Virus record (IMG/VR): IMGVR_UViG_3300050821_018098
Origin: a virus
Lineage: Duplodnaviria; Heunggongvirae; Uroviricota; Caudoviricetes
Length of the DNA stretch: 64,000 nt
Strand: one strand, 5' to 3'
Part shown: positions 1 to 64,000 of the stretch, in pieces
Numbering within the stretch: position 1 is the stretch's first letter
How the letters are laid out: each line of letters begins with the position of its first letter
Position numbers and translations under genes: made by a program
Notes under the pieces: model-generated
What the model was told of the DNA's origin: nothing
Database searches by the model: none
The model's input: only the letters and a program-made list of their open reading frames with translations

Positions 1-57
1 ATACCTACTATATTTTTAAATAATCCTAATAATGTTTACGGTGTAAGAATTGAATTT

Positions 58-1479
58 ATGGCTGCTACAGGAGTTATTGTCTTCAGAGAAACTACAGTAA
101 CACAAATATCTAATGAAACATTTAATATTGATAATTTAAATTTTAATAGTATTACAACCAATACTATGACATATGATTTTATAGTGAAAGACAATAGTGG
201 GAATATTTTAGCAATTATTAATAGAGACACTATTTCAAATATTGAAACAAATGGTCGAATTATTATAATAGATGACTTAGCACAAGGATCAATATACTTA
301 ACATTTGTTGATGAATTTAATGCTAACCAAGCATTTTCTCTAATCAATTGGGCTTTGGCTGATGCAGCACAAAATCTTATTTTACCGAATATGTCTGCCG
401 ACATTACTCCACCGGTAATAACATTTAATCCAAGTTTAAATCTTAATTGGGTATTAGCAGATTATCCAGATGGTAATGGTGGATATCTTATAACTAAACA
501 AATGCTTATTGATGGTTTCATTTCTAATGTAACAGATAATAGGGATGGTCAAATAATTTTAACAGATGATAATATTACTATTACACTTATAAATAGTAAT
601 TTATCTCTACAGGCTATAACAGCTGAAGGTAAATATAATATTCTTATTGCTGTAGAAGATATTGCACAAAATAGAACAGTTGATAGTATATTACTTAATG
701 TAAAAGATACTAATCCAGCAAAAATTATTCTTACAGACCTTGGTTCACAAATTGTTTTGGAAAATTCAACAAGTGGTACTTCTGGATGGGTTCAACAACG
801 AATATATCTTGAAGATTTTGGAGCTGATCATATCATAGAAAAACAAGATTTTATTAATTTATTTGTCGGACAAGTGGTAGATCTTAAAGATGGTCAATAC
901 CCACTCAACACAAATAATATTACAGTAACAATTACTAATGCAGGTGGACCAACAATCTATCCAGATGTTTATATTCCAGGAAGATATGATGTTTATTTCA
1001 CTGTAATAGATCAAGATCTCAACGTAACAAGTGATTTATGGATGAATTCATTAACAGAATTACCTTTAGATTATGTACCAGTAACTATATCACAAAATCA
1101 ACCACCTGTTATATACTTTAATGATGTTGAGCCACAATATTTGTTGGCTTATGAAAATGGTATAATTGTTAAAGATTATTTGAAATCACTTTGTATCGCA
1201 AAAGTAACGGATGACAGAGATATTACTATCAATGTTACAGTGCTTGATTTAACAATATATAAAACATATAATTATTTACCAGATTACGGTACAGCAGGAA
1301 CAAGTGGTATTATTTCTGGTAATGGAACAAGTGGTATAAACACATTTAATTATGAACCTATATTTCCATTAGAAAAATTATACATAATAGAACCTGGTAT
1401 CTATGAATTGTATGTTACAGTTACAGATTCTGATAACGCTAGTACAACAGATTCACAAAATATTGAAGTTAGATCATAA
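58..1479 (+). CDS. putative virion structural / fiber-associated protein (Thr/Ser/Asn-rich, beta-rich, Ig-like repeats)
   Basis: 473-aa ORF; stop overlaps start of downstream fiber gene (TAATG coupling); TSGTSG-type motifs and composition shared with the fiber. Confidence 0.4.
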   Translation: MAATGVIVFRETTVTQISNETFNIDNLNFNSITTNTMTYDFIVKDNSGNILAIINRDTISNIETNGRIIIIDDLAQGSIYLTFVDEFNANQAFSLINWALADAAQNLILPNMSADITPPVITFNPSLNLNWVLADYPDGNGGYLITKQMLIDGFISNVTDNRDGQIILTDDNITITLINSNLSLQAITAEGKYNILIAVEDIAQNRTVDSILLNVKDTNPAKIILTDLGSQIVLENSTSGTSGWVQQRIYLEDFGADHIIEKQDFINLFVGQVVDLKDGQYPLNTNNITVTITNAGGPTIYPDVYIPGRYDVYFTVIDQDLNVTSDLWMNSLTELPLDYVPVTISQNQPPVIYFNDVEPQYLLAYENGIIVKDYLKSLCIAKVTDDRDITINVTVLDLTIYKTYNYLPDYGTAGTSGIISGNGTSGINTFNYEPIFPLEKLYIIEPGIYELYVTVTDSDNASTTDSQNIEVRS

Positions 1480-4400
1480 TGTTTAAATCAAGTAATTTTA
1501 TTATAGCACCAAGCTCAACAGATCTTAATCTAAAAATTAGGGATGAGTTTAACAACGTAACAAATATTTTAAAAGCTAGTAGTATTTGTAGGTTTCACAA
1601 AGATGGTGATACAATTGTAATAAATTCATCTGATTCTACTTCAGCAATATATTTAAAATTCTATAGTACTGATGAGTCCACATTAGGTATTAATATATTG
1701 TATAATGCCTGGCAGATACTAAAAGCTAATTATTTAGGTCAGGAAGCTAACAAAGCATATGTTGACAGTCAACTTTTTATTGTAGATGCTAGATTGGATA
1801 TTCTTGAAAGTAGTCATTCTACTTCAGGATTATTAATCAATGTAGGTAATGGACTAATAAAAACAGGTCTTAGTACTATATCTCTTGATATTACTGATTA
1901 TGAAACAGATGATACGATAGGATTATCGTCAACATCAGGAATTCTATTTAATGCTGCTTCTTCAACATCTGGATATGTTTCTATTGTTATGAATACTAAC
2001 AATTTTCAAATTATTGATGGTAGAAATACGAAAACAGGTATTCAATATGCTAATGATTATTCTTCTACTTATACAAATAGATCTTTAGTTGATAAAGCCT
2101 ATGTCGATAATAAATTAGCTTCATCTATAACATTTACTCCTGCTGGTGATGTAACAGGAAGTACATCAGGAATAACATCTTTAACCCCTGTTTTAACAAT
2201 AGGAACTAATGTTGTTACATTTTCTAAAATACAACAAATAAATGCTTTTTCTTTAATTGGTAATACTACAGGTTCTACAGCAAATTTAACTAATATTACT
2301 TTAGGATCTGGTTTCAGTTTTGTTGGTACCACATTAGATTATACACCATCTATTAATATAGCAGGTACTTCAGGATATGCAATATTAGCTGGAACAGCGG
2401 GTTTTGCTATCGTAGCAGGCACTGTAATTACAAATGCAAATCTATCTGGTGATATTACTAGTATAGGAAATATAACTAGTTATAATAATATAGTACCAAT
2501 AAGTAAAGGTGGAACACCAACAGGTGGAACTTCAGGACAATTTTTACAGAAAAATTCTAGTACCAATTATGATTATAGTTGGGTTAATTTATATTATCAG
2601 ACTGTACAAGTTTTGAGTACATCTGGTACTGCAAGAGCTAAATTAAATTTTAGTGGTCAATTTTCGCATACAGACGATTCAACTAATAATAGTACTGATA
2701 TCACAATTAGTTCAGTAAACTGGATTTTAATTGCTGGTACACCAACTACCATAGCTGGTTACGGAATTAGTGATGGTGTAACGTTAACAGGTACTCAGGC
2801 TTTAAGTAACAAAACAGGCAATATATCACAATGGACAAACGATTCAGGATATTTACTTAACAATAAAACAATTACTCTTTCTGGAGATGTTACTGGATCT
2901 GGTACTTCAGGTATTGTAACATCTATATCTAATACTATAATTACAGGTAAATTATTAACAGGTTACGCTTCCACTACCGGCGTTATTACAGCTAATGATT
3001 CTATATTAAGTTCTATAGAAAAATTAAATGGTAATATAGGAACCTTGGTTACAGGTGTTTCTACCTTTAATACTAGAAGTGGTAATATTACTTTAACATC
3101 TTCAGATGTTACTACAGCTCTTACCTTTACGCCTTATAATGCAACGAATCCTTCTGGATATTTGATCAACAACCAAACAATTATATTATCAGGCGATGTA
3201 AGTGGAAGTGGTACCTCAGGTATTATTACTTCGGTAAATTGGGTGAATGGATATCCAACCTACGACGCTAGATATGTAACACCTTCTAGTACAAATACAT
3301 TTACAAATAAATCAGGTAACATATCACAGTGGACAAATGATTCTGGTTATATTACTTCTGCTTCTGGTACAGCTGGAGGAGATCTAAATGGTACTTATCC
3401 TAACCCTACTGTGAATTGGGTGAATGGATACCCAACTTATGATGCTAGATATGCCGAGAAATCTGGTGTTACTTTTACTGGTGCTGTAATATTAAGTGCT
3501 GATCCTGTTGTAGCTTTAGGTGCAGCTACTAAAAATTATGTTGATAATCTTGTAACTGGTTTATCATGGAAGAATTCTGTACAAATAGCTACGGTATCAA
3601 ATATTACTTTATCTGGTGAACAAAATATTGATAATGTAATAACGTCAAACTCACGTGTATTAGTAAAAAACCAAACTACACAAACACAAAATGGTATTTA
3701 TGTTTCAAGTACAAGTGGATGGAGCAGATCCAGTGATATGAATATTGGTAGTGAAATATTTGGTGCAACAGTCTATGTTGAGACAGGTAATATAAATGCT
3801 AATACACAATGGTCAAATAATAACACTTCTGGTATAACGGTGGGTGTATCTAATATAAATTTTGTTCAGATAGCAGGTGCTGGAACATATACGAATGGTA
3901 CAGGTATTGTTTTAACAGGAAATGTTTTCAGTATAGATTCAAGTTATACAGCTACATCTGGAAGAACAGGTTATCTATCTTCTAGTGATTGGACAGTATT
4001 TAATAATAAACAAGCAGCTTTAAATGGAACAGGTCTGGTTAAATTTACAGGAACAACACCATCTTATATTACAGGAGCTTCTTCTCAATTTGTTAAAGCT
4101 GATGGTAGTTTGGATTCAAATAGTTATTTAATCAATAATCAAATAATTACTTTATCGGGTGACGTTTCCGGAAGTGGTACTTCAGGTATTACTACTTCTG
4201 TAACATGGTCAAATGGTTACTCAACTTATGATTTAAGGTATGTAACACCATCCAGCACAAATACACTCACAAATAAAACAGGTAATATATCACAATGGAC
4301 TAATGATAACGGATATTTAATTAATAATAAAACTATTACACTATCAGGTGATGTATCTGGGAGTGGGACTTCAGGTATCGTAACTTCTGTTAATTGGCCA

Positions 4401-7067
4401 AATGGTTATCCAACCTATGATTCAAGATATGTAACACCTTCTAGTACGAATACTTTTACAAATAAAACAGGAAATATATCTCAGTGGACAAATGATGCTG
4501 GTTATTTAACCAATGATAAACCTATTACATTATCAGGTGATGTATCTGGGAGTGGGACTTCAGGTATTATTACAACCGTAAATTGGTCAAATGGTTACTC
4601 AACTTATGATGCTAGATATGTAGCTTCAGTTTCTGGAACTAGTGGTAGAATAACTTCAACTGGTGGTGTAAATCCTATGATAGATATATCAGCTTCTTAT
4701 ATAGGACAACCTTCCATAACAACTTTAGGTACAATTATTTCTGGTATTTGGAATGGTACAGCAATTACAGATGGTAATTTGGCCTCATCTTATATCTATG
4801 CTAATGGTTCAAGAGCCTTAACAAATAATTGGGCATCAGGTTCATTTTATATTTCAGCTGGTCAATTAGGAGCTGGTACTGGTACAACAACACCATCATC
4901 TATGCTACATATAGTAGAAACATCATCATCACCTACTAGAGGTATATTATCTGATCAATATACAACAAGTACAATAGGATCAAGAATTACAATGCGTAAA
5001 GCACGTGGTACTTTTGCATTACCTAATGTAATAGTCTCAGGTGATGTTTTAGGAAGTTTTACAGCTTCTGGATATGATGGAACAAATTTTATTGATTCTG
5101 GTAAAATTTTAATAACTTCTACAGGAACTATTTCTTCAGGTACTATACCAGCATCGTTAACATTACAGACTATGAATTCTTCTGGTGTATTAACAGCAGG
5201 AATTACCATTGATCAATCACAAATAGTAACTTTTGCTAGTCATTTAGTAGTAGAAGGTGTTACTTCTACAGGAGCTACAGGAACAGGTAATTTTGTGTTT
5301 AGTAATTCTCCTATATTTACAACACCAAATATAGGTATAGCAACAGGTAATATTACTGGTACAGCTGGATATGCAACATTAGCAATTACAAATGCTAATT
5401 TAACTGGTCCTATTACCAGTGTAGGAAACACAACCTTTGTAGCCTCACAAACTGGTACAGGAACTACATTTGTAATGAATACATCACCAGTATTAGTTAC
5501 ACCCACACTTGGTGTAGCTTCTGCTACAACAATAAATAAAGTTACACTAACTACCCCAGCAACAGGAAGTACATTAACAATTGCTGATGGAAAAACATTA
5601 ACAGTATCAAATACTTTAACATTTACAGGAACTGATAATAGTTCAGTTGCTTTTGGAACTGGTGGTACGGCTACATATACTTCAAATAACTTATCTGTTT
5701 TCGCAGCCACTACTTCAGCACAATTAGCAGGTGTATTATCTGATGAAACAGGTACTGGGTTTGTAGTGTTTAGTGATTCTCCAGTATTTACAACACAAGC
5801 GATCATACCAACATTATATGGTTCTGCTAGTTCAAGTGGTAATTTACAATTAAATTCTACAACTAATGCTTCAAAAGGATTTATTTATATAGGTTCCGCT
5901 GTAGGTTATGATGCTACAAAAAATTTCTTAGGAATAGGTACACAGACTCCAGCAGCATTGGTACATTTATCTGGTAATATTAGTGCTGCATCTTGGGCTC
6001 TAAATGGTATTGGTATAAGAGATCAAGCAGCCACATACACTGATACAACAATAGCTACAGGGACTACACCTAATGTATATATGAATTATTATGGTGTTAA
6101 AACCATGAATTCATCTAATACATCAGTAGTAGTAACTAATTTGTTCGGATCTTATTTTGAAAACCCGATAGCGACCGGTAATGTTACAGCAACAAATTCA
6201 TATGCAGCTGGGTTTGGTGGTAATGTGCGATTCGTTTCAGGTGCAGGACAAACTCAATTTACATTTAGTAATGGACTGACTATAAATATGTCATCAGCTC
6301 AAACGTTTGCTGTTCAAATGAATGGAACTTCTAAATATGTTATATCTACTTTAGGAAATCATACTTTTACTGGAACTACTCAAAGCTCAGGCATTATACC
6401 ATTTATTACATTTACACAATCTGCTTATACAGGTGGTGCGACACCAGGTTTATTATGGACAGCTGGTGCACACACAGGTCAGACATCAGCTACCGAAATC
6501 AATGACGCTTTATTTAATCTTGCTCGTAGTGTTACATGGGTAACTTCTATACCAACAACACAAAGATTCTTTAGAATAACAGCACCAACAATAAATTGTA
6601 TATTAGCTTCAACTACAGTAACAGCTGCTACATTCTCTATATCTGGAGCTCCTGGTACAGCTGGAAGTGCTGGTATAACAAACCCATTATCTTTATGGGT
6701 TGAAAGTGGTGCTAGTGCTTTTAATGGTAGTGTAGGTATAAATCAATCAACTGTTGCTACATCAACATTACAAGTCAGTGGTTCTTTATCTGTCGCATAT
6801 ACAGTTCAAACAACTACATATTCTATTCTACCAACAGATCACAGTGTAAACTGTACTTCTGGAACATTTACAGCAACTTTACCAACAGCTGTTGGAGCCA
6901 CTGGTAGAATTTATATAATAAAAAATTCTGGAACAGGTGTTATTACTATTGCTACAACATCAGCCCAAACAATAGATGGTTCAAGTACTAAAACATTAAG
7001 TGTTCAATATTCTGGTGTGACAGTTCAATCGACCGGTTCTAACTGGATAGTGATAGGAACATTCTAA
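1479..7067 (+). CDS. long tail fiber protein (1862 aa) with internal tandem ~63-aa repeats and C-terminal tip domain
   Basis: Very long Thr/Ser/Gly/Asn-rich ORF; about 5 tandem copies of ISQWTNDSGYL.NNKTITLSGDVSGSGTSGI.TSVNW.NGY.TYD.RYVTPSSTNTFTNK; typical phage fiber composition. Confidence 0.6.
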   Translation: MFKSSNFIIAPSSTDLNLKIRDEFNNVTNILKASSICRFHKDGDTIVINSSDSTSAIYLKFYSTDESTLGINILYNAWQILKANYLGQEANKAYVDSQLFIVDARLDILESSHSTSGLLINVGNGLIKTGLSTISLDITDYETDDTIGLSSTSGILFNAASSTSGYVSIVMNTNNFQIIDGRNTKTGIQYANDYSSTYTNRSLVDKAYVDNKLASSITFTPAGDVTGSTSGITSLTPVLTIGTNVVTFSKIQQINAFSLIGNTTGSTANLTNITLGSGFSFVGTTLDYTPSINIAGTSGYAILAGTAGFAIVAGTVITNANLSGDITSIGNITSYNNIVPISKGGTPTGGTSGQFLQKNSSTNYDYSWVNLYYQTVQVLSTSGTARAKLNFSGQFSHTDDSTNNSTDITISSVNWILIAGTPTTIAGYGISDGVTLTGTQALSNKTGNISQWTNDSGYLLNNKTITLSGDVTGSGTSGIVTSISNTIITGKLLTGYASTTGVITANDSILSSIEKLNGNIGTLVTGVSTFNTRSGNITLTSSDVTTALTFTPYNATNPSGYLINNQTIILSGDVSGSGTSGIITSVNWVNGYPTYDARYVTPSSTNTFTNKSGNISQWTNDSGYITSASGTAGGDLNGTYPNPTVNWVNGYPTYDARYAEKSGVTFTGAVILSADPVVALGAATKNYVDNLVTGLSWKNSVQIATVSNITLSGEQNIDNVITSNSRVLVKNQTTQTQNGIYVSSTSGWSRSSDMNIGSEIFGATVYVETGNINANTQWSNNNTSGITVGVSNINFVQIAGAGTYTNGTGIVLTGNVFSIDSSYTATSGRTGYLSSSDWTVFNNKQAALNGTGLVKFTGTTPSYITGASSQFVKADGSLDSNSYLINNQIITLSGDVSGSGTSGITTSVTWSNGYSTYDLRYVTPSSTNTLTNKTGNISQWTNDNGYLINNKTITLSGDVSGSGTSGIVTSVNWPNGYPTYDSRYVTPSSTNTFTNKTGNISQWTNDAGYLTNDKPITLSGDVSGSGTSGIITTVNWSNGYSTYDARYVASVSGTSGRITSTGGVNPMIDISASYIGQPSITTLGTIISGIWNGTAITDGNLASSYIYANGSRALTNNWASGSFYISAGQLGAGTGTTTPSSMLHIVETSSSPTRGILSDQYTTSTIGSRITMRKARGTFALPNVIVSGDVLGSFTASGYDGTNFIDSGKILITSTGTISSGTIPASLTLQTMNSSGVLTAGITIDQSQIVTFASHLVVEGVTSTGATGTGNFVFSNSPIFTTPNIGIATGNITGTAGYATLAITNANLTGPITSVGNTTFVASQTGTGTTFVMNTSPVLVTPTLGVASATTINKVTLTTPATGSTLTIADGKTLTVSNTLTFTGTDNSSVAFGTGGTATYTSNNLSVFAATTSAQLAGVLSDETGTGFVVFSDSPVFTTQAIIPTLYGSASSSGNLQLNSTTNASKGFIYIGSAVGYDATKNFLGIGTQTPAALVHLSGNISAASWALNGIGIRDQAATYTDTTIATGTTPNVYMNYYGVKTMNSSNTSVVVTNLFGSYFENPIATGNVTATNSYAAGFGGNVRFVSGAGQTQFTFSNGLTINMSSAQTFAVQMNGTSKYVISTLGNHTFTGTTQSSGIIPFITFTQSAYTGGATPGLLWTAGAHTGQTSATEINDALFNLARSVTWVTSIPTTQRFFRITAPTINCILASTTVTAATFSISGAPGTAGSAGITNPLSLWVESGASAFNGSVGINQSTVATSTLQVSGSLSVAYTVQTTTYSILPTDHSVNCTSGTFTATLPTAVGATGRIYIIKNSGTGVITIATTSAQTIDGSSTKTLSVQYSGVTVQSTGSNWIVIGTF
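2809..4620 (+). repeat. degenerate tandem repeat, period about 189 nt (63 aa), about 5 copies inside the fiber gene
   Basis: Recurring ggtaatatatcacaatggacaaatgat... blocks at about 2817, 3313, 4279, 4469 and corresponding peptide repeats. Confidence 0.6.
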
Positions 7068-7079
7068 AATTATAAATAT

Positions 7080-9389
7080 TTGATGAACATATTACAATAC
7101 ACAACATCTACAAGTGGTACTATTACTTCACAAGATACACAACAAGATCTTCATATAATGCATGATGCCGGAGTCACAGCATCTCTTACAATAACTTTAC
7201 CTGCTACACCATTTAATGGACAAGAAGTAAAGATAACAAGTGTTAATGGAATATCATCATTAACATTAACTACTGGGGTAGGAACTATAGCAAACAATCT
7301 AACATCATTATCTGTTGGTGAATCTATAATATACAAATATCTTTCAAATCAAACAAAATGGTATTTAATTACTTCTATATCAGATATCATAGTCCCAAGA
7401 AGTAATCTACTTGCTGAATATAGATTTGATGAAGGTAGTGGTACTACTTTAACTGATTATTCGGGTAATGGAAATAATGGTACTTATGTAGGTAGTCCTA
7501 CTTTTATAAGTGGTGGTGGGTTTACCGCTTCTGGTTCTAGTTCTCCAGTCCAATATGCAACAGGTCATGCTAATTTTATTTTAACGGCACAGACTATTTA
7601 TCTAGTTTATAGCCCTGATGCTGATTCAGCTTCTACCAACCATCCGATAATGGGTAACAGTGGCGGTAATACTTATTTACAAATAGATCAATCAGACAAT
7701 ACTAATAATTCTCAATTTCCATCAGCTCATTTGTATGGTGGTACTGGATCAGGTTCAAGTGGAAAATGTTATAGTAATGATACTATACCATTATCACCAG
7801 CTATTGTAGCAGTTACTATAGATACAAATAATGCTATTCAAAGTCAAATATTTATAGAAGGTAAAGAAGTATTATCATATAATAGTAGAGCATTGAATAT
7901 TGCTTTAGGTCGAGGTGGTACACCTTGGTTTGGTGGTAATAATATAGGAAATTCTTTTGGTACATTCAACGGTAATATTTATTATGCTGCTTCTTATTCT
8001 ACTTTTCATACAGCTTCACAAGTATTACAAATTACTAATACAATAAGACAGTTATTGAATAACAGAGGAACAGTAAAACAAGATGTATATCAACCTTCTA
8101 CTTTAACTGGTCAATTACTAGCATTAGGTGATAGTATAACATGTATTAATGGAGTAGGTGGAGTAACACCTTATCTTAATAGTATAAGTACTAGAATAAC
8201 TTTCAATAAATATATTAAAGGATGGCCAGGTAATAGTTCCCAATTAGTATATGCAGCACCTGGATTATCATCTTTATATTATGCTCCGGCAGGGTCTTAT
8301 AATATTGTTAGTATTTTTCTTGGTACTAACATAATAAGTAATCAAAGTTTATATGAAGCTTGTTTTGAGGGTATAAAATCCATAGCTAAAGAATTTAAAA
8401 GAAAAGGCTGGCAAGTTTTAGTATTTACAATACCCGATAGAACTAATACCTACTCTTACATGGCTTCCTATAATGGATTATTAAGATCTTCTTTTACAAG
8501 AGATGAAATTGTTGATATAGCTGCTGATCCAAGATTAGGTACTAGTGGGGCTTCTACTAACCTTACTTATTTTCAAGCAGATCAAGTACATCCTACTAAT
8601 ACATCACAACTGTTGATAGCAGATTATTTATCAGCAAAAATCAATAGAATTACTAATTTCTCTATTGATAATAAAACATTATACTCACAAATTAACACAA
8701 GTACAGTCACAAATACTACTACAGAAACCTCAATAGTAGGTACATCTTCTGTAAATGATGTCGAATTCAATAATAGTGTATTCCTGTGTAATACTACTAA
8801 TGGTAATAATGTATTATCTGGACCTTTCTCAACTTCACAATTAGTAGTTGGTCAATTAATAACAGGTGCTGGAATCCCTACAAATACTACTATATCTAGT
8901 ATAACAGATAATAATCACTTGGTAATGAGTAATAATGCTAGTTCTAGTAATTCCAATACTGCTACAACATTTAGTTATATAGCAATGAAGCGACACTTTT
9001 TTGTTCCAGGTCAAATTATTGTTTTTGAACAAAAAGGATTGTTAACCACTGGAGTTTCACAAACTTTAAATAGAAAAGTAAAAATTGGAACTACTGTATT
9101 AGGTTCTACAGGTATAGTTACTTTACCTTCTAGTTTAACCAGTGCATTATATAAAATGAATTTAGTAGTTACCTGTGTTACAATTGGTACTTCTGGGACT
9201 TTTCAGGTACAAGGTGATTTATCAGTATATAATGGAAGCAATGGATACAGTATATACCCAATTTCAAATACTAGTGTAGTTACACTAGATACTACAATAG
9301 ATTCCATAATAGATATTACTGATATATGGGGATCTGCAAGTGCAAGCAATATCGATACATCAACAAATTTAAATATAATCAAATTATAA
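7080..9389 (+). CDS. tail fiber / receptor-binding protein with LamG-like (concanavalin-A-like) lectin domain and SGNH/GDSL hydrolase (esterase) domain
   Basis: N-terminal about 95 aa paralogous to fiber tip domain; LAEYRFDEGSGTTLTDYSGNGNNGTYVGSPTF (LamG_3-like); LLALGDSIT (GDS) and ADQVHPT (DxxH) SGNH motifs. Confidence 0.6.
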   Translation: MMNILQYTTSTSGTITSQDTQQDLHIMHDAGVTASLTITLPATPFNGQEVKITSVNGISSLTLTTGVGTIANNLTSLSVGESIIYKYLSNQTKWYLITSISDIIVPRSNLLAEYRFDEGSGTTLTDYSGNGNNGTYVGSPTFISGGGFTASGSSSPVQYATGHANFILTAQTIYLVYSPDADSASTNHPIMGNSGGNTYLQIDQSDNTNNSQFPSAHLYGGTGSGSSGKCYSNDTIPLSPAIVAVTIDTNNAIQSQIFIEGKEVLSYNSRALNIALGRGGTPWFGGNNIGNSFGTFNGNIYYAASYSTFHTASQVLQITNTIRQLLNNRGTVKQDVYQPSTLTGQLLALGDSITCINGVGGVTPYLNSISTRITFNKYIKGWPGNSSQLVYAAPGLSSLYYAPAGSYNIVSIFLGTNIISNQSLYEACFEGIKSIAKEFKRKGWQVLVFTIPDRTNTYSYMASYNGLLRSSFTRDEIVDIAADPRLGTSGASTNLTYFQADQVHPTNTSQLLIADYLSAKINRITNFSIDNKTLYSQINTSTVTNTTTETSIVGTSSVNDVEFNNSVFLCNTTNGNNVLSGPFSTSQLVVGQLITGAGIPTNTTISSITDNNHLVMSNNASSSNSNTATTFSYIAMKRHFFVPGQIIVFEQKGLLTTGVSQTLNRKVKIGTTVLGSTGIVTLPSSLTSALYKMNLVVTCVTIGTSGTFQVQGDLSVYNGSNGYSIYPISNTSVVTLDTTIDSIIDITDIWGSASASNIDTSTNLNIIKL

Positions 9390-9390
9390 T

Positions 9391-9684
9391 ATGCATGTAT
9401 TACAATACACAACAGTAACAAGCGGAACAGTAACAGCACAAGATACAGGACAGGATGTACAATTGATACATGATGCTGGTGTTACAGCCACTCTTACTAT
9501 AGCTTTTCCAGTAACAACTTTTAATGGTCAAAAATTTGGCGTAATGAGTGCTGGTGGAATTACTACACTTACATTAAGCGTAAGTGCTGGTAGTATCACA
9601 AATGCTATAAGTACATTAGCAGCTGGTGGTTGTAGTACTTATCAATATGTAACAGCACAATCAAAATGGTATAAAATATATTAG
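9391..9684 (+). CDS. small fiber-domain paralog (97 aa), possible fiber adaptor/assembly or receptor-binding accessory protein
   Basis: Whole protein aligns with N-terminus of the 7080 ORF (MHVLQYTTVTSGTVTAQDTGQD...HDAGVTATLTI...) and more weakly with the C-terminus of the 1862-aa fiber. Confidence 0.5.
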   Translation: MHVLQYTTVTSGTVTAQDTGQDVQLIHDAGVTATLTIAFPVTTFNGQKFGVMSAGGITTLTLSVSAGSITNAISTLAAGGCSTYQYVTAQSKWYKIY

Positions 9685-9691
9685 ATAAATA

Positions 9692-9724
9692 AAAATCCTT
9701 TGTCGGCAAGGACAAAGGATTTTA
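9692..9724 (+). terminator. rho-independent terminator
   Basis: atcctttgtc-ggcaag-gacaaaggat perfect 10-bp stem followed by ttt, directly after stop of 9391..9684. Confidence 0.7.
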
Positions 9725-9957
9725 GGTATTTAAGTGATAATCTCTAATATTTATACACAAATATACTTACTAAATATTCAAATTCCTAATTATAACTACT
9801 TAATTTATAATAATATATGAAATAACTTATAGTTAAACTTCAACTCACCACCGGTAGTTAACTCATTTACATATTCTTGTATTATAAGAAGTTCTAATCT
9901 TATGTTATAAAATTCATCTGTTAAATACAATATATACATAAAATAAAAACTAACCAA

Positions 9958-10308
9958 ATGAATAAATATGTTCTTAATTTTGAGCAGTTTGTAAAAGAAA
10001 GCCAAAATATTGAAACCAATGAATTCTTTAGTTTTAAGAAAAAAGAATTATCACCTATACAGGAAGAATTAGATATGTTTTTAGATATCATAGGAAGTCT
10101 GGATGTGAAGTTTGACAGTTTATATGATATATCGGAAGCAGAAGCTAATAAAGCAAAAACAATAGCTGAACTTATGCATATAGTAAATAAAGTTCTAAAA
10201 GAATTAAAAGAAGTAAACTTTTTAAGTCCTGATGATATAAATGTAAAAGATAGTCTTGAAATTTTCAAAGAAGAGCTTGCTTCTAAGTCTATAGCAATGA
10301 ATGTTTAA
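9958..10308 (+). CDS. small acidic hypothetical protein with CTS-like N-terminus (MNKYVLNFEQFVKE)
   Basis: 116-aa ORF followed by terminator; N-terminal motif shared with five other ORFs. Confidence 0.4.
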   Translation: MNKYVLNFEQFVKESQNIETNEFFSFKKKELSPIQEELDMFLDIIGSLDVKFDSLYDISEAEANKAKTIAELMHIVNKVLKELKEVNFLSPDDINVKDSLEIFKEELASKSIAMNV

Positions 10309-10373
10309 AGTCCTTATGGACATACTTGGTAAAGCCTCTTATCTTCGGATAACGTAACCAAGTGAGAGAATAA

Positions 10374-10400
10374 AACCAGTCCTAAATGACTGGTTTTTTT
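10374..10400 (+). terminator. rho-independent terminator
   Basis: aaccagt-cctaaatg-actggtt followed by a T7 run. Confidence 0.7.
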
Positions 10401-10449
10401 ATGTAAACTTTTTATAGTTTATAGAATATAACAATCAAATAAAACCATT

Positions 10450-11190
10450 ATGAATTTAACTAAACCAACAATTGACTGGTATCAGAAATTGAATCAATTT
10501 AAAAATGATGAATTCAAATTTTTTGAAGCTGAACATGAATACAAATATAAAGGAAAGAAATTTGAAAGTGTAACAACCTTTATAAGTCAATTTCATGAGA
10601 AGTTTGATTCTGATTATTGGAGTCAGATTAAAGCAGAAGAGCGTGGTATCACACAACAAGAAATATTGGCTGAATGGAAAGCTAAAGCTGATAGATCATG
10701 TGATCTTGGTACTATGGTTCATGAGTATGCTGAATACAAATGTGCCGGTAAAGAACCAAAAGAAGTAACTGATGAAGAAGTTAAAAAAAGAATCATAAGT
10801 TTAGAAGAAATATTTGAAACTAAACTGAAGAAGTTTATACCTGTAGCTCAAGAGATAAAAGTATTTTCACCTAAATTAAAACTTGCTGGCACCATAGATG
10901 GTTTATTTGAATATAAACAGAAGTTGGTTGTTGGTGATTATAAAACAAATGAAAAATTTACAACGGATAGTGATAAATGTTATAAAAAGCTTAATCCACC
11001 GTTTCAAAACAGATGGGAAAATAAATTAAATGAATACAGTATACAGGTATCAATGTACCGTCTAATATTAGAAGAATGGGGTATTGAAACTGAGGCAGCA
11101 TTTTTAATACATATTCCACCAGTTGGTAAATCAAATTTCCATATAGCACATGATTTTAGAAATGAATTAAAAATATTCTTTGGTATATAA
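10450..11190 (+). CDS. PD-(D/E)xK nuclease, RecB/lambda-exo/Cas4-like family (no Fe-S Cys cluster)
   Basis: GTIDGLFEY...VVGDYKT (motifs II/III) and QVSMY (QxxxY motif) characteristic of the RecB nuclease family. Confidence 0.5.
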   Translation: MNLTKPTIDWYQKLNQFKNDEFKFFEAEHEYKYKGKKFESVTTFISQFHEKFDSDYWSQIKAEERGITQQEILAEWKAKADRSCDLGTMVHEYAEYKCAGKEPKEVTDEEVKKRIISLEEIFETKLKKFIPVAQEIKVFSPKLKLAGTIDGLFEYKQKLVVGDYKTNEKFTTDSDKCYKKLNPPFQNRWENKLNEYSIQVSMYRLILEEWGIETEAAFLIHIPPVGKSNFHIAHDFRNELKIFFGI

Positions 11191-11197
11191 ATGAAAA

Positions 11198-11237
11198 AAC
11201 CTTCCAAGTGTGCATCATAGAGAGGCATGGAAGGTTT
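11198..11237. terminator. putative bidirectional terminator hairpin between convergent genes
   Basis: aaccttcca...tggaaggtt 9-bp stem with a long loop, flanked by A-run and T-run. Confidence 0.4.
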
Positions 11238-11290
11238 ATTCTAAATGACTCATCAACAGTTCCTATGGTATGTTAGTGAGTACTGTTAAA

Positions 11291-11899
11291 TTACTTCTTA
11301 GCAGAAGGCTTTGGTTTACCAGCAGCTTCAGGAGTTGTAACTTTAGGTGTTACATCAGCTTTTTTATGTTTAGCAGCAGGTTTAGTTTCTGGCAAAGAAA
11401 GTTTACCCTTTTTATCTACTTTAGTAGATTTTTTAGCTTCACTTATACCTTCTGTTTCTTCAGGTTTGGTTTCGTCTGTTTCATCATCAGACATAGTATC
11501 ATCACCAAGACTATCACCCATATCTTCTGTAGAATCAGCAGCATCTGTTGTATCTTCTGCTACTTTTTCACAACAATCAGAAATTTCATCAAGGAATTTT
11601 AACATATCCTCTTTAGTAAACTCATCTTCACTACCTTCTAATTTATCTTTTAAATCAAGAATTTTAGTTTTTATATCAGCTAAAATATCATCAGCATCTA
11701 CTTCATCAGTTTCAGCATCAGTTACATCATCACCAACTTCTTTAGTTTCATCTGAAGTCATAGCATCATCAGCTGGTGCATCAGTCGATGCTGCTGGAGT
11801 TTCTAATTCATCATCAAAAGATTCTTCATTTTCTTGATTTGGTGAATAATTTTCTTTGAACATTTTCCATGTTGGTATTTTCCCGAAAGATTGTTTCAT
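11291..11899 (-). CDS. extremely acidic protein (Asp/Glu/Ser/Thr-rich) with Lys/Pro/Ala-rich basic C-terminal tail
   Basis: 202-aa ORF; body of DDE/TDE runs; C-terminus KKGKLSLPETKPAAKHKKADVTPKVTTPEAAGKPKPSAKK; overlapping plus-strand ORFs are low-complexity mirror frames. Confidence 0.5.
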   Translation of the reverse strand: MKQSFGKIPTWKMFKENYSPNQENEESFDDELETPAASTDAPADDAMTSDETKEVGDDVTDAETDEVDADDILADIKTKILDLKDKLEGSEDEFTKEDMLKFLDEISDCCEKVAEDTTDAADSTEDMGDSLGDDTMSDDETDETKPEETEGISEAKKSTKVDKKGKLSLPETKPAAKHKKADVTPKVTTPEAAGKPKPSAKK

Positions 11900-12052
11900 G
11901 TTTAATTAATTTTATTTTATTTATATATCTACCCAAATAATTCATTTTTTTACTCAGGTCACTTTAGGTAATTATATATCACAAAATAATTTTCTATTTC
12001 CAAAACTATTAACATTCATAGTATATAAAATACAAATATAACTTTAATTAAG

Positions 12053-12718
12053 ATGACGAATTTCGAAAAATTTGCCAAAGGACAAGTAGGCTCATTAGCC
12101 TTACATGATTATGTGAACTATCAAAATAAGATGAAATCTTCTATGTCAGCTTATATTCTTGAAGAAAGAACAGGAAATCTTGCTGTAATGGATATATTTT
12201 CCAGACTTATGATAGACCGAATTATATTTTTAGGTACTGAGATAGATGATATAGTTGCAAATATTGTGAATGCTCAATTGTTATATCTTGACACAGATAA
12301 AGTAAATGAACCAATAAAAATATTTATTAATAGTCCTGGTGGTGAATGTTATAGTGGTCTTGCAATACTAGATTGTATGGATATAGTGAAGTCTCCTGTA
12401 GAAACTGTATGTTTAGGTTTGTCCGCAAGTATGGCTGCTGTTATTTTAGCTCATGGGACCAAAGGTTATAGAAAAGCTACACCAAGAAGCCGAGTGATGA
12501 TTCATCAACCTTCAGGAGGTGCTGGTGGAAACACAACACAAATTTCTATAACGGCTAAAGAATATGAAGAAGTTAAATTCATTTTAGCCGAAACATTAGC
12601 AATTGACACAGGAAAAACTACAGAGGAAATTCTTAATGATTTTGTTTTTGATAAATGGTTAAGTGCTCAAGCAGCTTTGGACTATGGTCTTATTGATAAA
12701 TTAGTTATGAAAAAATAA
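12053..12718 (+). CDS. clpP: ClpP-family serine protease (Clp protease proteolytic subunit-like; candidate prohead protease)
   Basis: GLSASMAAVI (Ser), MIHQPSGG (His), ALDYGLIDKL (Asp) catalytic-triad contexts typical of ClpP/S14. Confidence 0.8.
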   Translation: MTNFEKFAKGQVGSLALHDYVNYQNKMKSSMSAYILEERTGNLAVMDIFSRLMIDRIIFLGTEIDDIVANIVNAQLLYLDTDKVNEPIKIFINSPGGECYSGLAILDCMDIVKSPVETVCLGLSASMAAVILAHGTKGYRKATPRSRVMIHQPSGGAGGNTTQISITAKEYEEVKFILAETLAIDTGKTTEEILNDFVFDKWLSAQAALDYGLIDKLVMKK

Positions 12719-12729
12719 AAAGTAAAACA

Positions 12730-13302
12730 ATGACACTAAATTGGTACGCTGTAAGAATATTAAACAATCAAGAAAATAAAGTAAAAACTTATCTTGATAG
12801 GGAGTTTATTAGAAATATAACCGGAGAATACTTAAATGAAGTATTGATTCCTGTAGAAAGATATTATGAGAAAACTAAAGATGGTAAAAAGAAACTTATA
12901 GAAAAGAAATTATTTTCTGGTTATGTGCTTATTAAAGCTGACTTAAGTAGAGAAATAGTATTGGATACAATTAAAAAAACTCCTGGTATAATTGGGTTTT
13001 TGTCTTATAAAGACAACAATAAATCATCTATACCAACACCTCTAAAAGAAAGAGAAGTTGCTCAATTTTTAGGTAGAGGATCTGATTTAACAGAAGAACA
13101 ATCAACTGATTCTGATTTGTATATCATTGGTGAATCTGTAAGAATAACAGATGGTCCATTTAAAACATTTTTTGGTGAAGTTAAAGAAATTTATGAAGAC
13201 AAGAAGAAAGTAGTAATTGATGTTACTATATTTGGACGTATCACACCAGTCGAAGTTGATTTTAAACAAACAGAAAAAGCCGAACAGAATGTTAAGGTAT
13301 AA
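12730..13302 (+). CDS. nusG: transcription antitermination/elongation factor NusG homolog
   Basis: WYAVRILNNQENKV (NGN), FSGYVLI, and KOW region GESVRITDGPFKTFFGEVKEI...IFGRITPVEVDFKQTEKA closely matching E. coli NusG [21 protein letters not shown]...IFGRATPVELDFSQVEKA. Confidence 0.8.
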   Translation: MTLNWYAVRILNNQENKVKTYLDREFIRNITGEYLNEVLIPVERYYEKTKDGKKKLIEKKLFSGYVLIKADLSREIVLDTIKKTPGIIGFLSYKDNNKSSIPTPLKEREVAQFLGRGSDLTEEQSTDSDLYIIGESVRITDGPFKTFFGEVKEIYEDKKKVVIDVTIFGRITPVEVDFKQTEKAEQNVKV

Positions 13303-13303
13303 A

Positions 13304-13332
13304 AAAAATCCCGGTTAAACCGGGATTTTTTA
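13304..13332 (+). terminator. rho-independent terminator
   Basis: atcccgg-ttaaa-ccgggat followed by tttttt. Confidence 0.8.
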
Positions 13333-13379
13333 TTTAAAATATATTCAAACTAAATAAGATTTAAGGAATATAAATTCAT

Positions 13380-15215
13380 ATGATAAATGATAAAATACAA
13401 GGTACCATAAACCATAAAAATATTGATTTTGCTTTGGTAGAATTTGAAGATGGTGGTTCTCTTAAAGTAAAAAGTAAAAGCCTTAATAAGGCTCTACATG
13501 GAGATCTTGTTGAAATAGGTATAGAAGGTAAAGAATACTTTGTAAGTAAAATAATTCAAAGAAGTATACAACATAAAATTAAAGGACAATTAAAAATAAA
13601 TAAAAATTTAACTTTTTTTGTTCCTCAAGAATCAAATTATTATACAGATTTCTTCATACCAACAAAGTTTTATCTCCAAGGTATGGATGATAAAGATTAT
13701 GTAACAGTTGAATTTTTAAGCTGGGGTGATAAAGATAAGAATCCAACAGCGAAGATTTTAAGTATAGATGGTAACAAATTTACACCAAGGATAGCTACTA
13801 AATTTTTAATCAATGAAATGAATCTTAGGACAGATTTTCCTAATTCTGTTATAGCCCAGGTAGAAAGAATTGAAATTACTGATGATATGTTAATAGGTCG
13901 AAAAGACTTTAGACAACATTTAACTTTTACAATAGATCCAGCAACAGCCAAAGACCATGATGATGCAATATCAATAGAAAAAACAGATAAAGGTTATAGG
14001 GTTGGTATTCATATTGCTGATGTGTCAGCTTTTGTTACACCAGGTACAGCTTTAGATATTGAAGCTTTTGAAAGAGGATGTTCTGTCTACTTAGTGGATG
14101 AACATATACCAATGCTTCCAGAAAAACTATCATCCGATCTATGCAGTCTTATACCAAATGTAGATAGATTATCTTTTTCTGTAATATATGATATAAGTAA
14201 TGAATATAAAATTGAAGGTTACTGGGTTGGAAAAACAATTATTAATTCAAATGAAAATATTTCATATGAAGAGGCCCAAGCAATTTTAGACGATAATGAA
14301 CACAAGTATCATGAAACATTATCTATTTTAAATGATATAGCAGAGTATTTTACTAATACTAGAGAATCTATAGATTTAGAGGCTCCAGAACTCGAATTTA
14401 CACTTGATGAACAAGCATTTCCTATAAAAATAGGTTTGAAAAAAAGACTTGCTACACATAAGTTGATAGAAGCTTTTATGCTTATGGCTAACCAAACTGT
14501 AGCAGAAATACTTAGTAACTATGGTCCAGGTATATACCGAGCACATCCTAAACCAAGCAAACTACAAATATTAGAAATGTATGATTCATTAAAAAAAATG
14601 GGTCTTACTTTAAATTTAAGTGAAGAAGATATAAAGAAAAGTTTGGATGAATTAAAAAGTAATACTCCAGAAGAATTAACTTCTACTGTTCGTGATACTA
14701 TTCTTAGGAGTCTACCAAAAGCCTATTATACTTCAGATGTTGAGGTAGGACACTTTGGTTTAGGGTTTAAATATTACACACATTTCACATCGCCTATAAG
14801 AAGATATCCTGATATCATCGCACATAGATTATTAAATTGTGTAATAGAAAAGAAACAATCTCTTATAACAGATCTTGAATCTAAAGCTGTACTTTTGAGT
14901 AAACGTGAAAAAGTTGCTCAACAAACTGAAAGAGAATCAAGCAGCCAAAAAATGACATTGTTTATGGAGACAATTAATTATCCCATATCAGCTAAAATAG
15001 TAAGTATAAAAGATTGGGGTGTATTTGTGAAGACTGAATTATTATCCGAAGGACTCATACCTATTCATAGTCTGAAAGGTAAATATAAAGATGGTGTAAT
15101 GAAATGCCCCAACTTTACGCTAAAAGTTAATGACTATCTAGTTGTGAAAAAAGAAAGATGTGATTTAAAAAATAGAAGAGTTTATTTCGAACTATTACAA
15201 AAGAAAATTTACTAA
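13380..15215 (+). CDS. RNase II / RNase R family 3'-5' exoribonuclease (RNB domain + C-terminal S1)
   Basis: RNB motifs DDAISIE, GIHIADVSAFV, SVYLVDEHIPMLP, HFGLGFKYYTHFTSPIRRYPDIIAHR; C-terminal S1-like VKIVSIKDWGVFVKT. Confidence 0.8.
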   Translation: MINDKIQGTINHKNIDFALVEFEDGGSLKVKSKSLNKALHGDLVEIGIEGKEYFVSKIIQRSIQHKIKGQLKINKNLTFFVPQESNYYTDFFIPTKFYLQGMDDKDYVTVEFLSWGDKDKNPTAKILSIDGNKFTPRIATKFLINEMNLRTDFPNSVIAQVERIEITDDMLIGRKDFRQHLTFTIDPATAKDHDDAISIEKTDKGYRVGIHIADVSAFVTPGTALDIEAFERGCSVYLVDEHIPMLPEKLSSDLCSLIPNVDRLSFSVIYDISNEYKIEGYWVGKTIINSNENISYEEAQAILDDNEHKYHETLSILNDIAEYFTNTRESIDLEAPELEFTLDEQAFPIKIGLKKRLATHKLIEAFMLMANQTVAEILSNYGPGIYRAHPKPSKLQILEMYDSLKKMGLTLNLSEEDIKKSLDELKSNTPEELTSTVRDTILRSLPKAYYTSDVEVGHFGLGFKYYTHFTSPIRRYPDIIAHRLLNCVIEKKQSLITDLESKAVLLSKREKVAQQTERESSSQKMTLFMETINYPISAKIVSIKDWGVFVKTELLSEGLIPIHSLKGKYKDGVMKCPNFTLKVNDYLVVKKERCDLKNRRVYFELLQKKIY

Positions 15216-15421
15216 TGCAAGATCTAAGAAAAAAAGAAAAATTAAAAAACGTTTACACGGATCACTTACCTAAGATCAATTATAAAAATTTATTAAAGAA
15301 ATCTATATGGATAGGTTCTGTTGTGATATTAGCAGTATTGATTAGTTTTCCCTATCAAATAGGTTATATTATAGGGAAATGGTGGAATTTATTCCTAGTT
15401 GGTTTCAGTGGTACCAACTGA
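15215..15421 (+). CDS. small membrane protein (hypothetical)
   Basis: 68-aa ORF with one hydrophobic helix; start overlaps stop of RNase R-like gene. Confidence 0.3.
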   Translation: MQDLRKKEKLKNVYTDHLPKINYKNLLKKSIWIGSVVILAVLISFPYQIGYIIGKWWNLFLVGFSGTN

Positions 15422-15431
15422 GGTTTTTTTC
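15395..15431 (+). terminator. rho-independent terminator overlapping stop codon
   Basis: cctagttggt-ttcagtggt-accaactgagg followed by ttttttt. Confidence 0.6.
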
Positions 15432-15838
15432 TTATAATAATTTTCAACAGCTGTATTTAAACTATTTGGATTACCAACTTTTAATCTATTTTCTAATTCT
15501 AAAAGGATGCTTCCTAGAAATGTTGTATTAATGTTTGTACCACGTTTACAAGGAACAACCATTTTTTCATCCCTTGCATATATCCATATCTGTTGATCTA
15601 TACCCGGAAATGTATAAAATTGCAATAACCCAGCAGTCCCCATTTTATAACAAAAGCTACCAGTTTCATTTATAAAACGTTCAACAAAACCATCTTTTAT
15701 ATTAATAATAGTTTTATTGTTTTGAGTTTTATCATCAGATACTGCCGTAAATGATTTACCAAGATCAACTTTAAACTCTTTAAAATTACGTTGAAAGGCA
15801 CCTATTATATCTTTACTTGTTACAATATAAATCTCCAT
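15395..15838 (-). CDS. hypothetical protein
   Basis: 147-aa ORF, no recognisable motifs. Confidence 0.3.
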   Translation of the reverse strand: MEIYIVTSKDIIGAFQRNFKEFKVDLGKSFTAVSDDKTQNNKTIINIKDGFVERFINETGSFCYKMGTAGLLQFYTFPGIDQQIWIYARDEKMVVPCKRGTNINTTFLGSILLELENRLKVGNPNSLNTAVENYYKKKTSVGTTETN

Positions 15839-15851
15839 ACAACTATTTATA

Positions 15852-16400
15852 TTAATAAATGTTATCCGTCAAATCTTCTGAATCACCAACCTCTCTGGCT
15901 TCTTTATCACTTTTTGGTTTTTCAAAAATTGTTTTTACAATATCTTTTATTGTTTTTAAAAATAATTTCTCTTTAAGATCTTCTTTGATGTCAATTTTTT
16001 GATCCATTTCTTTTAAAATATTCATATCATTATCATCATAACAATAATAATAAACAGCGATGGTTTTTAAAGCATCTAACTCAGCATCGGGAATATCCAG
16101 TTTATAACAAACTTTCCAAGCGTATATTGCCGTTTCGTTTAAAAAATAAGTAAACCATAGAGTCAAATCACTTTCTGTTTGTTCAATATCTTGAAGTTCA
16201 AAACGAACTTTTCGACCTTTATCATCTTCTTGACCTTTTGACATCCGGCCCCATTTGAACCAATATTTAATTTTAACTTTTAACTCTCTAAAAAAATCCC
16301 GACCAATTACAATATCTTGTTTTTTAATATTTTTATCTTCTCCACTAGTAGCTGGTACTGTCTGTTCTTCAAATTCCTCATATTTTTGTAAATATTTCAT
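15852..16400 (-). CDS. hypothetical protein with CTS-like N-terminal leader (MKYLQKYEEFEEQ); candidate head-packaged internal protein
   Basis: 182-aa ORF; leader shared with 5 other ORFs. Confidence 0.4.
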   Translation of the reverse strand: MKYLQKYEEFEEQTVPATSGEDKNIKKQDIVIGRDFFRELKVKIKYWFKWGRMSKGQEDDKGRKVRFELQDIEQTESDLTLWFTYFLNETAIYAWKVCYKLDIPDAELDALKTIAVYYYCYDDNDMNILKEMDQKIDIKEDLKEKLFLKTIKDIVKTIFEKPKSDKEAREVGDSEDLTDNIY

Positions 16401-16444
16401 CCTAATAAACTAATTCTTTGATGTATATATCAAAAAAATTGTAA

Positions 16445-16702
16445 TTAAATGGATCTTACAAGCATCTTTCCTTCTTCAGAAAGCACATATGTATTAAAAG
16501 TATCATCAATATCTTTAAGTTCTATGAGTTTTGTTGTTTGTAAAAATTGAAAGGTTCTATATTGGATCTGTTCACATAATGGATGAATAGGCTTCATAAG
16601 CTTAATATTGTACAATAATGGCTTCCTAGCAATCACTTTTAAAAGATTTTTTTGAGCCGATGTAAATTTATTTCCATTTTTCATACTAATAATTTTAAAC
16701 AA
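16445..16702 (-). CDS. hypothetical protein
   Basis: 85-aa ORF. Confidence 0.3.
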   Translation of the reverse strand: MFKIISMKNGNKFTSAQKNLLKVIARKPLLYNIKLMKPIHPLCEQIQYRTFQFLQTTKLIELKDIDDTFNTYVLSEEGKMLVRSI

Positions 16703-16744
16703 ATGTAAAAAATATTATACAAGAATAAAAGCATTATTCCATAA

Positions 16745-17857
16745 ATGAATATTACGGATGAATTCAAATTAAGTTTCTTTCAAGGCCCACGAGTAGATAT
16801 TAAGGGTGAAAGTAAAAAAATGTATACTGTCAAGTTCATTAACCCTATCAATGAAACAGTTGTTTTTCAACAAAAAATAGAAATAAACCAATATGCTAGG
16901 GCATATCAGGAATATTTTATACCATGGATTATAAAAATTGATGACCAAGAAGGTAATAATCAGCTTACTTATCAATTTACAACCGAAGGAAAGAGAATAT
17001 TTATAACCTTTGAATCTGGAGCTTTAGGTGATACTATTTGTTGGCTTCCTTATGTCGAAGAATTCAGAAAAAAACACAACTGTACAGTAATTGTATCAAC
17101 TTTCTTTAATTTTCTATTTGAGAAAGAATATCCTGAATTAGAATTTCATGACAGAACAAAACCTATTACTAATATACAAGCCGTTTATAAAATTGGTTGG
17201 TTTGGTTCTGGTGAAGCAACTTTCAGAAATCCTATCGACGTAAGGGAACAACCTTTACAAAAACTTGCTGCTGATATATTGGGGATGGATTATACACCGG
17301 TAAAAACTAAAATTAGTAGAGATACCAGACCTTCTTTATTTAATCAGGGTAAATATGTTGTTATAACTACTTGTAGTACAGCTCAATTTAAATATTGGAA
17401 CAATCCTATTGGATGGCAAACCGTTGTTATGTATTTAAAGAGTATTGGTTACACAGTCATTAATATTGGTAAACACGAAAATAATCTGAGTGGTGTAATT
17501 AATATGACCGGCACAAAACCCATGGAGGATATTATAAACCTTATTCAAAACGCTGATTTCATGATTGGTTTGAGTTCCGGTTTAAATTGGTTGGCATGGG
17601 GGTTAGATGTCCCTAACATTATGATCTCTGGTATGACCATGGACTGGAACGAATATGAAAATCCTTATAGGATCATTAATAAATCAGTTTGTCATGGTTG
17701 TTTTAATAAGAAAGAAGTGACTTTTAATAAGGGAAAATGGGATTTTTGTTTTTTTGAACAAGGTAAACCTGATCAGTTTATATGTACTAAAACTATTACA
17801 CCTGAGACAGTTATAGAAGTAATTGATAAATTACGAAAAGATAAAAATATAATATAA
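16745..17857 (+). CDS. putative glycosyltransferase (GT9/heptosyltransferase-like fold)
   Basis: ITTCSTAQFKYWNNPIGWQTVVMYLKSIGYTVINIG resembles the K(R)WP...L...G..VVL.G region of LPS heptosyltransferases; weak. Confidence 0.35.
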   Translation: MNITDEFKLSFFQGPRVDIKGESKKMYTVKFINPINETVVFQQKIEINQYARAYQEYFIPWIIKIDDQEGNNQLTYQFTTEGKRIFITFESGALGDTICWLPYVEEFRKKHNCTVIVSTFFNFLFEKEYPELEFHDRTKPITNIQAVYKIGWFGSGEATFRNPIDVREQPLQKLAADILGMDYTPVKTKISRDTRPSLFNQGKYVVITTCSTAQFKYWNNPIGWQTVVMYLKSIGYTVINIGKHENNLSGVINMTGTKPMEDIINLIQNADFMIGLSSGLNWLAWGLDVPNIMISGMTMDWNEYENPYRIINKSVCHGCFNKKEVTFNKGKWDFCFFEQGKPDQFICTKTITPETVIEVIDKLRKDKNII

Positions 17858-17860
17858 AAA

Positions 17861-18307
17861 ATGGCCATACTAAATTATACCACCAAAATTGATGCTTTCA
17901 AAACCATATCAGAGATCCAATCGATGTTGGTTAAAAGAGGTGTTAAATCAATTATTGTTGATTATGATGATACTGGTATACCAGTTGGCCTTACCTTCTT
18001 CTTATACATTAATGATTCACCTATCAACTTTAAATTACCGTCTAATTATCCAGGAGTTTTAAGAGTCATGATTAAAGATAAGAAAATACCAAAATCAGCT
18101 TTGACTAAGGAACAGGCAACCAGAGTTTCTTGGAGAATACTAAAAGACTGGATAGAAGCTCAAATGGCTCTTATAGATGCTCAAATAGCTAAACTTGAAC
18201 AAGTATTCCTACCTTATGCGGTAACAGATACCGGTGAAACTTTATTTGATAGAATGCAAAACTCAAATATGATTGAAAATATAACATCACCAAAACTTTT
18301 ACAATAA
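17861..18307 (+). CDS. hypothetical protein
   Basis: 148-aa ORF between two glycosyltransferase-like genes. Confidence 0.3.
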   Translation: MAILNYTTKIDAFKTISEIQSMLVKRGVKSIIVDYDDTGIPVGLTFFLYINDSPINFKLPSNYPGVLRVMIKDKKIPKSALTKEQATRVSWRILKDWIEAQMALIDAQIAKLEQVFLPYAVTDTGETLFDRMQNSNMIENITSPKLLQ

Positions 18308-18308
18308 T

Positions 18309-19004
18309 ATGAAAATAAGAATTGATGTTCCCTGTTATAACAGAAAAGAAATAACAGAATTGTGTTTGAAACAAATGTTTGAAACAAAAGGATCTAATGG
18401 TTTTATCAGAACCTATAATGATCACAGCGAAGATTACGACAATGATTTTCTTGAACCTTATTCAGATGCTGGCGTTATTAGACTACTCCAGAAAACTAAT
18501 ATTCATTCTATTAGAAGCCACGGGTTTCGCTCCTTTTTGGAAAATGATGAATATGATTTTCTTTATATGACTGATAATGATGCTTTTGTTGATCCTAATT
18601 GGTTAAATCGACTTTTAGAAATGTATAAACTTACAGGGTTACCTTGTAGTATATTTCATTCTAAATATGTCCCACAATCCATTGCTTATGCAAAAGATGC
18701 CGATATTTTAATAAAACCTGGGTTCACTGGTATAAGCGAATTCTTTCATAGAACACATGTTGAAAAAATTGTTAATTATTTAAATATACATGGTGATTTT
18801 CAGGATATGTGGGATTGTGTTATATGGGGTATACTCGGGCATAGATTTGCTGTATCAGGAACTTCTTATACAGAACACCTTGGTGTAGATGGTATGCATC
18901 ATAAAACATGGGACTCTGAAAAATCACTTAATCCAACATTATATCTTAAGGAAAAATGGGATGAAATTGTACCACAATTAGATGCTATTTTAAAAAATAA
19001 ATAA
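18309..19004 (+). CDS. putative GT-A fold glycosyltransferase
   Basis: N-terminal VPCYNRKEITELCLKQM resembles GT2 IPTYNR...L..CL motif; DND acidic motif; weak. Confidence 0.3.
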   Translation: MKIRIDVPCYNRKEITELCLKQMFETKGSNGFIRTYNDHSEDYDNDFLEPYSDAGVIRLLQKTNIHSIRSHGFRSFLENDEYDFLYMTDNDAFVDPNWLNRLLEMYKLTGLPCSIFHSKYVPQSIAYAKDADILIKPGFTGISEFFHRTHVEKIVNYLNIHGDFQDMWDCVIWGILGHRFAVSGTSYTEHLGVDGMHHKTWDSEKSLNPTLYLKEKWDEIVPQLDAILKNK

Positions 19005-19081
19005 AAAAATTTGCAAAATATTTTCATATAACAAATCTTTAACCTATTTTTGTATCACGTTTCAATTTATAATAGATAAAC

Positions 19082-20641
19082 ATGTTAAAGAAAGAACAAA
19101 TCCGTCAGATAATATCTGAAATAATCGAACAACATCCAGACATCGCAAAAGAAGATAGAACACCACATCATCTGTTAGCTGGCGAAATGATCGCAAAAAA
19201 GGTCCTCCAATATCTATGGCCAGATCAAAAAATTGAAATGCCTGGGGATATGGGTGTTATGGTATTACACAAATTTGATGATATCCCTATGGATGCTGTA
19301 TTCCTTAATAAGGAATTCAATCAATTAAATCTAGAAAATGTTGTTTCTTCCGATAGACCACCATCTCAATTCACAAAACAAGAGCAGAGTAAATTTTACG
19401 TTACTACAAAAAACCAACCTACACTGGTTTTCCTTAGAACCACTAGTCCGGAACTTAAATACAAATTGTTCTGTGTAAGCATGGAAACTAATGAATCAAT
19501 CTTATCAACTTTTAATTTGAATGCTTTACAAGTTGGTATAGATGTTTTAGAAGAGAAATTGTATTTTACAAAAGAGTTTGAAGATTTTGTGAATACTAAA
19601 CAACTCTACGTAACATCTATTTTTAATCCTAACAGTACAATTATTGATTTGATTGTAATGGCAAATACAATTCCTTGCTACTGTGATATTAATGAGGAAC
19701 TTTTGTTACTTGCTCAACCATATTACTATAATAAGGTTACACATTTAACCGTAGATGTTGTTACCTATGAAGAATATCAGAGAGCGAACAGCTATTTCCC
19801 AAATCTTTTCAAGTATTTTTCATACGATAAAAAAGAACAAACGATTTCACCTAAAGAAGATACTCTTCCTCAGGAGACAAGACTTTTAGACATTGCGAGT
19901 GAAGATTTTCAAATGTTCTTGAATTATTGGAAATTGTATAAAAGAAATAGTGTTAGTAAATCTAACCGTGAAAAGTTCGATAAAATATTTACGTTCACTT
20001 TTACGAAGTATTACATTCTGGCTAACCTAGAGTATTATGACTTCAAAAAAGAGCCGGTTGTTGTAGAGATGAAACATCTTGATGATATGTTGATTAAACA
20101 CCCTTCTTTAAATAAGCTTATTAGTGAAATCGGTATTCATGAACAATTAATATTTTGTGAGACCATACGAGATTACATGAGACAATATAACGAATGGGTT
20201 ATAGGTTTCCTTGAAACAAACGATAAACTCTTCAAAGAAGGTAATGTTATTGATTATAATAAAATTACAGAACTTCTTGAAAAAGAAGTTAAGCGTCTAA
20301 ACGAGCCTCTAATAGAGACTTTGGATTTACGTGAGTTCAAATACAGATCTTATGTTGAAGAGCTCCATACACCATTAAAATTACAAGTTGAGGGTAAGAA
20401 AATGCACCATTGCGTAGGAGGTTACTCTAACCAGGTAGAATCTGGACAATCACGTATCTTCCATATTGAAACGGACAATCTTACATTATCTACACTTGAA
20501 ATTGGTGTATCTGGAAAAGATGATAACATGAGTTTCAGTGTAAGACAACATAAAAATGTTAATAATAAAGAACCCGAAGCAGAAAATATCAAAATTGCTA
20601 AGGAACTAGTTGAATTCTTAAGCAAAAAATTCGGTTCTTAA
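19082..20641 (+). CDS. hypothetical protein with PcfJ-like C-terminal motif
   Basis: QVEGKKMHHCVGGYSNQVESGQSRIFHI resembles the PcfJ-like domain (EG..M.HC...Y) signature. Confidence 0.3.
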   Translation: MLKKEQIRQIISEIIEQHPDIAKEDRTPHHLLAGEMIAKKVLQYLWPDQKIEMPGDMGVMVLHKFDDIPMDAVFLNKEFNQLNLENVVSSDRPPSQFTKQEQSKFYVTTKNQPTLVFLRTTSPELKYKLFCVSMETNESILSTFNLNALQVGIDVLEEKLYFTKEFEDFVNTKQLYVTSIFNPNSTIIDLIVMANTIPCYCDINEELLLLAQPYYYNKVTHLTVDVVTYEEYQRANSYFPNLFKYFSYDKKEQTISPKEDTLPQETRLLDIASEDFQMFLNYWKLYKRNSVSKSNREKFDKIFTFTFTKYYILANLEYYDFKKEPVVVEMKHLDDMLIKHPSLNKLISEIGIHEQLIFCETIRDYMRQYNEWVIGFLETNDKLFKEGNVIDYNKITELLEKEVKRLNEPLIETLDLREFKYRSYVEELHTPLKLQVEGKKMHHCVGGYSNQVESGQSRIFHIETDNLTLSTLEIGVSGKDDNMSFSVRQHKNVNNKEPEAENIKIAKELVEFLSKKFGS

Positions 20642-20813
20642 AATGCATGAGGTTTTACATTTGTTGGGTTTGTGCCCAGATAGTTTATCACATTTTGATT
20701 TGATTGATTTTATGATTGCTCAAGAGCAAATATTTATTAGTCGATTCAATATAAAGTATGGTCTGTTCTACCTGATAGACAAAATAAAACTTATACATCT
20801 TTGGATATAATAG

Positions 20814-20840
20814 AAAAAGGCCTCGAATTGAGGCCTTTTT
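20814..20840. terminator. bidirectional rho-independent terminator
   Basis: aaaaa-ggcctc-gaatt-gaggcc-ttttt perfect stem flanked by A and T runs. Confidence 0.8.
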
Positions 20841-20999
20841 CTATACTGCTGTTATTTCAACTCTTGAACTTCCTTCATCACCTTCACAAATAGGTACCCA
20901 AAAATGTCTTATATCCTTCACTCCTAACAATTTAATATCATCAGTTGATATATTATAATCTTCCATAAGTCTAAGAATTTTTTGCTCTGCTATAACCCT

Positions 21000-21191
21000 T
21001 TAAAATCCTTTTACATTTATATAATACGTAACAAATAATAGGGTATCACTCAAAGGTTTTTGATTTCCTTTTTTTAGTTCAACATTCAAATTAACAAGAG
21101 CTCTATCCTTACCATTTAATAAAATGTATTTTGGTTTTTTTCTAAAAAGTTTTCTGATTTTATCAAATAATGTTCTAAATATTTTGTACAT
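21000..21191 (-). CDS. small basic hypothetical protein
   Basis: 63-aa Lys-rich ORF directly downstream of helicase gene. Confidence 0.25.
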   Translation of the reverse strand: MYKIFRTLFDKIRKLFRKKPKYILLNGKDRALVNLNVELKKGNQKPLSDTLLFVTYYINVKGF

Positions 21192-21194
21192 GGT

Positions 21195-22811
21195 TTATGT
21201 AGTTACGTTCATATAAACAATAGCTTCCAGCATATACTTTGGTATAAATTTTATGGATCTTTGCCGAACAGTGCTAAAAGAAGCATCCATAATAAATGTT
21301 TCAGCCCAGTCTGTCTCAGATCTTATACTCCGGCCATAAGTTTGTACTAAGTCTGCTACAGTTTTCCAATTATACCAATCCGGATTAAGTTCTAATCTTC
21401 TTTTAACTTTTTTAGACCCTAAACTAGGATAAGGCATTTTAATTATAATTTGAAACCTTGATAGATCATCTTTTAAGTCAATTCCAGTATTCATTGAGGG
21501 TGAGACTAATATAGTAGGTTTTTTAGACTTTTGATGCATGAATAAAGCCTCATCTCTATTCTGACTTGTATGGAAAATTAATCTATCATCTTTTATCTCG
21601 TCTCTGATCCAATTAGATAATTCATAAGTATTCGTATGAATTATTCCTTTATGATCTTTGTATTTCTTCAAAACTTTCTTTATATAAGGCACCATATCCT
21701 GGAAAGCTATCGTTTTATTATCCTTGGTCATTTTACCAATTGGCATATAATAAATTTGTCTGTTCTCAACAGGGAAAGGTGATGGTATAGAGATCCAATG
21801 TGTTTTTTCAACATCAACTCCCATTAATTTTGAGAACATTTTCTTGTCTAACATAGTACCACTCATTAAAATAACATGCTTGTATTTACTCCATACAAGT
21901 TGTCTTAGATACTCAGCTGACCATACAGGCTCAGCAATAATAGATATTTCGTTATGACTATTGTATTGTTGTTCCAACACCCAGTTATCTGGATCTGCTT
22001 CATACTGTTCTACGAAATATTGAATTTTATCTAGAAAGCCGTTACCATCTCTTATTAATTTCAAATAATCTTTAACAACTGTAGCATCAGTTTTTATCGC
22101 TTCCTGCATTTCAGTTACTACACGTCTTATATCAGGTGAAATGTTCTCAGTAAGCATTTTAATAAATGGTCCTATCTTATCAAGATCAGGAAGGTTTCTT
22201 TCATAAAATGCTAAACGTTCAGCTGGAAGCTTAAATCTTTTTAAATATCGGTAACTTACAGACACACTAATAAAATCAGAAAAAAGTTCTTCGAAATTAT
22301 GAGCCTCATCAATGATAAGTAGATTTGCTTGTCTTTGATCCAGGATAGCCGGCACAAATATAGAGTACATATCAAATAAATGGAAATTAGTTAAGCTTAT
22401 ATCGCCACTTTTCCAGTTTTTCATTGCTGTATCATAAGGACAGTCTTCACATTTAACTTTGTTCATGTCACACATATCCTTACCAAGCTCACAATCACAA
22501 TTGAATTTATCACATCTGTAATTTGCTTTACCCCATAAATTATTAATAAAATCAAACTCTTCGAAATATTGAGTCTGTAACATCTTGGAACAAGTAAGTA
22601 AATCTACCTTAGCTTTTCCATTGATATTTTTTTTATAGTAGTCGCAAATTTGTAAACAAACAATGGATTTGCCACTCCCAGTCGGAAGATCCAGCATTAT
22701 ACATGTTTTACCATCTTCCATAATTGCCTTTTTAGTTTCTTCTAATGCTTCAACCTGAATATCTCTCAGCATTACCAAATCAACAACTTCTTTTAAACTA
22801 CTATACTTCAT
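21195..22811 (-). CDS. SF2 DNA helicase of the DinG/XPD (Rad3) family with Fe-S cluster domain
   Basis: Walker A LDLPTGSGKS, DEAH box IIDEAHN, four-Cys cluster CDKFNCDC...CEDCPYD between motifs I and II, motif VI VQTYGRSIRS. Confidence 0.75.
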   Translation of the reverse strand: MKYSSLKEVVDLVMLRDIQVEALEETKKAIMEDGKTCIMLDLPTGSGKSIVCLQICDYYKKNINGKAKVDLLTCSKMLQTQYFEEFDFINNLWGKANYRCDKFNCDCELGKDMCDMNKVKCEDCPYDTAMKNWKSGDISLTNFHLFDMYSIFVPAILDQRQANLLIIDEAHNFEELFSDFISVSVSYRYLKRFKLPAERLAFYERNLPDLDKIGPFIKMLTENISPDIRRVVTEMQEAIKTDATVVKDYLKLIRDGNGFLDKIQYFVEQYEADPDNWVLEQQYNSHNEISIIAEPVWSAEYLRQLVWSKYKHVILMSGTMLDKKMFSKLMGVDVEKTHWISIPSPFPVENRQIYYMPIGKMTKDNKTIAFQDMVPYIKKVLKKYKDHKGIIHTNTYELSNWIRDEIKDDRLIFHTSQNRDEALFMHQKSKKPTILVSPSMNTGIDLKDDLSRFQIIIKMPYPSLGSKKVKRRLELNPDWYNWKTVADLVQTYGRSIRSETDWAETFIMDASFSTVRQRSIKFIPKYMLEAIVYMNVTT

Positions 22812-22945
22812 ATGAAAATTCTATATAGAAGTTATATAAGGAAGTCATAGTAAGTTTTCATCTTAAATTGAAATATGAGTAATTGTGTAAATTTAATTCA
22901 TAAGCGGAATCTAAATATATAAAGTAACAAAGTAAAAATATTAAA

Positions 22946-23266
22946 ATGACTGTTTTAAAGTATAAAGAGTTCGTCGAACAACAAAACAATTTTCCAAGGA
23001 CTCTGGTGAATCCAAATACGGATTTAGCAGAAGATGATAAACGCCATTACTTTAAAACTATTATAGCTGATCTTAAGAAAACTCTAATAGAACTTTATGA
23101 TATTAAGGATAAAAGAAGTAAAGATATAATAAAGAAATTTTGGAGTATGCCGGAAACGAAAGCTATTATAGAAGATTGTCTAGGTAAGTATCCACAGATT
23201 CTTCCTCATGTATGTTCACAAAGGATATTGAAAGAACTTGAATACGTTATAAATGAAACGGAGTAA
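22946..23266 (+). CDS. hypothetical protein (N-terminus MTVLKYKEFVEQ resembles the shared leader)
   Basis: 106-aa ORF. Confidence 0.3.
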   Translation: MTVLKYKEFVEQQNNFPRTLVNPNTDLAEDDKRHYFKTIIADLKKTLIELYDIKDKRSKDIIKKFWSMPETKAIIEDCLGKYPQILPHVCSQRILKELEYVINETE

Positions 23267-23795
23267 CTTTTTTATCTGTGATTATAATCAGTGGATATAT
23301 CTAAATGATCCAAGGGTTACATCATTATCTGAAGAATTTTTTACAGATATGTTAAAGAATTTTTGTCAAAAATATGATCCTAAATTTCCTCAGTTATATA
23401 AAAAACTCATATCAACAGATCCTTACTGTATTATAAACGCATCCACAATGAGCGAAAAGAATTTTTATTTTGATAATACAATAGATCCGATAAACTGGAA
23501 AGTATTTCCTGACCGAAGAAAATCTTTAACATGTTTTAATTATAAAGAAAACGATCCAGGAAATCTGTATATTGTTATCCCTTATGATGGAGCTAATTTT
23601 GGTATATGCCCAGGAGCTTATTTTTCTGAATGCGTAATTAAAGAATCAAAAGATTTGATTGAGCAAGGATTCACAAGAGCTTATTATAATAACCCTATTG
23701 AATGGCTTAAAGGTCTTAATAAAAGAGAACTATGGACCGATGATAGTTGCTTATTAATATCTCAACAACAATGGGAGAACTTTTTCAAGAAATAA
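23253..23795 (+). CDS. hypothetical protein
   Basis: 180-aa ORF overlapping previous stop. Confidence 0.3.
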   Translation: MKRSNFFICDYNQWIYLNDPRVTSLSEEFFTDMLKNFCQKYDPKFPQLYKKLISTDPYCIINASTMSEKNFYFDNTIDPINWKVFPDRRKSLTCFNYKENDPGNLYIVIPYDGANFGICPGAYFSECVIKESKDLIEQGFTRAYYNNPIEWLKGLNKRELWTDDSCLLISQQQWENFFKK

Positions 23796-23796
23796 T

Positions 23797-24024
23797 TTAT
23801 TTCTTGTGACTAGTATGTTCCTTTATGAATTCAGTGCCTTTTTTATAAATATCAGAGCCCTCTATCATTTTAATACTGCTATTTAAAAAAGGTATTTTAC
23901 TTTTTATGAATATGAAAGATGTTGGATCTAGTTTTATAAGTATTATAATACCAATTATACCTCCTGGTATAACTATACAAAGACCAAAAAGTAATAAAAA
24001 AACAAGTAATTTAAATTTATACAT
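23797..24024 (-). CDS. small membrane protein
   Basis: 75-aa ORF with strongly hydrophobic core (LLVFLLLFGLCIVIPGGIIGIIILI). Confidence 0.3.
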   Translation of the reverse strand: MYKFKLLVFLLLFGLCIVIPGGIIGIIILIKLDPTSFIFIKSKIPFLNSSIKMIEGSDIYKKGTEFIKEHTSHKK

Positions 24025-26224
24025 TTGTAAATATATCCTCAGCTTTTATCAAATCTCTTTTAATCCACGACTTTAGTTTACTATACCTATGATTATCCAT
24101 AATAGCTTTATCGACTTTACAACCTTTACTAATAAGATATTTAGTTGTTTTTAAATTTTGTTTTTCAATAGCTTCTCTTAATAATTCATTATTTCTAAAT
24201 GTTATATCAGCATTTTTTTCTTCTATTAACCATTTTAAAATTTTAAATATATTTTCTATTTTTACTTTGTCAGATTCATAATATGATGAAATACAATTTA
24301 ATACATATTCACCATAATGACTATCCACTTTCTTTTCTTCTGATGTTCTGTTTTTAAGCCAATAAGAATCACCGTTATTAGGATCCATTTTTAATGTGCT
24401 TAATAAATATTTAAACATTTCATAATAACCTTCTCGACAACATCTTACTAATTCATGATTATTAGAAAATTGTCTTATAATAGACACTTTTTTCTCTTCA
24501 GCAAAAAATTTAACAAGTTCTAAGTTATTGGAATTTACAGCTTCTATAAATAAAGATTCGTTAAAATTTCGCTCGCTTAAAGAGTCACTATGCCTCATAC
24601 CATCTTTTGACCAATCAGCTTTACTATATTCATCAAAAAACTCTTTGTTCATTTTATTTTTAATATAAAAATCTAACCTATATGCTCTATATTTATTAGG
24701 TTTTTCTTCTGTTAAAAGTAACTTTTTAACGTCATCAATTTTATTATTTTTTACCATCCAAGAACCTAGTTGAGACCACTTATCATAACCTATTACACCA
24801 GTTTCCTTCCATACTTTGTAACAATTCGTCATATCACCTAACTTATAATAAGCATCAAATTTATTTACAGGATCTTTAATAGTATCTTCAATTAGCTCAG
24901 AAAGGAATATTTTATAACTTTTGTCTATAGTATAATAATAATTTCTATAAACATTTATAATTTGTAGTATATAATTTTCGTTTTTTACATATTTCTTAAC
25001 AATATCAACAAATTGATCGAATAGAGATTTATTTTGTAGAAAATAAGTAATCACATTAGGTAGATATTTTGCTACATCTATACGGTCCAGATTATTTAAA
25101 AATAATTCACTTTGTTTATCTCTAAAAATTTTACCTGGTGCCTCACACAAAAGATCCATTTGTTGATCAATAGATAATTTTGAAATATACAATAAGAAAA
25201 TATTATTATTTTTAGAAGAAAGTAAATAATTTACAAGTTCTAGTTTGTTGGCAAACTTTAAAGCTTTTGATTTATTAATAGCTTGTTCAGAATCTAATAC
25301 CTTTATAACACTTGTAGGTATACCAGTTTGTTCTAAATATTTTGTTTTGTTTATACCTACTAAAGGTGTATCATCCTTTTTATGTGCAAAATTCATTTTA
25401 CCGTCTTGTTCTACAGTGAAACCTACAAGAAATAATTTGTCTGTAATATCTTTTTCAAACCACCAAGAAAAATATTGTGCTGCTAAAATATTTTTTGTAT
25501 ACTGTTGAAAATAACTAATACTTCTACTGATACACCAAGCATCAGAACCAAATTTTTTAGAAGCATCAAATGTCAGTATACGACAAACAATAACACCCTT
25601 ATTTATGTCTGTATAAACAATATCTACATCTGTATCACTTTTTAAGTTAGTCAGTAATGTCTCATAATTAGCACTAAAACTTCTTTTAGAAACAAAAGAA
25701 ATCAAAGAACTTAAAAGTGATTGAAAATCTTTAAAAACACTCAATTTCTTTATCAGATCTGATTTATCAGGAAGATCATAAAATAATATAGCAGCCTCTT
25801 TAAATTTATTTTTATTTTCTTGTGTTTGATTATCAACAATATTTTTTAAGTTAGATGGTAGTTCATTAAAAATTTTATTAGCTTTATTGTCACGTTCAAC
25901 TTGATTCATAGCATCTTCCAATTTTTCAGGACCATCTAAAATGTAATCAACCGGAGATTTAGGTAGTTTTTGAATAAGATTATTCCTTTTAAAAAACTCT
26001 AACCTATCAACTAACTTTTTAGCATCATCAAACATAAATTTAAATTCATAATAAAAATATATAAGCATGTAAACATAACCTAAACAATTTTTACTACTAC
26101 AAAATTCTGTATATTGTTTCAGTATTCCGTCACCACTAGGATGTTTTTCAGCCAAATATTTTTTAGCTTTTTGTACATCCTCATTAATAGGTCGAAAATC
26201 ATCAAATTTTTTAAAAAACTTCAT
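24017..26224 (-). CDS. large hypothetical protein with CTS-like leader (MKFFKKFDDFRPINE) and ankyrin-like repeats near C-terminus; candidate injected effector
   Basis: 735-aa ORF; C-terminal NNHELVRCCREGYYEMFKYLLS and RNNELLREAIEKQNLKTTKYLISKGCKVD resemble ankyrin repeat consensus. Confidence 0.4.
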   Translation of the reverse strand: MKFFKKFDDFRPINEDVQKAKKYLAEKHPSGDGILKQYTEFCSSKNCLGYVYMLIYFYYEFKFMFDDAKKLVDRLEFFKRNNLIQKLPKSPVDYILDGPEKLEDAMNQVERDNKANKIFNELPSNLKNIVDNQTQENKNKFKEAAILFYDLPDKSDLIKKLSVFKDFQSLLSSLISFVSKRSFSANYETLLTNLKSDTDVDIVYTDINKGVIVCRILTFDASKKFGSDAWCISRSISYFQQYTKNILAAQYFSWWFEKDITDKLFLVGFTVEQDGKMNFAHKKDDTPLVGINKTKYLEQTGIPTSVIKVLDSEQAINKSKALKFANKLELVNYLLSSKNNNIFLLYISKLSIDQQMDLLCEAPGKIFRDKQSELFLNNLDRIDVAKYLPNVITYFLQNKSLFDQFVDIVKKYVKNENYILQIINVYRNYYYTIDKSYKIFLSELIEDTIKDPVNKFDAYYKLGDMTNCYKVWKETGVIGYDKWSQLGSWMVKNNKIDDVKKLLLTEEKPNKYRAYRLDFYIKNKMNKEFFDEYSKADWSKDGMRHSDSLSERNFNESLFIEAVNSNNLELVKFFAEEKKVSIIRQFSNNHELVRCCREGYYEMFKYLLSTLKMDPNNGDSYWLKNRTSEEKKVDSHYGEYVLNCISSYYESDKVKIENIFKILKWLIEEKNADITFRNNELLREAIEKQNLKTTKYLISKGCKVDKAIMDNHRYSKLKSWIKRDLIKAEDIFTNV

Positions 26225-26305
26225 ATATTATATATCAAATATAAGAATTTAATATGAAAGTTCATTTTTATGTTTTAAATTTGTATCCACGTAAAAAATA
26301 TTAAA

Positions 26306-26557
26306 ATGATCTGGCATTATGTACTTTGGACAATATTAGGATATATTATTGGTAGAGCAATGTTTAAATATGTAATCATTTTTTGTAAAGAAATTTTAGA
26401 AATAAAAAAAGGAATGACAATAATATTAACTATCATATCACATATACCTATAGTGAATATGTTATTTTCTCTTTTGTTTTTTATGTTTGTAATTATTTTA
26501 GCTTCTATAGGTTACAGTATCTACTATTTTTTAAAATACATAAAATATATAGACTAA
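26306..26557 (+). CDS. small membrane protein
   Basis: 83-aa ORF, two hydrophobic segments. Confidence 0.3.
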   Translation: MIWHYVLWTILGYIIGRAMFKYVIIFCKEILEIKKGMTIILTIISHIPIVNMLFSLLFFMFVIILASIGYSIYYFLKYIKYID

Positions 26558-26760
26558 TGGAAGAGCAAAGACAAAAATGTATCGTTGAATATCATATAGC
26601 TACTTATTCAGGTGAGGAAATTGTTTACTGTGATAGTAATGATGATAATGATTTTATTATATCAAAAGCGAAGAATCAATTAAAAAGAAAGGCTGGTGTG
26701 TTTCCATTTGGTTACCAATCCTTTAAAATTATTGAACGAGAAGACTATGATGGTGAATAA
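26557..26760 (+). CDS. hypothetical protein
   Basis: 67-aa ORF, start overlapping previous stop. Confidence 0.25.
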   Translation: MEEQRQKCIVEYHIATYSGEEIVYCDSNDDNDFIISKAKNQLKRKAGVFPFGYQSFKIIEREDYDGE

Positions 26761-27029
26761 TGGCTAGAAATGAAAATAAATTATCTTTGATTTATGATAA
26801 AAGACAAAATGATTTTGTTACAAAATTTCCAAGAAGCTGTGATGGTGCTCTAATTATGCATACTTTATTATCTGATATTCTTCGATATAGTTGGGAAAAA
26901 GAATATAAACAACAGAAGCCAGCTTATAATGTATTTAATCTTAAAGAAGAGTTAGAAAGTAGAGGGTATGATTTAACAACTTTAAAGTTTTCTATCGAAC
27001 TGAAAAAATTAGATAGCGAAAGTAAATAG
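26760..27029 (+). CDS. hypothetical protein
   Basis: 89-aa ORF, start overlapping previous stop. Confidence 0.25.
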   Translation: MARNENKLSLIYDKRQNDFVTKFPRSCDGALIMHTLLSDILRYSWEKEYKQQKPAYNVFNLKEELESRGYDLTTLKFSIELKKLDSESK

Positions 27030-27416
27030 TTTATTTTCTTTTAAAAATGAAAAATTATCACCGGCACCCCAACTAAACTTACCAGCTGCTTTTTCAAACC
27101 CATTATATTTCAACATTCTTATTTGTTCATCATCCGAATATTTTACAAAGCAACAATCCTGTTTAGGTTTGAACATATTATTAAATTCAATACCATCAAA
27201 ACGAAGTTCATTATCTGTCTTTCTAGTATCCTGTAAAATATAAGCCTCTTTTATTTGACTTTCAGTGATGTAATTAACAATTTCTACCTGATAACCTTTA
27301 TCTTCAGCAATCCTCATAAGTTTTAACATCCTAAGATTATTCATATCTTCCGAAAGTGAATTATCCCAGGATGTAACTATTAAATATGCATTTTTTGCTT
27401 TTTTCGGTAAATTCAT
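27009..27416 (-). CDS. hypothetical protein
   Basis: 135-aa ORF. Confidence 0.3.
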   Translation of the reverse strand: MNLPKKAKNAYLIVTSWDNSLSEDMNNLRMLKLMRIAEDKGYQVEIVNYITESQIKEAYILQDTRKTDNELRFDGIEFNNMFKPKQDCCFVKYSDDEQIRMLKYNGFEKAAGKFSWGAGDNFSFLKENKLFTFAI

Positions 27417-27437
27417 AACCTATATATTCAAGCCGAA

Positions 27438-28658
27438 TCACAAATAGAGTTCTTGTTTAAATTGTGAATGCCATAAATTCTCAACATGATTTGTAAATAT
27501 TGGCTGAATCATAGCTAGATTACTTTTCTGAAAATAAACAGAATCGTGAACAGTGAAAAGAACTGTCTTAGGATCCTCTTTCTTAATGTCTTTAACAATA
27601 TTATCAAACATTAAAGTTGATTCTATCTTCTGTAACTCCCAGGATAAGGCTCTATAATCGTTAATTTTGTATTTATATTCACTTATCCATCTGTATATTT
27701 TAGGATATATTTTTTTGAATATATTATTGTGCCAACAATGTATAGATTTACCAAAGAAAACTTTAAATATAAGTTTTTTTGCATCGTTCCTAGTAATATC
27801 TGCCTCATTCATAAAATCTTCATAAAACTCACCCTTCCGGACAGCGTTAACAAATCTATCTAATTCATCAGAATCAGAGAAGCCAGACTCTTTAAGAATA
27901 ATTGCTAAGAATAATGGTTGTGCATTTGGTATATCAAGTTCTTCTATCTGTTCACCATGTATAGTCAAGCAATTACTTCTTATATTTTTCTTTAATACAG
28001 TGAAATTTGTATGCATCCTACCAAATTTATCAAATGACCAGAAAAATGATTCGTCTGCAATAGATTCAATACTATATTGGTTTTTTCTATATTGACTTAA
28101 TCTTAAACATCCTATATCATAATAGTTATTTAATAATCTTGCAGCTTTTTCAAAATCAAGTTTTATAAAGTATAAATCTTCTATAAGAGATTTACGAACA
28201 GGATCCAATTCTTTTTGATATCCAGAGGGTTCATCCATATGTGATAACTTATAATCACGCCATTTCTTCATATAAACATTATCAGTACATTTCACCCGGA
28301 TACAGTGTCCCTTACTCACATCACTAGTTAAAGCATAAGTCTTTGCTTTATAACCTACACGGTAATTTGATATCATATCAATAAAACCAACTTGTTCTAA
28401 ATATGAAATATATGCCTTATAGTATCCACCATATTTTTCTTTCACAATATCAGCACAAAGATTTAATGTATCATGACCATTGAAGTGATAATTGATTACA
28501 AAAGTGTGTATCAGATCAAAAAGATAATCTGTTTTAAGATTTTTATTTCCTGACTCAATACTTCTATGTTCTCTCAGGAAGCCTAAGTTTTCAGGGATAA
28601 ATCTTAACACATGTGTCTTATCCATTATTTTTTGTACGAAAAATTCAGATTTATTCAT
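27438..28658 (-). CDS. minimal family-A (PolA/T7-like) polymerase-domain protein lacking exonuclease domains
   Basis: Motif A-like ELDIPNAQPLFLAII (D...Q...LA), motif B/O-helix-like RNDAKKLIFKVFFGKS (RxxAKxxxFxxxFGxS vs RRxAKxxNFGxxYGxS), motif C-like LFTVHDSVYFQ (VHDE-like), in A-B-C order with A-B spacing like Klenow. Confidence 0.5.
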   Translation of the reverse strand: MNKSEFFVQKIMDKTHVLRFIPENLGFLREHRSIESGNKNLKTDYLFDLIHTFVINYHFNGHDTLNLCADIVKEKYGGYYKAYISYLEQVGFIDMISNYRVGYKAKTYALTSDVSKGHCIRVKCTDNVYMKKWRDYKLSHMDEPSGYQKELDPVRKSLIEDLYFIKLDFEKAARLLNNYYDIGCLRLSQYRKNQYSIESIADESFFWSFDKFGRMHTNFTVLKKNIRSNCLTIHGEQIEELDIPNAQPLFLAIILKESGFSDSDELDRFVNAVRKGEFYEDFMNEADITRNDAKKLIFKVFFGKSIHCWHNNIFKKIYPKIYRWISEYKYKINDYRALSWELQKIESTLMFDNIVKDIKKEDPKTVLFTVHDSVYFQKSNLAMIQPIFTNHVENLWHSQFKQELYL

Positions 28659-28939
28659 AAATTATAAAAGGGAAATGTATTAGTTATGTTGCATACTTTA
28701 TGAAAAGTTTTTCTTGTGTAGATAAATATTTAGAAAAAAGTTATTGATAGTACAAAATATATACTAGCAAATTCGCATTACTAACTTAATGAAACATTCG
28801 AATGATATAATTAAAAATTTACGCCTGGAAATAGTAAAAAAGGCTAAAGATTATCAAAGAGATCTTAGAATTGTATACTTGGCTGCATCTACAGAAGTCC
28901 TTAAAGAAGGAGTTAAGGCTAAATAAATTTTTCTTCATA

Positions 28940-29104
28940 TTTTTACCTTCCATTTGAGATGCTTCCACAACTTACAAGGATTTAAGGAAGTGGTTATGGA
29001 ACGGTGTTTTTACCTTCCATTTGAGATGCTTCCACAACAGCAACTCCATATGTCGTAATGAAATAAGGGGTGTTTTTACCTTCCATTTGAGATGCTTCCA
29101 CAAC
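28940..29104 (-). CRISPR. CRISPR-like mini-array: 3 direct repeats (32-35 nt) and 2 unique spacers (31-35 nt), no cas genes in window
   Basis: TTTTTACCTTCCATTTGAGATGCTTCCACAAC at 28940, 29007, 29073. Repeats 2-3 are preceded by GTG, repeat 1 by TA (degenerate terminal repeat). Spacers ttacaaggatttaaggaagtggttatggaacg and agcaactccatatgtcgtaatgaaataagg are unrelated to each other. On the minus strand the repeat reads GTTGTGGAAGCATCTCAAATGGAAGGTAAAAACAC. Confidence 0.6.
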
Positions 29105-29401
29105 ATATCTAGTATAAGTGTCTGTGTATCACTGTATTTCATATTATATTCAGTATAAAGAATATTCCAGATAGATTCATAACTAACATACAAGATATCA
29201 TTTTTCTTATTGTAATACATCCAGGTAAATCCTTCAATATCTTTGAATATTATATTACCCAGATATTCTACATCTAATGAAATAGTAAGCTTTTCTAAAA
29301 TAGAAACAAAGAATGCTTCTGTACTGATTGTTTTTGTTTTAATTATAATTTCTGAAAACATATAGACAAAAGTATGATATAATAATCAAATTAACAATTT
29401 T

Positions 29402-30574
29402 ATGTATCGTAATAACACAGATAAAAACTATCTTGATCTCATAGACTTGATTTATAATCAAGGTGCTACAAAAAGCGATAGAACTGGTACTGGTACCATA
29501 TCCTATTTTGGTCACCAAATGCGATTTAACCTTCTAGAAGGTTTCCCACTAGTAACAGTTAAGAAAACATTTCATAAAGCAATCACACATGAATTATTGT
29601 GGTTTTTAGATGCTGTTGATCCCTATTACAAAGATTATGGTAATACCAATATTAAATATCTTGTTGATAATAAAGTATCAATATGGAATGAGTGGGCTCT
29701 TAAACCATATCTGGAAGCTACAGGTAAAGGACATATTAAACCAAATGCTCCTGAATGGGAGTCTGTCTGGAATGATGAAATGAAAATATTTGTAGAAAAA
29801 GTAAGAACTGATGATGTATTTGCGAAACAGTGGGGTGAACTAGGTCCTGTATATGGTAAACAGTGGACAGATTGGGGTGGTTCAATGCAAATGCTTCCAA
29901 TGCCTGGAACACAAGATGAATATTTTGGAGGATCGTTTGGTGGACCAACACAAGTAAATTTTGCACCATTATCTCTACAACATATTAAAGGAATCAATCA
30001 AATAGAAAATGTAATACATAAACTACGTAATCGTCCCGATGATAGACGTATAATTGTTTCAGCATGGAATGTTTCTGAAATAGATCAAATGGCCCTTCCG
30101 CCATGCCATGCCTTCTTTCAATTTTATTCTTTCGAAATGACTAATGAAGACAGAGTTAAAAGCTTTACACAGTGGGCTCTTAAACATGGTTATGATATAA
30201 CTGGAATGTCCACAGAGAACGCCTTGATACATTATAATTTTCCAAAAAGAAAACTCAATCTACAACTATATCAAAGATCCGTAGATGTCTGCATTGGTTT
30301 GCCATTTAATATAGCTAGTTATGCGTTAATTTTGGAAATGATAGCTCAAGTTACGGATCATTTAGCTTTTGAATTTATACATACTTCAGGAGATGCACAT
30401 ATTTACCTTAATCATATGGATAGTATTGCTGATTTTAAAAATAATGAATCATACCCATTACCAACATTATATCTGGATAGAAATATAAAAGAGCTCTCTG
30501 ATTTCAGAATTGAACATATTAATATAAGTAATTATCAAAGCCATCCTTATATACCACTCAAAGTAGCTGTATAA
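29402..30574 (+). CDS. thyA: thymidylate synthase ThyA (with about 45-aa insertion)
   Basis: DRTGTGT, FGHQMRFNL, DRRIIVSAWN, active-site PCHAFFQFY, QLYQRSVDVCIGLPFNIASYAL (Asn retained, so dUMP-specific). Confidence 0.9.
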   Translation: MYRNNTDKNYLDLIDLIYNQGATKSDRTGTGTISYFGHQMRFNLLEGFPLVTVKKTFHKAITHELLWFLDAVDPYYKDYGNTNIKYLVDNKVSIWNEWALKPYLEATGKGHIKPNAPEWESVWNDEMKIFVEKVRTDDVFAKQWGELGPVYGKQWTDWGGSMQMLPMPGTQDEYFGGSFGGPTQVNFAPLSLQHIKGINQIENVIHKLRNRPDDRRIIVSAWNVSEIDQMALPPCHAFFQFYSFEMTNEDRVKSFTQWALKHGYDITGMSTENALIHYNFPKRKLNLQLYQRSVDVCIGLPFNIASYALILEMIAQVTDHLAFEFIHTSGDAHIYLNHMDSIADFKNNESYPLPTLYLDRNIKELSDFRIEHINISNYQSHPYIPLKVAV

Positions 30575-30595
30575 ACTATTGATTTAAAGCTATTA

Positions 30596-30628
30596 AAAAC
30601 CTCATAAATTAAATTTATGAGGTTTTTA
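30596..30628 (+). terminator. rho-independent terminator
   Basis: aacctcataaatt-aa-atttatgaggtt 13-bp perfect stem followed by ttttt. Confidence 0.8.
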
Positions 30629-30672
30629 AATTTTTTATATGATAATATCATAGAAATTTTTAGCTTTGCAAC

Positions 30673-31215
30673 ATGATGGAACTCCTTAATGAATTTACAA
30701 AAGCAGAATTGATATTTTTCTGTATTGGTATTATAGCAACTGTACTATTTATAATTCAAACTTCACTAAGCTTTATTGGTACTGATGATATTGAATTTGA
30801 TACTGAAGAAGGTTTCGAAATATTAACAATCAAAAATTTAGTTATTTTTATGATGATCTTCGGTTGGTCTGGAATGGTTGCTATTGATAGTTTTAAATTA
30901 CAAATTTCCTCTTCCATAGTATTCTCTTTTACTATTTCAGTACTAGTAATTTTTATACTATCCGGTATAGTATATTTTATGAGTAAGATGAAACATGATG
31001 GTACAATTAAAATGGAGAATTGTATTGGTAAAATAGCTCAGGTGTATCTGAATGTAAGTCCCCAAGGAATGGGTAAAGTAACATTATCTGTTCAAGGAGC
31101 TTATAGAGAATTCGATGCTATATCAAAAAACAAAGTTTATATACCATCAGGAGCCAATGTAAAAGTCACAGGATTTCAAGATAATATTCTTGAAGTAGAA
31201 ACAATTAATTCATAA
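30673..31215 (+). CDS. NfeD-like membrane protein (partner of SPFH/flotillin proteins)
   Basis: N-terminal TM helices, C-terminal beta-rich OB-like segment GKIAQVYLNVSPQGMGKVTLSVQGAYREFDAISKNKVYIPSGANVKVTGFQDNILEVE; located directly upstream of flotillin-like gene as in yqiJ-yqiK. Confidence 0.5.
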   Translation: MMELLNEFTKAELIFFCIGIIATVLFIIQTSLSFIGTDDIEFDTEEGFEILTIKNLVIFMMIFGWSGMVAIDSFKLQISSSIVFSFTISVLVIFILSGIVYFMSKMKHDGTIKMENCIGKIAQVYLNVSPQGMGKVTLSVQGAYREFDAISKNKVYIPSGANVKVTGFQDNILEVETINS

Positions 31216-31240
31216 TTTTAAACAAATATAAATCACAACT

Positions 31241-32773
31241 ATGTACTCAATAATTTTAGCATCCTTAATTTTTGTTGTATTATTTGCAACAGTATACTCT
31301 ATTTTCAAACGCTATAAAAGATGTCCATCGGATAAAATACTCGTAATCTATGGTAAAGTAGGTGGTGAAAATAGTTCTAAATGTATCCATGGTGGAGCAG
31401 CATTTATATGGCCGGTCTTCCAGGAATCAACTTTCCTTGATTTAAAACCAATTGCTCTCAAAGTAGATGTTGACAAAGCATTATCGAAACAAAACATTCG
31501 ACTCAATGTTAAGTCTAATTTCACTATAGGTATATCTACAGAACCAACAATCATGACTAATGCTGCTGAAAGGCTTCTTGGTTTACAAACAACTAGTATA
31601 TCGACATTGGCTGAAGATATCATTGTTGGTCAGCTAAGACAAATAATTTCTTTAATGGATATTGAAGAAATAAATACTGACCGGGATAAATTCTTGACAA
31701 ACATTCAGAGTAACGTTGAAAATGAACTTAAGAAAATCGGTCTAAAATTGATTAATGTCAATATTGTTGATATTAAAGATGAATCTGGGTACATTGATGC
31801 TCTTGGTAAAGAAGCTGCTGCTAAAGCCTTAAATGATGCTAAAAAATCTGTAGCAGAAAAAGACAGAGATGGTGCCATCGGTGAAGCTGACGCAAATCAG
31901 GATAAGATAACTAAAGTATCTAAGCTTACAGCTCAATCGGAGATCGGTAAAGCAAATGCCGAAAGAGAGAAACGTACTAATATAGCTGATGCCAATGCTT
32001 TAGCAGTAGAAGGTGAAAACACGGCACAGATTAAAATAGCTAAGTCTGAAGCAGAAAAGAGAGAAGCTTTAGCTCAGGCAAATAAAACAGCAACTGTAGC
32101 TGAACAAGTTGCTCAAGCAAAAGCTAAAGAAGAATCATACTCAGCACAAACAAAAGCTGAGTTAGCTCGTGCTGAAATGTCAAAAGCTACCAAAGAAGCA
32201 GATATTATTGTTGATACTGATATAGCAAAGAGAAAACTTGTTATTGAGGCTCAGGCCGAAGCTGAATCATTAATAGAGAAAGCTAAAGGTCAAGCTAATT
32301 CAGCTATTGAAATCGCTAAAGGTGAGGCCGAATCAGTATTTCTGAAACTTGAAGCTGAAGCAAAAGGTAATTATGAAATTTTAGCTAAACAAGCAAAAGG
32401 TTTCGAAGAACTTGTTAAAGCTGCCGGAGGAGATCCTAAAACAGCGATTCAATATCTTATCAGTGAGAAAATAGTAGAGATTTACAAAATCCAAGCAGAT
32501 GCTATACAAAATATCAAAATTGATAAAATTACTGTATGGGAAAACGGTGGAGGAAAAGATGGTGGATCTTCAACAACAAATTTCATCAATAGTCTTTTAC
32601 AAGCAATTCCACCAAATGCTGATCTTTTGAATATGGTGGAACAGAGTCTTCCTGGATTCTTAGATGCTATAAAGACTAAAGAAATTAAAGAAATTAAAGA
32701 AAATCAACCAGTTTTGGTGACAGGTGCTGGAAAAGAAAATAATAATAATAATTCACAATTACTTAAAAGCTAA
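31241..32773 (+). CDS. SPFH/band-7 flotillin-like protein (YqiK/FloT family)
   Basis: N-terminal TM anchor then PSDKILVIYGKVGG...IHGGAAFIWPVFQESTFLDLKPIALKVDV SPFH core; long Ala/Glu/Lys-rich coiled-coil typical of flotillins. Confidence 0.75.
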   Translation: MYSIILASLIFVVLFATVYSIFKRYKRCPSDKILVIYGKVGGENSSKCIHGGAAFIWPVFQESTFLDLKPIALKVDVDKALSKQNIRLNVKSNFTIGISTEPTIMTNAAERLLGLQTTSISTLAEDIIVGQLRQIISLMDIEEINTDRDKFLTNIQSNVENELKKIGLKLINVNIVDIKDESGYIDALGKEAAAKALNDAKKSVAEKDRDGAIGEADANQDKITKVSKLTAQSEIGKANAEREKRTNIADANALAVEGENTAQIKIAKSEAEKREALAQANKTATVAEQVAQAKAKEESYSAQTKAELARAEMSKATKEADIIVDTDIAKRKLVIEAQAEAESLIEKAKGQANSAIEIAKGEAESVFLKLEAEAKGNYEILAKQAKGFEELVKAAGGDPKTAIQYLISEKIVEIYKIQADAIQNIKIDKITVWENGGGKDGGSSTTNFINSLLQAIPPNADLLNMVEQSLPGFLDAIKTKEIKEIKENQPVLVTGAGKENNNNNSQLLKS

Positions 32774-32779
32774 TTTACT

Positions 32780-33790
32780 ATGATACTAATACTTGCAATT
32801 CTTGTTACAGTGTCGGGCTTCTTTGCCGGCCTTATCCTATCTTTCATGGGTTTAGATATATCTGATTTAGAAAGAAAAGCGAAACTTGGTGATAAAAGAG
32901 CAACCAAGATATTACCGTTAAGAAGAAAGAGTAATCAATTACTCTCCACACTTATGATGTGTAATGTGTTTATCAACTCAACAATTTCAACCTTTATGTC
33001 TGAAGGTGGTAATGGTGGAATAACATCTATAATCATATCAGCATCATTGATCTTAGTTTTTGGTGACATTGTGCCTACAGCAATCTGTAATAAATATAAA
33101 ATGTCTATAGCATCATATACAACACCTTTGGTTTACGTCATGTTTTATATTTTATGGCCTATAACTTATCCATTATCATATGTTCTTGACAGATGGCTTC
33201 ATGTTGAAATGACAACAATGTTTACTAAGAATGAAATAAAAGAAATTATTCATGCTCATGAAAAACACTCTACTATAGATACACACGAAAAGAATATTAT
33301 GATCGGTGGTTTAACTTATTCTTCTAAGTCTGTTCTTGATATTATGACACCTATAACACAACTTTATCGTATTAATATAGATAAGCCGGTGACATTAGAA
33401 GAATTAAAGAAACAAAATTATGCAAGGGTTCCTGTATATCAGGGTACTAGAGATAATGTTATTGGAATATTATTTCTTAAAGATCTTGTCGGAGAATCTT
33501 CTGTACAAATAGATGTTGCTAAGAAATACAGACAGGATGGTATCATAAAAGTTATGGAGACAGAAAAACTTGATGTCTTGCTTAACAAGCTTATAAAACA
33601 ACAAGTACACATGTCTTTTGTATATGATCAGTATGGTACATTAAGAGGCGTTGTAACAATGGAAGATATTTTAGAAACCATTATTGATCGTGAAATTTTA
33701 GATGAATCTGATTTAATTGTAGATCATCAAGAAGAAGCGAAAAGAACTTTTGATATCGAAAAAACTTCTGAGTTAGAAAAAATATCATAA
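32780..33790 (+). CDS. CNNM/CorC/TlyC-family membrane protein (DUF21 transmembrane domain + CBS pair)
   Basis: N-terminal DUF21-like TM domain (ILAILVTVSGFFAGLILSFMGLD...LSTLMMCNVFINS) followed by two CBS-like segments (IMTP..., VPVYQG..., HMSFVYDQYGTLRGVVTMEDILE). Confidence 0.65.
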   Translation: MILILAILVTVSGFFAGLILSFMGLDISDLERKAKLGDKRATKILPLRRKSNQLLSTLMMCNVFINSTISTFMSEGGNGGITSIIISASLILVFGDIVPTAICNKYKMSIASYTTPLVYVMFYILWPITYPLSYVLDRWLHVEMTTMFTKNEIKEIIHAHEKHSTIDTHEKNIMIGGLTYSSKSVLDIMTPITQLYRINIDKPVTLEELKKQNYARVPVYQGTRDNVIGILFLKDLVGESSVQIDVAKKYRQDGIIKVMETEKLDVLLNKLIKQQVHMSFVYDQYGTLRGVVTMEDILETIIDREILDESDLIVDHQEEAKRTFDIEKTSELEKIS

Positions 33791-33814
33791 AGTAAATTTT
33801 ATTATATACTGTTA

Positions 33815-33846
33815 GAGGGATAGGTTTTACAAAATTAACTATCCCT
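33815..33846 (+). terminator. possible terminator hairpin (long loop, weak T-tract)
   Basis: gagggatag...ctatccctc 9-bp stem with 14-nt loop after the CNNM-like gene. Confidence 0.3.
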
Positions 33847-34042
33847 CATTTAATTTGATAAAAAATAACAGTATGTAAAACATGAAAATATGGAGGAGTA
33901 CTTTAGCGAATATTTTATATTTTTTAATCCCTGCTGCTTTAGTATTTAACATTAATCCCAATGTTTCCATATTGATTATGTTAGTATGTATATCATATTT
34001 AAAGTATAAGCATTTAGAACGTAAGAGAGATAATATCCAAGA

Positions 34043-34744
34043 TTAAATATTTGATATAACCATCGCTGGCTCTTGTTCACAATTCCATTTAAACCAATAA
34101 AAATCAACATCCTGTATATGATATGGAGATTCCTCATATATTATATTTATTTTTGGCTTCTCATCTTGAGTAATAACTTCATCTACAACTATTTTACTTC
34201 CTGGTTTTACAAAAATATTTTGTCCCCAACTATTTTTTACATTGATTCCAGCATTAACTATCCATCTACCAGTATGTGGTTTGAAATAGTCATGTAAAAT
34301 GTTTTTTAAAATACCAATTACTTTAATCTTTACAGATGCATTACCATATACCTCATCGAAACTTGATGATTTGAAGAATGGTGTTTGAAATCCACCCCAG
34401 TTTTGAAATATACCTAAAAATATTTGTTCACCTATAATGAATTTCAAATATATGTCAAGAAGATTCAAATTGTTATCGAACATTTTAAGTATAAAAACTT
34501 GTTTCATATCAACATTTGAACTGTCAACATAACTACCACCATGAAGATTTCTTAAACCGGTTGAAATTTGTACTAAAGTATCTATTTGTTGTCTTTTAAG
34601 GCCAGCATATCTATCAAAAGGATCAAAAGATAATTGTGGATCTCTTGGTTGCATTGCACCTGTACCAGTACTAAGACTTTGAAACATGAATTCGCTAGTT
34701 TCAGTTAGTTTTTCAAAATCATCATATTTCTTAATAAACTTCAT
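34043..34744 (-). CDS. hypothetical protein with CTS-like leader (MKFIKKYDDFEKLTE); candidate head-packaged internal protein
   Basis: 233-aa ORF; leader motif shared with 5 other ORFs. Confidence 0.4.
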   Translation of the reverse strand: MKFIKKYDDFEKLTETSEFMFQSLSTGTGAMQPRDPQLSFDPFDRYAGLKRQQIDTLVQISTGLRNLHGGSYVDSSNVDMKQVFILKMFDNNLNLLDIYLKFIIGEQIFLGIFQNWGGFQTPFFKSSSFDEVYGNASVKIKVIGILKNILHDYFKPHTGRWIVNAGINVKNSWGQNIFVKPGSKIVVDEVITQDEKPKINIIYEESPYHIQDVDFYWFKWNCEQEPAMVISNI

Positions 34745-34847
34745 AATCTATATATCTATTCCATAAATTAAACAACAAAAAATCTTTTCAATAATACCTA
34801 AAACTTTCTTGAATTAAGCCATATAACTTACAAATGTTAGCATAAAT

Positions 34848-36098
34848 ATGGCAAAAGGAAAAAGTCTTAAGAAGTTTGAATTCTCCCAGATCGGTAAGAT
34901 TATGGAGCAAGCAAGCGAAGGAAAACACGTTATTATTAATAATTCTCAAAAAAGAGAATTTATCCCAACAAGTATCTATATACTCAATGCACTTTTAAGT
35001 GGTTCCCTATTACATGGTGGTATCCTCACTAACCGTATTACAATTATGGCCGGGGAAGAAGCTACTGGTAAATCTTATCTATGTTATCACATAGGTAGAG
35101 AAGCTCAGAAAAAAGGATATAAAATTATTTATATTGATACAGAGGGATCTATTGAATTAGATGATTTTGCTTCACATGGTATTAAATCAGATCCAGATAA
35201 TTTAATGTTGGTAGATTGTTCAGTTGTTGAAGATCTTACACACATACTAGCCAACTTACTTAGTAAATTACAAGAAGCAAAAGATCAAGGTTTTGAACTT
35301 GAGAAAATTATTATCTTCATTGATTCTCTTGGTCAGCTTTCTTCAAGAAAAGAAAAACTAGTTGCTATTGAAGGTAAAGATACTCTAGATATGACTCGTG
35401 CTAAAGCAATCAAAGCACTCTTCCGTATTGTAAATAGTGATTTGAAACACTTAGGTATTCCAATGGTTTGTACCAACCATACCTATAAATCACAAGATTT
35501 TATTCCTACAGATATCATGGGTGGTGGTAAAGGTCCTTATTACTCAGCATCACATATTGTATTCCTTTCTAAAGCTAAACTTAAGACTGGTGAGGAAGAT
35601 GATTTAGATCTTGGTCAAACAGGTATTATTGTGACAGCTAAAGCTATTAAAAATAGGTTAGCTAAACCTAAGAAAGTTAAGTTTCATATATCATTTGATG
35701 CCGGAACCAATCCTTTTGTTGGTCTTGACTTCTTTTGTTTGCCAGCTGTATACAAACAAGTTGGTATCGCCAAAGGAAAACCAAAAATTACATCAGATGG
35801 AGAAGAAACTTTTGAAGAAGGTGGTAATCGTTGGTATGTAAGACATCTTAATAAGCATATTACAGCTTCCGAATTATTTACAGCTAAAGTATTTACACAA
35901 GAGGTATTAGAAGCCCTGGAGCCTCTTATTTATGAATATTTCAGATACAAAAATCACGAAGAAGTTGAATCAATGCTTAAAAACTTTGAAAAACTTATCG
36001 ATGAAGCTGAAGTTAAAGCAAGTAAAATGACTAATAGTAAGAGTATGACTGAAATTACAGCAAGTGATTTTGATGAACAACTCGATAGTGATGAATAA
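34848..36098 (+). CDS. uvsX: UvsX/RecA-family recombinase
   Basis: Walker A AGEEATGKS, Walker B IIFIDSLGQL, and VCTNHTYKSQDF...GGGKGPYYSASHIVFLSK matching the T4 UvsX TNHTYE...GG..YSA region. Confidence 0.75.
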   Translation: MAKGKSLKKFEFSQIGKIMEQASEGKHVIINNSQKREFIPTSIYILNALLSGSLLHGGILTNRITIMAGEEATGKSYLCYHIGREAQKKGYKIIYIDTEGSIELDDFASHGIKSDPDNLMLVDCSVVEDLTHILANLLSKLQEAKDQGFELEKIIIFIDSLGQLSSRKEKLVAIEGKDTLDMTRAKAIKALFRIVNSDLKHLGIPMVCTNHTYKSQDFIPTDIMGGGKGPYYSASHIVFLSKAKLKTGEEDDLDLGQTGIIVTAKAIKNRLAKPKKVKFHISFDAGTNPFVGLDFFCLPAVYKQVGIAKGKPKITSDGEETFEEGGNRWYVRHLNKHITASELFTAKVFTQEVLEALEPLIYEYFRYKNHEEVESMLKNFEKLIDEAEVKASKMTNSKSMTEITASDFDEQLDSDE

Positions 36099-36113
36099 TA
36101 TTAGGTTATGAAA

Positions 36114-36148
36114 TAAAAAAGGTCAGCTGAATCAGCTGACCTTTTTTA
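36114..36148. terminator. bidirectional rho-independent terminator
   Basis: aaaaaa-ggtcagctg-aat-cagctgacc-tttttt. Confidence 0.85.
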
Positions 36149-36529
36149 TTTCTTTTTAGGTTTACCTATATAAGCTTTAATTGGTACATTAAGATTGACC
36201 GCAGCCTCTAATCTATGAGCACCATCAAGAAATAAATATTCTTTACCAGTATCTACCAAAACAACTGGTGGAAATCCAGAACCATTTTTATATTCTTTCA
36301 TATAACGTTTAACGTCCCTTTTTGAATGAGCATACAGATTTTTTATTTTCGGATCGTTTGGTTGAATCCAAATAGGTTTTAGATTCCAAGTATATTGATT
36401 CAAACCATTTATACCACGCCAAGCATCACGTGCTGTTCCAGCATAAATATTATATTGATCAATATGATCAGATATAACTTTATATGGTTCTGGTACTTCA
36501 AAGGTTTCAAAAGTTTTAACGTATTTCAT
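36146..36529 (-). CDS. ParB-like nuclease (ParB N-terminal/sulfiredoxin fold) domain protein with CTS-like leader (MKYVKTFETFEVPE)
   Basis: KEYLFLDGAHRLEAA (DGxHR motif of the ParB/Srx fold); 127 aa. Confidence 0.4.
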   Translation of the reverse strand: MKYVKTFETFEVPEPYKVISDHIDQYNIYAGTARDAWRGINGLNQYTWNLKPIWIQPNDPKIKNLYAHSKRDVKRYMKEYKNGSGFPPVVLVDTGKEYLFLDGAHRLEAAVNLNVPIKAYIGKPKKK

Positions 36530-36822
36530 TATTCAATTCTATTAATAATTTGATCTGATAATTTTCTTAGGAAAGGTGTTCTTTTCACATAAAAATTCTT
36601 AGTAGTAAATTGACCTTTACTATTTTCGGCCAAACCTTCAAAAAGATCAATATTTTTAATTACTTCAGATTCAGTAACTCCTGTTATAACAGCTATTTCC
36701 GAAGCATCTTTCCATAGTTCATTAGTATGAGTTTCTAAATAATTATTTAAAGACAACATAAAATCATTTTCCGATTCGGTTTGTATAAATATATTCTTTA
36801 GAAATAAAATTAATTTTTTCAT
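36529..36822 (-). CDS. hypothetical protein
   Basis: 97-aa ORF. Confidence 0.3.
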   Translation of the reverse strand: MKKLILFLKNIFIQTESENDFMLSLNNYLETHTNELWKDASEIAVITGVTESEVIKNIDLFEGLAENSKGQFTTKNFYVKRTPFLRKLSDQIINRIE

Positions 36823-36836
36823 TTTTGTTATTATTT

Positions 36837-37187
36837 TTAAGAACCTGGTTGAGCAGGTACAGCTTCATCTTCTGTAGAACCATCTTTATTATCAAGAGCT
36901 CCACCAACACCATTTTTAACTTTAATAAATACCGTTAATAATTGTTGTAAGTTAATAATACTAAATAGAACACAAATAAACATAGCATCAACCAATATTA
37001 ATCTAATTAACCAATACGGATCAACAATTTCTTTAAAGAATCTAATATGTCCTATAATATAAAGTATTACTATAAGAAAAGATGTTAATCTCCTCGCAGA
37101 AGATTTCCCGTCATCTCCCTCAAACGAAGGTCTGAACCAAGCCACTAGAGCATCCAGACCAAAGAACTTTAATAATTTAGTGATCAT
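36837..37187 (-). CDS. small membrane protein (holin-like topology; function unknown)
   Basis: 116 aa; two hydrophobic helices and a charged C-terminus. Confidence 0.3.
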   Translation of the reverse strand: MITKLLKFFGLDALVAWFRPSFEGDDGKSSARRLTSFLIVILYIIGHIRFFKEIVDPYWLIRLILVDAMFICVLFSIINLQQLLTVFIKVKNGVGGALDNKDGSTEDEAVPAQPGS

Positions 37188-37238
37188 AAAAACTTTTTTC
37201 TTTATGATTTATATATCAATATATAGAAACATTTATTT

Positions 37239-37925
37239 ATGAATACCTGGATAGAATTTATTAAAAACGAATCAGAACAAGAATATTTTCTTTCTTTAAA
37301 AGAAAATTTAAAAATAGAAAAATCTAAAGGAAGGATAATATATCCACCAACTAAACAAATATTTACAGCCTTTGATATTACACCATTCGAAAGTATTAAA
37401 ATTGTAGTATTAGGTATGGATCCCTACATAGGACATAACCAGGCACATGGTTTAGCATTTTCTACACTAGATAAATCAAGGCCTAAGTCATTACAAAATA
37501 TTTGTCAAGAAATTCGTAATGATATCTATACAGAAAAAGAAATGAAAGATATTTTTGTAGGAAGTAATTTAACTTGCTGGGCTAATCAAGGTGTATTTTT
37601 ATTAAATACAACATTAACTGTTCAAGAAGGTTTATCTGGATCACATGAAGGTATAGGTTGGGAAGTTTTTACCGGAAGAGCTATTGATTTAATCGCTAAA
37701 GATCCTACACCAAAAGTGTTTATGTTATGGGGTAAAAAAGCTAAACAATTCAGTAATATTATAAAAGAAGCTGGAAACGATCATTTAATTTTAGAAGCTG
37801 CTCACCCATCACCATTTTCAGCAAGTTCTGGATTCTTTGATTGTAAACATTTTTCAAAAGCAAATATATTTCTTAAGGAAAACGGTTCAAAGAAAATTGA
37901 CTGGAGGATCTGGCCAACAGAATGA
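37239..37925 (+). CDS. ung: uracil-DNA glycosylase, family 1 (UNG)
   Basis: VVLGMDPYIGHNQAHGLAFS (GQDPYH motif), GVFLLNTTLTVQEG, AAHPSPFSA (HPSPLS motif). Confidence 0.85.
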   Translation: MNTWIEFIKNESEQEYFLSLKENLKIEKSKGRIIYPPTKQIFTAFDITPFESIKIVVLGMDPYIGHNQAHGLAFSTLDKSRPKSLQNICQEIRNDIYTEKEMKDIFVGSNLTCWANQGVFLLNTTLTVQEGLSGSHEGIGWEVFTGRAIDLIAKDPTPKVFMLWGKKAKQFSNIIKEAGNDHLILEAAHPSPFSASSGFFDCKHFSKANIFLKENGSKKIDWRIWPTE

Positions 37926-37928
37926 GGA

Positions 37929-38330
37929 CTATAAAAGTCCCCATTTCTTTGCAAGTGATATAGGAACTTCTACTTTTTCATTCCAAGCATCATTACCAGA
38001 TATTGTAATTATATCCGATACATAATAACTCCATCCCTGCCATTCAACAAATCTATCCCAAGCAGAAGAATCACATAATTGCTTAAGTGTATAAACAACT
38101 TTTTGTTCATCCTCTTGAACTGGATCGTTAAGTTTTGATGCATTAATAGTGATTGTTATATTACTATCATCTAATCCTATTAAGTCCAAACCAAAATCAT
38201 CAATTAAAACTTCCAGATTTAAATTTCCATCATCTAAACTTTCCAATAAAAATTTTCCAAATGAATTCTTTTTTATTTTTCCCGTAAATACTTTCTCGAA
38301 AATAAAATCTTCTTTTCTATTTTCTTTCAT
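37929..38330 (-). CDS. hypothetical protein
   Basis: 133-aa ORF. Confidence 0.3.
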   Translation of the reverse strand: MKENRKEDFIFEKVFTGKIKKNSFGKFLLESLDDGNLNLEVLIDDFGLDLIGLDDSNITITINASKLNDPVQEDEQKVVYTLKQLCDSSAWDRFVEWQGWSYYVSDIITISGNDAWNEKVEVPISLAKKWGLL

Positions 38331-38709
38331 TGTAATTTTTTATTAAAAGACCCATTTTATTTACTAGCCAATAAACAATATGCCCATCTGTATCTTTATT
38401 GTAACCACAAACCAAACAAAAAATGTATAAATCAATAGTATCGTCTATCGTTAGTAAAGTTTCACAAATACCTTCACATAACTCATGATAGTGAGCACTT
38501 GTATTGAATAAATCTAATTCTTCAGCTAAATTATTAATATCATCATCCGATAAACCATCGAACGGATCCATAATAGGTTCTCTTTTCATATGGAATAGAA
38601 ATCTATAACAACTCGTATCATATAATGACCATATTTTAGTACTTATTTCTTGAACCAAATAGTAAGGCCCTGCCACCTCACCGTATATTATATAATCGTT
38701 ACCAAGCAT
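38317..38709 (-). CDS. hypothetical protein
   Basis: 130-aa ORF overlapping downstream gene by 14 nt. Confidence 0.3.
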   Translation of the reverse strand: MLGNDYIIYGEVAGPYYLVQEISTKIWSLYDTSCYRFLFHMKREPIMDPFDGLSDDDINNLAEELDLFNTSAHYHELCEGICETLLTIDDTIDLYIFCLVCGYNKDTDGHIVYWLVNKMGLLIKNYNERK

Positions 38710-38944
38710 ACTTCAATTTTGTTTATATACAAAGATAGCAAAATTTTTTACAACATAAAAAAATTGATAAAATACAAATTAGTTATATTTGAAAAGCACA
38801 TAAAGTTTTGTTAAACTTTCTGACAAAAATATTACCTTGTTACATTAAATACAAAAAAAAATTTAATAAAAACTTCATATAAAATTTGATTTGTTGTCAG
38901 ATTTTAAATTCCTTTGTATCACGAAAAAATTAAAGATTAATAGA

Positions 38945-39445
38945 ATGCTTAAATCGAATATAACTTTTAATGAAAACAATGATAAACAACAAATTTCGAT
39001 AAATGATGCTCTGATTTATTGGGATCCGATACAAGAAACTTTCTTAAGTATTATTAGTGCAAAAGAACTTTCTCATAAAAAAGCTACCGAGCATTTTAAT
39101 ATTAACAGTGATACATTTGTTGATTTTTTAGAACAGTTATCCGAGAAATATGATTGGTTTGATTACAGAATGTCTCCACATATAATAGAATTTATTACAG
39201 TCCTTATCGAGGATACTTTTTGTGAAACTTCTGAAGATACTGAAGACCAATACAATTGTTGGTATATTGATCTTGAACAAAATATTAGAAATACATATAA
39301 TATAGAACTTGTTGATTTGTTAGAAAGAGTTCGATACAGAATAAATGTTGAACATTTTTTTGAAAGACAAAAAACACCGGATCAGACTGTATATTTAATT
39401 GGTAGTTATTATCTGGAAGAAATAGAAGAGTTACAAAAGAAATAA
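38945..39445 (+). CDS. hypothetical protein (start moved to first ATG; track ORF begins at a non-ATG start at 38891)
   Basis: ORF 38891..39445; first Met of MLKSNITF at about 38945. Confidence 0.3.
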   Translation: MLKSNITFNENNDKQQISINDALIYWDPIQETFLSIISAKELSHKKATEHFNINSDTFVDFLEQLSEKYDWFDYRMSPHIIEFITVLIEDTFCETSEDTEDQYNCWYIDLEQNIRNTYNIELVDLLERVRYRINVEHFFERQKTPDQTVYLIGSYYLEEIEELQKK

Positions 39446-39525
39446 TATTTTTGAAAACAAAACGTGAGTTAACTTATATAACTACTGGTGTTAGAAGCCA
39501 GAATTCCGATTAAGGATGTAATCAG

Positions 39526-39550
39526 AAAAGGAAGCAATTGCTTCCTTTTC
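39526..39550 (+). terminator. rho-independent terminator
   Basis: aaaa-ggaagc-aatt-gcttcc-tttt. Confidence 0.7.
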
Positions 39551-39638
39551 TATTTTTAAATAATTTTTTACTTTCTGAAAACCTAAATACATTTTTCATC
39601 TATAACTTTTACCTAACTATACAATATAGGTTCAAAAT

Positions 39639-40994
39639 ATGGAAATATCAGTAACACTTGAAAAAGCTTTCTTTAAATTTATTCTAGATCATCCTTCTTA
39701 TTATTTCAGAGTTGATGTTGCAAATTTTAATAATAAACAAATAGGATTCGTCTATCAAGTAATACAAACCTATTATAACGCCTGTAAAAATGATCCCCAT
39801 GTACCAAAGCCACGTAAGATTGTTGAACTGGTTCGTATGTATGATCCTGAGAATCGTGTCACAGATGATGTAATAAAATCACTTTTAACATTTGACCTTT
39901 CACAATTTATACAAAATGAAACCGATGACTGGTTAGAGACTCAATTAAAATCATGGTGTACAATACACAATTTCACATCAAGATCTGTTCAGGTAATCGA
40001 GAAAGTAAGAAGTCTTAGCAGTGATACAATGTCCTGGGGAGATATACAAAAAGTAATTGATGAAGTTAAAGAACTTGTTATAGATCCTACAATCACTACT
40101 TTCAATGATGATAATTTAGGACTCGATTTTGACAATCCTGAGGATCACTTTCAAAATGAAGAATTTAATAAAATTAAAACAGGATGGGATTCTTTAAATG
40201 AGCAACTCAATGGTGGTTGGAAAAGAAAAACAATGACTGTTCTTGCCGGACCATCAAACGTTGGTAAATCTCAATGGTTGTGTAATATAGGGGCCAATTG
40301 TGCTGATATGGGATACAATGTTCTTTATGTAACCTTGGAGATGTCCGAAACTGATGTATTAGCAAGGGTTGGTTCTAAAAGATTAAGAATACCTATAGAT
40401 GATTATGCTACAGCAAGCAAGGATCAATCAGCTATGAAAGAAAAAATCCTTGCACTTAAAAAACGTGGAGCAAAAGGACTTAATAATTTATACGGAGATA
40501 AAATAGGAAAATTTCTTGTTAGAGAGTTTGCTACTGGATCAGCAAGAATCTCAGACATCGATCAGTACATAAAAGGTCTCCAAGATAAAAAAGGTATAAA
40601 AATCGATGTTATCCTTGTCGATTATCTTACAATTATGTGCCCTAATAAAGCAGATGAGAATTTATACATCAAAGGTAAACAACTATCTGAAGGTTTAAGA
40701 GCAATGGCTAAAAAGTATGAAGCTGCTGTAATCACTGCTGTACAAGTTGGTAAAGAAGCATGGAATACAAATGATATGGATCTGGCTGATGTATCAGAAT
40801 CAAAAGCAATTGTTGAAACTTGCGACTTACTTTATGGTATTATTCAAAATGGTAAAATGAAACGTGATAAGAAATATCAATTAAAGCTTCTAAAAATTAG
40901 AGCAGGGGCCTTCAAATGGGAGCGAACAAGTTTTGATTTTGATTCGGTTTATCTTGATATTATCAACGATGTTAAAATTTTAGAACAAAAATAA
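39639..40994 (+). CDS. DnaB-like replicative DNA helicase (T4 gp41 / T7 gp4 helicase-domain family)
   Basis: Walker A LAGPSNVGKSQWL, Walker B ILVDYLTIM, ITAVQVGKEAW (H3/Q motif), N-terminal helical domain; 451 aa. Confidence 0.8.
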   Translation: MEISVTLEKAFFKFILDHPSYYFRVDVANFNNKQIGFVYQVIQTYYNACKNDPHVPKPRKIVELVRMYDPENRVTDDVIKSLLTFDLSQFIQNETDDWLETQLKSWCTIHNFTSRSVQVIEKVRSLSSDTMSWGDIQKVIDEVKELVIDPTITTFNDDNLGLDFDNPEDHFQNEEFNKIKTGWDSLNEQLNGGWKRKTMTVLAGPSNVGKSQWLCNIGANCADMGYNVLYVTLEMSETDVLARVGSKRLRIPIDDYATASKDQSAMKEKILALKKRGAKGLNNLYGDKIGKFLVREFATGSARISDIDQYIKGLQDKKGIKIDVILVDYLTIMCPNKADENLYIKGKQLSEGLRAMAKKYEAAVITAVQVGKEAWNTNDMDLADVSESKAIVETCDLLYGIIQNGKMKRDKKYQLKLLKIRAGAFKWERTSFDFDSVYLDIINDVKILEQK

Positions 40995-41044
40995 AAAACT
41001 TTCTTTATTTTTTAGATATAAAGTTTAAATTCAGTTTATTTTAT

Positions 41045-41761
41045 ATGCCTAAAAAGAAAAGTTCAAATGAAGAACCAAAGAAAGTAAAAGCAAAAAAATC
41101 TAAAATATCTTTAGAAGAAGCTGATGAGGAAGAAATGGAAGAAATGATTTCTGAAGATATAGAAGATGATACTGATTTTGAAGACACTGATATATTAGAT
41201 CTACCCTTAGATATTATAGAAGATGAACTTGATTCTGATGAAGAGATTGATGGCTTGTCTGTTATAGAAGTTGTTGAGGAAGTCAAAGAAGAAGCTCCAG
41301 TGAAGAAGAAAAATATGTTCAATCATAGATTGAAATATGATTCAATCTTTAAAGGTAAAAAGAATGATATGGCTACTGATGAATTCAATCCGGATTTTTT
41401 GGTACAAAAACAAACTACATTCGATCTTGTTGATTTCCATAGTAGTGAAGATAATTATCGTATTTCACAACTTGAAGAAATTATATACCAGTTTGTAATC
41501 GAAAAAACTACAATAGATATGACAGCAAGCCGTAGAAAACCTGGCAGAAGTGAATTTAATAAGTATATACAAATGCTTACTGAATACGTGGATCTTAGTC
41601 TTTACACACATGGTGATATATTCTGTATATTTTCAACCTATTTTAGTGATAATTTATTTAGTATGTTTAGACTACTTGATAAAAAATGGGGTGCTATTGT
41701 AGCAAAAGAACTTAAAAATGTTTTTAACAATAAAGACTTTGACGGTTTTGAAATCGTATAA
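41045..41761 (+). CDS. hypothetical protein with basic N-terminus followed by long poly-acidic segment
   Basis: MPKKKSSNEEPKKVKAKKSK then EEADEEEMEEMISEDIEDDTDFEDTDILD...; 238 aa; the minus-strand ORF 41041..41322 is its mirror frame. Confidence 0.4.
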   Translation: MPKKKSSNEEPKKVKAKKSKISLEEADEEEMEEMISEDIEDDTDFEDTDILDLPLDIIEDELDSDEEIDGLSVIEVVEEVKEEAPVKKKNMFNHRLKYDSIFKGKKNDMATDEFNPDFLVQKQTTFDLVDFHSSEDNYRISQLEEIIYQFVIEKTTIDMTASRRKPGRSEFNKYIQMLTEYVDLSLYTHGDIFCIFSTYFSDNLFSMFRLLDKKWGAIVAKELKNVFNNKDFDGFEIV

Positions 41762-41766
41762 CTATT

Positions 41767-42048
41767 ATGGAAAATAAAACAGGATTTGATCTTTCAAGTT
41801 TAAATGCTATGGAAGAATTTATTAAAGAACAAATTGCTAAGGATCCTGATATAGCTCAGGCCCTCCTTGCAGAAGATGGTGTTCCGATAAAAACATATCG
41901 AATAGATTTTGGTAAAGTGAAGACTCTTCCAGAATTATTGAAAATTTTACAACATTTGAGTTTTGTTATATCTGGACCACAAGAATATTTCGATACCTAC
42001 TGTAAAGAAATACAGGAATATTTAATATCAACAGAAGAAGGCTCTTAG
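41767..42048 (+). CDS. hypothetical protein
   Basis: 93-aa ORF followed by hairpin. Confidence 0.3.
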   Translation: MENKTGFDLSSLNAMEEFIKEQIAKDPDIAQALLAEDGVPIKTYRIDFGKVKTLPELLKILQHLSFVISGPQEYFDTYCKEIQEYLISTEEGS

Positions 42049-42059
42049 GAGCCTTTTTA
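42038..42059 (+). terminator. rho-independent terminator overlapping stop codon
   Basis: aaggctc-tta-ggagcctt followed by ttttt. Confidence 0.55.
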
Positions 42060-42072
42060 TTTTAAAAAATTT

Positions 42073-42621
42073 TTGATATATTTGTATATGGAATCCTTAT
42101 TCAAAAAGAAAAGAACAACTAAAAAAACACACTTTGCTTTTCAGTATTTGGGTATTTTTAATGGTGTTGGTACTATAAAAAAAGTAGATTCACTTCAATT
42201 TATATGGTATAAAGTACAATCTGTTTTGAAAGAGTATTTTAAATATCAACAAATAACCCGTAAAATTAAACAGTACCAAATATATTATAGATTTAATGTA
42301 ACTATTAATTCACAAAAGGTATGTATGCTTGAGATAATTGACACAAAAGAAAATATTTCATTTATATTCTCTATTAATAAGGAAAAACATTTGAATATTT
42401 TCAAAACAAAATACCCTTATAATATGACATCTATGTTTACATCTAATATGTATGTTGAATGGTCTGATAAAGAAGCTAAAATTAAAGAAATTAAACATTC
42501 AAAAGCAACACCATGTAGTATGGTATCACAAGATATAAGACGGATTGAACATAAAGACGATGTAAAAAGAATATTCAACTTTATCCAGACCTTAGAAGCC
42601 TTTAATTTGAAGCCTCATTAA
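42073..42621 (+). CDS. hypothetical protein
   Basis: 182-aa ORF. Confidence 0.3.
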   Translation: MIYLYMESLFKKKRTTKKTHFAFQYLGIFNGVGTIKKVDSLQFIWYKVQSVLKEYFKYQQITRKIKQYQIYYRFNVTINSQKVCMLEIIDTKENISFIFSINKEKHLNIFKTKYPYNMTSMFTSNMYVEWSDKEAKIKEIKHSKATPCSMVSQDIRRIEHKDDVKRIFNFIQTLEAFNLKPH

Positions 42622-43021
42622 TTGTATTTTTTAATGATTCTATTTCACTCTTTCTATGGTTAATAGAGTCTCTTAATATAGCACATCGTTCGTAATTTTC
42701 TAATTTAATATTGTGTTCAAGTAATTCTACCAATATAGGGATATCTTTTTCTATTACATCGTCAATAACTATTGTTGAAAATTTACAAAATTTTGTGAAC
42801 AGAACTTCTTGTTTTTTTATATGTAAATTTATCTCTTTTAGGAAATTAAAACTTTTCTCTGCCAGCCTATTAAGCTCATCAGAATCATTTGTGTTATCAC
42901 GGATTTTTCTACTCTCTTCTATATGTAAGGAAATATCAGTTATAACATTCTGATTAACCTTTATCTGTTCCTGAATACTTTTGATATAATCAACTAGTAT
43001 CTTGTGTATTTTTGTATCCAT
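42602..43021 (-). CDS. hypothetical protein
   Basis: 139-aa ORF. Confidence 0.3.
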   Translation of the reverse strand: MDTKIHKILVDYIKSIQEQIKVNQNVITDISLHIEESRKIRDNTNDSDELNRLAEKSFNFLKEINLHIKKQEVLFTKFCKFSTIVIDDVIEKDIPILVELLEHNIKLENYERCAILRDSINHRKSEIESLKNTINEASN

Positions 43022-43109
43022 ATATTATTTATATACGAAAACTTTTATGAAGTTTTAGTCTAAAATATAAACCTGGTATAATACCAGATATAAATTCAAT
43101 AGAAATATA

Positions 43110-43874
43110 ATGAATCAATCTTTACAACTGATAGTAGATTCCATAGACATAGAGCTTAAGAAAAAAATATATGCAGCAAGACTACCCATAGTTAATATAA
43201 GTTCAGAAGTATACATAAAAGTATCTGATGATACAGTTCCCACAGATAATATTGATCTTAATATCACAACTTACGGTTATTACTATAGTGAAAATGTCTT
43301 TGAAACCGAACATAGCGAAGAAATTATTATTTATTCTGATTGGTGGAATCAATTGAAACATAATATATTTGGTAATTTATTTTCTCTAAAGATAATAAGT
43401 ATTACTAAAAAATTTAAAATTACTTTGTATAGAGTACCAAAAGAAATTTTGTCAATACCAGAAGATAAATTGGTAACACAAAATTCTATAATCTTTGAAA
43501 CACCTACTAAAACAGATTTTGGTATAGATATTAAAAAACGTATTGCTAATAAAATAAAAAATTGTGTGAATTATAATATTCAAATTTCATCACTAAGAAA
43601 TTCGGATCATTATTTATCGAAAATTATACCAGATCTTGTAAATAATGTAGCTGGTGAATTCGAAAAATTCTTTTCTAACGGTAAAGAATACACATTAAGT
43701 AATAGCATTGAAGTTCCAGCTACATGGTTTCAACAACTTTTACTAAAATTATTCCCTAAAAAAATAGTAAAAATGAAGACTTTAGTGAGCTCAACAAAAG
43801 TTACAATAAACGATTATATACCAACCGAATATAAAAAATCTGATCTTTATCATTTAAAAATTACTGAATGTTAA
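43110..43874 (+). CDS. hypothetical protein
   Basis: 254-aa ORF; TATAAATT box about 14 nt upstream. Confidence 0.3.
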   Translation: MNQSLQLIVDSIDIELKKKIYAARLPIVNISSEVYIKVSDDTVPTDNIDLNITTYGYYYSENVFETEHSEEIIIYSDWWNQLKHNIFGNLFSLKIISITKKFKITLYRVPKEILSIPEDKLVTQNSIIFETPTKTDFGIDIKKRIANKIKNCVNYNIQISSLRNSDHYLSKIIPDLVNNVAGEFEKFFSNGKEYTLSNSIEVPATWFQQLLLKLFPKKIVKMKTLVSSTKVTINDYIPTEYKKSDLYHLKITEC

Positions 43875-43927
43875 AACTATTCACAATTCCATGGATATAA
43901 AACTCACATATAAAACATATACAAATC

Positions 43928-44455
43928 ATGGAAATCAAAGATTATTTAGAATTATCAGAAAAAACATTATCATACAATTTCTACGCAGAGGAACAAACAA
44001 AGCTTGCTCTAAATGAAACTGTTGAAGATATAGTGATTATCGGAGACAGATTAGATCTTATTAAGAAAGTTCTTTTCTATGGAAAAGATATAAAACTTGA
44101 AACAAGACCTAATGAACCCAATGACACATTTACTACACCAGACTTAAAGAAACAAATAATTCTTCATGGTGCTATAGGAATGGTCACAGAATCCATTGAA
44201 CTTTTGAAAGAAGTATTTGCTGCCATTAAAGAAGAAAGAGATTTTGATACAGTCAATATTTTTGAAGAGCTTGGTGATGAAAATTTCTATCAAGCTATAT
44301 TTTTACGTGAATTTAATTTTGAACTTGGTAATGTTTGGGATACAAATATTAATAAATTGAAGGCTCGGTACGGAGAAAATTTTAGTAGTGAAAAAGCTAT
44401 GAATAGAGATTTAGTGAATGAGTCAGAAGTACTGACTCAAGGTCTTAATAAATAG
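43928..44455 (+). CDS. MazG-like nucleoside triphosphate pyrophosphohydrolase
   Basis: ILHGAIGMVTESIELLKEV...IFEELGDENFYQAIF matches MazG EExxE...EELGDxxW/F metal-binding helices. Confidence 0.5.
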   Translation: MEIKDYLELSEKTLSYNFYAEEQTKLALNETVEDIVIIGDRLDLIKKVLFYGKDIKLETRPNEPNDTFTTPDLKKQIILHGAIGMVTESIELLKEVFAAIKEERDFDTVNIFEELGDENFYQAIFLREFNFELGNVWDTNINKLKARYGENFSSEKAMNRDLVNESEVLTQGLNK

Positions 44456-44463
44456 AATAAATT

Positions 44464-44489
44464 AGTCCGGTTCATCCCGGACTTTTTTA
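44464..44489 (+). terminator. rho-independent terminator
   Basis: agtccgg-ttcatc-ccggact followed by tttttt. Confidence 0.8.
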
Positions 44490-44509
44490 TGTAAAAATAA
44501 TCGATCAAG

Positions 44510-44803
44510 ATGGAAAAAATAACAGAAATTGAAATTAAAAGATATCCAGGATTTATAATTGAAATTTATAAAGGCTTTGATAAAGATATCATAGATTCTT
44601 TTCCAGCTAACACTCCAGGAGAAAAAGCAAAGTTGTTCTTTCTATTCATAAACTATGATCAAAAGGTAGAATGGTATAAACCAATATCAAATATGATAGG
44701 ATTTGTTGTTGATAAATTTGATGGATTAACAGAAGAGTATGTCATCAATTTTATTAATGGTATTATCAATACAGATTTTTCGATTCTATCAGAATCTTTA
44801 TAA
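44510..44803 (+). CDS. hypothetical protein
   Basis: 97-aa ORF. Confidence 0.3.
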   Translation: MEKITEIEIKRYPGFIIEIYKGFDKDIIDSFPANTPGEKAKLFFLFINYDQKVEWYKPISNMIGFVVDKFDGLTEEYVINFINGIINTDFSILSESL

Positions 44804-44804
44804 C

Positions 44805-44840
44805 AAAAAAGGCTAGTAATTTACTAGCCTTTCATTTTTT
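44805..44840. terminator. bidirectional rho-independent terminator
   Basis: aaaaaa-ggctagtaa-tt-tactagcc-ttt between convergent genes. Confidence 0.8.
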
Positions 44841-44853
44841 CTAATTAAAACGA

Positions 44854-45837
44854 TTAAAACTCAACGGTATCATCAAAGCTTAAATCATTCTCTTCTTTTG
44901 TATTACCAGTATGAGCCTTTTTGTAATCACTTACTCTCTTCTCAAAGAAGTTCGTCTTACCCTGAAGACTAATAAGCTCCATAAATGGAAAAGGATTAGC
45001 TGTACCGAATACTTTACTGTATCCCAGGTTAACTAACCAAAAATCAGCTACAAACTCTATGTACTGAGACATAGCTGTTGCATTCATACCAATTAAAGAT
45101 ACGGGCAATGACTCTGTAATGAATTCTTTTTCTATCTCTACAGCACTCAATATAATTTCTTTTACTCTTTCTTCTGTAAGCTTGTTTTCAAGCATAGAAT
45201 AAAGAAGGCACGCAAACTCACAGTGGAGCCCTTCATCACGGCTTATAATTTCATTAGAAAAAGTTAGACCAGGCATAAGTCCTCTTTTCTTTAACCAGAA
45301 GATAGAGCAGAAAGAGCCGGAGAAGAAAATTCCTTCAACAGCAGCAAATGCAATAAGTCTTTCTGCAAAACTATCAGCTTTAATCCAACGAAGTGCCCAA
45401 TCAGCCTTTTTCTTTACAGCTGGTAAGTTTTCATGAGCATTAAAAAGCATATCCTTTTCTACGGGATCTTTTATATAAGTATCAATAAGTAGAGAGTATG
45501 TTTCTGAATGTATATTCTCCATCATAATTTGAAACCCATAAAAACATTTAGCTTCAGGAATTTGAACTTCTTTTAAGAAATTTTCAGCAAGATTTTCGTT
45601 TACAATTCCATCAGAAGCAGCGAAAAAGGCTAGAACATATTTAATAAAATGTCTTTCATTATCATTAAGTTCTTTTTCCCAATGTACCTGATCTGGAGAT
45701 AAATCTATCTCTTCGGCTGTCCAAAAAACAGCCTGACAATCCTTATACATTTTCCATATTCGATCATATTTAATCGGAAAAAGAACAAATCTATTTTTGT
45801 TCTCCATTAACAAGGGCTCCATTATCTGTTTATTCAT
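44854..45837 (-). CDS. nrdB: ribonucleotide reductase class Ia small subunit (R2/NrdB)
   Basis: [39 protein letters not shown] iron-ligand/tyrosyl-radical motifs; likely start at MNKQIME (track ORF extends to 45885). Confidence 0.9.
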
Positions 45838-45944
45838 ACTAAAATATTTTTTATTTTTTACAAAGATATAAAATAAAAGCATCACTTTTATATGATGCTT
45901 TTAAAAAATTTTTAATTACATAACTTATTGATTATCAATAAGTT

Positions 45945-48900
45945 CTATGATCCACAAGCCTCACAATTTTCTGGATTATCAAGTGAACAGGATAGTTGAC
46001 TACTAGATTCATCTTCAGTAATTGTTGTAAGTATATCTACTTTCACTGTAGCTTTTTGCTCTACAGTAAATTGAACAGCATCAATACCGGTTTGTGTTCT
46101 TAGATAATACATACCTGTTTTTAAAGCTTTTTGTGGTGTAGTACCATATTTAACATCTAACTCAGATTTAGTAACTCCACCACCCCATCCATAGAAATGC
46201 ATACCATTAAGTTTAGCAAAATTAGGATCTTTCATATAGATATTCATTGATTGTGTTTGATCCATATAAGCTCCACGATCAGCATATTGATCAATAACAT
46301 CTTTTTGACTAATTTCCCAAACTGTTTTGAAAATATCTTTGATATCCTGAGGTATAATATCTATATTTTGTATAGAACCTTTACCACGAATAATCTCATT
46401 CTTCATTGCTTCAGTCCAAAGGCCTCTTTCACAAAGAGTTTTAACTAAATATTTATTTAATACAACAAATTCACCTGAAAGAAGTCTTCTTGTATAAATG
46501 TTAGAAGTTTGAGCTTCGCAACTAGCTTCATTACCAAATATACTTGCTGTTGAAGCTGTAGGCATAGCACAAGTAATCAAACTGTTTCTTATACCATACT
46601 GTTTAATTTTATCTTTTAATGCATCCCAATCGTATCTACCTGGTTCTGGAACTATATTCCACATATCGAATTGAAGAGTACCTTGTGATGCTGGAGAGCC
46701 TTCAAATGTTTCATAAGGACCATCTTTTTTAGCCAAATCACAAGATGCTTTCATAGAAGAATAGTAAATAGTTTCAAATATTTGTTTATTTAAAATTTTT
46801 GCTTCTTCTGAGGCAAAAGGAATTTTTAATTTGAAATATACATCAGCTAAACCTTGTACTCCAAGCCCGATAGGTCTGTGTTTCAAATTAGATTTTTTAG
46901 CTTCTTCTACAGGATAATAGTTAATATCAATAACTTTATTCAAATTAACTGTCGCAACATAAGCAACTTCTTCCAATTTTTTAAAATTAAATGTACCATC
47001 ATCTTTAACAAATCTTGGTAAACATAATGATGCAAGATTACATACAGCTACCTCATCAGGAGCAACATATTCAACGATTTCAAGGCATAAATTCCCATTT
47101 TTTATAACACCAATATTTTTTTGATTAGATTTTACGTTAATCGAATCTTTATAAGCAATATATGGAGCACCAGTTTCAATTTGAGATTCCAATATTTTTT
47201 TCCATAGATCCCGAGCTTTAACTTGTTTTTTGAACTTACCTTCCAGTTCATATTTTTCATAAAGAGTAACAAAATCATCCCCATAAACATCCATTAATCC
47301 AGGAGATTCATTAGGACACATTAAACTCCATACAAGATCTTTCTCAACACGCTGCATAAATAAATCACACATCCATATAGCAGTAAACAAATCTCTTGTA
47401 CGCATCTCTTCTTTACCATTATTCTTTCTTAAATCAAGAAAGTCAAATATATCAGCGTGCCATGGTTCTAAGTACATGGCAAAACTTCCTTTCCTTTTCC
47501 CACCCCCGTTATGAGCTAAACCTATATGTGTAACATACTCATGATTTGTGTCTATTTCAAAATCATATACATTCCCAGCATACTTCGTTTTATTAATATC
47601 AGTAATTCTTGTATAAAGATAATTATCATGCACCATGAAGTTAACCCATTCACCAACTTCTATATTAAACAAATCAGCAATATCTTGAACTTTAGGTATT
47701 CTTATACAGTAACTAACTTTAGCATGTTTACGACCAGATGTATACTCGATATTTCTTCTGTCTCTGATATAACCGGAAGTAAATATACCAAACCGCATTA
47801 ACATATATCTTGTAGATTCAATTACATTTCTTGAAGTCATTTCCAGAGTCAATTCTTTAGAAATACATCCATCAGAGAGCATTAAGCCTTTAAACAAACC
47901 AAGACTTTTATCTTTTGGTAAATGTAAAAGATTTTTATGTATTATTTTTTCAGCATTATGATCATAAAAATATTCCCTATTAAATTTAAATCTTTCGTTT
48001 ATACAAAAATAAATTACTGTCATATTAGGATGATATGTATCATCTAATATAGAATATTTTATTATGTTATCATTAAGATACTGTTCAACAAAAGCTAAAG
48101 CTTCTATATCAGTATTTTCTAAATATATTTTACACTCTGTACTTTCTTTATTAATATACCCATCACCAACAATAATACCATACATTATAGCATCACTAAC
48201 AGAAATACTCGAAATATCTTTTTCATAATTCACTATTGGTGTTACTAGAAAATCATCAACCTTCAAATCTTTTGTTTCAATCCATTCAGGTTTTATTATT
48301 CCTTTTTCCAACCTGTTTTTAATAACAGAATAATTTACGCCTTTCTCTTGTTGTAAAGTAAACATTGGATGTTGTGTTGTAACAATTACTGGATCGATAG
48401 AATGTTTTGTTTCAATAGCAAGAAAATCTTTATGTTGAGCTGGATAACGTCTTGTTCTAAGGACTTCTTGAAATGTTCCATCACTAGTTAAAACTTTATC
48501 ACCTATTACTATTTTACCTATTTGTTTTGGTCCTTCAATAGTATAAATAATAGTTTCATAAGCGAAACACTGATCTACATAGCGAGCTGTGTCATTGTAT
48601 ACACGAAGCATTGGTACAATACCGTTAGAAGTACCATTGGTACCTTTAATATAGGATCCTGTTGCTCTAATATTAGAAATAGAAATTCCTATACCACCAG
48701 CAGCTTGTGAAATTTTAGCACATTGTTTTAATGTGTCATATATTCCATCTATTGAATCGTTTTTCATTTGTAATAAAAAACATGAGCTCATTTGCGGCTT
48801 TTGCGTTCCAGCATTGAATAAACTAGGTGTGGCATGTGTGAAATAAAACTGTGAAATTAAGTTATATGTTTTGATTGCACTCTTAATATCTTTACCATGA

Positions 48901-49451
48901 ATACCAACAGCAGTTCTCATAAAAAGATATTGGGGTCTTTCTATAATTTTCCCGTCAATTTTTAATAGATAAGATTTTTCTAAAGTTTTAAATCCCATAT
49001 AATCCAAAAGAAAATCTCTTGTTTGAATTATAGCTGCATCTATTTCATCTTTGTTTTCTTGAACTATATCATTGAATTCTTTTGAAACAAGTGGTGCATG
49101 TTCACCATTTTCTTTGTTTACATAATCGTACATTTTCTGAGATGTTTCAGAAAAACTTTTGAATGTTTTTTTGTAGAGATTTGTAATAGCTAATCTCGCA
49201 GCTAGATAAGAATAGTCAGGATGTTTTACTGTTAAAACAGCAGCCGTCTCAACGGCTAAATTGTCTAATTGCTCCGATGTAACACCATCATAAAGACCTT
49301 CTACTACTTTTTGTGCAACCTCACTTGGGTTCACCCATAATCTATCTAAGCTAAAGGTTTCACGCTCAATCCTTCCGTAAATTTTATCAAGATTTACGGT
49401 CTCTTTTTTTCCATTACTTTTAATAACTTGCATATTCGTTTTGTAATCCAT
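45945..49451 (-). CDS. nrdA: ribonucleotide reductase class Ia large subunit (R1/NrdA, eukaryote/T4-like type) interrupted by a 354-aa intein
   Basis: ATP-cone N-terminus; [20 protein letters not shown] | intein | [23 protein letters not shown] matches R1 core; C-terminal catalytic NCxE region and C-terminal CxxC tail (CEACGS). Confidence 0.9.
47508..48569 (-). mobile_element. intein (Hint domain + double-LAGLIDADG homing endonuclease) inserted in nrdA between VDQ and GGGKRKG
   Basis: Block [14 protein letters not shown]..., block [10 protein letters not shown] (TxxH), LAGLIDADG motifs [11 protein letters not shown] and [13 protein letters not shown], block [22 protein letters not shown]; +1 residue is Gly (verified at DNA level: gct cat aac ggg ggt ggg aaa). 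Confidence 0.75.
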
Positions 49452-49688
49452 AAATGTTTTATTGTATAGGTTTTAGTTTTTAATCCCTAAAAGTTTTAGG
49501 GTATAAAAATTTTTGTGAGAGTATATATGACCTCTAAAAATGATGTATTTCTGGTCTAAAAAATCAAAACGTTGTAATCAAAGCCTTTAAGATGTTTCTG
49601 ACAATAAAGACTCTTAAAAAATATTTTTTTAATTTTTTTATAATTTTTTGCTTTAAAAACTTTAGTTTTATTTGATATATAAAAAATT

Positions 49689-50093
49689 ATGAAACCACGT
49701 AAATTATCTATTTTGACAGAAAAGTTTGACGAATCATCTATAGAAGATGAAGTAAATAAATGGATTTCAGAAAAGAAAAAATATTCCTCTGAAGATAAAT
49801 TTGTCTTTATGCCCTACATAAAGAAATTGTATATTCACAAAAATGATATACATATATTTAATTGTTTTGAATATGAATCTTTAGAGAAAATAAATGAAGA
49901 ATATTATTTACCTATAAAAGTTGTTGGTTGGGACGGTACAAAACTTATTTGTTATTACTATGATGATCATATAAACAATCTTTATTGTGTTCACATAAAT
50001 TCTACCATGGGTAATAAAAAACTAATGGTCGAAGGAAATATTATAAAACTAGTTAGTCTACTACATCAAACTCCAGCATTGGATGTTTCTTAA
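49689..50093 (+). CDS. hypothetical protein
   Basis: 134-aa ORF; 3' end overlaps convergent ORF by about 40 nt. Confidence 0.3.
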   Translation: MKPRKLSILTEKFDESSIEDEVNKWISEKKKYSSEDKFVFMPYIKKLYIHKNDIHIFNCFEYESLEKINEEYYLPIKVVGWDGTKLICYYYDDHINNLYCVHINSTMGNKKLMVEGNIIKLVSLLHQTPALDVS

Positions 50094-50679
50094 TGCGTTC
50101 AATATCATCAGCCGACAAGTTCTTTTTAAAACTTGATGTCTCATTTTCTATATTCTGAAGCTGCCAGTCATTTCCGGAATCACTACTATAGTATATCCAT
50201 TTTTTACCGGTATCTGTCTTCTTAAAAACGATTGTTTTAGATGAAAGTTTTTCTAAAAATCCTTCAATTCCTTTATTAAGGTAAAATAAATGTAATTCTG
50301 ACCATTTACCACCTTGAAAAATCTGAAGTATTAAATAAATTGGTTGTTCTATTTCGGTATTTCCCACACTATCAACTGTTACAAATCTTAAAGGGTAATG
50401 TGAAAATGTTGATAAATCACGGGTATCATTGATTTCAGAGAACTGTAGGCTACTCTTTTGAAGAGTTCCTATTATTTCTGGATCATTAATTATATCTGGA
50501 AGTGTTCTGTTTGATTTAATTTTTAAAACTGACTCTATATCAAGTTCATTTGCTTTAAGTGAGGATAAGAGATCTTTTACCTTAGCAGTAAGATTTGTTC
50601 TTTCTTGGAAATCTCTTAATTCTTGTTTAACTTGCACAAGATTTTTTTCAAACAAGTGAAAGTATGTGATCTGTCTCAA
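50053..50679 (-). CDS. hypothetical protein
   Basis: 208-aa ORF. Confidence 0.3.
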   Translation of the reverse strand: MRQITYFHLFEKNLVQVKQELRDFQERTNLTAKVKDLLSSLKANELDIESVLKIKSNRTLPDIINDPEIIGTLQKSSLQFSEINDTRDLSTFSHYPLRFVTVDSVGNTEIEQPIYLILQIFQGGKWSELHLFYLNKGIEGFLEKLSSKTIVFKKTDTGKKWIYYSSDSGNDWQLQNIENETSSFKKNLSADDIERIKKHPMLEFDVVD

Positions 50680-50727
50680 GATTTGTCTTTTCTTTTTTGA
50701 TATATATTAAAAATCTAAAACTAAAGT

Positions 50728-51054
50728 ATGGCCGGTACATATAAAGTAAAACGTATTTCTAAAATATTGGAATCCATGACAATCGCAGATCCTATTACTA
50801 AACCTGAAGTGTTACCATTTAATCCTACAAGACCTGGGAAACCATTAGTTGGTCCAGGACCAAAGAATAATAAAACTCTACCAGGTGTGGCACCAGCTCC
50901 AACAACTGTTCCTACGACAAAACCTTTTAATCCTTCAAGACCACAAAAACCTTCTGTGGATCCAGGACCGAAAAATTATAACAATGAAATCAACAAAGTA
51001 GTTGACCGATATAACAAATTAATTAAGGCAGGTATGAAGCCGGTAAAAAAATAA
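50728..51054 (+). CDS. small proline-rich protein with internal duplication
   Basis: TKPEVLPFNPTRPGKPLVGPGPKNNKTLPG and TKPFNPSRPQKPSVDPGPKNYNNE repeat units. Confidence 0.35.
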   Translation: MAGTYKVKRISKILESMTIADPITKPEVLPFNPTRPGKPLVGPGPKNNKTLPGVAPAPTTVPTTKPFNPSRPQKPSVDPGPKNYNNEINKVVDRYNKLIKAGMKPVKK

Positions 51055-51068
51055 CTCAAACTAATTTA

Positions 51069-52382
51069 ATGACAAAGATTAAACGATTCAGTGAAATGAA
51101 CGAAAGCCTCGATGATAATAAAGGAATACCAGCAGAATTCTTGAAAAAGATGCAAGATGAGAAAAAGAGTAAAGAAGATTTTCATGCTGGTATGCAAGCT
51201 GGTGGTATGGCAATGAGACTTTCACAAGAAATTTATAATTTAGAGAAGAATATAGATCCCAAAGATCTTGAAAGTGTTGCTATTGGAGTTGTAAGAAGTA
51301 TATTCAGAGGTGAAGAAGAAATAGAACAAGTTGGTGTTGATATAGATGATATTAAATTTCATATTGAATTTATCAAACCGCCATCAAATCCAAGGGAAGC
51401 TGAAAATATGGGTAGAATGATGAAAGTAGGTGTAAAAACTTTTCCTAAAAGTTCTCCAGAGGAATTAAAAAAGAAAAAAGAGGAAGATACTGAATTTTCA
51501 AACGCTGTTGATAAAAGAAATTTAATTAATGCTTTAACACAAGGTTTTGCTATAAATAGTCAGAAAGATTTATTAACTCTTGACCAATATTCAGAAGAAT
51601 TAGCTGGTAAAATACCATCTACACTTTTACAGAAATATTTTGGGTTCATGAAAAATGCATTAAGTACAGCTGAACAAATACCACAAGATTTTAAAGATCA
51701 AATGAGACAACAGGGTGGTGACGTACAAGCTGGACAAATGAAAGTTGAACAAAATGAAGATGAATCATATACAGTTGATGTAAAAGCGATTAATCTTGTT
51801 GTTGCTATTCAAGAAATGGTTAAAGGTGTTTACGAAATTTTAAGTTATCATGGTTTAACGGATTACAAACCAGAAAAGTTAAAAGAGGTTTTTGATGAGA
51901 CAGAAAATTTAAAAAATGAAGAAACCGGTTTTATCGAAGGACAAAAATTAGCAGTGGCTTTCGATGAATTCTATGATGAGTTAGAAAATAGACTGATAAC
52001 TGAAGGTTTTATATTTAAACATTATAAACCAATGAAGTTCATGGTACTTTCGTATTCTTATACTTTACCAAATCAAGAGTTTTTAAATTTATTTTATAGA
52101 ATACTCACACCAGATGATAAACCTTTCATTGAGTTTGCCGGGTTCTATAAAAATTTGTTTAAACAACAAAAAGAATCAGAACAAGATCCTAATTATGGTG
52201 AATTAGAACATCCTTCTTTCGAAGAACCTATCGAAGAACCAACTGATGTACCAGTTAATTATGGTCAGATGAGTCAAACACAATTACAAAATATATTAAA
52301 TAATGCCTTAGATTCTGGGGACATGGCTACAGTTAAAAAAGTAGGTCCATATATTAGAGAATCTTATAACGGTAAAAAATAA
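51069..52382 (+). CDS. acidic hypothetical protein
   Basis: 437-aa Glu/Asp/Lys-rich ORF. Confidence 0.35.
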   Translation: MTKIKRFSEMNESLDDNKGIPAEFLKKMQDEKKSKEDFHAGMQAGGMAMRLSQEIYNLEKNIDPKDLESVAIGVVRSIFRGEEEIEQVGVDIDDIKFHIEFIKPPSNPREAENMGRMMKVGVKTFPKSSPEELKKKKEEDTEFSNAVDKRNLINALTQGFAINSQKDLLTLDQYSEELAGKIPSTLLQKYFGFMKNALSTAEQIPQDFKDQMRQQGGDVQAGQMKVEQNEDESYTVDVKAINLVVAIQEMVKGVYEILSYHGLTDYKPEKLKEVFDETENLKNEETGFIEGQKLAVAFDEFYDELENRLITEGFIFKHYKPMKFMVLSYSYTLPNQEFLNLFYRILTPDDKPFIEFAGFYKNLFKQQKESEQDPNYGELEHPSFEEPIEEPTDVPVNYGQMSQTQLQNILNNALDSGDMATVKKVGPYIRESYNGKK

Positions 52383-52427
52383 GACTTATTTACCGATATA
52401 TACGTGTATAAAAATTAAAAGTAAACC

Positions 52428-53693
52428 ATGCAGGAACTTAAAATAAAGCTTTTCAATTTTAGAAAAGAATTAGATCTGGAAGAAAATGAAATTTATGAGC
52501 TTGTTAGTGCTCATCTTCAAATCGCCGATGTACACTCTAACCTTACAATAGTTAGATCTATTAATGAAACACTTAAAACTTATACTTACAATGAAAAAGT
52601 AAGAGAACTTCTTGAAAATTTATCACAGATGATTGAGACAGATCCTGTTTATTATAATCTTGAAGACATTTGTAAAGTTCTTGAAACAAGAGATTCAATC
52701 TTACACAAACCTATTATTGATGATATTAGAAAAATCATGGATATTAAAGAGTCTGTTGAAAGAAAATCAGCAATATTAGCAATTCTTCCAGAATATAATT
52801 GGATTACAGAAGTTCAAAATTTCTTAAATTATTACAGCCAAAAACCACTTATCACTTCTAAAAATGTAAGTGATCCAGGATCAAGGATTGAAGAAATATT
52901 TGGTTATGTAGAAAAGGTAGAAGGTGGTAGTATTTTCTTCACTGAAGGTCAATGGTTTTTTATAAAAGAAAACTCTATCGAATTAGGTGATCCAATAAAT
53001 CATTTTGAAGATCCAAATAAACTTAATCAAATATTCAGACTTCAGGAAGCAGCAAGAATTGGAACTGTAGAGGAAGGTAGAATAACATTTAATATTTTAG
53101 AAAATTTCAACTTAACACTTGATAAACATGCAGGAATGCTTCTTAATGGTGAAGTAGCTGATACCGAAACTACTCTTGAATCTGTTTATCAATCAGGGTT
53201 AATACCTATAGTAAATGCTGGACTTCTTTCAATAATTAAAGAAGCTTCTGCAAATATGAAAAAATTCATGAATATTGATATTGCAAGAAAAGTATATAAT
53301 ATAGGTAATCCTTTGTCTGAAGCTATTATATTCAATTACAATGAAAAAATGTATGTATTCTTCAGAAACGAATCTTTCGGAAATGATCTTTATGTACAAG
53401 ATAGTGCCGTAGACCTTTATGATGAAATGAAAGGTAAATTTGGTGCTGATGTTTATGAATTCTTACAAGATAAATTCCCGGTAGAAATACAAGAGAAGAA
53501 AAAACTTGAAAAAGAAGAAATATTTTTGACTGAACAAGTATCTGAAATAGATGAAAATATATCTAGACTTGAAGAAACTCAAATGTTAGGTGAGAATCCA
53601 GATCTTGCTACAGCTCATAAAGCTTTACTTGATAAAAGATCTGAAGTTTTGCAAAAACTACAAGATGTTAAAAATTCTATATCCGAATCTTAA
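52428..53693 (+). CDS. hypothetical protein, paralog of 60674..62266 (C-terminal coiled-coil)
   Basis: Shared blocks VYYNLEDICKVLE/VYYELEDLLRFLE, FFTEGQWFFIKENSI/VYIKNKWFMIKEDTI, LLNGEVADTETTLESVYQSGLIPIV/LLNGEKAERSTTLESIFNSPQIPVL, NIDIARKVYNIGNP/NLDIALHISNVVNP. Confidence 0.4.
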   Translation: MQELKIKLFNFRKELDLEENEIYELVSAHLQIADVHSNLTIVRSINETLKTYTYNEKVRELLENLSQMIETDPVYYNLEDICKVLETRDSILHKPIIDDIRKIMDIKESVERKSAILAILPEYNWITEVQNFLNYYSQKPLITSKNVSDPGSRIEEIFGYVEKVEGGSIFFTEGQWFFIKENSIELGDPINHFEDPNKLNQIFRLQEAARIGTVEEGRITFNILENFNLTLDKHAGMLLNGEVADTETTLESVYQSGLIPIVNAGLLSIIKEASANMKKFMNIDIARKVYNIGNPLSEAIIFNYNEKMYVFFRNESFGNDLYVQDSAVDLYDEMKGKFGADVYEFLQDKFPVEIQEKKKLEKEEIFLTEQVSEIDENISRLEETQMLGENPDLATAHKALLDKRSEVLQKLQDVKNSISES

Positions 53694-53714
53694 TATACAT
53701 TATAACTTAATTTT

Positions 53715-53742
53715 AAAAAAGCCACTGATGTGGCTTTTTTAT
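53715..53742 (+). terminator. rho-independent terminator
   Basis: aaaaaa-gccac-tgat-gtggc-tttttt. Confidence 0.8.
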
Positions 53743-53778
53743 TTATATCTTAGATATATAAATTAAACAAAGTACTTT

Positions 53779-54618
53779 ATGTCATACAATATTTACGATC
53801 TTATTTTGGCTGTTCAGTATTTTAAGCCGGAAACACTTGATTTTTTAGATAATATAAGAAACCGTTACATATACAACACAGAATCTTTTTTAAATCACTT
53901 AAAAGTAGATTTTCAAAAATTACCCATTGAAGTTGATGGTGATAAAAAAATGGCTTTTCCAAGTGTTAAAGATTTTTCTTTGGAAAGAGATTGGAATAAA
54001 TTAAAGAGAATACGTGAGAAAGCAAAAAATTTACCAGAACAGGAAAGTATCAAATTAGAAGTTCTTGGACATAAACAATTAAAAGAATATTCAGAGACAA
54101 TTGTAAGTAATCAGTCAGCCTTAAATAATCAATTAGCTGAAGTATATGATGATGTAAGTAATTGGGATGAACTTACAGTGACCTGGTTAAAACTAGTTCT
54201 TGAATATGCTTCAGAGGAGTGGAAAAAAGGAATTTTAGAATTTGTTAAAGAATTTGAAATAGAAAGTATGACATTTAATAAGTATCTATCCTTAAAAAAA
54301 TCAGGTCTAGGTATTAAAATTTACAATAGTCCTAAATTGTATTATAATACATTGAAACAATTAATGTCGGATATAGTAAAACAGTCAAACGGACTTGAAA
54401 ACAAAAGCAGTTTTTTAAACGAGTGGTTAATGACAAAACATAATCTACTTAATAGTAAAATATTGTATCCATGGATACAAAAAACTTTAAACATTAAGGA
54501 TAATGAATTACTTGAGGACTCTAGTAATAATCTTCTTCTAGCTGAAGAGGGTGGTTCTTTAATACAAATTAGAATGAAAGATTTTGGGCCTTCCAGACTC
54601 GAGATAAAGCTTAAATAA
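53779..54618 (+). CDS. hypothetical protein
   Basis: 279-aa ORF; TATAAATT box about 17 nt upstream. Confidence 0.3.
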   Translation: MSYNIYDLILAVQYFKPETLDFLDNIRNRYIYNTESFLNHLKVDFQKLPIEVDGDKKMAFPSVKDFSLERDWNKLKRIREKAKNLPEQESIKLEVLGHKQLKEYSETIVSNQSALNNQLAEVYDDVSNWDELTVTWLKLVLEYASEEWKKGILEFVKEFEIESMTFNKYLSLKKSGLGIKIYNSPKLYYNTLKQLMSDIVKQSNGLENKSSFLNEWLMTKHNLLNSKILYPWIQKTLNIKDNELLEDSSNNLLLAEEGGSLIQIRMKDFGPSRLEIKLK

Positions 54619-55486
54619 TACGAATAAATTCATCTATATCAATAACACTGACCTGTAGATCAAATATTTTTGTATGAACAGATCTATGATAATGCCCACA
54701 GAAAAATTTCGTTAAATTGCCTTGATTTAATACATGTTGATATATTGTTTCAGCAACATGTGATTCATAAATCATATCTGTTGCTAAATATTCATCTCTT
54801 TCCTTAAGAGATTTCATATCAGAATGTTCTGGAATTCTATATTTCACATAAGATAAAATTGTAGATGGTGCCATATGTAAACACAAATAATCAACTTGAC
54901 CAATATTTCTTAATTTTTCTTCATTAAGATATAAAGGTTCATCTTTCCACCAACTCAAATTTTCAATCCTTTTCTTACGATCAATCGATATAGCTCCGCC
55001 AACACAAAGTATTTTCTTTCCAAGTATTTCCAATACAGAATAGTCCTCAACAAAAATAATATTTGTTAAGTCCTCTATTCTATTAAGAGCTTGCTCTATT
55101 ATAATCTCAGAATATTTTTTTTCTTCTATATTATATCGTAAAATTTCTTCTTTCCATGTATTTCTAAAGAATTTTGGATCATCATGATTACCTCTTATTG
55201 CATACATGATAATATTACGACTTAAAAGATAGTCATTTAAAAATTTCATTCTATAGGATTCTTTCACAATATTTTTAAAACCTATACCGAAATCACCTAC
55301 CTGTAGAATATAAGTATTTTCAATTCCTATTCTGTTTATTTCAGATATTGTAATATTGATTTTACCGTGAATATCACCAAGTCCTAAAAGTTGATCCTTT
55401 TCCATATTAATATATAAAACAAAAGTAACGAATTTTATGGCCGAACAAAAGGATATCACGAAAAATAATATGGGTGTGAAGGTCAA
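54611..55486 (-). CDS. calcineurin-like metallophosphoesterase
   Basis: Motifs LGDIHG (GDxHG), VGDFGIG, RGNHDDP (GNHD), CGHYHR (GHxH). Confidence 0.75.
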   Translation of the reverse strand: MTFTPILFFVISFCSAIKFVTFVLYINMEKDQLLGLGDIHGKINITISEINRIGIENTYILQVGDFGIGFKNIVKESYRMKFLNDYLLSRNIIMYAIRGNHDDPKFFRNTWKEEILRYNIEEKKYSEIIIEQALNRIEDLTNIIFVEDYSVLEILGKKILCVGGAISIDRKKRIENLSWWKDEPLYLNEEKLRNIGQVDYLCLHMAPSTILSYVKYRIPEHSDMKSLKERDEYLATDMIYESHVAETIYQHVLNQGNLTKFFCGHYHRSVHTKIFDLQVSVIDIDEFIRII

Positions 55487-55670
55487 TAAAGAACTTGTAA
55501 AAAAACTTAATCAACAAGCTGTCCCTGATAAATTCGATGTAAAGAAGAAATGGTTTCCAAATGTTGATATAAGAGAAATCAGTATAGGTAATCCTAATCC
55601 TGTTATGGGGTTTAAAGAATGGAGTAAAAATTCATTTAGTAAAGTAGATAAAACAAAAAAGAGCGATTAA
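55437..55670 (+). CDS. small hypothetical protein
   Basis: 77-aa Lys-rich ORF ending in terminator hairpin. Confidence 0.25.
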   Translation: MAEQKDITKNNMGVKVNKELVKKLNQQAVPDKFDVKKKWFPNVDIREISIGNPNPVMGFKEWSKNSFSKVDKTKKSD

Positions 55671-55683
55671 TCGCTCTTTTTTG
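55655..55683. terminator. bidirectional rho-independent terminator
   Basis: aaaaaa-gagcgatt-aa-tcgctc-tttttt. Confidence 0.75.
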
Positions 55684-56125
55684 TAAATTTTTTCCAGTAA
55701 TCATTTTCGTTATACTCATAACCCATTACTGTTAATGGTTCTAAAAATTTAACCTCACCGGTTTTTTTATAACTTTGATAACAGGCAGAAGCTAATGTAC
55801 TTAAATAATCATTTTGTATTAGTGTATTTTTACTAAGAATTTCATTATTAAGAAAATTTACAACAGTTTTAAACATAGGAGCAACCGTTTTCATTTTACA
55901 TTTTTTCATTTCAACCAAAAGATCGTCTCGCCAGTCTATTGCTTCAAAAAACTCTGGGTTATTTTCGATTAGTTGTGCATCATAAAGAAACTCTTTAGTA
56001 CCTTTTTTAAAGACATACTGTTCCTCAGATGATAGATCTGGTGCCAGTATGGATCCTATCTTAAGGACATCTATTTTTTTGTCTGCTGTAGTAAATTGAA
56101 AATTTTGTATTACTCTATAATTCAT
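55667..56125 (-). CDS. hypothetical protein
   Basis: 152-aa ORF. Confidence 0.3.
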   Translation of the reverse strand: MNYRVIQNFQFTTADKKIDVLKIGSILAPDLSSEEQYVFKKGTKEFLYDAQLIENNPEFFEAIDWRDDLLVEMKKCKMKTVAPMFKTVVNFLNNEILSKNTLIQNDYLSTLASACYQSYKKTGEVKFLEPLTVMGYEYNENDYWKKFTKKSD

Positions 56126-56176
56126 ACATTTGATGTTGTTTTCTTTATATTTATATAAGAAGAAATTAAATAAGTT

Positions 56177-56653
56177 TTAGAAATCTTCATTTCTTATTAA
56201 AATATCATACTCTGTGAAGCCTTTAAACATTTCATAATCAGCTAATAATCTTCTTGTAACAAGATCAGCATCTCTTCTTTTAGAAAGTCTTCGTTCTCTA
56301 ACGACAGCCTCTACATTAAGATATATTATTGTTGATTCTTTACGCTGCTCAGTTGACAGTTTAGCTACGCCTGGAGGAGTTAATATAAATAAATCATATT
56401 TCTCCCAGGCATCCTTGGCTGAACCATAATACCAACCGTTAAAACAATCATATTCCAGAAGACCGTCATTATCTATGAGATTTTTGAAATATTCATCATT
56501 TACAAACCAATAATCTATACCATCCGTTTCATTTTCCCTTGGTGGTCGTGTTGTATAACTGATAGAATAATTATATCCTTTATTTTGTAATTTATGTCTT
56601 AGATGATCTTTACCACTACATCCAGCACCCACAAGAATAATTTTGTTACCCAT
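56177..56653 (-). CDS. gmk: guanylate kinase-like nucleoside monophosphate kinase
   Basis: P-loop ILVGAGCSGKD and guanylate-kinase signature SYTTRPPRENETDGIDYWFV. Confidence 0.8.
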   Translation of the reverse strand: MGNKIILVGAGCSGKDHLRHKLQNKGYNYSISYTTRPPRENETDGIDYWFVNDEYFKNLIDNDGLLEYDCFNGWYYGSAKDAWEKYDLFILTPPGVAKLSTEQRKESTIIYLNVEAVVRERRLSKRRDADLVTRRLLADYEMFKGFTEYDILIRNEDF

Positions 56654-56781
56654 AATTAAAATATTTTTAAGTAAATTTTATATAGGCTTATCTCGTAAAG
56701 TTTAAAGAATAGTTAAAAATTATATGATTGCTCAACTTTTAATAAAAATGAAATATAATATTTACATAAAGTCCAAAAAAT

Positions 56782-57783
56782 ATGAAATGTAATCTTGTTG
56801 TAGATACCAACTTCCTTCTTAATAGAAATGCTTTTGCTTTAGATAAAGAAAAAACTTTGTATGGTGATTTATTAAAGAGTCTTATAACTACCATAGAACT
56901 GTATGAAAGACAGTACCATTATAAAAATGTATTTATAGTATGTGATGCGAAAACATCCTGGAGAAAAATGATTTATGCTGATTATAAAGGTACCAGAAAA
57001 AAAGATGAAAATATGGATTGGGAATTTATTTTCAATACATATGAACAATTTAAACAAGAGATAAAAGAGTCTGGTCGTTATATTTTATTGGAAGGTGATC
57101 ACCTTGAAGGTGATGATTGGGTTTCATATATCGTAAAAGAAAGTAATAAACAAAATGAAAGTTGTGTCATTATAGCATCCGATGTTGACTTAAATCAGAC
57201 TCTTGCAATGAGTCTTAGTCCATTATGGATAAATGTACAGGTGAAAGATATTTTTAAACATGAGAAAGTTTTCTTTCCTGAAAATTATCGATTGTTTATA
57301 AGTAAATTAAAACAAGAAAAAAACAGTCTTTTTAAATTGAATGAAGCACCTATATTCCATCAATTTCTTAATGAGTTAACTAACCGTAGAAAAATAGAAG
57401 AGACATCACCACAAGCTGTAATATTTAAAAAATTGATATCTGGTGATACTGGAGATAATATAAAATCAATAATATTTTCAAGGAATATAAACCCTAAAAC
57501 AGGTAAAGAAACTATTAGAGGTATCGGTGATAAAGGTGCAGAAAAGATTTATGCCGAATACATGAATACTTATCCTGAACTCATAGATTTCACTTCTAAA
57601 ATATTTGCTAAGAGGATAATAGCTATGGTTAAGAAATTTAAGAAAGATACAACAACAGATAATAATATTATTCTCGAAAGATTATTTTTAAATCTTAGAT
57701 TAGTTCATCTGGATACCAGATATATGCCGGAAAATACTAAATTTATTTTAACAGAGAAATATAATCAAACAAGAAAAGTTTAA
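56782..57783 (+). CDS. rnh: 5'-3' exonuclease / flap endonuclease (T4 RNase H / FEN family)
   Basis: VCDAKTSWRKMIYADYKGTRKK (D...R...YKxxR), GDHLEGDDWVSYIV (ExDD), helix-hairpin-helix IRGIGDKGAEKIY. Confidence 0.7.
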   Translation: MKCNLVVDTNFLLNRNAFALDKEKTLYGDLLKSLITTIELYERQYHYKNVFIVCDAKTSWRKMIYADYKGTRKKDENMDWEFIFNTYEQFKQEIKESGRYILLEGDHLEGDDWVSYIVKESNKQNESCVIIASDVDLNQTLAMSLSPLWINVQVKDIFKHEKVFFPENYRLFISKLKQEKNSLFKLNEAPIFHQFLNELTNRRKIEETSPQAVIFKKLISGDTGDNIKSIIFSRNINPKTGKETIRGIGDKGAEKIYAEYMNTYPELIDFTSKIFAKRIIAMVKKFKKDTTTDNNIILERLFLNLRLVHLDTRYMPENTKFILTEKYNQTRKV

Positions 57784-57939
57784 CCAAATATATAAGAAAA
57801 TCAATTATTGTATGAAAAACAATTATGTAAAAAAGTTAAAAGTTATCCAAATTGTGCACCCAGGCTATTGATTCATATTTTCCTTTTTTAATTTCTGTCA
57901 TAGAATTGGTGAGATTTTGTTTATTAAATATATAGATAT

Positions 57940-58170
57940 ATGAATGGTATTAAAACATTAGAACAACTTCAAATGATAACTGAACTTTTATCATTTGAAG
58001 CAAATTTAAAAGTAAATTATAGAAATTACTTCCAACTGCTTAGAGAAACTTTACAAAACTGTCGTAAGTTTTCTGAAGATGAAAATCTTAATAGTAATGA
58101 TAAAATTCAAAAAATTCTAGCAGATTTAAATGATTTGAACCGACTTTTACCTGATATTGTAAAAGTCTAA
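57940..58170 (+). CDS. small hypothetical protein
   Basis: 76-aa ORF. Confidence 0.25.
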   Translation: MNGIKTLEQLQMITELLSFEANLKVNYRNYFQLLRETLQNCRKFSEDENLNSNDKIQKILADLNDLNRLLPDIVKV

Positions 58171-58384
58171 ATAATATTACTATTGCCGGACGGAAATAAA
58201 TAATTGTCAAAGTAAAAGTTTATTTATTTCAAACTAGTTGTATGATAAGCATTACATTCATTACACCAATACAAACGCTTTTCTGTTCTGTTAAAATTGG
58301 TTTGTGTGGCCTTTTGAGCATTAGCTATAATCATCATAGCTTTTATTTTATCAATTTTCTTTTTTACACATTTCATAAATTATA

Positions 58385-58666
58385 CTAACCTACTATCAGA
58401 GGTAATCTTTTTACTATGGCATGTCCATCGTCAGTTTCACCATCAATATAACTAATTGTTACTGTGGATATTTGTTCTTTACTAACAATTCTATTTGTAG
58501 CCTCATTAAGTACACTATATTTTACTCTTTTTATATGTATAGCTGGTTCATTATCAAGAATCTTACGTAAATCATTTTTTATTTGTGTAATAGAGAAATT
58601 TTCATTAGCAAAATCAATTTCACTAATATAATCTCTAATATATCTTTCTATATCTCTTCCAAACAT
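58385..58666 (-). CDS. hypothetical protein; positional candidate for clamp-loader small subunit (gp62-like)
   Basis: 93-aa ORF immediately downstream of and co-directional with the gp44-like gene, as gene 62 follows gene 44 in T4; no sequence support. Confidence 0.2.
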   Translation of the reverse strand: MFGRDIERYIRDYISEIDFANENFSITQIKNDLRKILDNEPAIHIKRVKYSVLNEATNRIVSKEQISTVTISYIDGETDDGHAIVKRLPLIVG

Positions 58667-58669
58667 ATT

Positions 58670-59638
58670 CTAATTCTTAAATTTTTCTGGTGACATCACC
58701 TTTTGTAGTTTATATATCGTACAATACAATGTGTTGAAAGGATCAAGTGCATATGGTAGACGTATATCGGCAAATTCTGATATAATATCCATAGCACCAG
58801 GTAAATATTTTATTTTATCCGGATGATTTACTTTTATCCAATCAAAAAATCTTTGTGATAACATTTTAAAAGCATCAGTGGCCCTGGAGTTCCAGTTCAT
58901 TTTAACATAATCCCAAGTTTCTATAGTATCAGAAACTTTCATAATAATTTTGAAAAAATCTTCCTCAAGTAATACATGTTCTAATCTTACCAAACCTTCA
59001 CTTTCAACATACAGTTGAATATCCTGCATAGTTTTTCTGAAGTCTGGATAGAAAGATATTATTGATTCCTGTAATACTTCTATGGGCACGTTCCATTTTT
59101 CGGTTTCGTTTAATACTTTTAATCGTTTTAATATTTGCTTACGTACTTCCTGATGTTCTTTGTCATTAACACAATCAAAATTAAGTTTAGTGAAACGACT
59201 ATCAAGAGCTCCTTCAACCTTTCCTATATTATTACAAGTAAAAAGAAATCTTACATCTGAGTATTTTTCGATAAAAGCTTTCATTTCATTTTGTACCTGA
59301 TTTGTAGCATTATCAAACTCATCAATAAATACAATTTTTTTATTATATTTCTTTTTTTCTTTCCCAAAAGAATTTGGTACTGTTTTACAGAATCTTGTAA
59401 TACCAGTCCTTAATTCATCAACACCTATTTTACCATCAATTTTATATTGATAATAGTCATCAGCTATAATTTCAGACACTGTTGTTTTACCTATACCATA
59501 AGTACCATATAGTACCATATTGGTTGTTAAACCCATTTCCAGAGTATTTCTTACTCTGGTTGACATCGCAACATCTTCAATTTTATTTGGTCTATATTTA
59601 ATCCAAAATAGATCTTGTTCGGTTTGTTTTTCTGACAT
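58670..59638 (-). CDS. AAA+ clamp loader subunit (T4 gp44 / RFC-like)
   Basis: WIKYRP (RFC box II), Walker A GTYGIGKTT, Walker B KKIVFIDEFDN, sensor-1 FLFTCNNIGKV, SRC-like ALDSRFTKL. Confidence 0.8.
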   Translation of the reverse strand: MSEKQTEQDLFWIKYRPNKIEDVAMSTRVRNTLEMGLTTNMVLYGTYGIGKTTVSEIIADDYYQYKIDGKIGVDELRTGITRFCKTVPNSFGKEKKKYNKKIVFIDEFDNATNQVQNEMKAFIEKYSDVRFLFTCNNIGKVEGALDSRFTKLNFDCVNDKEHQEVRKQILKRLKVLNETEKWNVPIEVLQESIISFYPDFRKTMQDIQLYVESEGLVRLEHVLLEEDFFKIIMKVSDTIETWDYVKMNWNSRATDAFKMLSQRFFDWIKVNHPDKIKYLPGAMDIISEFADIRLPYALDPFNTLYCTIYKLQKVMSPEKFKN

Positions 59639-59768
59639 TATGATAAATATTTTAGGTACTAATATTTTATAGGATATTAACTCAATAAGTTTTAGTATAC
59701 AAAGATATCATTTTAAAAACATATTTCAATAGATCATAAAAAATATATACCTAAAATGAATATAAATT

Positions 59769-60617
59769 ATGGCACTTTCTACACAACCAACATATGTTAA
59801 TGAAAGTTATAATTATGATGGTCAAATCCTTCGTGATATTACAGTAGGTTTGTTAAAATTTTTAAATGGTCGAATGTATTGGGATAACACATTCGAAACT
59901 GGTATACAAAGAGTAAATGTACCGTTTTATTATGCCTCTAAACCAGATGATAGATATTTGTTAGATGCTTTTTTAGATGATATACCAGGTATAAGACCTG
60001 AAGGTGACTATGAACCAGCACCAAGAGTGTTTATACATCTTCAGAGTATGGATATAAAGAGTAAAGAATTAACAAATCCAAATGTATGGGTAAGATTTAA
60101 TAAAAAAGTTGGTAATCAGTTACAAGCTTTTATGGGTAAAATGCAACCTGTTCCAATCAAATGTAGATATGAATTAAAAGTTCAAGTTGAGAATGAAATA
60201 GAATTATTTAAGTATACCCAAAGATTTATGGATATTATATGGTATTATCATTTCTATTATTTTGAACATAAATTTTTTAGACTTGATGCTGTTATAGATG
60301 CAACAGATTCTCTTCAAGGATCATTTGAAAATGTAATTACACTTGACAGTTCAAATACAATAGAAATAACACATACATTAGATATACATACTTATTATCC
60401 TCATACTCGTATGGATAAACTTATACCAGCTAATAAAAGAGTTAATTTTAAAGCTAATTTATGGGATTTAACTGGTAGTGGTATTAGAATACCTAAAAAT
60501 GATTATGATTTTCTGACACCACCAAAAAATATGGGTGATGATAAAAAGATAGATAACAATAGTAGTATTGATGGTGTTAATGGTTCGCCATCATTCAATG
60601 ATACTATATTTGAATAA
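59769..60617 (+). CDS. hypothetical protein
   Basis: 282-aa ORF, Tyr/Phe-rich. Confidence 0.3.
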   Translation: MALSTQPTYVNESYNYDGQILRDITVGLLKFLNGRMYWDNTFETGIQRVNVPFYYASKPDDRYLLDAFLDDIPGIRPEGDYEPAPRVFIHLQSMDIKSKELTNPNVWVRFNKKVGNQLQAFMGKMQPVPIKCRYELKVQVENEIELFKYTQRFMDIIWYYHFYYFEHKFFRLDAVIDATDSLQGSFENVITLDSSNTIEITHTLDIHTYYPHTRMDKLIPANKRVNFKANLWDLTGSGIRIPKNDYDFLTPPKNMGDDKKIDNNSSIDGVNGSPSFNDTIFE

Positions 60618-60673
60618 AAAGCGAATTTAGTTTTAATATATAATTTTAATACCAAAAAGAATATTCTTAACCT

Positions 60674-62266
60674 ATGGCTAATAACAAAATACAAACTAAA
60701 TTATTTGATCTGTATAAGGAGTCAAAGTTTAGTGCTGATGTCGATAGTATTATCAAACATCACTTAAATTGTTTTCACAACAACTCACAGATAGCTGTTT
60801 ATAATAGCCTTAAGGAGAACCTTAAAAATTATATTTATAGTAAACCTGTAGTTTCTATACTTGAAAAAATTCAAGATGAAATAAATCAAGATGTTGTATA
60901 TTATGAACTTGAAGATTTGTTGAGATTTCTTGAAGATCAAAATCAAGGTATGGTCTTTCGTCCAGTGATGAAAGTAGTTTTGGATGTTATGAATGAAGTA
61001 AACATGGGTGCTCGTCATAAAAAAATAATGAATGAATTGAAATTGTATGATTGGGTAAGACCTATCGCAGAATTCATGTTTAGATATACACAAAACCCAC
61101 TTGATAAACAAAACATTTCTAGTCGTGGTGGTAGAGCTGAACAAGTTTATACTTTTGTAGAAAGTGTTGTTGATGGTCAATTAGTATACATTAAAAATAA
61201 ATGGTTCATGATTAAAGAAGATACAATATTTCCTGTTGTTCTTTTTGATTATGTAAAAGATATTGAAAGACTTCGTAAATTAAATATTATACAAACTTGT
61301 CTGGAGCTTACTCAATTTGATAATGATATTATGAGTTTCCGTATTAATGAAGACCTAACAATAGGTGTATCTATAAAAACAGGTGAACTTTTATTAAATG
61401 GTGAAAAAGCTGAAAGATCTACAACTCTTGAAAGTATATTTAATTCACCACAAATACCTGTTTTAAAAAGAGATTTCTTCTTAATCATTCAAGAATGTAT
61501 AGGTAACAAAAGTCAATTCAAAAATTTAGATATAGCACTTCACATAAGTAATGTTGTAAATCCTAATATTGAAACATATGCTTTTAAATATGAAGGTAAA
61601 TGTTATGCTTATATTTTAGATGGCTTCTCCGGTAGTACATTCTTCCAATATGAATCCGTTTCCACTCTTATAAGAGAAGTTGATATAAAACTCGGTTTTG
61701 ATTTATCGGAATTTTTTAAAGAACAACTAGATGCTCAAAAACAATTGACTAATAAAATTCAAGATACTCAAAAATTAATCTATCAACAAATAGATGAAAT
61801 TAATGAGAATATTGAGAAACTTGAATCTAGTTCTTTATTCGAAAGTAATGAACAAATTAAAAAAGCTCATGCAATGCTTAAAGGTGAAAGAACAGCCTTA
61901 ATAGACAAACTTAAAAAGATAGGTGATAAAGCATCTTCAGAAACAACTATTATTAACTCTGAGGCTGATTTACAACCTTATATCGATGCCCCAACAGATA
62001 CAATAAGTGTAGAGGCCGAAATAAATGAGCCTTCTGTTATGGAAAGTTTGAATGAAAGTTTAGTAGCTGAGAATAGTGTTGGTAAATATACTATCTATGG
62101 TAAGGACTTTGAAATATATGGTATTAAAGAAAATAAAGAGGATGAAGATTTCTTTACATTTGATGTATACTGTGAAGGTAAATTATTAAATAAAGGATTT
62201 ACTTTCTATTCTATACCTTCATCTGATGTTGTAAGAAACATAGCAATAGAAACATATGTAATATAA
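60674..62266 (+). CDS. hypothetical protein, paralog of 52428..53693 with C-terminal extension
   Basis: See paralog blocks listed for 52428..53693. Confidence 0.4.
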   Translation: MANNKIQTKLFDLYKESKFSADVDSIIKHHLNCFHNNSQIAVYNSLKENLKNYIYSKPVVSILEKIQDEINQDVVYYELEDLLRFLEDQNQGMVFRPVMKVVLDVMNEVNMGARHKKIMNELKLYDWVRPIAEFMFRYTQNPLDKQNISSRGGRAEQVYTFVESVVDGQLVYIKNKWFMIKEDTIFPVVLFDYVKDIERLRKLNIIQTCLELTQFDNDIMSFRINEDLTIGVSIKTGELLLNGEKAERSTTLESIFNSPQIPVLKRDFFLIIQECIGNKSQFKNLDIALHISNVVNPNIETYAFKYEGKCYAYILDGFSGSTFFQYESVSTLIREVDIKLGFDLSEFFKEQLDAQKQLTNKIQDTQKLIYQQIDEINENIEKLESSSLFESNEQIKKAHAMLKGERTALIDKLKKIGDKASSETTIINSEADLQPYIDAPTDTISVEAEINEPSVMESLNESLVAENSVGKYTIYGKDFEIYGIKENKEDEDFFTFDVYCEGKLLNKGFTFYSIPSSDVVRNIAIETYVI

Positions 62267-62293
62267 TCATTATGGGAAAATACGTAAAAACTT

Positions 62294-62524
62294 TTGAAAA
62301 ATTTTATTAATGAATTAGAGCATCAACCTTCTATTGAAGAAATAGAAGAATTTGGTGTTTTTAAAAGTGATTCCTGGGTTGATGAGTATGATGAAATGGA
62401 AGACGCTGGTTGTATAGAAATTTATGATTATAAAAACAAACGCTATTATATAGCTGAATGGCAACCAGGATCAGAAAGAGGTTCCATAGGAAAAGAAATT
62501 ATTAAAAAAGAAGACATAGAATAA
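62294..62524 (+). CDS. small acidic hypothetical protein
   Basis: 76-aa ORF followed by strong terminator. Confidence 0.3.
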   Translation: MKNFINELEHQPSIEEIEEFGVFKSDSWVDEYDEMEDAGCIEIYDYKNKRYYIAEWQPGSERGSIGKEIIKKEDIE

Positions 62525-62525
62525 T

Positions 62526-62556
62526 AAAAAAGGCTCCAATTGGAGCCTTTTTTATT
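62526..62556. terminator. bidirectional rho-independent terminator
   Basis: aaaaaa-ggctcc-aatt-ggagcc-tttttt. Confidence 0.8.
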
Positions 62557-63058
62557 AGAGATTAAATATTCCCTCACCATCATTGGATGAGTTAATTGAT
62601 ATTGTTCGGGACTCATTATTAGGATCACCTTTCTTTTTGTTTAATTGATTAAATCCTCTGGCCATACCACGTTTAAAAACTTCAGTGAAGTAAGCAAATG
62701 CATTTGTAGATTTAGCCGGATCAAAATTTTTCCAGTTGCTATACATATCTAAAAGCCCTGTCTGAAGACAATCTTTACGATCATCCGGATTGTAATAATA
62801 TCTTTTCTTTTTAATTACATTATTACCTAAGGTATACAACATTTTTTGTGCTTTATGAGTCAATGCACCTTTACCCTTTGATTCTATAATTTGAGCAAAT
62901 AATTCTTTGTTACTTAAATAATCTTTTTTACTGATAGATTCTTCATCAGTATTTTCTATGATGAAATTATCATGTATAGGATCAATATAAGTGTTTTTTC
63001 CTGATAAAGTACCATTAGCTGGTTTTACTGCTTTTTGTATTTTCTTTGTTTCTGACAT
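62555..63058 (-). CDS. late-transcription sigma factor, T4 gp55-like
   Basis: N-terminus MSETK... and NKELFAQII resemble T4 gp55 [21 protein letters not shown] (recalled from memory); NFDPAKSTNAFAYFTEVFKRGMARGFNQLNKKK parallels gp55 [31 protein letters not shown]. Confidence 0.55.
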   Translation of the reverse strand: MSETKKIQKAVKPANGTLSGKNTYIDPIHDNFIIENTDEESISKKDYLSNKELFAQIIESKGKGALTHKAQKMLYTLGNNVIKKKRYYYNPDDRKDCLQTGLLDMYSNWKNFDPAKSTNAFAYFTEVFKRGMARGFNQLNKKKGDPNNESRTISINSSNDGEGIFNL

Positions 63059-63134
63059 GCATAGGCTTTTATTTTTTAAATGTTCTTAGGTTAGAACAAT
63101 TTTTATATATAAATAAAGCCTAAAAGTTTTAGAA

Positions 63135-63635
63135 ATGGGAATTTATAATGCTGCACCGAATAAAACAGATAAATATAATCAAGGTATTTTCCCTATAAAG
63201 AATTCCAGCAAATATATGGGTAATGAGGAGAAGTGTTTTTATAGAAGTTCCTATGAACTTAAATTCATGGTTTATTGTGACAATAGTCCTAACATTGTTA
63301 AATGGGGTGCTGAGATGATTGCTGTTCCTTATTTTGATTGGGACGGTAAAGAGCATAAATATTATATTGATTTTATTGTCGAAGATATTAAAGGTGAAAA
63401 ATGGTTAATAGAAGTAAAACCTCTTGCTGAATCATTACTAGTATTAAACAACGAAGTTCCACCACCACCAAAAAAAGAGTCTAGTAAGGCTTTAGAGAAT
63501 TATGAATATACATTGAAGCAATGGGCACTAAACAGACATAAGTGGGCACAGGCTAGGCAATACGCAGAAGATAGAGGGTATAAATTTAAAATTGTAACAG
63601 AGGAGACTCTGAATAAAACTGATATTAATATGTAA
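63135..63635 (+). CDS. hypothetical protein with possible PD-(D/E)xK nuclease-like motifs
   Basis: YYIDFIVEDIKGEKWLIEVKP (D...ExK) and QARQY (QxxxY); TATAAATA box about 24 nt upstream; weak. Confidence 0.3.
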   Translation: MGIYNAAPNKTDKYNQGIFPIKNSSKYMGNEEKCFYRSSYELKFMVYCDNSPNIVKWGAEMIAVPYFDWDGKEHKYYIDFIVEDIKGEKWLIEVKPLAESLLVLNNEVPPPPKKESSKALENYEYTLKQWALNRHKWAQARQYAEDRGYKFKIVTEETLNKTDINM

Positions 63636-64000
63636 TGGGATTCCTAGCCGAAGAAGTATTCAAAATAAGAAAGAAGTTTGGTAATATTGCACAATATTCA
63701 ACTAATTGGTTAGAAAAAAATATCAATCGTAGTAGTCCAGAATTCGAAATAATATCACCAAGACAAATAAATGTAGGGCAATTTTATTTTATGATATATG
63801 ATGTGAATAGTGCTATTACAAGGGTTACAAAACAAAAAGCTACTGAAGATACATTAACTAATAAAACATCTAATTTGGAAAATTTCTCAGCTATTTTAGT
63901 TTTACAAAAAACAGATTCTGACACTTTTTGTGCTATAAATTTTAATTTTTTTCCTGCATTAGATCGTATAGAAATAATGGATAATTTTATTGAAGAAAAT

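Follow-up and report, generated by a model that had tools for sequence, protein, structure and literature searches.

Few enzymes have been studied as well as the family-A polymerases, which serve as workhorses of biotechnology. The TV-Pols, a family defined by Iyer, Abhiman & Aravind (2008, Biol Direct 3:39, PMC2579912), are 400-600 aa in size, and linkage to a helicase, primase or recombinase is the contextual basis on which they were called primases. CcPol-MP and the PolA-SSB primases are carried by SCCmec and other mobile elements of the Bacillota (Bebel 2020, PMC7581432; Rice 2023, PMC10061031). CcPol-MP is a primase-polymerase that uses dNTPs and represents the only biochemically characterised relative (PMC7581432; PMC10061031). 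A reclassification of PolA from 2023 distinguished 19 clusters, for which only sequences tagged with PF00476 were sampled (PMC10201439).

Here we describe a phage polymerase family that lies outside all 19 of these clusters. The member under study is encoded in a 64,000 nt stretch of a Caudoviricetes genome (virus record IMGVR_UViG_3300050821_018098), which as a whole is called the window in the following. The family is large and uncharacterised, is confined almost entirely to big phages and is missed by standard domain searches. It comprises several thousand sequence clusters that are not seen by the Pfam model defining family-A polymerases, and it is therefore missing from the latest comprehensive classification. 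Our best explanation as a whole, put forward tentatively, is that of a catalytically competent minimal family-A polymerase that is accessory in a T4-like phage with a clamp-loader-based replisome and acts in a primase-polymerase mode. The gene and the parts of its product are arranged as follows:

27438..28658, (-): complete gene of 406 aa, winged helix plus minimal family-A polymerase; stop codon 27438-27440
28284..28658, (-): N-terminal winged-helix (wH) domain of DNA-binding type, residues 1-125
28044..28283, (-): thumb-like, all-helical module, residues 126-205 (helices 127-142, 149-164, 169-181, 187-202)
27999..28040, (-): beta hairpin with R214, residues 207-220 (FGRMHTNFT; strands 207-209 and 215-217)
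27888..27953, (-): motif A, residues 236-257, with the catalytic D242 at the strand end, followed by N245-x-Q247-P248
27744..27791, (-): motif B / O-helix, residues 290-305, R290-x3-K294-x3-F298-x3-F302-G303
27528..27560, (-): motif C beta hairpin, residues 367-377 (strands 367-370 and 373-377), T369-V-H371-D372-S373, with D372 as second catalytic Asp

Along the protein, the winged helix is followed by a short helical thumb, the Arg hairpin and a palm with reduced fingers. Thumb, palm and fingers together amount to about 280 residues, an illustration of the extent to which the Pol I core can shrink with all catalytic residues retained. The fingers are shortened in particular: from the Lys of motif B to the Asp of motif C we counted 78 residues compared to 124 in Klenow, i.e. 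about 45 fewer. Neither a 3'-5' nor a 5'-3' exonuclease domain was found by Pfam in the 406-aa protein, in agreement with the first-pass annotation. The latter had recognised the polymerase core but had overlooked the winged-helix domain that occupies residues 1-125 instead.

With the 406-aa query Pfam returned no family at E<=10, including PF00476 (DNA_pol_A) and RNA_pol, and ten distant relatives of the polymerase did not match any Pfam family either. NCBIfam and PDB-sequence HMM searches gave no matches, and single-sequence and profile searches of PHROGs and PADLOC provided nothing useful. The first-pass annotation, which had proposed a family-A enzyme, held that a polymerase without any profile match should be given up, and taken literally the missing DNA_pol_A match is such a case. 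The predicted structure, however, recovered the family-A palm fold: a right hand of thumb, palm and fingers that is superposable on Klenow or T7 DNAP, at an identity of 12-15% to canonical family-A DNA polymerases. Structural matches included Pol nu and Pol theta, and DNAPs outscored RNAPs. As judged from this modelled fold, the absent profile matches reflect divergence and not the absence of a polymerase. The family-A assignment holds because of the structure match and not because of the residue alignment.

Residue conservation was determined for 165 family representatives of at most 50% mutual identity. D242 of motif A and R214 of the hairpin were each kept in 165/165, and two further hairpin residues, H216 and T220, in 162/165 and 160/165, respectively. 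In motif B, K294 was invariant (165/165), while residue 290 was Arg or Lys in 155 and residue 298 Tyr or Phe in 156 of the 165 sequences. H371 and D372 of motif C were present in 163/165, the remaining two having gaps. A profile alignment with E. coli Pol I, which on its own is without statistical significance, paired D242 with D705, Q247 with E710, R290 with R754, K294 with K758 and F302 with Y766; F298 was further paired with Klenow F762, G303 with G767 and HDS with H881-D882-E883. This reproduced exactly the pairing of the first-pass annotation, whose family-A palm and fingers, with the three motifs A, B and C in their proper order, are supported by the structure match. Comparisons by hhalign with single Pol I, T7 DNAP and T7 RNAP sequences had probabilities <1% and served for residue pairing only. 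In these, R214, the equivalent of Klenow R668, was paired with TGRATHAFPNL of T7 DNAP.

According to the profile alignment, Q247 sits at the steric-gate position (Klenow E710). While the order of the motifs is kept, the departures from the canonical PolA motifs are E710->Q, Y766->F and E883->S. The exchanges of Glu to Gln and of Tyr to Phe had been noticed before, but they are family-wide and not peculiar to this copy: residue 247 was Gln in 161/165, His in 4 and Glu in none, and residue 302 was Phe in 148/165 and Tyr in 13. Nature has thus changed, throughout a family, the position that engineers mutate for sugar selectivity. As Gln is isosteric with the Glu of the steric gate and as Phe replaces a Tyr of the T7 RNAP type, a preference for dNTPs would be expected. 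Y279 is also invariant and lies in the fingers region where TV-Pols have an extra conserved Asp; no such Asp was recognised in the 406-aa protein. Overall, we infer catalytic activity and consider the protein very probably an active family-A-type DNA polymerase.

The polymerase gene is directly followed by a small conserved gene:

27009..27416, (-): 135-aa ORF of the conserved small partner ("cluster 1") family, 21 nt downstream of the polymerase

An HMM built from 45 cluster-1 proteins, each encoded right behind the polymerase in another locus, matched this ORF with E=2.9e-8, as the sole significant non-member match among 1,407 ORFs. Such a dedicated partner gene follows the polymerase in 55% of the loci; groups B and C lack it, as do the ungrouped LR756501, LR756504 and LR756511. 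The partner had no PDB sequence relatives and no detectable similarity to anything, and an AF2 model built from 2 sequences was uninformative on its fold (pLDDT 45). Cluster 2 was considered as a ligase partner and rejected: it had no PDB or Pfam support, and in LR756501 and LR756504 a distance of 90-260 kb separates it from the polymerase gene.

The first-pass annotation had given the polymerase an accessory role in a T4-like phage. This is supported by a gp44-like clamp loader, a gp15-like sheath stabiliser, UvsX and a DnaB/gp41-like helicase, all of which are encoded in the window together with a PD-(D/E)XK nuclease. The primase and the replicative polymerase of the phage itself very likely lie outside the window. 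Two further genes of the window are:

56782-57783: stand-alone 5'-3' exonuclease/FEN
37239-37925: UDG-superfamily glycosylase

The helicases nearest to the polymerase in the window are an XPD-like one at 4.6 kb and the DnaB-like one at 11 kb; in homolog P0005 an XPD-like helicase is 2.4 kb away. Across 84 loci we found no helicase, primase or recombinase linked to the polymerase gene, no D5-like helicase, resolvase, integrase or transposase near it, and no conserved neighbouring nuclease. The homing endonuclease (cluster 6) next to the polymerase in group B represents an independent insertion. The tree of the polymerase proteins follows the synteny groups, which indicates vertical inheritance. 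A search of 185,579 genomes provided only 6 matches, all of them on MAG contigs; neither transposons nor the genomes of bacterial isolates contained the polymerase. A "mobile guest gene", as suggested by neighbours such as homing endonucleases, a Gp23 capsid fragment and tail-sheath genes, was rejected since the tree mirrors synteny and isolate genomes do not contain the gene.

In the primase-polymerase mode, the winged helix and the 135-aa partner would bring the enzyme to a specific site or structure in the DNA. There, the PolA active site (D242, D372, K294, R214) would begin or extend short DNA stretches with dNTPs, such that the enzyme would act similarly to CcPol-MP and the TV-Pols and not as a processive replicase. 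De novo priming and the roles of winged helix and partner are drawn by analogy, and we regard this specific role as conceivable yet doubtful. Several observations count against it: the missing helicase, primase or recombinase linkage in the 84 loci; the loci in which the partner is missing (groups B and C, LR756501, LR756504 and LR756511); the Gln gate in place of the Glu of CcPol together with the missing profile-level link to TV-Pols; and the primase and replicative polymerase that the phage very likely has outside the window. If priming is true, large phages possess a second, unrecognised priming system.

Some of these observations would suit an accessory polymerase for repair, gap filling or translesion synthesis, i.e. 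a functional analogue of Pol I, Pol nu or Pol theta, although we consider this rather unlikely. Such an enzyme would fill short gaps in base-excision repair, recombination-dependent replication or Okazaki-fragment maturation, with replication itself being carried out by a clamp-dependent polymerase and the winged helix being a general handle for DNA or protein interactions. No helicase or primase adjoins the polymerase gene, and the window offers the further activities required by such a pathway: a UDG-superfamily glycosylase, a 5'-3' exonuclease/FEN, a PD-(D/E)XK nuclease, UvsX and the XPD-like helicase at 4.6 kb, the latter having a counterpart 2.4 kb from homolog P0005. PolAs of repair and TLS moreover typically lack proofreading; Pol nu and Pol theta are examples, and both are among the structural matches. 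However, the invariable winged-helix fusion and the small partner gene in 55% of the loci are left unexplained, and across the 84 loci no repair gene is adjacent or co-conserved. Were it a repair enzyme, it would fill the role of Pol I in T4-like phages.

It is very unlikely that the protein makes RNA, be it as a single-subunit RNA polymerase of minimal size or as an RNA primase, in the manner of N4 RNAPII or the T7 RNAP core and with the winged helix recognising a promoter or site. DNAPs outscore RNAPs structurally and no Pfam RNA_pol match was obtained. A bulky Gln is found at the gate where T7 RNAP has G542, and the equivalent of Y639 is Phe in 148/165. The exchange Y639F lets T7 RNAP accept dNTPs. 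The protein is furthermore too small for a specificity loop or an intercalating hairpin.

Upstream of the polymerase a short array and an overlapping gene are found:

28936..29105, (-): CRISPR-like mini-array, 3 repeats of 36-37 nt, period 66-67 nt, upstream of the polymerase start at a distance of ~280 nt
28972..29361, (-): small gene that ends in the first array repeat, which makes up its final 36 coding nt (29105..29070); the called ORF continues through two spacers

The spacers are 29-31 nt long and the distal repeat copy is degenerate, a pattern that is also seen in 15 related contigs. In related arrays a homologous small ORF reads into each of them, the version of the window being ...YSDTQTLILDM-LWKHLKWKVKTP. 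The 3' half of the repeat may resemble Cas13b-type repeats. A coding peptide repeat (66-nt period, LxxHxK....TP translation) was rejected, since spacings of 46, 60, 64, 65, 67, 107 and 123 nt disrupt the reading frame and stop codons occur in many of the spacers. Homologous arrays occur at the same offset upstream of the polymerase in L016/L094/L096/L106. Two lineages, whose polymerases are ~39% identical, share a 36-nt repeat array (22/36 identical, ~66-nt period, same strand) that ends 150-300 nt upstream of the polymerase gene in both, while a shuffled control of 400 kb gave 0 matches. This recurrence is what favours a coupling in which the polymerase serves the cas-less array, for example by filling gapped, repeat-duplicating intermediates at spacer insertion. 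Such a coupling is nonetheless highly improbable. The constant neighbour of the array is the small gene ending in the first repeat and not the polymerase, at least five arrays (L098, L099, L100, L103, L105) lack a polymerase despite >=1 kb of downstream sequence, and >80 polymerase loci are without any array. An Rfam search with the repeat gave nothing at E<=1, a host-array search with the repeat in genome contigs had 0 matches, no cas-like ORFs were found on the array-bearing contigs, and no protospacer matches to the spacers were obtained. In functional terms the array probably does not belong to the polymerase system. The first-pass view that the adjacency may be coincidental is challenged by the same-offset array in a second, diverged lineage; it is supported by the other small gene being the constant partner and by the >80 array-free polymerase loci.

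A catalytically inactive fold reused for DNA binding or regulation, for which one could invoke the shortened fingers (78 vs 124 residues in Klenow), the lack of a family member with demonstrated activity and the known vestigial RRM-only "Pol" partners (Rice 2023, PMC10061031), is hardly credible, since all residues that two-metal catalysis and the binding of dNTPs require show no or almost no variation in the 165 representatives, which is hard to explain without catalysis.

A bolder and distinctly unlikely reading is that of a third independently streamlined family-A lineage beside TV-Pols and CcPols, in which winged helix and partner would make the enzyme a site-specific synthesis initiator of huge and T4-like phages with relaxed or switched sugar specificity. 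The pair of Glu->Gln and Tyr->Phe exchanges would then give, for example, ribo-initiated DNA primers. In a more remote variant the polymerase would also service the adjacent gene-seeded spacer-repeat array. Whatever its role, the enzyme is compact, and an annotation gap in many huge-phage genomes can now be closed.

Compared to canonical PolA enzymes (Klenow/Taq, T7 gp5, apicoplast Pol, Pol theta/nu), the phage family differs by HDS instead of HDE and by its Gln instead of Glu gate; it adds the winged-helix N-terminus, has no exonuclease domain and possesses shorter fingers. T7-like RNAPs (N4 RNAPII, 6dt7; T7 RNAP core) had lower structural scores than DNAPs, and RNAP-specific insertions are not present in the phage polymerase. 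At the gate T7 RNAP has G542 and further on Y639, in contrast to Gln247 (161/165) and Phe302 (148/165).

With TV-Pols the family shares the helical thumb, an absolutely conserved Arg in the hairpin, two invariant Asp in the palm and an RxxxK motif in fingers of reduced size. Both are virus-encoded, the 406-aa protein being at the lower bound of the TV-Pol size range. Neither has a fused or linked nuclease, and an extra N-terminal domain is found as in many TV-Pols. Between motifs B and C, the family has an LQxxE element that recurs in the probable TV-Pol of cyanophage Ma-LMM01 (LLQRIE). This protein, MAP_030, is probably the published one, judging from PolA-like motifs and transposase neighbours; MAP_134 was rejected as it is a DnaG primase. 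The family HMM did not match any protein of Ma-LMM01, and hhalign against MAP_030 and its family, a single putative TV-Pol comparator, gave probabilities of 0.1-0.8%. Unlike TV-Pols, the phage polymerase has no linkage to a D5-like helicase, resolvase, integrase or transposase (84 loci) and is inherited vertically in large lytic-type phages with their own replisome, not in transposons. TV-PolN is predicted to be all-helical (PMC2579912), whereas the phage polymerase carries an alpha/beta winged helix.

CcPol differs by its Glu at the gate (E174). It lies near the CHEAP PolAs and is called "PolA" by NCBI domain searches, whereas the phage family is invisible to PF00476, and its operon includes a helicase and is located beside a recombinase operon, neither of which is found at the phage loci. 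The two nevertheless agree in an exonuclease-less PolA subunit with both catalytic Asp, in an identical spacing from motif A to motif B (52 residues) and in a small partner gene directly downstream on the same strand. As in the sole known PolA-based primase, the phage core is tied to a small partner as well as to a domain for DNA targeting.

All peptides quoted in the first-pass annotation for a polymerase-like protein, namely ELDIPNAQPLFLAII (residues 240-254), RNDAKKLIFKVFFGKS (290-305) and VHDSVYF (370-376), were found in one 406-aa ORF. Its gene belongs to a 2.35-kb minus-strand island (27009-29361), which consists of a small gene, an array, the polymerase gene and a partner gene:

29361..29070, minus strand: small gene; the called ORF continues to 28972
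28936-29105, minus strand: mini-array of three 36-37-nt repeats with 29-31-nt spacers
27438..28658, minus strand: 406-codon ORF with ATG start, the family-A-type polymerase
27009..27416, minus strand: 135-aa ORF starting 21 nt past the polymerase stop and matching the cluster-1 HMM (see below)

Plus-strand genes border the island on both sides (26306-27029 and thymidylate synthase at 29402-30574), and the G+C content around the polymerase gene is 25-34%, i.e. AT-rich. T4-like markers in the window are a gp44-like clamp-loader subunit, a gp15-like tail-sheath stabiliser, a UvsX-like recombinase, a DnaB/gp41-like helicase, a stand-alone 5'-3' exonuclease, UDG, MazG, thymidylate synthase and ribonucleotide reductase. 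No replicative polymerase was found within the 64 kb. The clamp loader implies that one is encoded elsewhere on the 167-kb contig, such that the earlier designation as accessory polymerase is reasonable.

Further features lie elsewhere in the window. An intein that carries a LAGLIDADG homing-endonuclease domain (Hint, Intein_splicing and LAGLIDADG_3 matches at about residues 292-648) splits the large subunit of the ribonucleotide reductase (1,168 aa, 45945-49451, minus strand). For the thymidylate synthase (390 aa, plus strand) the 266-position Pfam model stretches over residues 8-390, which implies an insertion of about 120 residues relative to canonical ThyA. Cargo odd for a phage (24017-26224 and 30673-33790) includes a 735-aa ankyrin-repeat protein, an NfeD-like and SPFH/Band-7 (flotillin-like) pair and a CNNM/CBS-domain membrane protein of a putative Mg2+/divalent-ion transporter family.

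Searches with the 406-aa protein gave no match in Pfam (even at E ≤ 10), NCBIfam or PADLOC and nothing meaningful in PHROGs; neither phmmer nor a 33-sequence profile retrieved a relative from the PDB sequences. Blank profile searches had been named beforehand as speaking against a polymerase, and the searches of Pfam, NCBIfam and PDB sequences were indeed blank; the fold is nonetheless that of a polymerase. The best BFVD match, a 403-aa protein with TM 0.91 and 36% identity, bears the name 'Putative DNA polymerase I [uncultured marine phage]', so the resemblance had been noticed before. A word-indexed search provided 33 relatives, all devoid of Pfam domains, and in 28 of them the match spans 89-98% of the query, with 34-40% identity. 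This is a genuine and large family: when 1.84 billion cluster representatives were searched exhaustively with a profile, 8,455 proteins reached E ≤ 1e-3 and 2,525 reached E ≤ 1e-30, most being 370-470 aa long. Among annotated phage records, homologs occur in the 595-735-kb 'uncultured phage' genomes LR745206 and LR756501-LR756511. A CDS of the 19.6-kb Pinkberry virus (OP947160, locus L006, 1695-2762) labelled 'DNA methyltransferase' is a distant member by the family HMM (E=1.4e-20) and tblastn (27.6% identity over residues 201-380), and its label is probably wrong; with a copy in so small a genome, a replicative or priming role would be well placed for testing. The family appears phage-restricted in a single-peptide-pattern scan of 185,579 species-representative genomes, which gave only 6 matches, all on MAG contigs from unrelated phyla; one of these is the contig of the phage-like locus L001.

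The domain layout was drawn from structural matches combined with the DSSP string:

residues 1-125: winged helix
residues 126-205: four-helix thumb-like module
residues 207-217: hairpin with R214
residues 236-242: motif A strand with D242 at its end
residues 246-361: helical fingers
residues 367-377: motif C hairpin with H371-D372 at the turn
after this hairpin: C-terminal helix

As stated in the first-pass annotation, an exonuclease domain is absent; proofreading is absent too. Four blocks dominate the family alignment: GRxHTNFT; D-I-x-N-S-Q-P; R-x3-K-x3-[YF]-x3-F-G; and LQxxES...T-[VI]-H-D-S. Conservation was further assessed on 165 full-length representatives of at most 50% mutual identity: R214, D242, Y279 and K294 are found throughout and E346, H371 and D372 wherever aligned. 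The two-metal and dNTP-binding residues are invariant. Position 247 is Gln in 161 of the 165 and His in 4, never Glu; at position 302, 148 sequences carry Phe and 13 carry Tyr.

Aligning the family profile to the products of E. coli polA and T7 genes 1 and 5 was non-significant throughout (probability <1%); the Pol I alignment was nevertheless co-linear. At this probability (<1%) it pairs D242 with D705, Q247 with E710, R290/K294/F298/F302/G303 with R754/K758/F762/Y766/G767, Q343 with Q849 and H371-D372-S373 with H881-D882-E883. It thereby reproduces the residue pairing of the first-pass annotation, which had placed three family-A motifs in order with Glu replaced by Gln and Tyr by Phe. In the T7 DNAP alignment (probability <1%) FGRMHTNFTVL lies opposite TGRATHAFPNL, so that R214 corresponds to Klenow R668. 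The spacing from motif A to B is 52 residues versus 53 in Klenow, while that from B to C is 78 versus 124, indicating trimmed fingers. From the topology and the fold match, the two catalytic Asp residues are predicted to be juxtaposed. Overall, the first-pass observation was confirmed and its interpretation supported.

We clustered neighbouring genes across 84 loci (80 IMG/VR contigs, three others and the window) and obtained three main synteny groups: A (about 45 loci, including the 630-640-kb huge phages LR745206 and LR756502), B (13 loci, adjoining a tail sheath of 1,300 aa and in many cases a homing endonuclease of the T5orf172/GIY-YIG type) and C. When the polymerase proteins were placed in a neighbour-joining tree, these groups came out as clades, with the window copy on a deep branch beside locus L013; inheritance of the gene is therefore vertical. 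The group B homing-endonuclease genes (T5orf172/MUG113, GIY-YIG-like, with DUF4379/DUF7487 zinc-finger regions; L025/L094, L028, L029, L037 and L069) sit between polymerase and tail-sheath gene, at times in two or three copies. In 22 group A loci (L038, L041, L044, L045 and others) the ORF just upstream of the polymerase gene (67 aa; for example L076:5714-5917) matches an internal segment of the T4 Gp23 major capsid protein (profile positions 139-185; Pfam E=1.5e-8), and a 258-aa Gp23-like ORF (positions 184-305) lies two genes downstream on the opposite strand. Both look like capsid-gene fragments or paralogues.

Group A further revealed a partner gene, cluster 1: a 179-aa ORF follows the polymerase gene directly on the same strand in 41 loci and one gene further in 4. 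Among 1,407 neighbourhood ORFs, the 135-aa ORF of the window was the sole significant non-member match of the cluster-1 HMM (E=2.9e-8), with Y42, N68, R72, F82, K92-Y93, G106, E108 and S130-F131-x-F133 in common. The polymerase-partner pair is thus conserved in 46 of the 84 loci and spans two deeply separated branches with otherwise unrelated flanks. The partner was not seen near the polymerase gene in groups B and C or in LR756501, LR756504 and LR756511. The partner has no relatives in Pfam, PHROGs or PDB, and its structure prediction from two sequences (pLDDT 45) is unreliable, so no fold, OB-like or other, is readable.

The reported mini-array is real. Arrays homologous to it are present in L016, L094 and 14 metagenome contigs (L095-L108), with 22/36 (61%) repeat identity and a period of about 66 nt; the modules L016:2041-2750 and L094:8490-9246 correspond to window 28936-29361 (minus strand). 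In every array the final 36 nt of a conserved small gene (about 110 aa) double as first repeat; in the window this gene ends ...YSDTQTLILDM-LWKHLKWKVKTP. The downstream repeats are separated by unrelated spacers of about 30 nt, and the most distal one is degenerate. The spacings are irregular and stops occur in frame, which excludes a maintained coding repeat. No cas gene was found on the array contigs, no protospacer match for the spacers, and no Rfam repeat family or host array. The array's true partner is the small gene, and the module could be a gene-seeded 'neo-array'.

Several features suggest an active, dNTP-using enzyme. In Klenow a Glu steric gate blocks the 2'-OH (Astatke 1998, as cited in PMC10201439), and the Gln of the family is isosteric with it; where T7 RNAP has Tyr (Y639) the family has Phe; and DNAPs are better structural matches than RNAPs. 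For the function of the polymerase we tentatively favour a site-targeted DNA primase-polymerase. An initiating enzyme must keep hold of its template while no primer is present, a point made for CcPol-MP and T7 RNAP (PMC7581432, PMC10061031); the ever-present winged helix and the dedicated small partner fit this need and would together provide such a hold. Nearly as likely, and on balance doubtful, is a repair or gap-filling polymerase, given that the phage carries UDG, FEN, nuclease and recombination genes and that helicase linkage is missing from the polymerase loci. An RNA-synthesising enzyme is improbable. Coupling to the neighbouring array, whose adjacency had been called possibly coincidental, is very unlikely: in five arrays with enough downstream sequence the polymerase gene does not follow. 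It does lie 150-300 nt after the array in the window and one other lineage (L016, L094, L096, L106), so coincidence is not the whole account, but we do not treat this recurrence as functional linkage. A dead polymerase fold is the least probable reading.

The family marks a considerable gap in how polymerases are classified and huge phages annotated, and it opens directly onto testable biochemistry. The reclassification of PolAs into 19 clusters (Czernecki et al. 2023; PMC10201439) drew on PF00476-tagged UniProt entries, so a family lacking this match was left out by design; none of the 19 clusters resembles it. TV-Pols were defined by Iyer, Abhiman and Aravind 2008 (PMC2579912) as 400-600-aa proteins with a minimal superfamily-A core (coiled-coil thumb, Arg hairpin, two-Asp palm, HTH-like fingers with RxxxK), found in viruses and transposons and never linked to nucleases. 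They were predicted to be primase-polymerases from their linkage to D5-like helicases or resolvases/transposases. The 406-aa protein has this structure, but its 84 loci lack any association with a helicase, primase, integrase, resolvase or transposase. The cyanophage Ma-LMM01, listed as a TV-Pol carrier in 2008 (PMC2579912), gave no match to the family HMM. Its MAP_030 (L008:22746-24266, 506 aa), a 'hypothetical protein' beside two transposase genes, has PolA-like motifs (NYDVVKCH / GTVKTAVLAVINGA / LLQRIE / QHDG) and is probably the reported TV-Pol; it has no Pfam match and its GenBank entry is still unannotated. Profile-profile comparison with MAP_030 reached at most 0.8% probability and aligned only the common LQxxE patch. 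Since the context is missing and no sequence-level link could be shown, we describe the protein as a TV-Pol-grade minimal PolA and do not file it as a TV-Pol. The only characterised TV-Pol, CcPol of SCCmec (Bebel 2020; PMC7581432), extends primers alone and makes DNA primers de novo from dNTPs together with MP, a small protein encoded immediately downstream; it retains the Glu steric gate (E174) and F225. The polymerase is not a new enzyme class. It is an uncharacterised variant among the minimal exonuclease-less family-A polymerases of TV-Pol/CcPol grade, set apart by its winged-helix N-terminus, family-wide Gln steric gate, lineage-restricted small partner and restriction to large phages.

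Follow-up and report, generated by a model that had tools for sequence, protein, structure and literature searches.

The three repeat copies on this phage DNA form a real CRISPR-style mini-array, and the array is anchored on a gene, its first repeat also being the coding 3′-end of a conserved phage ORF. With a probability of roughly 55%, we read it as an ORF-anchored CRISPR-type array that is filled in trans by the adaptation machinery of the host. Many uncultured large phages contain the same gene-plus-array module, again without neighbouring cas genes, and no description of such an arrangement was found in the literature on viral mini-arrays and on the arrays of huge phages. The coupling of the array to an ORF family also goes beyond what the first-pass annotation of this DNA had anticipated.

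In the window, the 64,000-nt stretch of DNA analyzed here, the 32-nt unit TTTTTACCTTCCATTTGAGATGCTTCCACAAC is present exactly at positions 28940, 29007 and 29073 of the + strand, and no further copy occurs anywhere in the 64 kb with up to three mismatches allowed. Shuffled controls gave a match to the unit in 0/100 cases. On the + strand, a 37-nt stretch is shared without mismatch by copies 2 and 3 (29003-29039 and 29069-29105), and the sole difference in copy 1 (28940) is 4 nt on its 5′ side, CATA versus GGTG. Read on the minus strand, there are therefore three copies of a 36-nt repeat, GTTGTGGAAGCATCTCAAATGGAAGGTAAAAACACC, the most distal of which is degenerate in 4 nt (Table 1). The two spacers have no similarity to each other or to the remainder of the window. 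Near-identical repeats within the 23-50 nt range of CRISPR loci in general, separated by unique spacers of near-constant length, are present both here and in the arrays of related phages described below. The first-pass annotation had reported a 32-nt unit recurring three times around unrelated sequences, a minus-strand orientation with the degenerate copy distal, CRISPR architecture rather than a peptide repeat or iteron, and spacers with no obvious match in the window, all of which hold; related phages have the same distal degeneracy and add further 36-nt repeats, unique spacers of ~30 nt and layered repeat variants. Its estimates of length, ~35 nt for the repeat and ~31-35 nt for the spacers, are corrected to 36 nt and to 30 and 31 nt, respectively. 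Scans for promoters and terminators gave results at chance level.

Table 1. Positions of the mini-array and of the ORF that overlaps it in the window
Feature	Position	Strand	Description
ORF, 129 aa	28972..29361	-	Residues 1-97, conserved family domain; residues 98-129, read-through
Repeat 1, ORF-proximal, GTTGTGGAAGCATCTCAAATGGAAGGTAAAAACACC	29069..29104	-	Also the 12 C-terminal codons of the family domain, from alignment of the family C-terminal motif and codon-level constraint
Spacer 1, 30 nt	29039..29068	-	CCTTATTTCATTACGACATATGGAGTTGCT on the minus strand; presumably the newest
Repeat 2	29003..29038	-	36/36 nt the same as repeat 1
Spacer 2, 31 nt	28972..29002	-	GTTCCATAACCACTTCCTTAAATCCTTGTAA on the minus strand; final 3 nt are the TAA stop of the ORF
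Repeat 3, terminal, ORF-distal	28936..28971	-	32 nt exact, then TATG for CACC; 3′ of the ORF stop, untranslated

The ORF that overlaps the array encodes a family domain with the order α1, four β-strands, α2 and α3, and repeat 1 encodes the last residues of this domain, 86-97 (MLWKHLKWKVKT). Translation then reads through spacer 1, the second repeat and spacer 2 to give residues 98-129. A homolog, P0002, has 75% identity, with eight silent and four conservative changes over residues 13-64, and a profile search identified 152 family representatives (E≤1e-3) with alignments that extend to profile positions 93-98. The AlphaFold model has a pLDDT of 90, and in it the helix formed by residues 76-91 runs into the part encoded by the repeat. 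The family is unannotated; tblastn searches with two family ORFs had no match in deposited phages, and uncharacterized phage proteins are the only fold relatives in PDB or BFVD. Given the P0002 homolog, the 152 representatives and the confident model, the region from 29105 to 29361 is the body of a conserved protein-coding gene and not the AT-rich leader that had been placed at 29105-29400. Where CRISPR loci generally have a non-coding, AT-rich leader, here a conserved ORF that includes repeat 1 lies upstream. The first-pass annotation had also proposed that the array would fall if the region were the expressed C-terminus of this ORF. Repeat 1 is indeed coding, but the array still stands, because later copies are out of frame or located 3′ of the stop codon.

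Thirteen gene-plus-array loci, with ~9 distinct repeat variants, were identified, and every one of the arrays starts within the 12 terminal codons of an ORF of the family (HMM E 1e-7 to 1e-45). All have 36-nt repeats, in 2 to 11 copies, and unique spacers of 27-31 nt; in the initial set of 26 spacers, 17 are exactly 30 nt, and the spacers from four loci added later (L073, L075, L076 and L077) are 30-31 nt. In the closest relative, L003, the same ORF precedes two repeats, the second of them degenerate, with an unrelated spacer in between, and spacer content varies in related phages. Some genomes contain several modules, with at least five on one 336-kb contig, and the paralogous modules within one genome have near-identical repeats. 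Between phages, with GC contents from 21 to 44%, the sequence of the repeat changes with the ORF lineage. Arrays are also present downstream of frameshifted ORFs. Nothing else is conserved beside the module, the genes that flank it in the window not being conserved near other arrays, and a search of IMG/VR for relatives with the window flanks gave no match. In the family as a whole, at least 39 of 153 proteins contain the C-terminal motif more than once, in 36 of these 39 at a spacing of exactly 22 aa, and at least 25% of the members iterate their own 3′-end with a 66-nt period. Members without an array retain the same C-terminal motif as a single repeat-like unit.

This iterated motif, together with the in-frame reading of repeats 1 and 2 that places WKHLKWKVKTP twice in the ORF, could be taken as evidence for a repeated C-terminal peptide. 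As 36 plus 30 is a multiple of three, however, a 66-nt period is automatically in frame, and a protein tandem repeat should be in frame and translated, and should diverge together with its linkers. Periods of 63, 64, 65 and 67 nt also exist, and several copies lie 3′ of the stop codon (repeat 3 of the window, copies 3 and 4 of L004 and copy 4 of L076), so this is not a protein repeat. The repeats are identical as DNA whereas the spacers are at random-level identity; the spacer-to-spacer identity for 35 spacers is 0.264, versus 0.261 for shuffles, and whole 66-nt units therefore have not been duplicated. Selection for translation of the spacers was also considered and rejected, as in-frame stops are not specifically depleted, with 10/35 in the coding frame and 6/35 in frame +1. 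Iterons, as binding sites for replication or regulation, would not be expected to exhibit layered variants and degenerate distal copies, and the dispersal of the unit that the first-pass annotation held would point to an iteron was not seen, there being no copy elsewhere in the window. A peptide repeat or an iteron is accordingly hardly credible.

The distribution of repeat variants points instead to insertion of units at one end. At least seven arrays (the window, L003, L004, L018, L070, L073 and L077) end, on the side away from the ORF, in a degenerate repeat. Repeat variants are layered in L041, which has two older SNPs in its distal repeats, and in L077, with 11 repeats, R1 to R7 being followed by R8, then R9 and R10, and finally the degenerate R11. 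Such layering, although read from static sequences, indicates that the arrays grow in a polarized manner from the ORF end, as is characteristic of CRISPR-type integration.

The nucleotide sequence of the repeat is itself constrained. The Leu codon of the motif is CTC in all lineages, whereas CTC otherwise accounts for 2-6% of Leu codons (14% in L076), and within the repeat Lys is always encoded by AAG and Thr always by ACA, across ORFs that are ~30-45% identical. Synonymous sites are thus frozen, indicating constraint on the DNA or RNA itself, although protein-level selection accounts for part of the conservation, as members without an array also retain the motif. Only the ACACC at the ORF-distal end of the repeat, GGTGT when read on the opposite strand, is invariant. 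No evidence was obtained for RNA structure, the fold z-score being 0.74 with no alifold consensus structure and no internal stem. The repeat ends, G(G/U)UGU and ACACC, are complementary in 82.5% of cells, without covariation.

The same codons thus specify both a folded helix and a nucleotide element under constraint, which, with the strict coupling and co-evolution of ORF and repeat in phages of 21-44% GC, the near-identity of repeats in paralogous modules and the restriction of fold relatives to uncharacterized phage proteins, would fit an autonomous phage system. Such a system would be self-contained, consisting of the protein, binding repeat RNA or DNA, and the repeats of its own 3′-end, with a non-Cas writer encoded elsewhere by the phage. 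We consider this improbable. No candidate for the writer or for a nuclease is known, catalysis by a protein of 97 aa is unlikely, arrays outlast frameshifts in the ORF, the 36/30 geometry is that of known host systems and nothing else is conserved beside the module. A more speculative proposal, also doubtful, is that the protein and repeat constitute a phage-encoded adaptive or recording module, in which the dual-coded end would be the integration site, and perhaps the RNA or DNA ligand of the protein, with a writer other than Cas1-Cas2 and with paralogous copies in jumbo phages; in a milder form, the module would be a dedicated anti-adaptation 'spacer sink' that draws the host integrase away and so shields the phage population.

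The spacers are foreign-looking in composition, with GC contents of 0.33-0.60 compared with 0.28-0.31 for the loci. Searches with 47 unique spacers identified a protospacer for one, the oldest spacer of L077, which matches a phage gene on its own contig at 27/30 positions (shuffle maximum 20); the other 46 had no match above chance level in INPHARED or PLSDB. Spacers 1 and 2 of the window, the two with which IMG/VR was also scanned, had no match in the window, INPHARED, PLSDB or, as exact cores, IMG/VR. Within 590 kb of loci, there were no cross-matches of spacers except for one self/relative match. Most spacers of viral mini-arrays target related viruses, a pattern not seen here in these loci or in the phage and plasmid collections.

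Spacers that are richer in GC than the phage, one of them phage-derived, recall the mixed origin of spacers in arrays filled in trans (PMC8092290) and would also be consistent with an integration decoy or scar, the 3′-end of the gene attracting a host integrase, by chance or because it has evolved to do so. The arrays would then be mis-integration events recorded in phage DNA, whether as neutral scars or as a 'spacer sink' that is under selection and diverts prespacers from the host array, with transcripts that have no role as guides. The absence of an effector and of a host-matching repeat, the presence of several modules per genome, at least five on the 336-kb contig, and the persistence of arrays downstream of frameshifted ORFs are in accord with this, and off-target 'neo-CRISPR' integration is a recognized concept in the literature. 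This explanation is nonetheless unlikely. Neutral accidents would hardly be expected to yield arrays with as many as 11 near-perfect repeats or to reach a prevalence of at least 25%, and frozen synonymous sites in distant lineages argue for selection, although a selected decoy predicts these too. It also needs integration during lytic growth into DNA that is later packaged, a putative step.

No Cas or TnpB family was found by Pfam among the window ORFs of ≥150 aa, in agreement with the first-pass annotation, which had seen no Cas-like protein in the 64 kb. The window ORFs of >900 aa are just a tail-fibre-like protein and an intein-containing RNR, with no Cas9-sized ORF found. No cas genes were seen in ~196 kb of related loci, comprising part of each phage genome and the neighbours of 10 arrays, and no cas13b was seen. 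TnpB-like genes are near two loci only, were judged coincidental and were rejected as a linked component. With no integrase or effector beside any array, the writer, and any reader, presumably act in trans.

The exact repeat and its 24-nt core are absent from the viral, genome and metagenome collections searched. A two-copy pattern of a 13-nt core had four hits in 185,579 bacterial and archaeal species representatives, all of them plain tandem repeats, and its 60 metagenome hits were discarded, most of them being to a CRISPR repeat of archaeal style, unrelated apart from a common 13-mer. There was no match to CRISPR-DR families in Rfam, where a permissive threshold returned only noise. The comparison with host CRISPR repeats that the first-pass annotation had pointed to thus gave no match in the genome, metagenome and Rfam collections, although arrays assemble poorly in metagenome-assembled genomes. 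Its other lead, an anti-repeat or tracrRNA, was found neither in the window nor in L003 at more than chance level; the top antisense match to the repeat, at 22/36 positions, is similar to other chance-level matches in the window. Of the components of a type II-C system, the tracrRNA anti-repeat was thus not seen in the window or L003, nor was a Cas9-sized ORF in the window; a tracrRNA may be encoded by the host. The GTTGTG start, which had been likened to type II-C and VI-B repeats, is specific to the window lineage, the family consensus beginning with GGTG and ending with ACACC. Type VI-B direct repeats are 36 nt long, with complementary GUUG...CAAC ends, an internal stem and a U-rich loop. 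The repeat described here has this length, but no internal stem was found and its end complementarity lacks covariation. Its first 10 nt are those of the PspCas13b repeat, from which it then diverges, a likeness given little weight because the comparison is based on 23 confirmed nt.

Virus-borne mini-arrays have been documented (Faure et al. 2019; Medvedeva et al. 2019, for SPV1/SPV2; reviewed in PMC11656645), as have compact arrays in huge phages (PMC7162821). Like these, the arrays described here are short, viral, without adjacent adaptation or interference genes, and have unique spacers and a distal repeat that is degenerate; one spacer or more, as in viral mini-arrays, matches a phage gene imperfectly. 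Known viral mini-arrays have repeats identical or nearly identical to host CRISPR repeats, and spacers mostly against related viruses (PMC11656645), whereas here no host repeat was found, 46 of the 47 spacers are orphans and a conserved protein family supplies, in every array, the first repeat as its coding 3′-end, the repeat varying with the family. We therefore regard as rather unlikely a classical orphan mini-array or solitary-repeat mimic, in which a copied host repeat would load host Cas proteins against rivals or, as a Racr, jam them, and the overlap with the ORF would be incidental. Array architecture without cas genes, the published precedents of viral mini-arrays (PMC11656645) and Racrs, the L077 spacer that hits a phage gene with three mismatches, as do spacers aimed at relatives, and a 36+30 geometry typical of Bacteroidota II-C and VI-B arrays all speak for mimicry. 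Its defining feature is, however, lacking, as no searchable host CRISPR repeat matches; the ORF overlap, present in 13/13 loci and at least 39/153 family proteins, is not incidental, the repeats co-vary with the ORF lineage, and nearly all spacers match no known phage or plasmid.

We favour instead the filling of an ORF-anchored array by the host. In this mechanism, the conserved gene of ~97 codons would serve as the leader and its final 36 nt as the first repeat, and new units would enter at the ORF end by duplication of the ORF-embedded repeat and insertion of ~30 nt of foreign DNA. Cas1-Cas2 integrases carry out such duplication-insertion by a ruler mechanism, and the writer would most likely be the adaptation machinery of the host; we infer both that a CRISPR integrase makes the arrays and that this integrase is the host's. 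As to function, the leading guess is that the arrays provide guides or decoys that would engage host Cas proteins during infection, and the data do not choose between hijack of host Cas, an RNA anti-CRISPR decoy and a remnant of acquisition. Filling by the host in trans does not explain why the repeat is dual-coded in a folded protein, and a repeat that varies by ORF lineage, in phages of 21-44% GC, is hard to reconcile with mimicry of a single family of host repeats. The phages may also encode an integrase or effector far from the arrays, outside the parts of the genomes examined.

The spacers of Flavobacterium columnare II-C and VI-B arrays are reportedly ~30 nt long. The repeats of both are 36 bp and share only a leader-distal GTTGT (Hoikkala et al. 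2021, PMC8092290), and a VI-B array that lacks cas1 is filled in trans by the II-C module, from both host and phage DNA (PMC8092290). The phage arrays resemble these in having 36-bp repeats, ~30-nt spacers, apparently polarized growth, no local cas1 or cas2 and a probable Bacteroidota host, and the conserved leader-distal pentamer, GTTGT in II-C and VI-B, has a counterpart here in GGTGT on the complementary strand. They differ in that neither cas9 nor cas13b was seen and no anti-repeat resembling a tracrRNA was found, and in having an otherwise unrelated repeat, a protein-coding gene as leader and a location on phage DNA.

RNA anti-CRISPRs (Racrs) are small non-coding RNAs, each a mimic of a particular host repeat and able to bind the cognate Cas protein. 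Relative to Racrs and solitary repeat units (Camara-Wilpert et al. 2023, PMC10651486), family members without an array are similar in carrying one repeat-like unit, for which a decoy role is conceivable. They are unlike Racrs in that the unit is coding, being within an ORF, in that neither a host counterpart nor a structure could be detected or predicted for it, and in that real spacers often accompany it. Neo-CRISPR loci, generated by off-target spacer integration (Nivala et al. 2018), similarly have a repeat-spacer-repeat organization at a non-CRISPR site, through duplication of a repeat-length target. Those were reportedly rare laboratory events at random genomic sites, in contrast to the specific gene end, family-wide occurrence and up to 11 repeats found here.

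If the arrays are filled in trans during infection, they would constitute natural records of the DNA sampled by a spacer integrase in infected cells, and would show that a phage can possess a leader-repeat junction while lacking cas genes. From the dual-coded C-terminus and repeat arise the questions of how arrays and leaders originate and whether phages counter host immunity or their rivals with decoy integration sites or guide RNAs. Because arrays overlapping ORFs are usually filtered out by CRISPR finders as false positives, a whole class of virus-borne arrays may have been overlooked. The ORF HMM combined with a 66-nt period provides a compact signature with which metagenomes can be tested.

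The replication proteins are closest to those of uncultured huge phages of 630-735 kb and of Prevotella Lak phages, and the LR records are probably five published huge-phage genomes. Those five genomes, all >634 kb, are, like the Lak phages, predicted to have Bacteroidetes hosts (PMC7162821). A T9SS sorting domain is encoded on one contig that also bears the family, and the host is probably a member of the Bacteroidota with a II-C-type module.

The window contains three exact copies of the 32-nt unit TTTTTACCTTCCATTTGAGATGCTTCCACAAC, at 28940, 29007 and 29073; a scan allowing ≤3 mismatches returned the array copies alone, so that the unit is not dispersed as an iteron, and shuffled sequences gave no match. 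Over 37 nt there is no difference between copies 2 and 3; copy 1 departs from them solely in four bases at its plus-strand 5′ side. Read on the minus strand, the unit is a 36-nt repeat, GTTGTGGAAGCATCTCAAATGGAAGGTAAAAACACC, for which fold prediction gave nothing significant in either orientation. The two spacers have no similarity to each other or to the remaining window sequence. The first-pass annotation had described three copies with unrelated spacers that do not obviously match the window, a degenerate copy at 28940, and CRISPR architecture rather than a peptide or iteron repeat, all of which is upheld, the last by identical repeats, unique spacers and the presence of out-of-frame and post-stop copies.

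Coordinates of features in the window and at other family loci (L-numbers, DNA loci or contigs)
Feature	Sequence	Position	Strand	Remark
Family ORF	window	29361-28972	-	129 aa
Repeat 1	window	29104-29069	-	36 nt
Spacer 1	window	29068-29039	-	30 nt
Repeat 2	window	29038-29003	-	36 nt
Spacer 2	window	29002-28972	-	31 nt
Repeat 3	window	28971-28936	-	final 4 nt degenerate
406-aa ORF	window	27438-28658	-	directly downstream of array, same strand
Tail-fibre-like ORF	window	1479-7067		1862 aa, DUF5907
Tandem repeat	window	4125-4622	+	189 nt, 2.6 copies, 81% identity
PD-(D/E)XK-like ORF	window	10450-11190	+	flanks abiF motif
abiF motif (RF03085)	window	11199-11234	-	38.5 bits, gathering 37, E 0.002
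Unannotated ORF	window	11291-11899	-	202 aa, flanks abiF motif
Host-like genes	window	12053-15215, 30673-33790, 56177-56653, 62555-63635
RNR small subunit	window	44854-45885		adjoins large subunit
RNR large subunit	window	45945-49451	-	split by intein
Tandem family paralogs	L007	4979-9984		three to four in 5 kb
Frameshifted family ORF, array	L015	11534-11970
Frameshifted family ORF, array	L039	5298-5785		minus-strand coordinates
Spacer/protospacer pair	L077	7939-7968 and 10074-10103		match is sense strand of unannotated gene 7916-8536
TnpB/Cas12f-like gene	L004	1525-3261	-	578 aa; Cas12f1-like TNB, OrfB_IS605 domains
Same gene	L016	6155-7891	+
TnpB/Cas12f-like gene	L006	6128-7111	-	327 aa; same domains

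The AT-rich leader previously placed upstream is not borne out; the sequence there is a conserved gene, the end of which is repeat 1, and its ORF reads on through spacer 1, repeat 2 and spacer 2. Among 5.8 billion proteins, an identical copy is recorded from a 167-kb contig and there is one other relative, P0002 (75% identical), on a 158-kb contig (L003). Residues 13-64 are identical at 48 of 52 positions, and the eight silent and four conservative changes among their codons are as expected when purifying selection acts on a protein. At L003 the ORF is followed by GTTGTATAAGCATCTCAAATGGTCGGTAAAAACAC, an unrelated 29-nt spacer and a second repeat that keeps 15 of its first 18 nt and decays beyond; neither there nor in the window phage does a stop codon precede repeat 1. 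A profile of residues 1-98 identified 152 family proteins at E≤1e-3 among 1.84 billion cluster representatives, mostly 90-150 aa, with the C-terminal motif ..M..KH[LF]K[WLI][KR]..TP, and the majority of alignments reach positions 93-98, within the repeat-encoded part. In the AlphaFold model (79 sequences, pLDDT 90), alpha1, four beta strands and alpha2 are followed by alpha3 (76-91), predicted to extend into the repeat-encoded segment, which begins at residue 86. The possibility that the region is simply an expressed C-terminus is therefore half right: repeat 1 does encode the family C-terminus, but some later copies are out of frame or follow the stop, and the array stands. Long multi-domain family proteins also exist, for example P0003 (760 aa, five matched stretches), and the tandem paralogs at L007 have no detectable arrays.

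The C-terminal motif recurs exactly within the same protein in 39 of 153 small family members, a lower bound since out-of-frame and post-stop copies are invisible in protein data, and 36 of these have it at a spacing of exactly 22 residues (66 nt). At all loci with DNA, the array starts within the last 12 codons of the family ORF (HMM E 1e-7 to 1e-45) and has a 36-nt repeat with unique spacers. One and the same module, with four repeats, is present on 126-, 241- and 336-kb contigs (L004, L005, L016), L006 has two repeats, OCZT010000001.1 (336 kb) has at least five separate paralogous modules of 2-6 repeats each and OCZT010000712.1 has up to eight repeats. The distant lineages L073, L075 and L076 each have their own repeat variant, and seven IMG/VR viral contigs (L077-L083) are all true members, partly duplicating each other or earlier loci. 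Spacers are 27-31 nt in the first 26 (17 exactly 30) and 30-31 nt in L073, L075, L076 and L077; the GC content of array-bearing contigs ranges from 21% to 44%. The earlier reading as an orphan mini-array is correct as to architecture, but this is not an ordinary one: the arrays form a widespread class, with a small conserved gene of the phage in the place of the leader and the 3′ end of its coding sequence as the first repeat. As far as the literature searched shows, such a class has not been described.

That the copies are a protein repeat or an iteron is very improbable. A 66-nt period is automatically in frame, as 36+30 is a multiple of 3, but periods of 63, 64, 65 and 67 nt also occur, and conserved copies lie out of frame (L004 copy 3) or beyond the stop (window repeat 3, L004 copy 4, L076 copy 4). 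Repeats within an array are identical or almost so, whereas spacer-spacer identity is 0.264 versus 0.261 when shuffled, which excludes duplication of whole units with later divergence. Stop codons are present in 10, 6 and 20 of 35 spacers in the coding, +1 and +2 frames, respectively, with no specific avoidance of in-frame stops. In L015 and L039, the family ORF is frameshifted, through either real pseudogene formation or assembly error, upstream of perfect 5-6-repeat arrays, so arrays can outlast an intact ORF.

Judged by its codons, the repeat is under constraint at the nucleic-acid level in addition to the protein level. Eight repeat variants, from ORFs with just ~30-45% protein identity, have the consensus G.TGT..AAGCATCTCAAAT..A.GG.A..AACACC. 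The motif Leu codon is CTC in all lineages having Leu, versus a CTC share of 2-6% of Leu codons in array-bearing genomes (14% in L076); from these frequencies, CTC throughout five independent lineages would arise by chance with a probability on the order of 1e-7. AAG is used for both Lys codons, and ACA for Thr, without exception. Complementarity between the repeat ends, GGTGT/ACACC, holds in 82.5% of cells, with no covariation, and no RNA structure is predicted for the variants.

In the window, L003, L004, L018, L070, L073 and L077, the repeat farthest from the ORF is degenerate. In L077, with 11 repeats and ten spacers (nine of 30 nt, one of 31), variants are layered: repeats 1-7 have ..GCG..GGC.., repeat 8 ..GCG..GGG.., repeats 9-10 ..GCA..GGG.. 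and repeat 11 decays past 16 nt; L041 is layered likewise, by two SNPs. Such layering is the expected outcome if units were added at the ORF end. A new unit would arise there by copying the present state of the ORF-embedded repeat, with ~30 nt inserted with each copy, the established reaction of Cas1-Cas2 integrases with a ruler mechanism (PMC8092290), and host machinery acting in trans would most likely be the writer. We put the odds at somewhat better than even (about 0.55) that CRISPR-type integration at the ORF-repeat junction makes the arrays grow, with such host machinery as the most likely agent. The best available analogy is Flavobacterium columnare, in which spacers are ~30 nt, as in the phage family. 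Its II-C and VI-B repeats, each of 36 bp, have in common only the leader-distal pentamer GTTGT, and its VI-B array, which has no cas1, receives spacers from host and phage DNA through the II-C machinery acting in trans (PMC8092290). The phage repeats match in length (36), and their invariant end (ACACC; GGTGT on the other strand) is also leader-distal. The II-C/VI-B style first ascribed to the window repeat extends to the first 10 nt, which are those of the PspCas13b repeat, but no further; this likeness is confined to the window lineage and is given little weight.

Spacer GC (0.33-0.60) is higher in every case than that of the carrier locus (0.28-0.31), which suggests an outside origin. Searches of INPHARED and PLSDB gave no match for any of 47 spacers, including the window's two, and IMG/VR lacks the exact cores of these two. 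Within 590 kb of family-locus DNA there was one match: 27 of the 30 positions of the oldest L077 spacer agree with a gene that lies 2 kb upstream in its own contig (shuffle maximum 20/30), and the three mismatches are all transitions. Phage DNA, of the same phage or of a close relative, is therefore the source of at least some spacers. Guide, decoy and sink are possible functions, among which we cannot choose; that the arrays are integration decoys or scars is rather unlikely.

Known viral mini-arrays and Racrs, solitary-repeat RNA anti-CRISPRs, are defined by repeats identical to the host's (PMC11656645; PMC10120712). In contrast, the phage repeat matches no Rfam CRISPR-DR family, and no array with its core is present among bacterial and archaeal species representatives, a set searched at large rather than for a known host, and one in which arrays assemble poorly in MAGs. 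The defining property is thus not seen and, despite the shared architecture, a classical host-mimicking mini-array is unlikely. A genuine CRISPR repeat ending ...AAGCATCTCAAATAGAGAATTGAAAG (L013, L014, L017, L019-L023 and ~40 further metagenome loci) was rejected as a relative; it has the 13-mer AAGCATCTCAAAT in common by chance, and its handle, ATTGAAAG, is archaeal-style. The search for an anti-repeat or tracrRNA found none in the window or L003. The modules have no conserved neighbour; nearby genes encode TnpB (two loci), nucleotidyltransferase, PcfJ-like proteins, DnaJ/ClpB, methylases, a GIY-YIG endonuclease and a baseplate protein, and 196 kb of family loci contain no homologs of the genes that flank the window's array. 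The TnpB/Cas12f-like genes, 1-2 kb from arrays in two lineages only, are the sole RNA-guided-nuclease-like genes near any array and are judged coincidental. An autonomous phage module is improbable. Window ORFs ≥150 aa have no match to Cas/TnpB families, and those >900 aa encode only the tail-fibre-like protein and ribonucleotide reductase (RNR), so that the absence of cas genes noted initially holds at these sizes, which are above that of small proteins such as Cas2.

The window (GC ~30%) has no DNA-level match among deposited phages. It encodes an intein-containing RNR, ThyA, a DnaB-type helicase, RecA, UDG, an RNase R-like nuclease, ClpP, NusG-like and sigma-like proteins and a giant tail-fibre-like protein. 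Its replication proteins are nearest (40-49% identity) to those of 630-735 kb uncultured huge phages, with Prevotella Lak phages more distant. The unannotated LR7565xx records are, we assume, the huge-phage genomes of Al-Shayeb et al. Five genomes >634 kb, like Lak phages, have predicted Bacteroidetes hosts (PMC7162821). These phylogenetic neighbours and a T9SS sorting domain suggest a Bacteroidota host.

Logan contigs L001 and L002 (SRR7102015), a short-read assembly of the window's phage, end at 28969, inside repeat 3, as expected at repeats, and at 29363, exactly at the ORF start codon, where there is no repeat; the latter break may reflect a population variant. Searches of Pfam, PHROG and PDB sequences gave no match for the 406-aa ORF, nor does a homolog lie near any other array; by eye, its DxPNAQP and TVHDS strings recall family-A polymerase motifs. 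The Rfam abiF motif is not 5′ of any recognisable AbiF gene. Host-like genes are numerous for a phage, including ClpP, NusG-like, RNase R-like (RNB) nuclease, guanylate kinase, sigma-70 region-2 and TnsA-like endonuclease genes and an NfeD/band-7 (flotillin-like) pair followed by a CNNM/CBS protein. The tandem repeat lies within the tail-fibre-like ORF, and the RNR intein carries a LAGLIDADG homing endonuclease domain.

Follow-up and report, generated by a model that had tools for sequence, protein, structure and literature searches.

Flotillins such as FloT and FloA are known scaffolds of membrane proteins. The closest described cellular systems to the genes analysed here are the B. subtilis YuaF-FloT (yuaF-yuaG) and E. 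coli YqiJ-YqiK pairs, which share with them a small NfeD-domain protein with several transmembrane (TM) segments encoded directly upstream of a flotillin of about 500 aa, the latter anchored at its N-terminus and carrying an SPFH domain and a long coiled-coil rich in Ala and Glu. They differ in that the present pair is phage-borne and has Flavobacteriia pairs as its nearest cellular relatives. Reports of SPFH/flotillin genes in phages go back twenty years: SPFH open reading frames (ORFs) occur in the T4-like phages 44RR, Aeh1 and RB43 (PMC1524935), and annotated flotillins in Vibrio phage KIT04, crAss-like csAssE-Sib and Brevundimonas jumbo phages. However, the identity of all of these to the present flotillin is only 26-44%, and the present copy is much nearer to Flavobacteriia flotillins. 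In csAssE-Sib, a weakly related small TM gene also lies directly upstream of the flotillin, while neither of the two inspected contexts, KIT04 and csAssE-Sib, has a CNNM neighbour (0/2). Phage-encoded CNNM-family proteins, namely PHROG 10948 and CNNM-like genes of Lak megaphages, are likewise already in databases; they are unannotated in PHROGs, and a literature search found no published analysis of them.

The window is the whole stretch of phage DNA analysed, 64,000 nucleotides in length, and the phage contig is at least 167 kb. Three co-directional genes spanning 30673-33790 had been called by the first-pass annotation, and ORFs were found at exactly those coordinates, all on the + strand. 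They and their surroundings are as follows.

29402..30574, + strand: thymidylate synthase gene thyA (context; anchors the conserved thyA...CNNM synteny on its upstream side), Pfam Thymidylat_synt 310.6 bits
30593..30629, + strand: intrinsic-terminator-like hairpin, upstream boundary of the putative unit, 17-bp stem then a T-run
30673..31215, + strand: NfeD-like membrane protein (YuaF / short NfeD1b type), predicted flotillin partner, 180 aa
31241..32773, + strand: flotillin-type SPFH protein, 510 aa, Band_7 97.4 bits
32780..33790, + strand: short CNNM-type protein, 336 aa, CNNM 119.1 bits, CBS 40.2 bits
33815..33847, + strand: hairpin past the CNNM stop, closing the putative unit downstream, GAGGGATAG...CTATCCCTC
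34848..36098, + strand: UvsX-like recombinase (context; phage DNA downstream), PHROG 97, 8.9e-55

The gaps between the NfeD-like and flotillin genes (25 nt) and between the flotillin and CNNM genes (6 nt) are both unstructured, and given these short junctions between two hairpins, the three genes are probably one co-transcribed unit. Both hairpins had been described as strong. This holds for the upstream one, which begins 19 nt past the thyA stop and has a folding energy of -17.7 kcal/mol (z = -5.9, equalled by 0/200 shuffles). The downstream one, a 15-nt loop closed by a G+C-rich stem of 9 bp, is genuine (-15.1 kcal/mol, z = -2.9, equalled by 1/200 shuffles) yet weaker, and failed the terminator scan. 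The Bacteroidota -7 motif TAGCTTTG, which precedes the first ATG by 4 nt, was rejected as a promoter: TAnnTTTG is not enriched (108 occurrences versus 112 +/- 10 expected), so TAGCTTTG supports neither a promoter nor a Bacteroidota host. A sigma-70 promoter scan also gave no excess, with 35 matches versus 33 in shuffles.

The middle protein matches Pfam Band_7 (PF01145) over residues 31-208 with 97.4 bits (cutoff 23.6). It has a single N-terminal hydrophobic segment (residues 4-22) and, in keeping with the Ala/Glu/Lys coiled-coil noted earlier, a coiled-coil region (residues 209-400) of which Ala, Glu, Lys and Gln make up 54%. Its closest PDB relatives are the human flotillin-1/-2 complexes (E about 5e-27, residues 47-466). 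The B. subtilis FloT equivalog model (NCBIfam NF058507) gave 145 bits versus a cutoff of 700. By these profile scores the protein is a flotillin-family member and, by NF058507, not a FloT ortholog. Cellular flotillins are 51-61% identical to it, and the named ones are nearly all from Flavobacteriia/Bacteroidota.

The protein encoded upstream of the flotillin has hydrophobic segments at about residues 13-31, 53-74 and 82-100, followed by a soluble C-terminus, which bears out the TM helices first ascribed to it. Its match to Pfam NfeD (PF01957), with E = 3e-4 over model positions 2-56 of 57, is sub-threshold: it scores 21.3 bits where the gathering cutoff is 29.1. When a profile built from the four-sequence family was run against the PDB, YuaF (2k14) came out on top (E = 5.7e-4). 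The single-sequence AF2 model, of low confidence (pLDDT 50), has three long helices and five strands at residues 122-177, and was too poor to use in a fold search. Since a word-indexed search returned only the self-match, homologs were located by gene position. The genes upstream of two phage flotillins are 42% (L011) and 31% (L012) identical to the NfeD-like protein, and the gene upstream of the Mariniflexile flotillin (L099) is 36% identical (E = 7e-33). We therefore kept the NfeD call despite the sub-threshold score, on the grounds of the YuaF match, the gene order and the 36% identity to the Flavobacteriia upstream gene.

That NfeD-SPFH pairs are conserved in cells, as the first-pass annotation stated, is supported by Mariniflexile, which carries the same two genes, homologous gene for gene to those of the phage. 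The flotillins closest to the window's (59-61% identity) are encoded on phage-like contigs and are all preceded by a homologous gene of ~180 aa; the pair is found on two other phage-like contigs (L011, L012), and more distantly in csAssE-Sib. None of these three other phage contexts (3/3) has a CNNM gene next to the pair. The best explanation of these comparisons is that both genes were captured together from a genome resembling those of Flavobacteriia. Phage flotillins are 59-63% identical to one another versus 55-59% to cellular ones; being only marginally nearer each other, they are compatible with either single or repeated capture.

The third protein comprises a DUF21 TM domain, an acidic helical linker and a CBS pair. 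Pfam CNNM (DUF21) matches residues 3-169 with 119.1 bits against a cutoff of 28.4, Pfam CBS matches the second CBS motif with 40.2 bits against 24, and residues 170-309 align to the Bateman modules of CNNM2/4 and CorC. Profile searches thus upheld both the SPFH and the DUF21/CBS assignments. Also as claimed, the CorC_HlyC domain (PF03471) has no Pfam match in this protein, which stops ~25 residues past the CBS pair. Eukaryotic extracellular N-terminal and CNBH domains are likewise absent from the 336 residues, which begin at TM1 and end after the CBS pair. The protein matches PHROG 10948 (1.2e-36). Its AF2 model (pLDDT 76) has MtCorB as top Foldseek match (E = 8e-19); the CBS region of the model superposes at a TM-score of about 0.8 and an rmsd of 2.1-2.5 Å.

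In TpCorC, Mg2+ is coordinated by S43, S47, N90, G129 and E130, equivalent to S196, S200, N250, G283 and E284 of CNNM4 (PMC7875539). Compared with this residue list, the phage CNNM keeps the core S12, N62, N66, G95 and P99; of the five Mg2+ ligand positions, three are unchanged and one carries a conservative replacement, and P99 is the TM3 pi-helix proline. The subclade of the window's CNNM has derived changes from Ser to Ala (A16), Glu to Asp (D96) and Gln to Thr (T100), and substrate or transport direction may consequently differ.

Close relatives of this protein form a small subfamily of short CNNMs, represented on six more large-phage-like contigs and, on the bacterial side, in a few Saprospiraceae and Spirochaetes MAGs; scans of IMG/VR and metagenomes for further close relatives gave no useful match. 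In an exhaustive profile search, eukaryotic CNNMs rank directly behind the short subfamily. Among solved structures, the best match by sequence over the TM + CBS core is human CNNM4 (PDB 9y9d), a member of the eukaryotic CNNM1-4 / 'unextended' family, with 161 bits versus 105 bits for MtCorB, and the amphioxus CNNM4-like protein is 32% identical to the phage CNNM with few gaps. The subfamily shares with eukaryotic CNNMs a TM3 signature of the GEIxPQA type, in which position 100 is Gln (but Thr in the window's protein), and the motif E-I-L-D-E-S-D. Apart from its missing accessory domains, the phage protein differs from them in having A16, D96 and T100. With CorB, CorC, MpfA and GldE (MtCorB 7m1t, TpCorC) it has in common the core of DUF21, acidic helical bundle and CBS pair, MtCorB as best structural match and Mg2+ ligand positions that largely agree; unlike them it lacks CorC_HlyC and has Thr at position 100, where Lys follows the TM3 proline in 45/45 sampled CorB-type proteins. 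Matches to this group reach at most 128 bits, at about 28% identity and with many gaps, and the GldE model gives 134 bits versus a cutoff of 376. By these comparisons the short subfamily is, unexpectedly, nearer to the CNNMs of eukaryotes than to the canonical CorB/CorC of bacteria. The Lak megaphage copies differ in that their alignment is confined to residues 90-324, at ~31% identity. Two further ideas about the clade were discarded. It is not phage-exclusive, as two bona fide members (L019 and L020) sit in cellular contexts. A recent eukaryote-to-phage transfer was also ruled out, as the eukaryotic clade excludes all short forms (185/200 bootstraps) and a bacterial short form is 38% identical to an animal CNNM versus 32% for the phage protein.

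To compare gene order, seven CNNM and four flotillin contexts were sampled. The six CNNM contexts other than the window's, all phage-like, have no SPFH gene beside the short CNNM (6/6), and the small genes upstream of the CNNM in three of them (L006, L008, L009) are unrelated to NfeD. Two related phages (L100 and L008) have the order thyA-X-CNNM, the ThyA of L100 being 67% identical to that of the window; gene X is missing from the window, where the NfeD-flotillin pair occupies its slot. In the sampled contexts the pair and thyA-X-CNNM each recur, but never all three genes together, and among all contexts retrieved the pair adjoins CNNM in this phage only. Judged from these contexts, the three-gene set is two separately acquired modules and not a conserved operon, and the functional three-gene operon first suggested gives way to two modules with separate histories. 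It could still be argued that NfeD, flotillin and CNNM act as one complex, in which a flotillin/NfeD cage scaffolds or gates CNNM within a phage-built microdomain; the unstructured 6-nt gap between flotillin and CNNM suggests co-transcription, and scaffolding is an established role of FloT and FloA. We regard this as unlikely in light of the six short-CNNM contexts without SPFH, the three phage NfeD-flotillin contexts without CNNM and the lack of a second example in IMG/VR or metagenome scans.

The three ORFs lie within a phage replication and nucleotide-metabolism module containing thyA and genes for a UvsX-like recombinase, a DnaB-like helicase, a clamp loader, ribonucleotide reductase (RNR), exonucleases and a helicase, and the UvsX-like region resembles T4-like and huge phages at the DNA level. 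From the taxonomy of homologs alone, the host is probably a Bacteroidota. A chimeric assembly joining host to phage DNA might be suspected from the 51-61% identity of the flotillin to cellular ones and from the slightly raised G+C content over 31-33 kb (0.34 vs ~0.30). Against this, phage genes flank both sides, less than 100 nt before the first ORF and ~1 kb past the CNNM stop; thyA...CNNM is common to related phage contigs; the nearest flotillin relatives are also on phage-like contigs; and identical copies of all three proteins are on record on two contigs from three sources (JGI, Logan and ENA). Exact junction searches gave no match, and the independent support for the assembly comes from these exact-protein records together with the thyA...CNNM synteny. 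A flotillin identity of ~60% also means that this is not recent host DNA. A chimera is therefore extremely improbable and this reading effectively refuted, and the region is phage rather than host DNA, as initially assumed from the letters.

Our preferred reading, in which we have moderate confidence, is that the locus is a probably co-transcribed unit in a large phage that joins two host-type membrane modules and acts as a set of auxiliary host-physiology genes. By homology, the flotillin is expected to assemble on the cytoplasmic membrane as an oligomeric SPFH cage, and the small NfeD protein would be the membrane protein that partners it. The short CNNM, which is passed on within a lineage of large phages next to thyA, would by homology be a dimeric, nucleotide-regulated divalent-cation (Mg2+) transporter. 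Together the proteins may keep the membrane organisation and Mg2+/cation balance of the infected cell favourable through a long infection; physical coupling of pair and CNNM is not implied. Membrane-domain remodelling and ion homeostasis, the roles first put forward, are plausible candidates. Counting against this proposal, Mg2+ efflux would bring no obvious benefit to a replicating phage.

Two other functions deserve consideration. Accessory genes among the non-structural genes of phages often mediate exclusion, and the three membrane proteins are encoded among such genes; altered membrane or cation fluxes could make the DNA injection of a second phage fail. The role of phage SPFH genes is moreover acknowledged to be unclear (PMC13239085, 2026). 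Superinfection exclusion or inter-phage competition is nevertheless doubtful, as the proteins do not resemble known exclusion proteins such as Imm and Sp, and none of the three had a PADLOC (PADLOC-DB v2) match at E <= 0.01. The related statement that SPFH proteins occur in bacterial defence systems found no backing in the literature, where no paper linking SPFH to anti-phage systems was found. A different possibility concerns CNNM itself, which might export another cation or a polyamine, like PaeA, or regulate a host channel, a role that has been suggested for certain CNNMs of eukaryotes. Its A16, D96 and T100 lie in or beside the ion site, and the field has debated whether CNNMs are themselves transporters or have an indirect effect (PMC8242095). 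However, in TtCorB liposome assays, Ser-to-Ala mutants at Mg2+-site positions retained Mg2+ transport, with increased activity (PMC8242095). The NCBIfam PaeA similarity that would favour this idea is weak, with 44.6 bits lying far under the cutoff of 500, and most of the ligand positions and the pi-helix proline are kept, so that a non-Mg2+ function seems improbable.

The locus offers a clean testable case: a large phage that carries, in what is probably one transcription unit, an intact NfeD-flotillin pair of host type together with a CNNM reduced to its minimal core. If the genes sustain membrane integrity or Mg2+ balance, they would extend the auxiliary host-physiology functions of large phages. 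The short subfamily bears on the origin of eukaryotic CNNMs, and its eukaryote-like 336-aa core without accessory domains could serve as a model for the CNNM transport mechanism. A bolder proposal, which we put forward as speculative and rather unlikely, is that this phage-carried subfamily is the closest non-eukaryotic relative of eukaryotic CNNMs, and that the A16/D96/T100 variant, with altered ion handling, is under common control with the captured flotillin cage, the two forming a phage-built membrane microdomain that resets cation homeostasis in the course of infection.

More distant flotillin relatives in IMG/VR (L003-L005, ~53% identity) were set aside as synteny evidence because they sit at contig edges. 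These flotillins adjoin terminase and portal genes on prophage-like contigs of higher G+C content.

The three ORFs under study probably form one transcription unit, encoding three inner-membrane proteins with known family memberships and separate origins, and the window that carries them is phage DNA. Strong PHROG matches were obtained for window-encoded thymidylate synthase, UvsX-like recombinase, DnaB-like helicase and clamp loader, as well as for class I RNR subunits, exonucleases, a helicase and a nuclease. The nearest DNA relatives of the UvsX gene lie in uncultured 635-kb phages and T4-like phages. The G+C content is low throughout (0.25-0.35), with a slight rise at the flotillin, and three sources record the exact proteins, on two contigs of which the longer measures 167 kb. 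The phage setting proposed in the first-pass annotation is thus borne out by flanking phage genes and by a thyA...CNNM synteny shared with other contigs, which effectively exclude a chimeric assembly with host DNA. The layout of the locus is as follows:

30593-30629, upstream hairpin of 17 bp with a T-run (-17.7 kcal/mol, z = -5.9), 19 nt past the thyA stop
30673-31215, + strand, NfeD-like protein, 180 aa
31241-32773, + strand, flotillin, 510 aa
32780-33790, + strand, CNNM protein, 336 aa
33815-33847, downstream hairpin of 9 bp, G+C-rich (-15.1 kcal/mol, z = -2.9)

The ORFs, found exactly where the first-pass annotation had placed them, are separated by gaps of 25 nt and 6 nt, and no structure was predicted at either intergenic junction. 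Both bounding hairpins are present; the downstream one is weaker and failed a terminator scan. Beginning 35 nt 3' of the downstream hairpin, an ORF of 54 aa (33882-34046, + strand) contains two hydrophobic stretches; it could encode a small membrane protein or have arisen by chance. The topologies described for the three proteins agree with hydropathy and composition, and Pfam searches returned Band_7 at 97 bits, CNNM/DUF21 at 119 bits and CBS at 40 bits; CorC_HlyC gave no match in the CNNM protein, as had been predicted.

The NfeD assignment was less direct, with a Pfam score of 21.3 bits (E = 3e-4) against a gathering cutoff of 29.1. The best PDB match of the small-protein family profile is B. 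subtilis YuaF (E = 5.7e-4), the NfeD partner of FloT. The two closest relatives of the window flotillin, P0122 (61% identity) and P0123 (59%), both on phage-like contigs, are each directly preceded by a ~180-aa gene related to the window NfeD-like protein (42%, E = 2e-46, and 31%, E = 2e-21), and in a cellular organism, Mariniflexile fucanivorans, the flotillin comes 3 nt after the end of a 190-aa gene (36%, E = 7e-33). These independent lines back the sub-threshold call. The csAssE-Sib phage also has a small TM gene 5' of its flotillin, weakly related to the NfeD-like protein.

Thousands of cellular flotillins show 51-61% identity to that of the window, the named matches being from Polaribacter, Mariniflexile, Lutibacter, Salibacteraceae, Flavisolibacter and other Flavobacteriia/Bacteroidota, and from one Leptolyngbya (cyanobacterial) MAG. 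Among solved structures, the best relatives of the window flotillin are the human flotillin-1/-2 cage complexes. Together, the NfeD-like and flotillin genes are a copy of a two-gene unit of the cellular, Flavobacteriia type. Phage flotillins are 59-63% identical among themselves and 55-59% identical to cellular ones, a slight difference; capture may have occurred once or several times.

The CNNM gene has a history of its own. It has few close relatives, each of them short (304-351 aa) and devoid of CorC_HlyC; canonical bacterial proteins (420-450 aa, with CorC_HlyC) are at most 31% identical. Besides the window, six contexts of the short clade were examined, all large-phage-like:

L006, CNNM between terminase and a T4 gp13-like gene
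L008, 151-kb contig with the order RNR-thioredoxin-...-ThyA-X-CNNM
L009, L013 and L014, CNNM in contexts with R2K ATP-grasp, Thg1, RNA ligase and ThyA
L100, ThyA-X-CNNM, the ThyA being 67% identical to that of the window

None of the six (0/6) has an SPFH neighbour, and no CNNM gene was found near the P0122 and P0123 flotillins, so that a conserved three-gene operon finds no support. No homolog of gene X of L100 and L008 was found in the window. Most simply, the ancestral order was thyA-X-CNNM and an NfeD-flotillin cassette now fills the X slot; the "three-gene operon" is thus a lineage-specific juxtaposition, if probably a single transcript.

The window ThyA itself (29402-30574, + strand, 390 aa) spans the 266-position Pfam model end to end and thus contains insertions of ~120 aa in total; the ThyAs of L100 (359 aa) and L013 (383 aa) are long as well. 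Directly 3' of thyA in L013, ~4.5 kb from the short CNNM, lies a gene for a ClpP-class protease (12300-13040) that weakly matches NfeD1b_N, possibly a phage-borne NfeD protease of the long form. L009 encodes a reprolysin-type metalloprotease (10422-12182) with a T9SS C-terminal sorting domain (Por_Secre_tail), which points to Bacteroidota as hosts of this phage.

The most interesting by-product of the analysis is that the short CNNM subfamily shows affinity to eukaryotic CNNMs. Among solved structures, the window protein matched human CNNM4 with 161 bits over the TM and CBS core, and archaeal MtCorB with 105 bits. In an exhaustive HMMER search of 1.84 billion representatives, the short-clade profile ranked ~35 short proteins at the top, followed by >100 proteins of 500-980 aa with internal matches, of which all named ones are eukaryotic (MMETSP protists, choanoflagellate, mollusc, amphioxus, spider, mite and bedbug). 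Nothing of ~410-470 aa, the range in which the sampled CorB-type hits fall, exceeded 330 bits, the few such entries being unnamed. Single-sequence phmmer with the window protein gave 150-196 bits against eukaryote-type proteins and at most 128 bits (median 97) against the bacterial CorC_HlyC type. Giant-virus MAGs (L015-L018, IMG/VR GVMAG contigs) carry homologs of 534-558 aa, 32-33% identical to the phage protein and scoring ~300 bits on the profile.

An NJ tree of 146 sequences over 322 columns, bootstrapped with 200 replicates and built on a biased bacterial sample with archaeal diversity unsampled, split off the bacterial type at 200/200 and recovered a eukaryotic clade excluding every short form at 185/200. 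The short forms are thus a sister group or grade rather than the product of recent eukaryote-to-phage transfer. The residue after the TM3 proline agrees with this topology, being Gln in 38/42 short and 45/45 eukaryotic sequences and Lys in 45/45 bacterial CorB-type sequences. Nor is the subfamily exclusive to phages: a scan of 185,579 species genomes revealed two short, CorC-less, eukaryote-like members (39% identity; 445 and 433 bits on the profile) in clearly cellular contexts, in a Spirochaetes MAG (L019, 4986-6026) beside LacI, HAMP and CheA genes, and in a Saprospiraceae MAG (L020, 4944-6011) beside T9SS-sorted proteins. An amphioxus CNNM4-like protein is 38% identical to the Saprospiraceae protein and 32% to the phage protein.

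The AF2 model of the window CNNM (pLDDT 76) matches MtCorB over its full length and CorC/CNNM Bateman modules with TM ~0.8. The Mg2+ ligands S43, S47, N90, G129 and E130 of TpCorC, equivalent to S196, S200, N250, G283 and E284 of CNNM4 (PMC7875539), correspond to S12, A16, N62, G95 and D96; P99, the Pro of the pi-helix, is retained, as is N66, the Asn with a putative link to Na+. A16, D96 and T100 are derived within the window's phage subclade, other short forms having Ser, Glu and Gln. In liposome assays of TtCorB, Ser-to-Ala mutants at Mg2+-site positions still transported, with raised activity, and changes around the Glu/Pro/Lys turn lowered transport (PMC8242095). The inference is therefore that the phage CNNM is probably still active as a cation transporter, with altered properties.

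Each of the three genes belongs to a known kind. SPFH ORFs of T4-like phages were tabulated in 2006 (PMC1524935), a 2026 paper describes SPFH presence in phages as still unexplained (PMC13239085), and the annotations of Vibrio phage KIT04, csAssE-Sib and Brevundimonas jumbo phages include flotillins. Phage CNNMs are represented by PHROG 10948 ("unknown function") and by genes of Lak megaphages, and we found no paper discussing them. The juxtaposition of the three genes is new, and a functional link between them is putative.

By family precedent, the flotillin would oligomerise to form an SPFH cage at the cytoplasmic side of the membrane, partnered there by the NfeD-like membrane protein, and a CNNM dimer would move Mg2+ or a related cation under the control of nucleotide binding to its CBS pair. 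Most economically, the pair and the CNNM would be auxiliary host-physiology genes that steady membrane organisation and cation balance while a large phage completes its long infection cycle. A true three-component complex and a CNNM substrate other than Mg2+ are less likely rivals that drew no positive support. The same holds for superinfection exclusion or defence, raised in the first-pass annotation: PADLOC returned no match for the proteins, and no literature tying SPFH proteins to defence systems was found.

Further observations concern other ORFs of the window. The RNR large subunit (45945-49451, - strand, 1168 aa) is interrupted at residues ~292-648 by an intein with a LAGLIDADG homing-endonuclease domain, recognised by Pfam Hint, Intein_splicing and LAGLIDADG_3 matches between the N-terminal and barrel domains. 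A 735-aa protein (24017-26224, - strand) without a PHROG match carries ankyrin repeats near its C-terminus (Ank_2, 1.3e-9), unusual in a phage, and the translation of a 129-aa ORF (28972-29361, - strand) contains a near-perfect internal duplication, LWKHLKWKVKTP...LWKHLKWKVKTP. The 1862-aa ORF at 1479-7067 (+ strand) matches only a DUF5907 repeat and PHROG 27782 (unknown function), and is followed by a 769-aa ORF with a weak GDSL-lipase match; both may encode structural or host-interaction proteins.

Follow-up and report, generated by a model that had tools for sequence, protein, structure and literature searches.

The class Ia RNR alpha subunit gene (R1/nrdA) carried by this viral DNA is interrupted by an intein whose first C-extein residue is Gly, and comparison with its relatives places the element in a large family of natural homing inteins with Gly at +1, mini and split forms included, that bacteria, phages, and giant viruses carry in a core enzyme. 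The stretch of DNA analyzed here (hereafter the window) is 64,000 nucleotides long. A Gly after the C-terminal Asn makes transesterification and a branched intermediate, as in the class 1-3 mechanisms, impossible, and the protein is probably rejoined in a non-standard way. The reading that we favor, by a modest degree of confidence, is that of a functional, mobile LAGLIDADG intein with a native Gly+1, where the exteins would be ligated through direct attack by the α-amine of that Gly.

The R1 precursor (Table 1) contains the Pfam domains ATP-cone, Ribonuc_red_lgN, and Ribonuc_red_lgC (E = 6.6e-198), and its exteins match human RRM1 over their whole length in a two-segment alignment (1057 bits). 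The catalytic Cys, Asn, and Glu, the Tyr-Tyr pair, and the C-terminal Cys pair expected of a class Ia RNR alpha subunit are represented by SSCFLL, NLCLEI, YYLRT, and CEACGS (CxxC), all within the exteins, and an intact R2 gene adjoins R1 in the window. A giant virus was considered as the source of the window and rejected, as the UvsX-like, DnaB-like, and thymidylate synthase genes point instead to a huge phage. So do the best matches, which are uncultured huge phages of 634-735 kb; among the known phages in INPHARED, none carries this intein.

Table 1. Features of the intein-containing R1 gene, in window coordinates (an arrow marks a splice junction here and in the text).
Feature	Position	Strand	Details and evidence
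Class Ia RNR alpha subunit (R1/NrdA) precursor	45945..49451	-	1168 aa with the intein; ORF, Pfam, and human RRM1 alignment
N-extein, aa 1-294, ends ...NDTARYVDQ	48570..49451	-	Aligns with human RRM1 residues 1-288
Intein, 354 aa, Hint splicing domain plus LAGLIDADG homing endonuclease (HEN)	47508..48569	-	Precursor residues 295-648
First splicing block, Cys1 at 48567..48569 (precursor Cys295)	48531..48569	-	Cys1 conserved in relatives
Block B VTTQHPMF, Thr64-x-x-His67	48360..48383	-	Sequence motif
LAGLIDADG motif 1 (GIIVGDG), catalytic Asp136	48153..48185	-	Asp in 149/166 full-length Gly+1 inteins; Pfam LAGLIDADG_3
LAGLIDADG motif 2 (LMLSDG), catalytic Asp233	47862..47894	-	Asp in 151/166 full-length Gly+1 inteins
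Block F (VYD), Asp and His	47532..47573	-	Sequence motif; Asp/His conserved in Gly+1 relatives
Block G THIGLAHN, His-Asn at end	47508..47531	-	Sequence motif
C-extein, aa 649-1168, plus stop codon	45945..47507	-	Aligns with human RRM1 289-792
C-extein +1 to +3, Gly-Gly-Gly (ggg ggt ggg)	47499..47507	-	Aligns with human G289-G290-N291
Gly+1, codon ggg	47505..47507	-	DNA read aac↓ggg ggt ggg over 47499..47510

The first-pass annotation had described the 354-aa insertion in nrdA as an intein, and its motifs, the Pfam matches, the human RRM1 alignment, and structure prediction bear this out; the hallmarks claimed for it (Cys1, a block B TxxH, two LAGLIDADG motifs, and a block G ending in His-Asn) were all located in the sequence. 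The intein scores 39.7 bits with Pfam LAGLIDADG_3, for which the cut-off is 22.5; Hint, Hint_2, and Intein_splicing also match, each under its gathering score. A single-sequence search of the window intein against solved structures returned no match. When the intein was modeled by AF2 together with flanks of 15 aa, the model (pLDDT 92.1, pTM 0.90) had the Hint fold, and its best PDB matches in Foldseek are the HEN-containing inteins TliVMA, PI-SceI, and PI-PfuI, the E value being 7e-18 for both TliVMA and PI-SceI. A closer look at the active site residues shows those of a class 1 intein, namely Cys1, the block B Thr-x-x-His, the block F Asp and His, and the C-terminal His-Asn, but the +1 position, where class 1 has Cys, Ser, or Thr, is Gly. 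A class 2 mechanism was rejected because Cys1 is present and block F carries Asp, as was class 3, which is without the N-terminal nucleophile and has Trp-Cys-Thr with a block F Cys; Cys1 is present, and block F has Asp in 100% of relatives. The endonuclease has the form of a two-motif monomeric LAGLIDADG HEN, with an acidic residue in both motifs (Asp in ∼90% of 166 relatives). It is predicted to cut the empty allele, for which the occupation of the same site in many phyla and viruses provides indirect support.

The insertion point is in loop 2 of RNR alpha, between Gln294 and Gly649 of the precursor (human Q288↓G289), and in the alignment with human RRM1 (PDB 3hnc/5d1y) the break falls precisely at RYVDQ(288)↓G(289)GNKRPGAF, inside the R1 motif VDQ↓GG as first proposed. 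The closest intein-free homologs read RY(V/I)DQGGGKRKG(S/A) in 120 of 120 cases, the same as the predicted ligation product, and with these and human RRM1 as references, the native sequence of the host protein is regained when the intein is taken out. Loop 2 residues Q288 and R293 of the yeast and human enzymes read the substrate and the specificity effector. The coding strand was reread at the junction, and the +1 residue is Gly at the DNA level, as had been reported. Downstream, the window allele has a Ser at +8 and bacterial alleles have a Cys at +9. A shifted boundary or a downstream nucleophile, with a downstream Ser as the true +1 residue, was rejected on the basis of the human alignment, the empty-site alleles, which equal the exteins joined Q↓G, and many alleles reading GGGKRKGAFAIYL, which have no Cys, Ser, or Thr over the 12-13 C-extein residues read. 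The first-pass annotation had also raised a sequencing or assembly error, by which a Ser, Thr, or Cys codon became Gly. Nothing speaks for such an error except the prior expectation of a +1 nucleophile, and its probability is practically nil, as Gly stands at +1 in more than 200 sequences that were obtained independently, by different projects and with different technologies, complete genomes included, with all four Gly codons in use among the relatives.

These more than 200 copies are independent, uninterrupted, and inserted at the same site in viral contigs and bacterial genomes; with hundreds of unrelated records sharing this junction, the feature is far beyond chance. A DNA scan gave 126 uninterrupted viral Gly+1 copies, and where viral loci were found by the N junction only, Gly+1 was present in 76 of the 76 with a readable C junction. 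Of 80 bacterial loci, 78 have Gly+1, as do 57 of 86 phmmer matches. A second intact example, with an intein identity of 41%, lies on a 266-kb viral contig. Cultured bacteria carry the element as well, in uninterrupted ORFs of 1335-1447 aa (Halomonas ventosae, Thiolinea disciformis DSM 14473, and Kribbella sp.). The host range of the same-site intein covers Actinomycetota, Chlamydiae, Bacteroidota, phages, and giant viruses, with the same junction in Pandoravirus salinus, dulcis, and inopinatum and in Cedratvirus A11 (supplement, PMC5784728). A sister clade has the canonical Ser (or Cys) at +1, where the Gly+1 alleles have the enzyme's own Gly. Mini-inteins of 148-204 aa, which have no HEN, persist with Gly+1, and naturally split relatives, with R1 encoded as two ORFs carrying split intein halves at the same site, occur at 17 viral loci, some of which have a free-standing 296-aa ORF between the halves. 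The window copy is contiguous. Gly+1 is native and ancient, and the intein family is large, old, and tied to one fixed site.

Selection on these inteins was assessed from the same relatives. Cys1 is conserved in 100% of them (151 Gly+1 and 21 Ser+1). Among the 151 Gly+1 inteins, block B has Thr in 94% and His in 99%, block F has Asp in 100% and His in 88%, and the C terminus has the penultimate His in 97% and the terminal Asn in 100%. The Hint part has a dN/dS ratio of ∼0.22 and the HEN part one of ∼0.20. Across this alignment, the residues for the N-S acyl shift and Asn cyclization are under strong purifying selection. Canonical second inteins are also kept in the same genes (...GQ↓CTEI in relative L001; HN↓C in P. 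salinus intein 2), which implies selection for the spliced product. A comparison of the Gly+1 and Ser+1 clades revealed no clear intein residue that compensates for the lost nucleophile. His is enriched six residues before the C-terminal Asn in the Gly+1 clade (58%, versus Asp/Gln in the Ser+1 clade), and two residues before this Asn the Gly+1 clade has Ala versus Val in the Ser+1 clade; both differences may be phylogenetic noise.

The same data bear on whether the gene works at all, since an inactive nrdA had been among the outcomes first listed. The gene could be non-functional or conditionally functional, with the intein stuck in an inactive precursor, dNTPs supplied by another RNR or the host, and persistence by homing alone. 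Many bacteria have several RNR classes, and host dNTP pools can be used by phages. A +1 nucleophile is regarded as a requirement for splicing (PMC4031507, PMC5784728), and the copy in relative L001 carries a real frameshifting deletion. This outcome is nevertheless very improbable, given that the exteins are intact and retain the catalytic motifs and the full RRM1 match, that no interruption is seen in 63 of 66 viral and 78 of 80 bacterial copies, and that cultured organisms carry the element. Purifying selection extends beyond the HEN to the splicing blocks, the mini-inteins persist with no HEN at all, the canonical second inteins are intact, and R2 next to R1 is intact as well. The interruption in the copy of relative L002 is likely a homopolymer error (2x coverage). 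Relative L003 is uninformative on intactness. An earlier impression that all homologs are broken, as in a decaying pseudogene, was an artefact: the first protein search gave four truncated matches and all three protein-homolog searches returned only sequences of <700 aa, whereas phmmer and DNA scans gave many full-length, intact copies.

Ligation by the Gly α-amine would proceed in three steps. Cys1 and Gln-1 would form a linear thioester, cyclization of the C-terminal Asn would then free the C-extein with its Gly α-amine, and this unhindered amine would attack the thioester to give the native ...VDQ-GGGKR... peptide bond. The intein, together with both halves of the RNR barrel, would keep the amine beside the thioester. 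Such a route would need neither a branched intermediate nor a side-chain nucleophile, and it would be the one proposed for type A bacterial intein-like (BIL) domains, here in a true homing intein of a core enzyme. Type A BILs are without a +1 nucleophile, and the proposal for their ligation is that the amino group, once freed, attacks the thioester (review PMC4031507).

Ligation might also depend on another agent, such as a distant C-extein side chain, a conserved Lys or Arg, or a trans-acting host or viral factor. The Ser at +8 and the Cys at +9 noted above, as well as helper proteins, would be compatible with the data. However, the GGGKRKGAFAIYL alleles offer no such side chain in the residues read, the +4 Lys is replaced by Arg in some alleles (GGGRR), and a remote ester or isopeptide would leave loop 2 branched and non-native. 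The intein works in very different hosts, from Actinomycetota to giant viruses, which argues against a specific helper, and we consider ligation through any such agent highly improbable.

The main rival to direct aminolysis is cleavage only, in which hydrolysis of the N-terminal thioester and Asn cyclization would proceed with no rejoining, leaving a nicked, two-chain R1 that the interwoven α/β barrel would hold together. Cleavage depends on the same residues (C1, TxxH, HN), and the conservation data therefore fit it equally well. In BIL domains, which have no +1 nucleophile, cleavage products dominate, and the Magnetospirillum BIL spliced only once its Tyr+1 was changed to Cys (PMC4031507). 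The NrdA of phage Aeh1 is naturally composed of two polypeptides and is fully active (PMC3045599), so ligation is perhaps dispensable, and the 17 viral loci with a two-ORF R1 and split intein halves at the same site are also in line with a two-chain enzyme. On the other hand, the Aeh1 enzyme is split elsewhere and has special tails for assembly, and no other nrdA divided into several coding regions was seen among ∼1200 genes surveyed, from which strong pressure for a single-chain NrdA was concluded (PMC3045599). In the window protein, the break would fall within loop 2, beside the residues that read the substrate and specificity effector. At +1, where Gly+1 alleles have the enzyme's own Gly, Ser or Cys is retained in the sister clade, suggesting that ligation is selected at this site, and the enzymes into which the intein has spread, over many phyla, have evolved as single chains. 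On balance, we hold cleavage only to be rather unlikely.

Either outcome, nucleophile-free ligation or a nicked R1, would be new biology. The accepted intein mechanisms (classes 1, 2, and 3) all end with Cys, Ser, or Thr at +1, and this requirement, which leaves a scar residue behind, is also the chief practical constraint on intein technology. If the Gly+1 family does ligate, it would offer a natural, efficient, nucleophile-free ligation that is useful for traceless joining onto an N-terminal Gly. Tentatively, and with somewhat less assurance than for ligation in itself, the family might represent a fourth mechanistic class of true inteins that splices efficiently by the Gly α-amine, with mini and split forms ligating onto an N-terminal Gly in cis or in trans. 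If instead it only cleaves, class I RNR would commonly be a nicked, two-chain enzyme, cut in its specificity loop. Automated intein surveys have listed Gly+1 elements without flagging the breach of the textbook rule, and a discussion of Gly+1 inteins was not found in full-text literature searches, reviews, or surveys.

Among known systems, BIL domains lack the +1 nucleophile as well. As reportedly described by Amitai (2003), they are without homing endonucleases and lie where bacterial proteins that are themselves non-conserved, secreted, or hypervariable vary in sequence. The window intein has a HEN and sits in a conserved loop of a core enzyme. It shares Cys1, the His-Asn end, and the missing +1 nucleophile with type A BILs (Amitai, 2003; Dassa, 2004; Aranko, 2013; PDB 2lwy) and differs from them by its conserved HEN, its fixed site in a core enzyme, its empty-site alleles, and its sister clade with a canonical Ser+1. 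The family profile matches 2lwy over 70 N-terminal positions (E = 6.5e-05), no more strongly than it matches ordinary inteins such as gp41-1 and PI-SceI, and Pfam PT-HINT has no match in the R1 precursor of the window. The InBase entry "Avin RIR1 BIL" (Azotobacter vinelandii) may be the bacterial form of the window element; a literature search by this name found nothing.

The RNR inteins of Pandoravirus and Cedratvirus (Green, Novikova, and Belfort, 2018; PMC5784728) are of the same site and family as the window intein. Those of Pandoravirus (intein 1 in P. salinus) and Cedratvirus A11 have been catalogued as sequences only, with the supplement giving the junctions ARYVDQ↓CF...↓GGGKRKGAF and IRYVNQ↓CF...LAHN↓GGRRKGAA; a comment on the missing +1 nucleophile was not found in the main text (PMC5784728). 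In phage Aeh1, the nrdA-a/mobE/nrdA-b arrangement (Crona, 2011; PMC3045599) leaves R1 in pieces around a mobile endonuclease, like the 17 split relatives. Both the split in Aeh1 and the split inteins that Dassa (2009) described in nrdA lie beside the thiyl-radical Cys or between Cys439 and Cys462, whereas the window intein is in loop 2, and the fractured nrdA split inteins were rejected as the same element because of this different site. The class 1 LAGLIDADG inteins (such as PI-SceI/Sce VMA1, PI-PfuI, and TliVMA) are also in-frame insertions in an essential enzyme, at one of its conserved functional sites. The window intein shares with them Cys1, the block B TxxH, the block F Asp/His, the His-Asn end, the two LAGLIDADG motifs, and the predicted fold, and it differs from them by the Gly that follows its C-terminal Asn.

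The R1 gene of the window encodes the alpha subunit NrdA of a ribonucleotide reductase (RNR; Pfam, E = 6.6e-198). Alignment with human RRM1 (PDB 3hnc/5d1y; 1057 bits) falls into two pieces and breaks exactly at RYVDQ(288)/G(289)GNKRPGAF, so in the window protein an insertion takes up residues 295-648, with boundaries identical to those drawn in the first-pass annotation. The insert has all the intein hallmarks described there, with Cys at position 1, block B (VTTQH), two LAGLIDADG motifs (GIIVGDG and LMLSDG) and a C-terminal THIGLAHN, and also has a block F. The codons directly after it are ggg ggt ggg, and the first of these confirms Gly at +1. In Pfam, LAGLIDADG_3 scores above its gathering score and the Hint-type models below theirs. 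An AlphaFold2 model of the intein with 15-aa flanks (pLDDT 92.1, pTM 0.90) best matches inteins that contain a homing endonuclease (HEN), namely the TliVMA intein, PI-SceI and PI-PfuI. A sequence search of solved structures with the intein gave no match; the family profile weakly reaches PI-PkoII, 2lwy (a BIL, or bacterial intein-like, domain) and gp41-1. The C-extein also has a ~17-aa insertion relative to human RRM1, just ahead of the conserved Tyr-Tyr radical-transfer pair.

Features of the window and sets of R1-site inteins
Feature	Coordinates	Strand	Remarks
Class Ia RNR alpha subunit (R1), 1168 aa	45945..49451	(-)	Pfam ATP-cone, Ribonuc_red_lgN, Ribonuc_red_lgC
Intein, R1 residues 295-648	47508..48569	(-)	Human RRM1 alignment
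Intein His348	47526..47528	(-)	First His of T-H-I-G-L-A-H-N
C-extein insertion	46125..46184	(-)	
R2 gene	44854..45885		Intact, adjoining R1
Thymidylate synthase	29402..30574	(+)	
Example gene, huge-phage reading	34848..36098		
Example gene, huge-phage reading	39639..40994		
Example gene, huge-phage reading	13380..15215		
Ser+1 sister clade, same R1 site			P0020, P0024, P0028-P0032, P0043, P0046 and others
Naturally split inteins, same R1 site (IMG/VR)			L006, L010, L018, L046, L050, L056, L070, L072, L078, L080, L094, L097, L105, L106, L115, L121, L122

Shifted intein boundaries are ruled out by the human RRM1 alignment together with empty-site alleles, and the same evidence fixes the Q/G junction against a true C-extein starting at a downstream Ser, which had been considered earlier. 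Comparison with intein-free homologs also places the insertion: the best 120 homologs of the window exteins (~70% identity) all read RY(V/I)DQGGGKRKG(S/A), the exteins joined at Q/G. Many alleles read GGGKRKGAFAIYL, with no Cys, Ser or Thr within the 12-13 C-extein residues read, and the Lys of GGGKR is replaced by Arg in GGGRR alleles.

A sequencing or assembly error, once proposed as the source of the Gly, is excluded by the same residue in many independent viral and bacterial loci, with all four Gly codons in use at +1 over 202 loci. A 266-kb viral contig (L004) encodes an intact 1156-aa R1 whose intein is 41% identical to that of the window and has the same junctions (VDQ/CF...THIGLAHN/GGGKRKGS). 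DNA pattern scans of IMG/VR with TARYVDQC and HNGGGKRxG matched at least 120 loci each; the R1 site holds an uninterrupted intein (148-509 aa) in at least 126 cases, ending in HN (124), KN (one) or MN (one). Among the IMG/VR matches listed, 63 of the 66 loci with both DNA patterns were intact, and Gly+1 was found in 76 of 76 loci with a readable C junction from the 120 N-junction-only matches listed. When 1.84 billion cluster representatives were searched exhaustively with phmmer, 1573 hits reached E <= 1e-3 and 75 reached E <= 1e-30; in the 86 best hits aligning to the intein C terminus, the +1 residue was Gly (57), Ser (24), Cys (three, of which one is in RNR and two are in other proteins or at other sites), Glu (one) or Ala (one).

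Scanning bacteria and archaea, one genome per species, gave 460 confirmed stretches; 78 of the best 80 are intact, all 78 with Gly+1, and their usual junctions are AVAVNQ/CF...LAHN/GGKRKGAVCAYL. Bacterial hosts are Gammaproteobacteria, Betaproteobacteria, Chlamydiae, Verrucomicrobiota, Acidobacteria, Actinomycetota and Bacteroidota, and cultured carriers with full-length ORFs (1335-1447 aa) include Halomonas ventosae, Halomonas sp. 25-S5, Thiolinea disciformis DSM 14473 and Kribbella strains.

Decay of the family was also considered and rejected. A first word-indexed protein search gave four relatives, all truncated, which reflects a limitation of the search, as no match in three such searches reached 700 aa; R1 proteins with an intein thus appear as fragments that can be mistaken for pseudogenes. 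Contigs of the truncated relatives carry the junctions HNGIVHN/GGGKRSGSF (L001) and NGLVKN/GGGKRSGSF (L002). In the related R1 of L001 (4400-7100), a deletion within the Gly+1 intein shifts the frame, with ~19 codons and 1 nt missing compared with the protein relative P0001. A second intein of L001 (SSNL/CVAPETL...GIITGQ/CTEI) has Gln rather than Asn at its end, as does the Chilo iridescent virus RIR1 intein.

Catalytic positions are strongly conserved in 151 Gly+1 inteins, both N-terminally (Cys1 100%, block B Thr 94% and His 99%) and C-terminally (block F Asp 100% and His 88%, penultimate His 97%, terminal Asn 100%), and are indistinguishable in this from 21 Ser+1 relatives. Median pairwise dN/dS is 0.22 in the splicing domain and 0.20 in the endonuclease (NG86; pairs of 60-93% identity), both LAGLIDADG catalytic Asp residues are retained in ~90% of 166 full-length members, and mini-inteins lacking the HEN (148-204 aa) persist with Gly+1. 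Canonical second inteins elsewhere in several of these genes (SNL/C...GQ/CTEI in L001; HN/C in Pandoravirus salinus intein 2) are kept intact, implying selection for a processed product. The suggestion that nrdA is inactive is made very unlikely by the conserved catalytic residues, the dN/dS of ~0.2 and the intact ORFs, including those of cultured bacteria. The window intein is real, not an artefact, and is almost certainly functional.

In a neighbour-joining tree of 64 family members, the Ser+1 alleles form one broad clade, mostly reading Y(V/I)NQ/C...GLVHN/SGKRxGS, and the Gly+1 alleles (DQ/GGGKR, NQ/GGKR), window included, make up the remainder. A single RNR allele, P0136, has Cys+1 (FNQ/.../CGKRAGS). 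With this allele and the Ser+1 sister clade at the same site, the nucleophile is present or absent within one family.

The window family retains everything that the N-S acyl shift and the cyclization of Asn require, but lacks what transesterification requires. We propose that formation of the Cys1 thioester would be followed by Asn cyclization, and that the freed alpha-amine of Gly+1 would then attack the thioester directly, restoring VDQ-GGGKR. Such a route has been put forward for type A BIL domains, in which the +1 nucleophile is likewise missing (PMC4031507). By our reasoning, the flexible, unhindered GGG segment and the location of both ends in one loop of the folded barrel would favor this step. 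We lean modestly towards splicing by direct aminolysis, against which it counts that cleavage predominates in BILs and that one BIL spliced only with Cys at +1. The main rival, cleavage only, would leave a nicked two-chain R1 and seems to us distinctly less probable. The split NrdA of phage Aeh1 can be fully active, but it is split at another site and requires special tails, and its authors report no other split nrdA among ~1200 (PMC3045599). All remaining explanations, even taken together, are improbable. His348 could serve the incoming amine as general base, or could reflect plain shared ancestry. This position, six residues ahead of the terminal Asn, is His in 58% of Gly+1 inteins, compared with mostly Asp/Gln in Ser+1, and two residues before the Asn Gly+1 inteins have Ala/Val, compared with Val. 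The Gly+1 and Ser+1 inteins showed no differences beyond these two positions, which we do not regard as established adaptations.

Naturally split inteins at the R1 site likewise lack a +1 nucleophile. Their first ORF comprises the N-extein and a 104-108 aa N-intein followed by a stop codon, and the second, in the 13 loci with an identified C junction, has a Met start, a 65-70 aa C-intein ending in (V/I)VHN/GGG(K/R)RKGS, and the C-extein. The C junction follows the stop by ~203-230 nt or ~1135-1153 nt. The wide-spaced loci (L056, L072, L097, L105, L106, L122) hold a free-standing ORF between the intein halves (at ~9172-10060 in L056), of 296-297 aa in the three read (L056, L072, L122). This ORF matches Pfam DUF7487 (E = 1e-18), has a YPDIFV...EVK stretch resembling a PD-(D/E)XK nuclease motif, and is perhaps a homing endonuclease like those of 'fractured genes'.

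The window (~30% G+C) encodes a UvsX-like recombinase, a DnaB-like helicase, an RNB exoribonuclease, thymidylate synthase and a 5'-3' exonuclease; ankyrin repeats, an SPFH domain and a CNNM/CBS protein are encoded as well. The nearest relatives of its UvsX are in uncultured 634-735 kb huge phages (LR756501-4, LR745206; 48-53% identity), and on this and its gene content the window is probably a huge phage. A eukaryotic giant virus was considered as the source and rejected, as the gene content fits a very large phage instead. The thymidylate synthase (390 aa) matches a 266-position Pfam profile end to end, so its ~120 extra residues would be internal insertions. For the RNR and the intein alike, the strongest resemblance is to Bacteroidota. 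Within the best 80 of the 460 stretches, the closest inteins (L198-L207; 43-47% identity) come from Bacteroidota MAGs and a Neolewinella chromosome, with the junction YVTHVGVAHN/GGGKRKGAF, and many of the best 120 intein-free R1 homologs (~70% identity) are from Bacteroidota. This likeness suggests both the host range of the phage and a route of exchange.

In full-text literature searches, no paper turned up that discusses Gly+1 inteins. Green, Novikova and Belfort (2018) list in their supplement inteins at the same site whose C-extein begins with Gly, from Pandoravirus salinus, P. dulcis, P. inopinatum and Cedratvirus A11, and no remark on Gly+1 was found in the main text (PMC5784728). Public catalogues already contain sequences of the family, but neither the anomaly nor its mechanism appears to have been taken up in the searchable literature. 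The window intein belongs to a very large family in which the +1 rule of protein splicing is broken. The InBase entry 'Avin RIR1 BIL', from Azotobacter vinelandii, may represent the bacterial form of this same intein.
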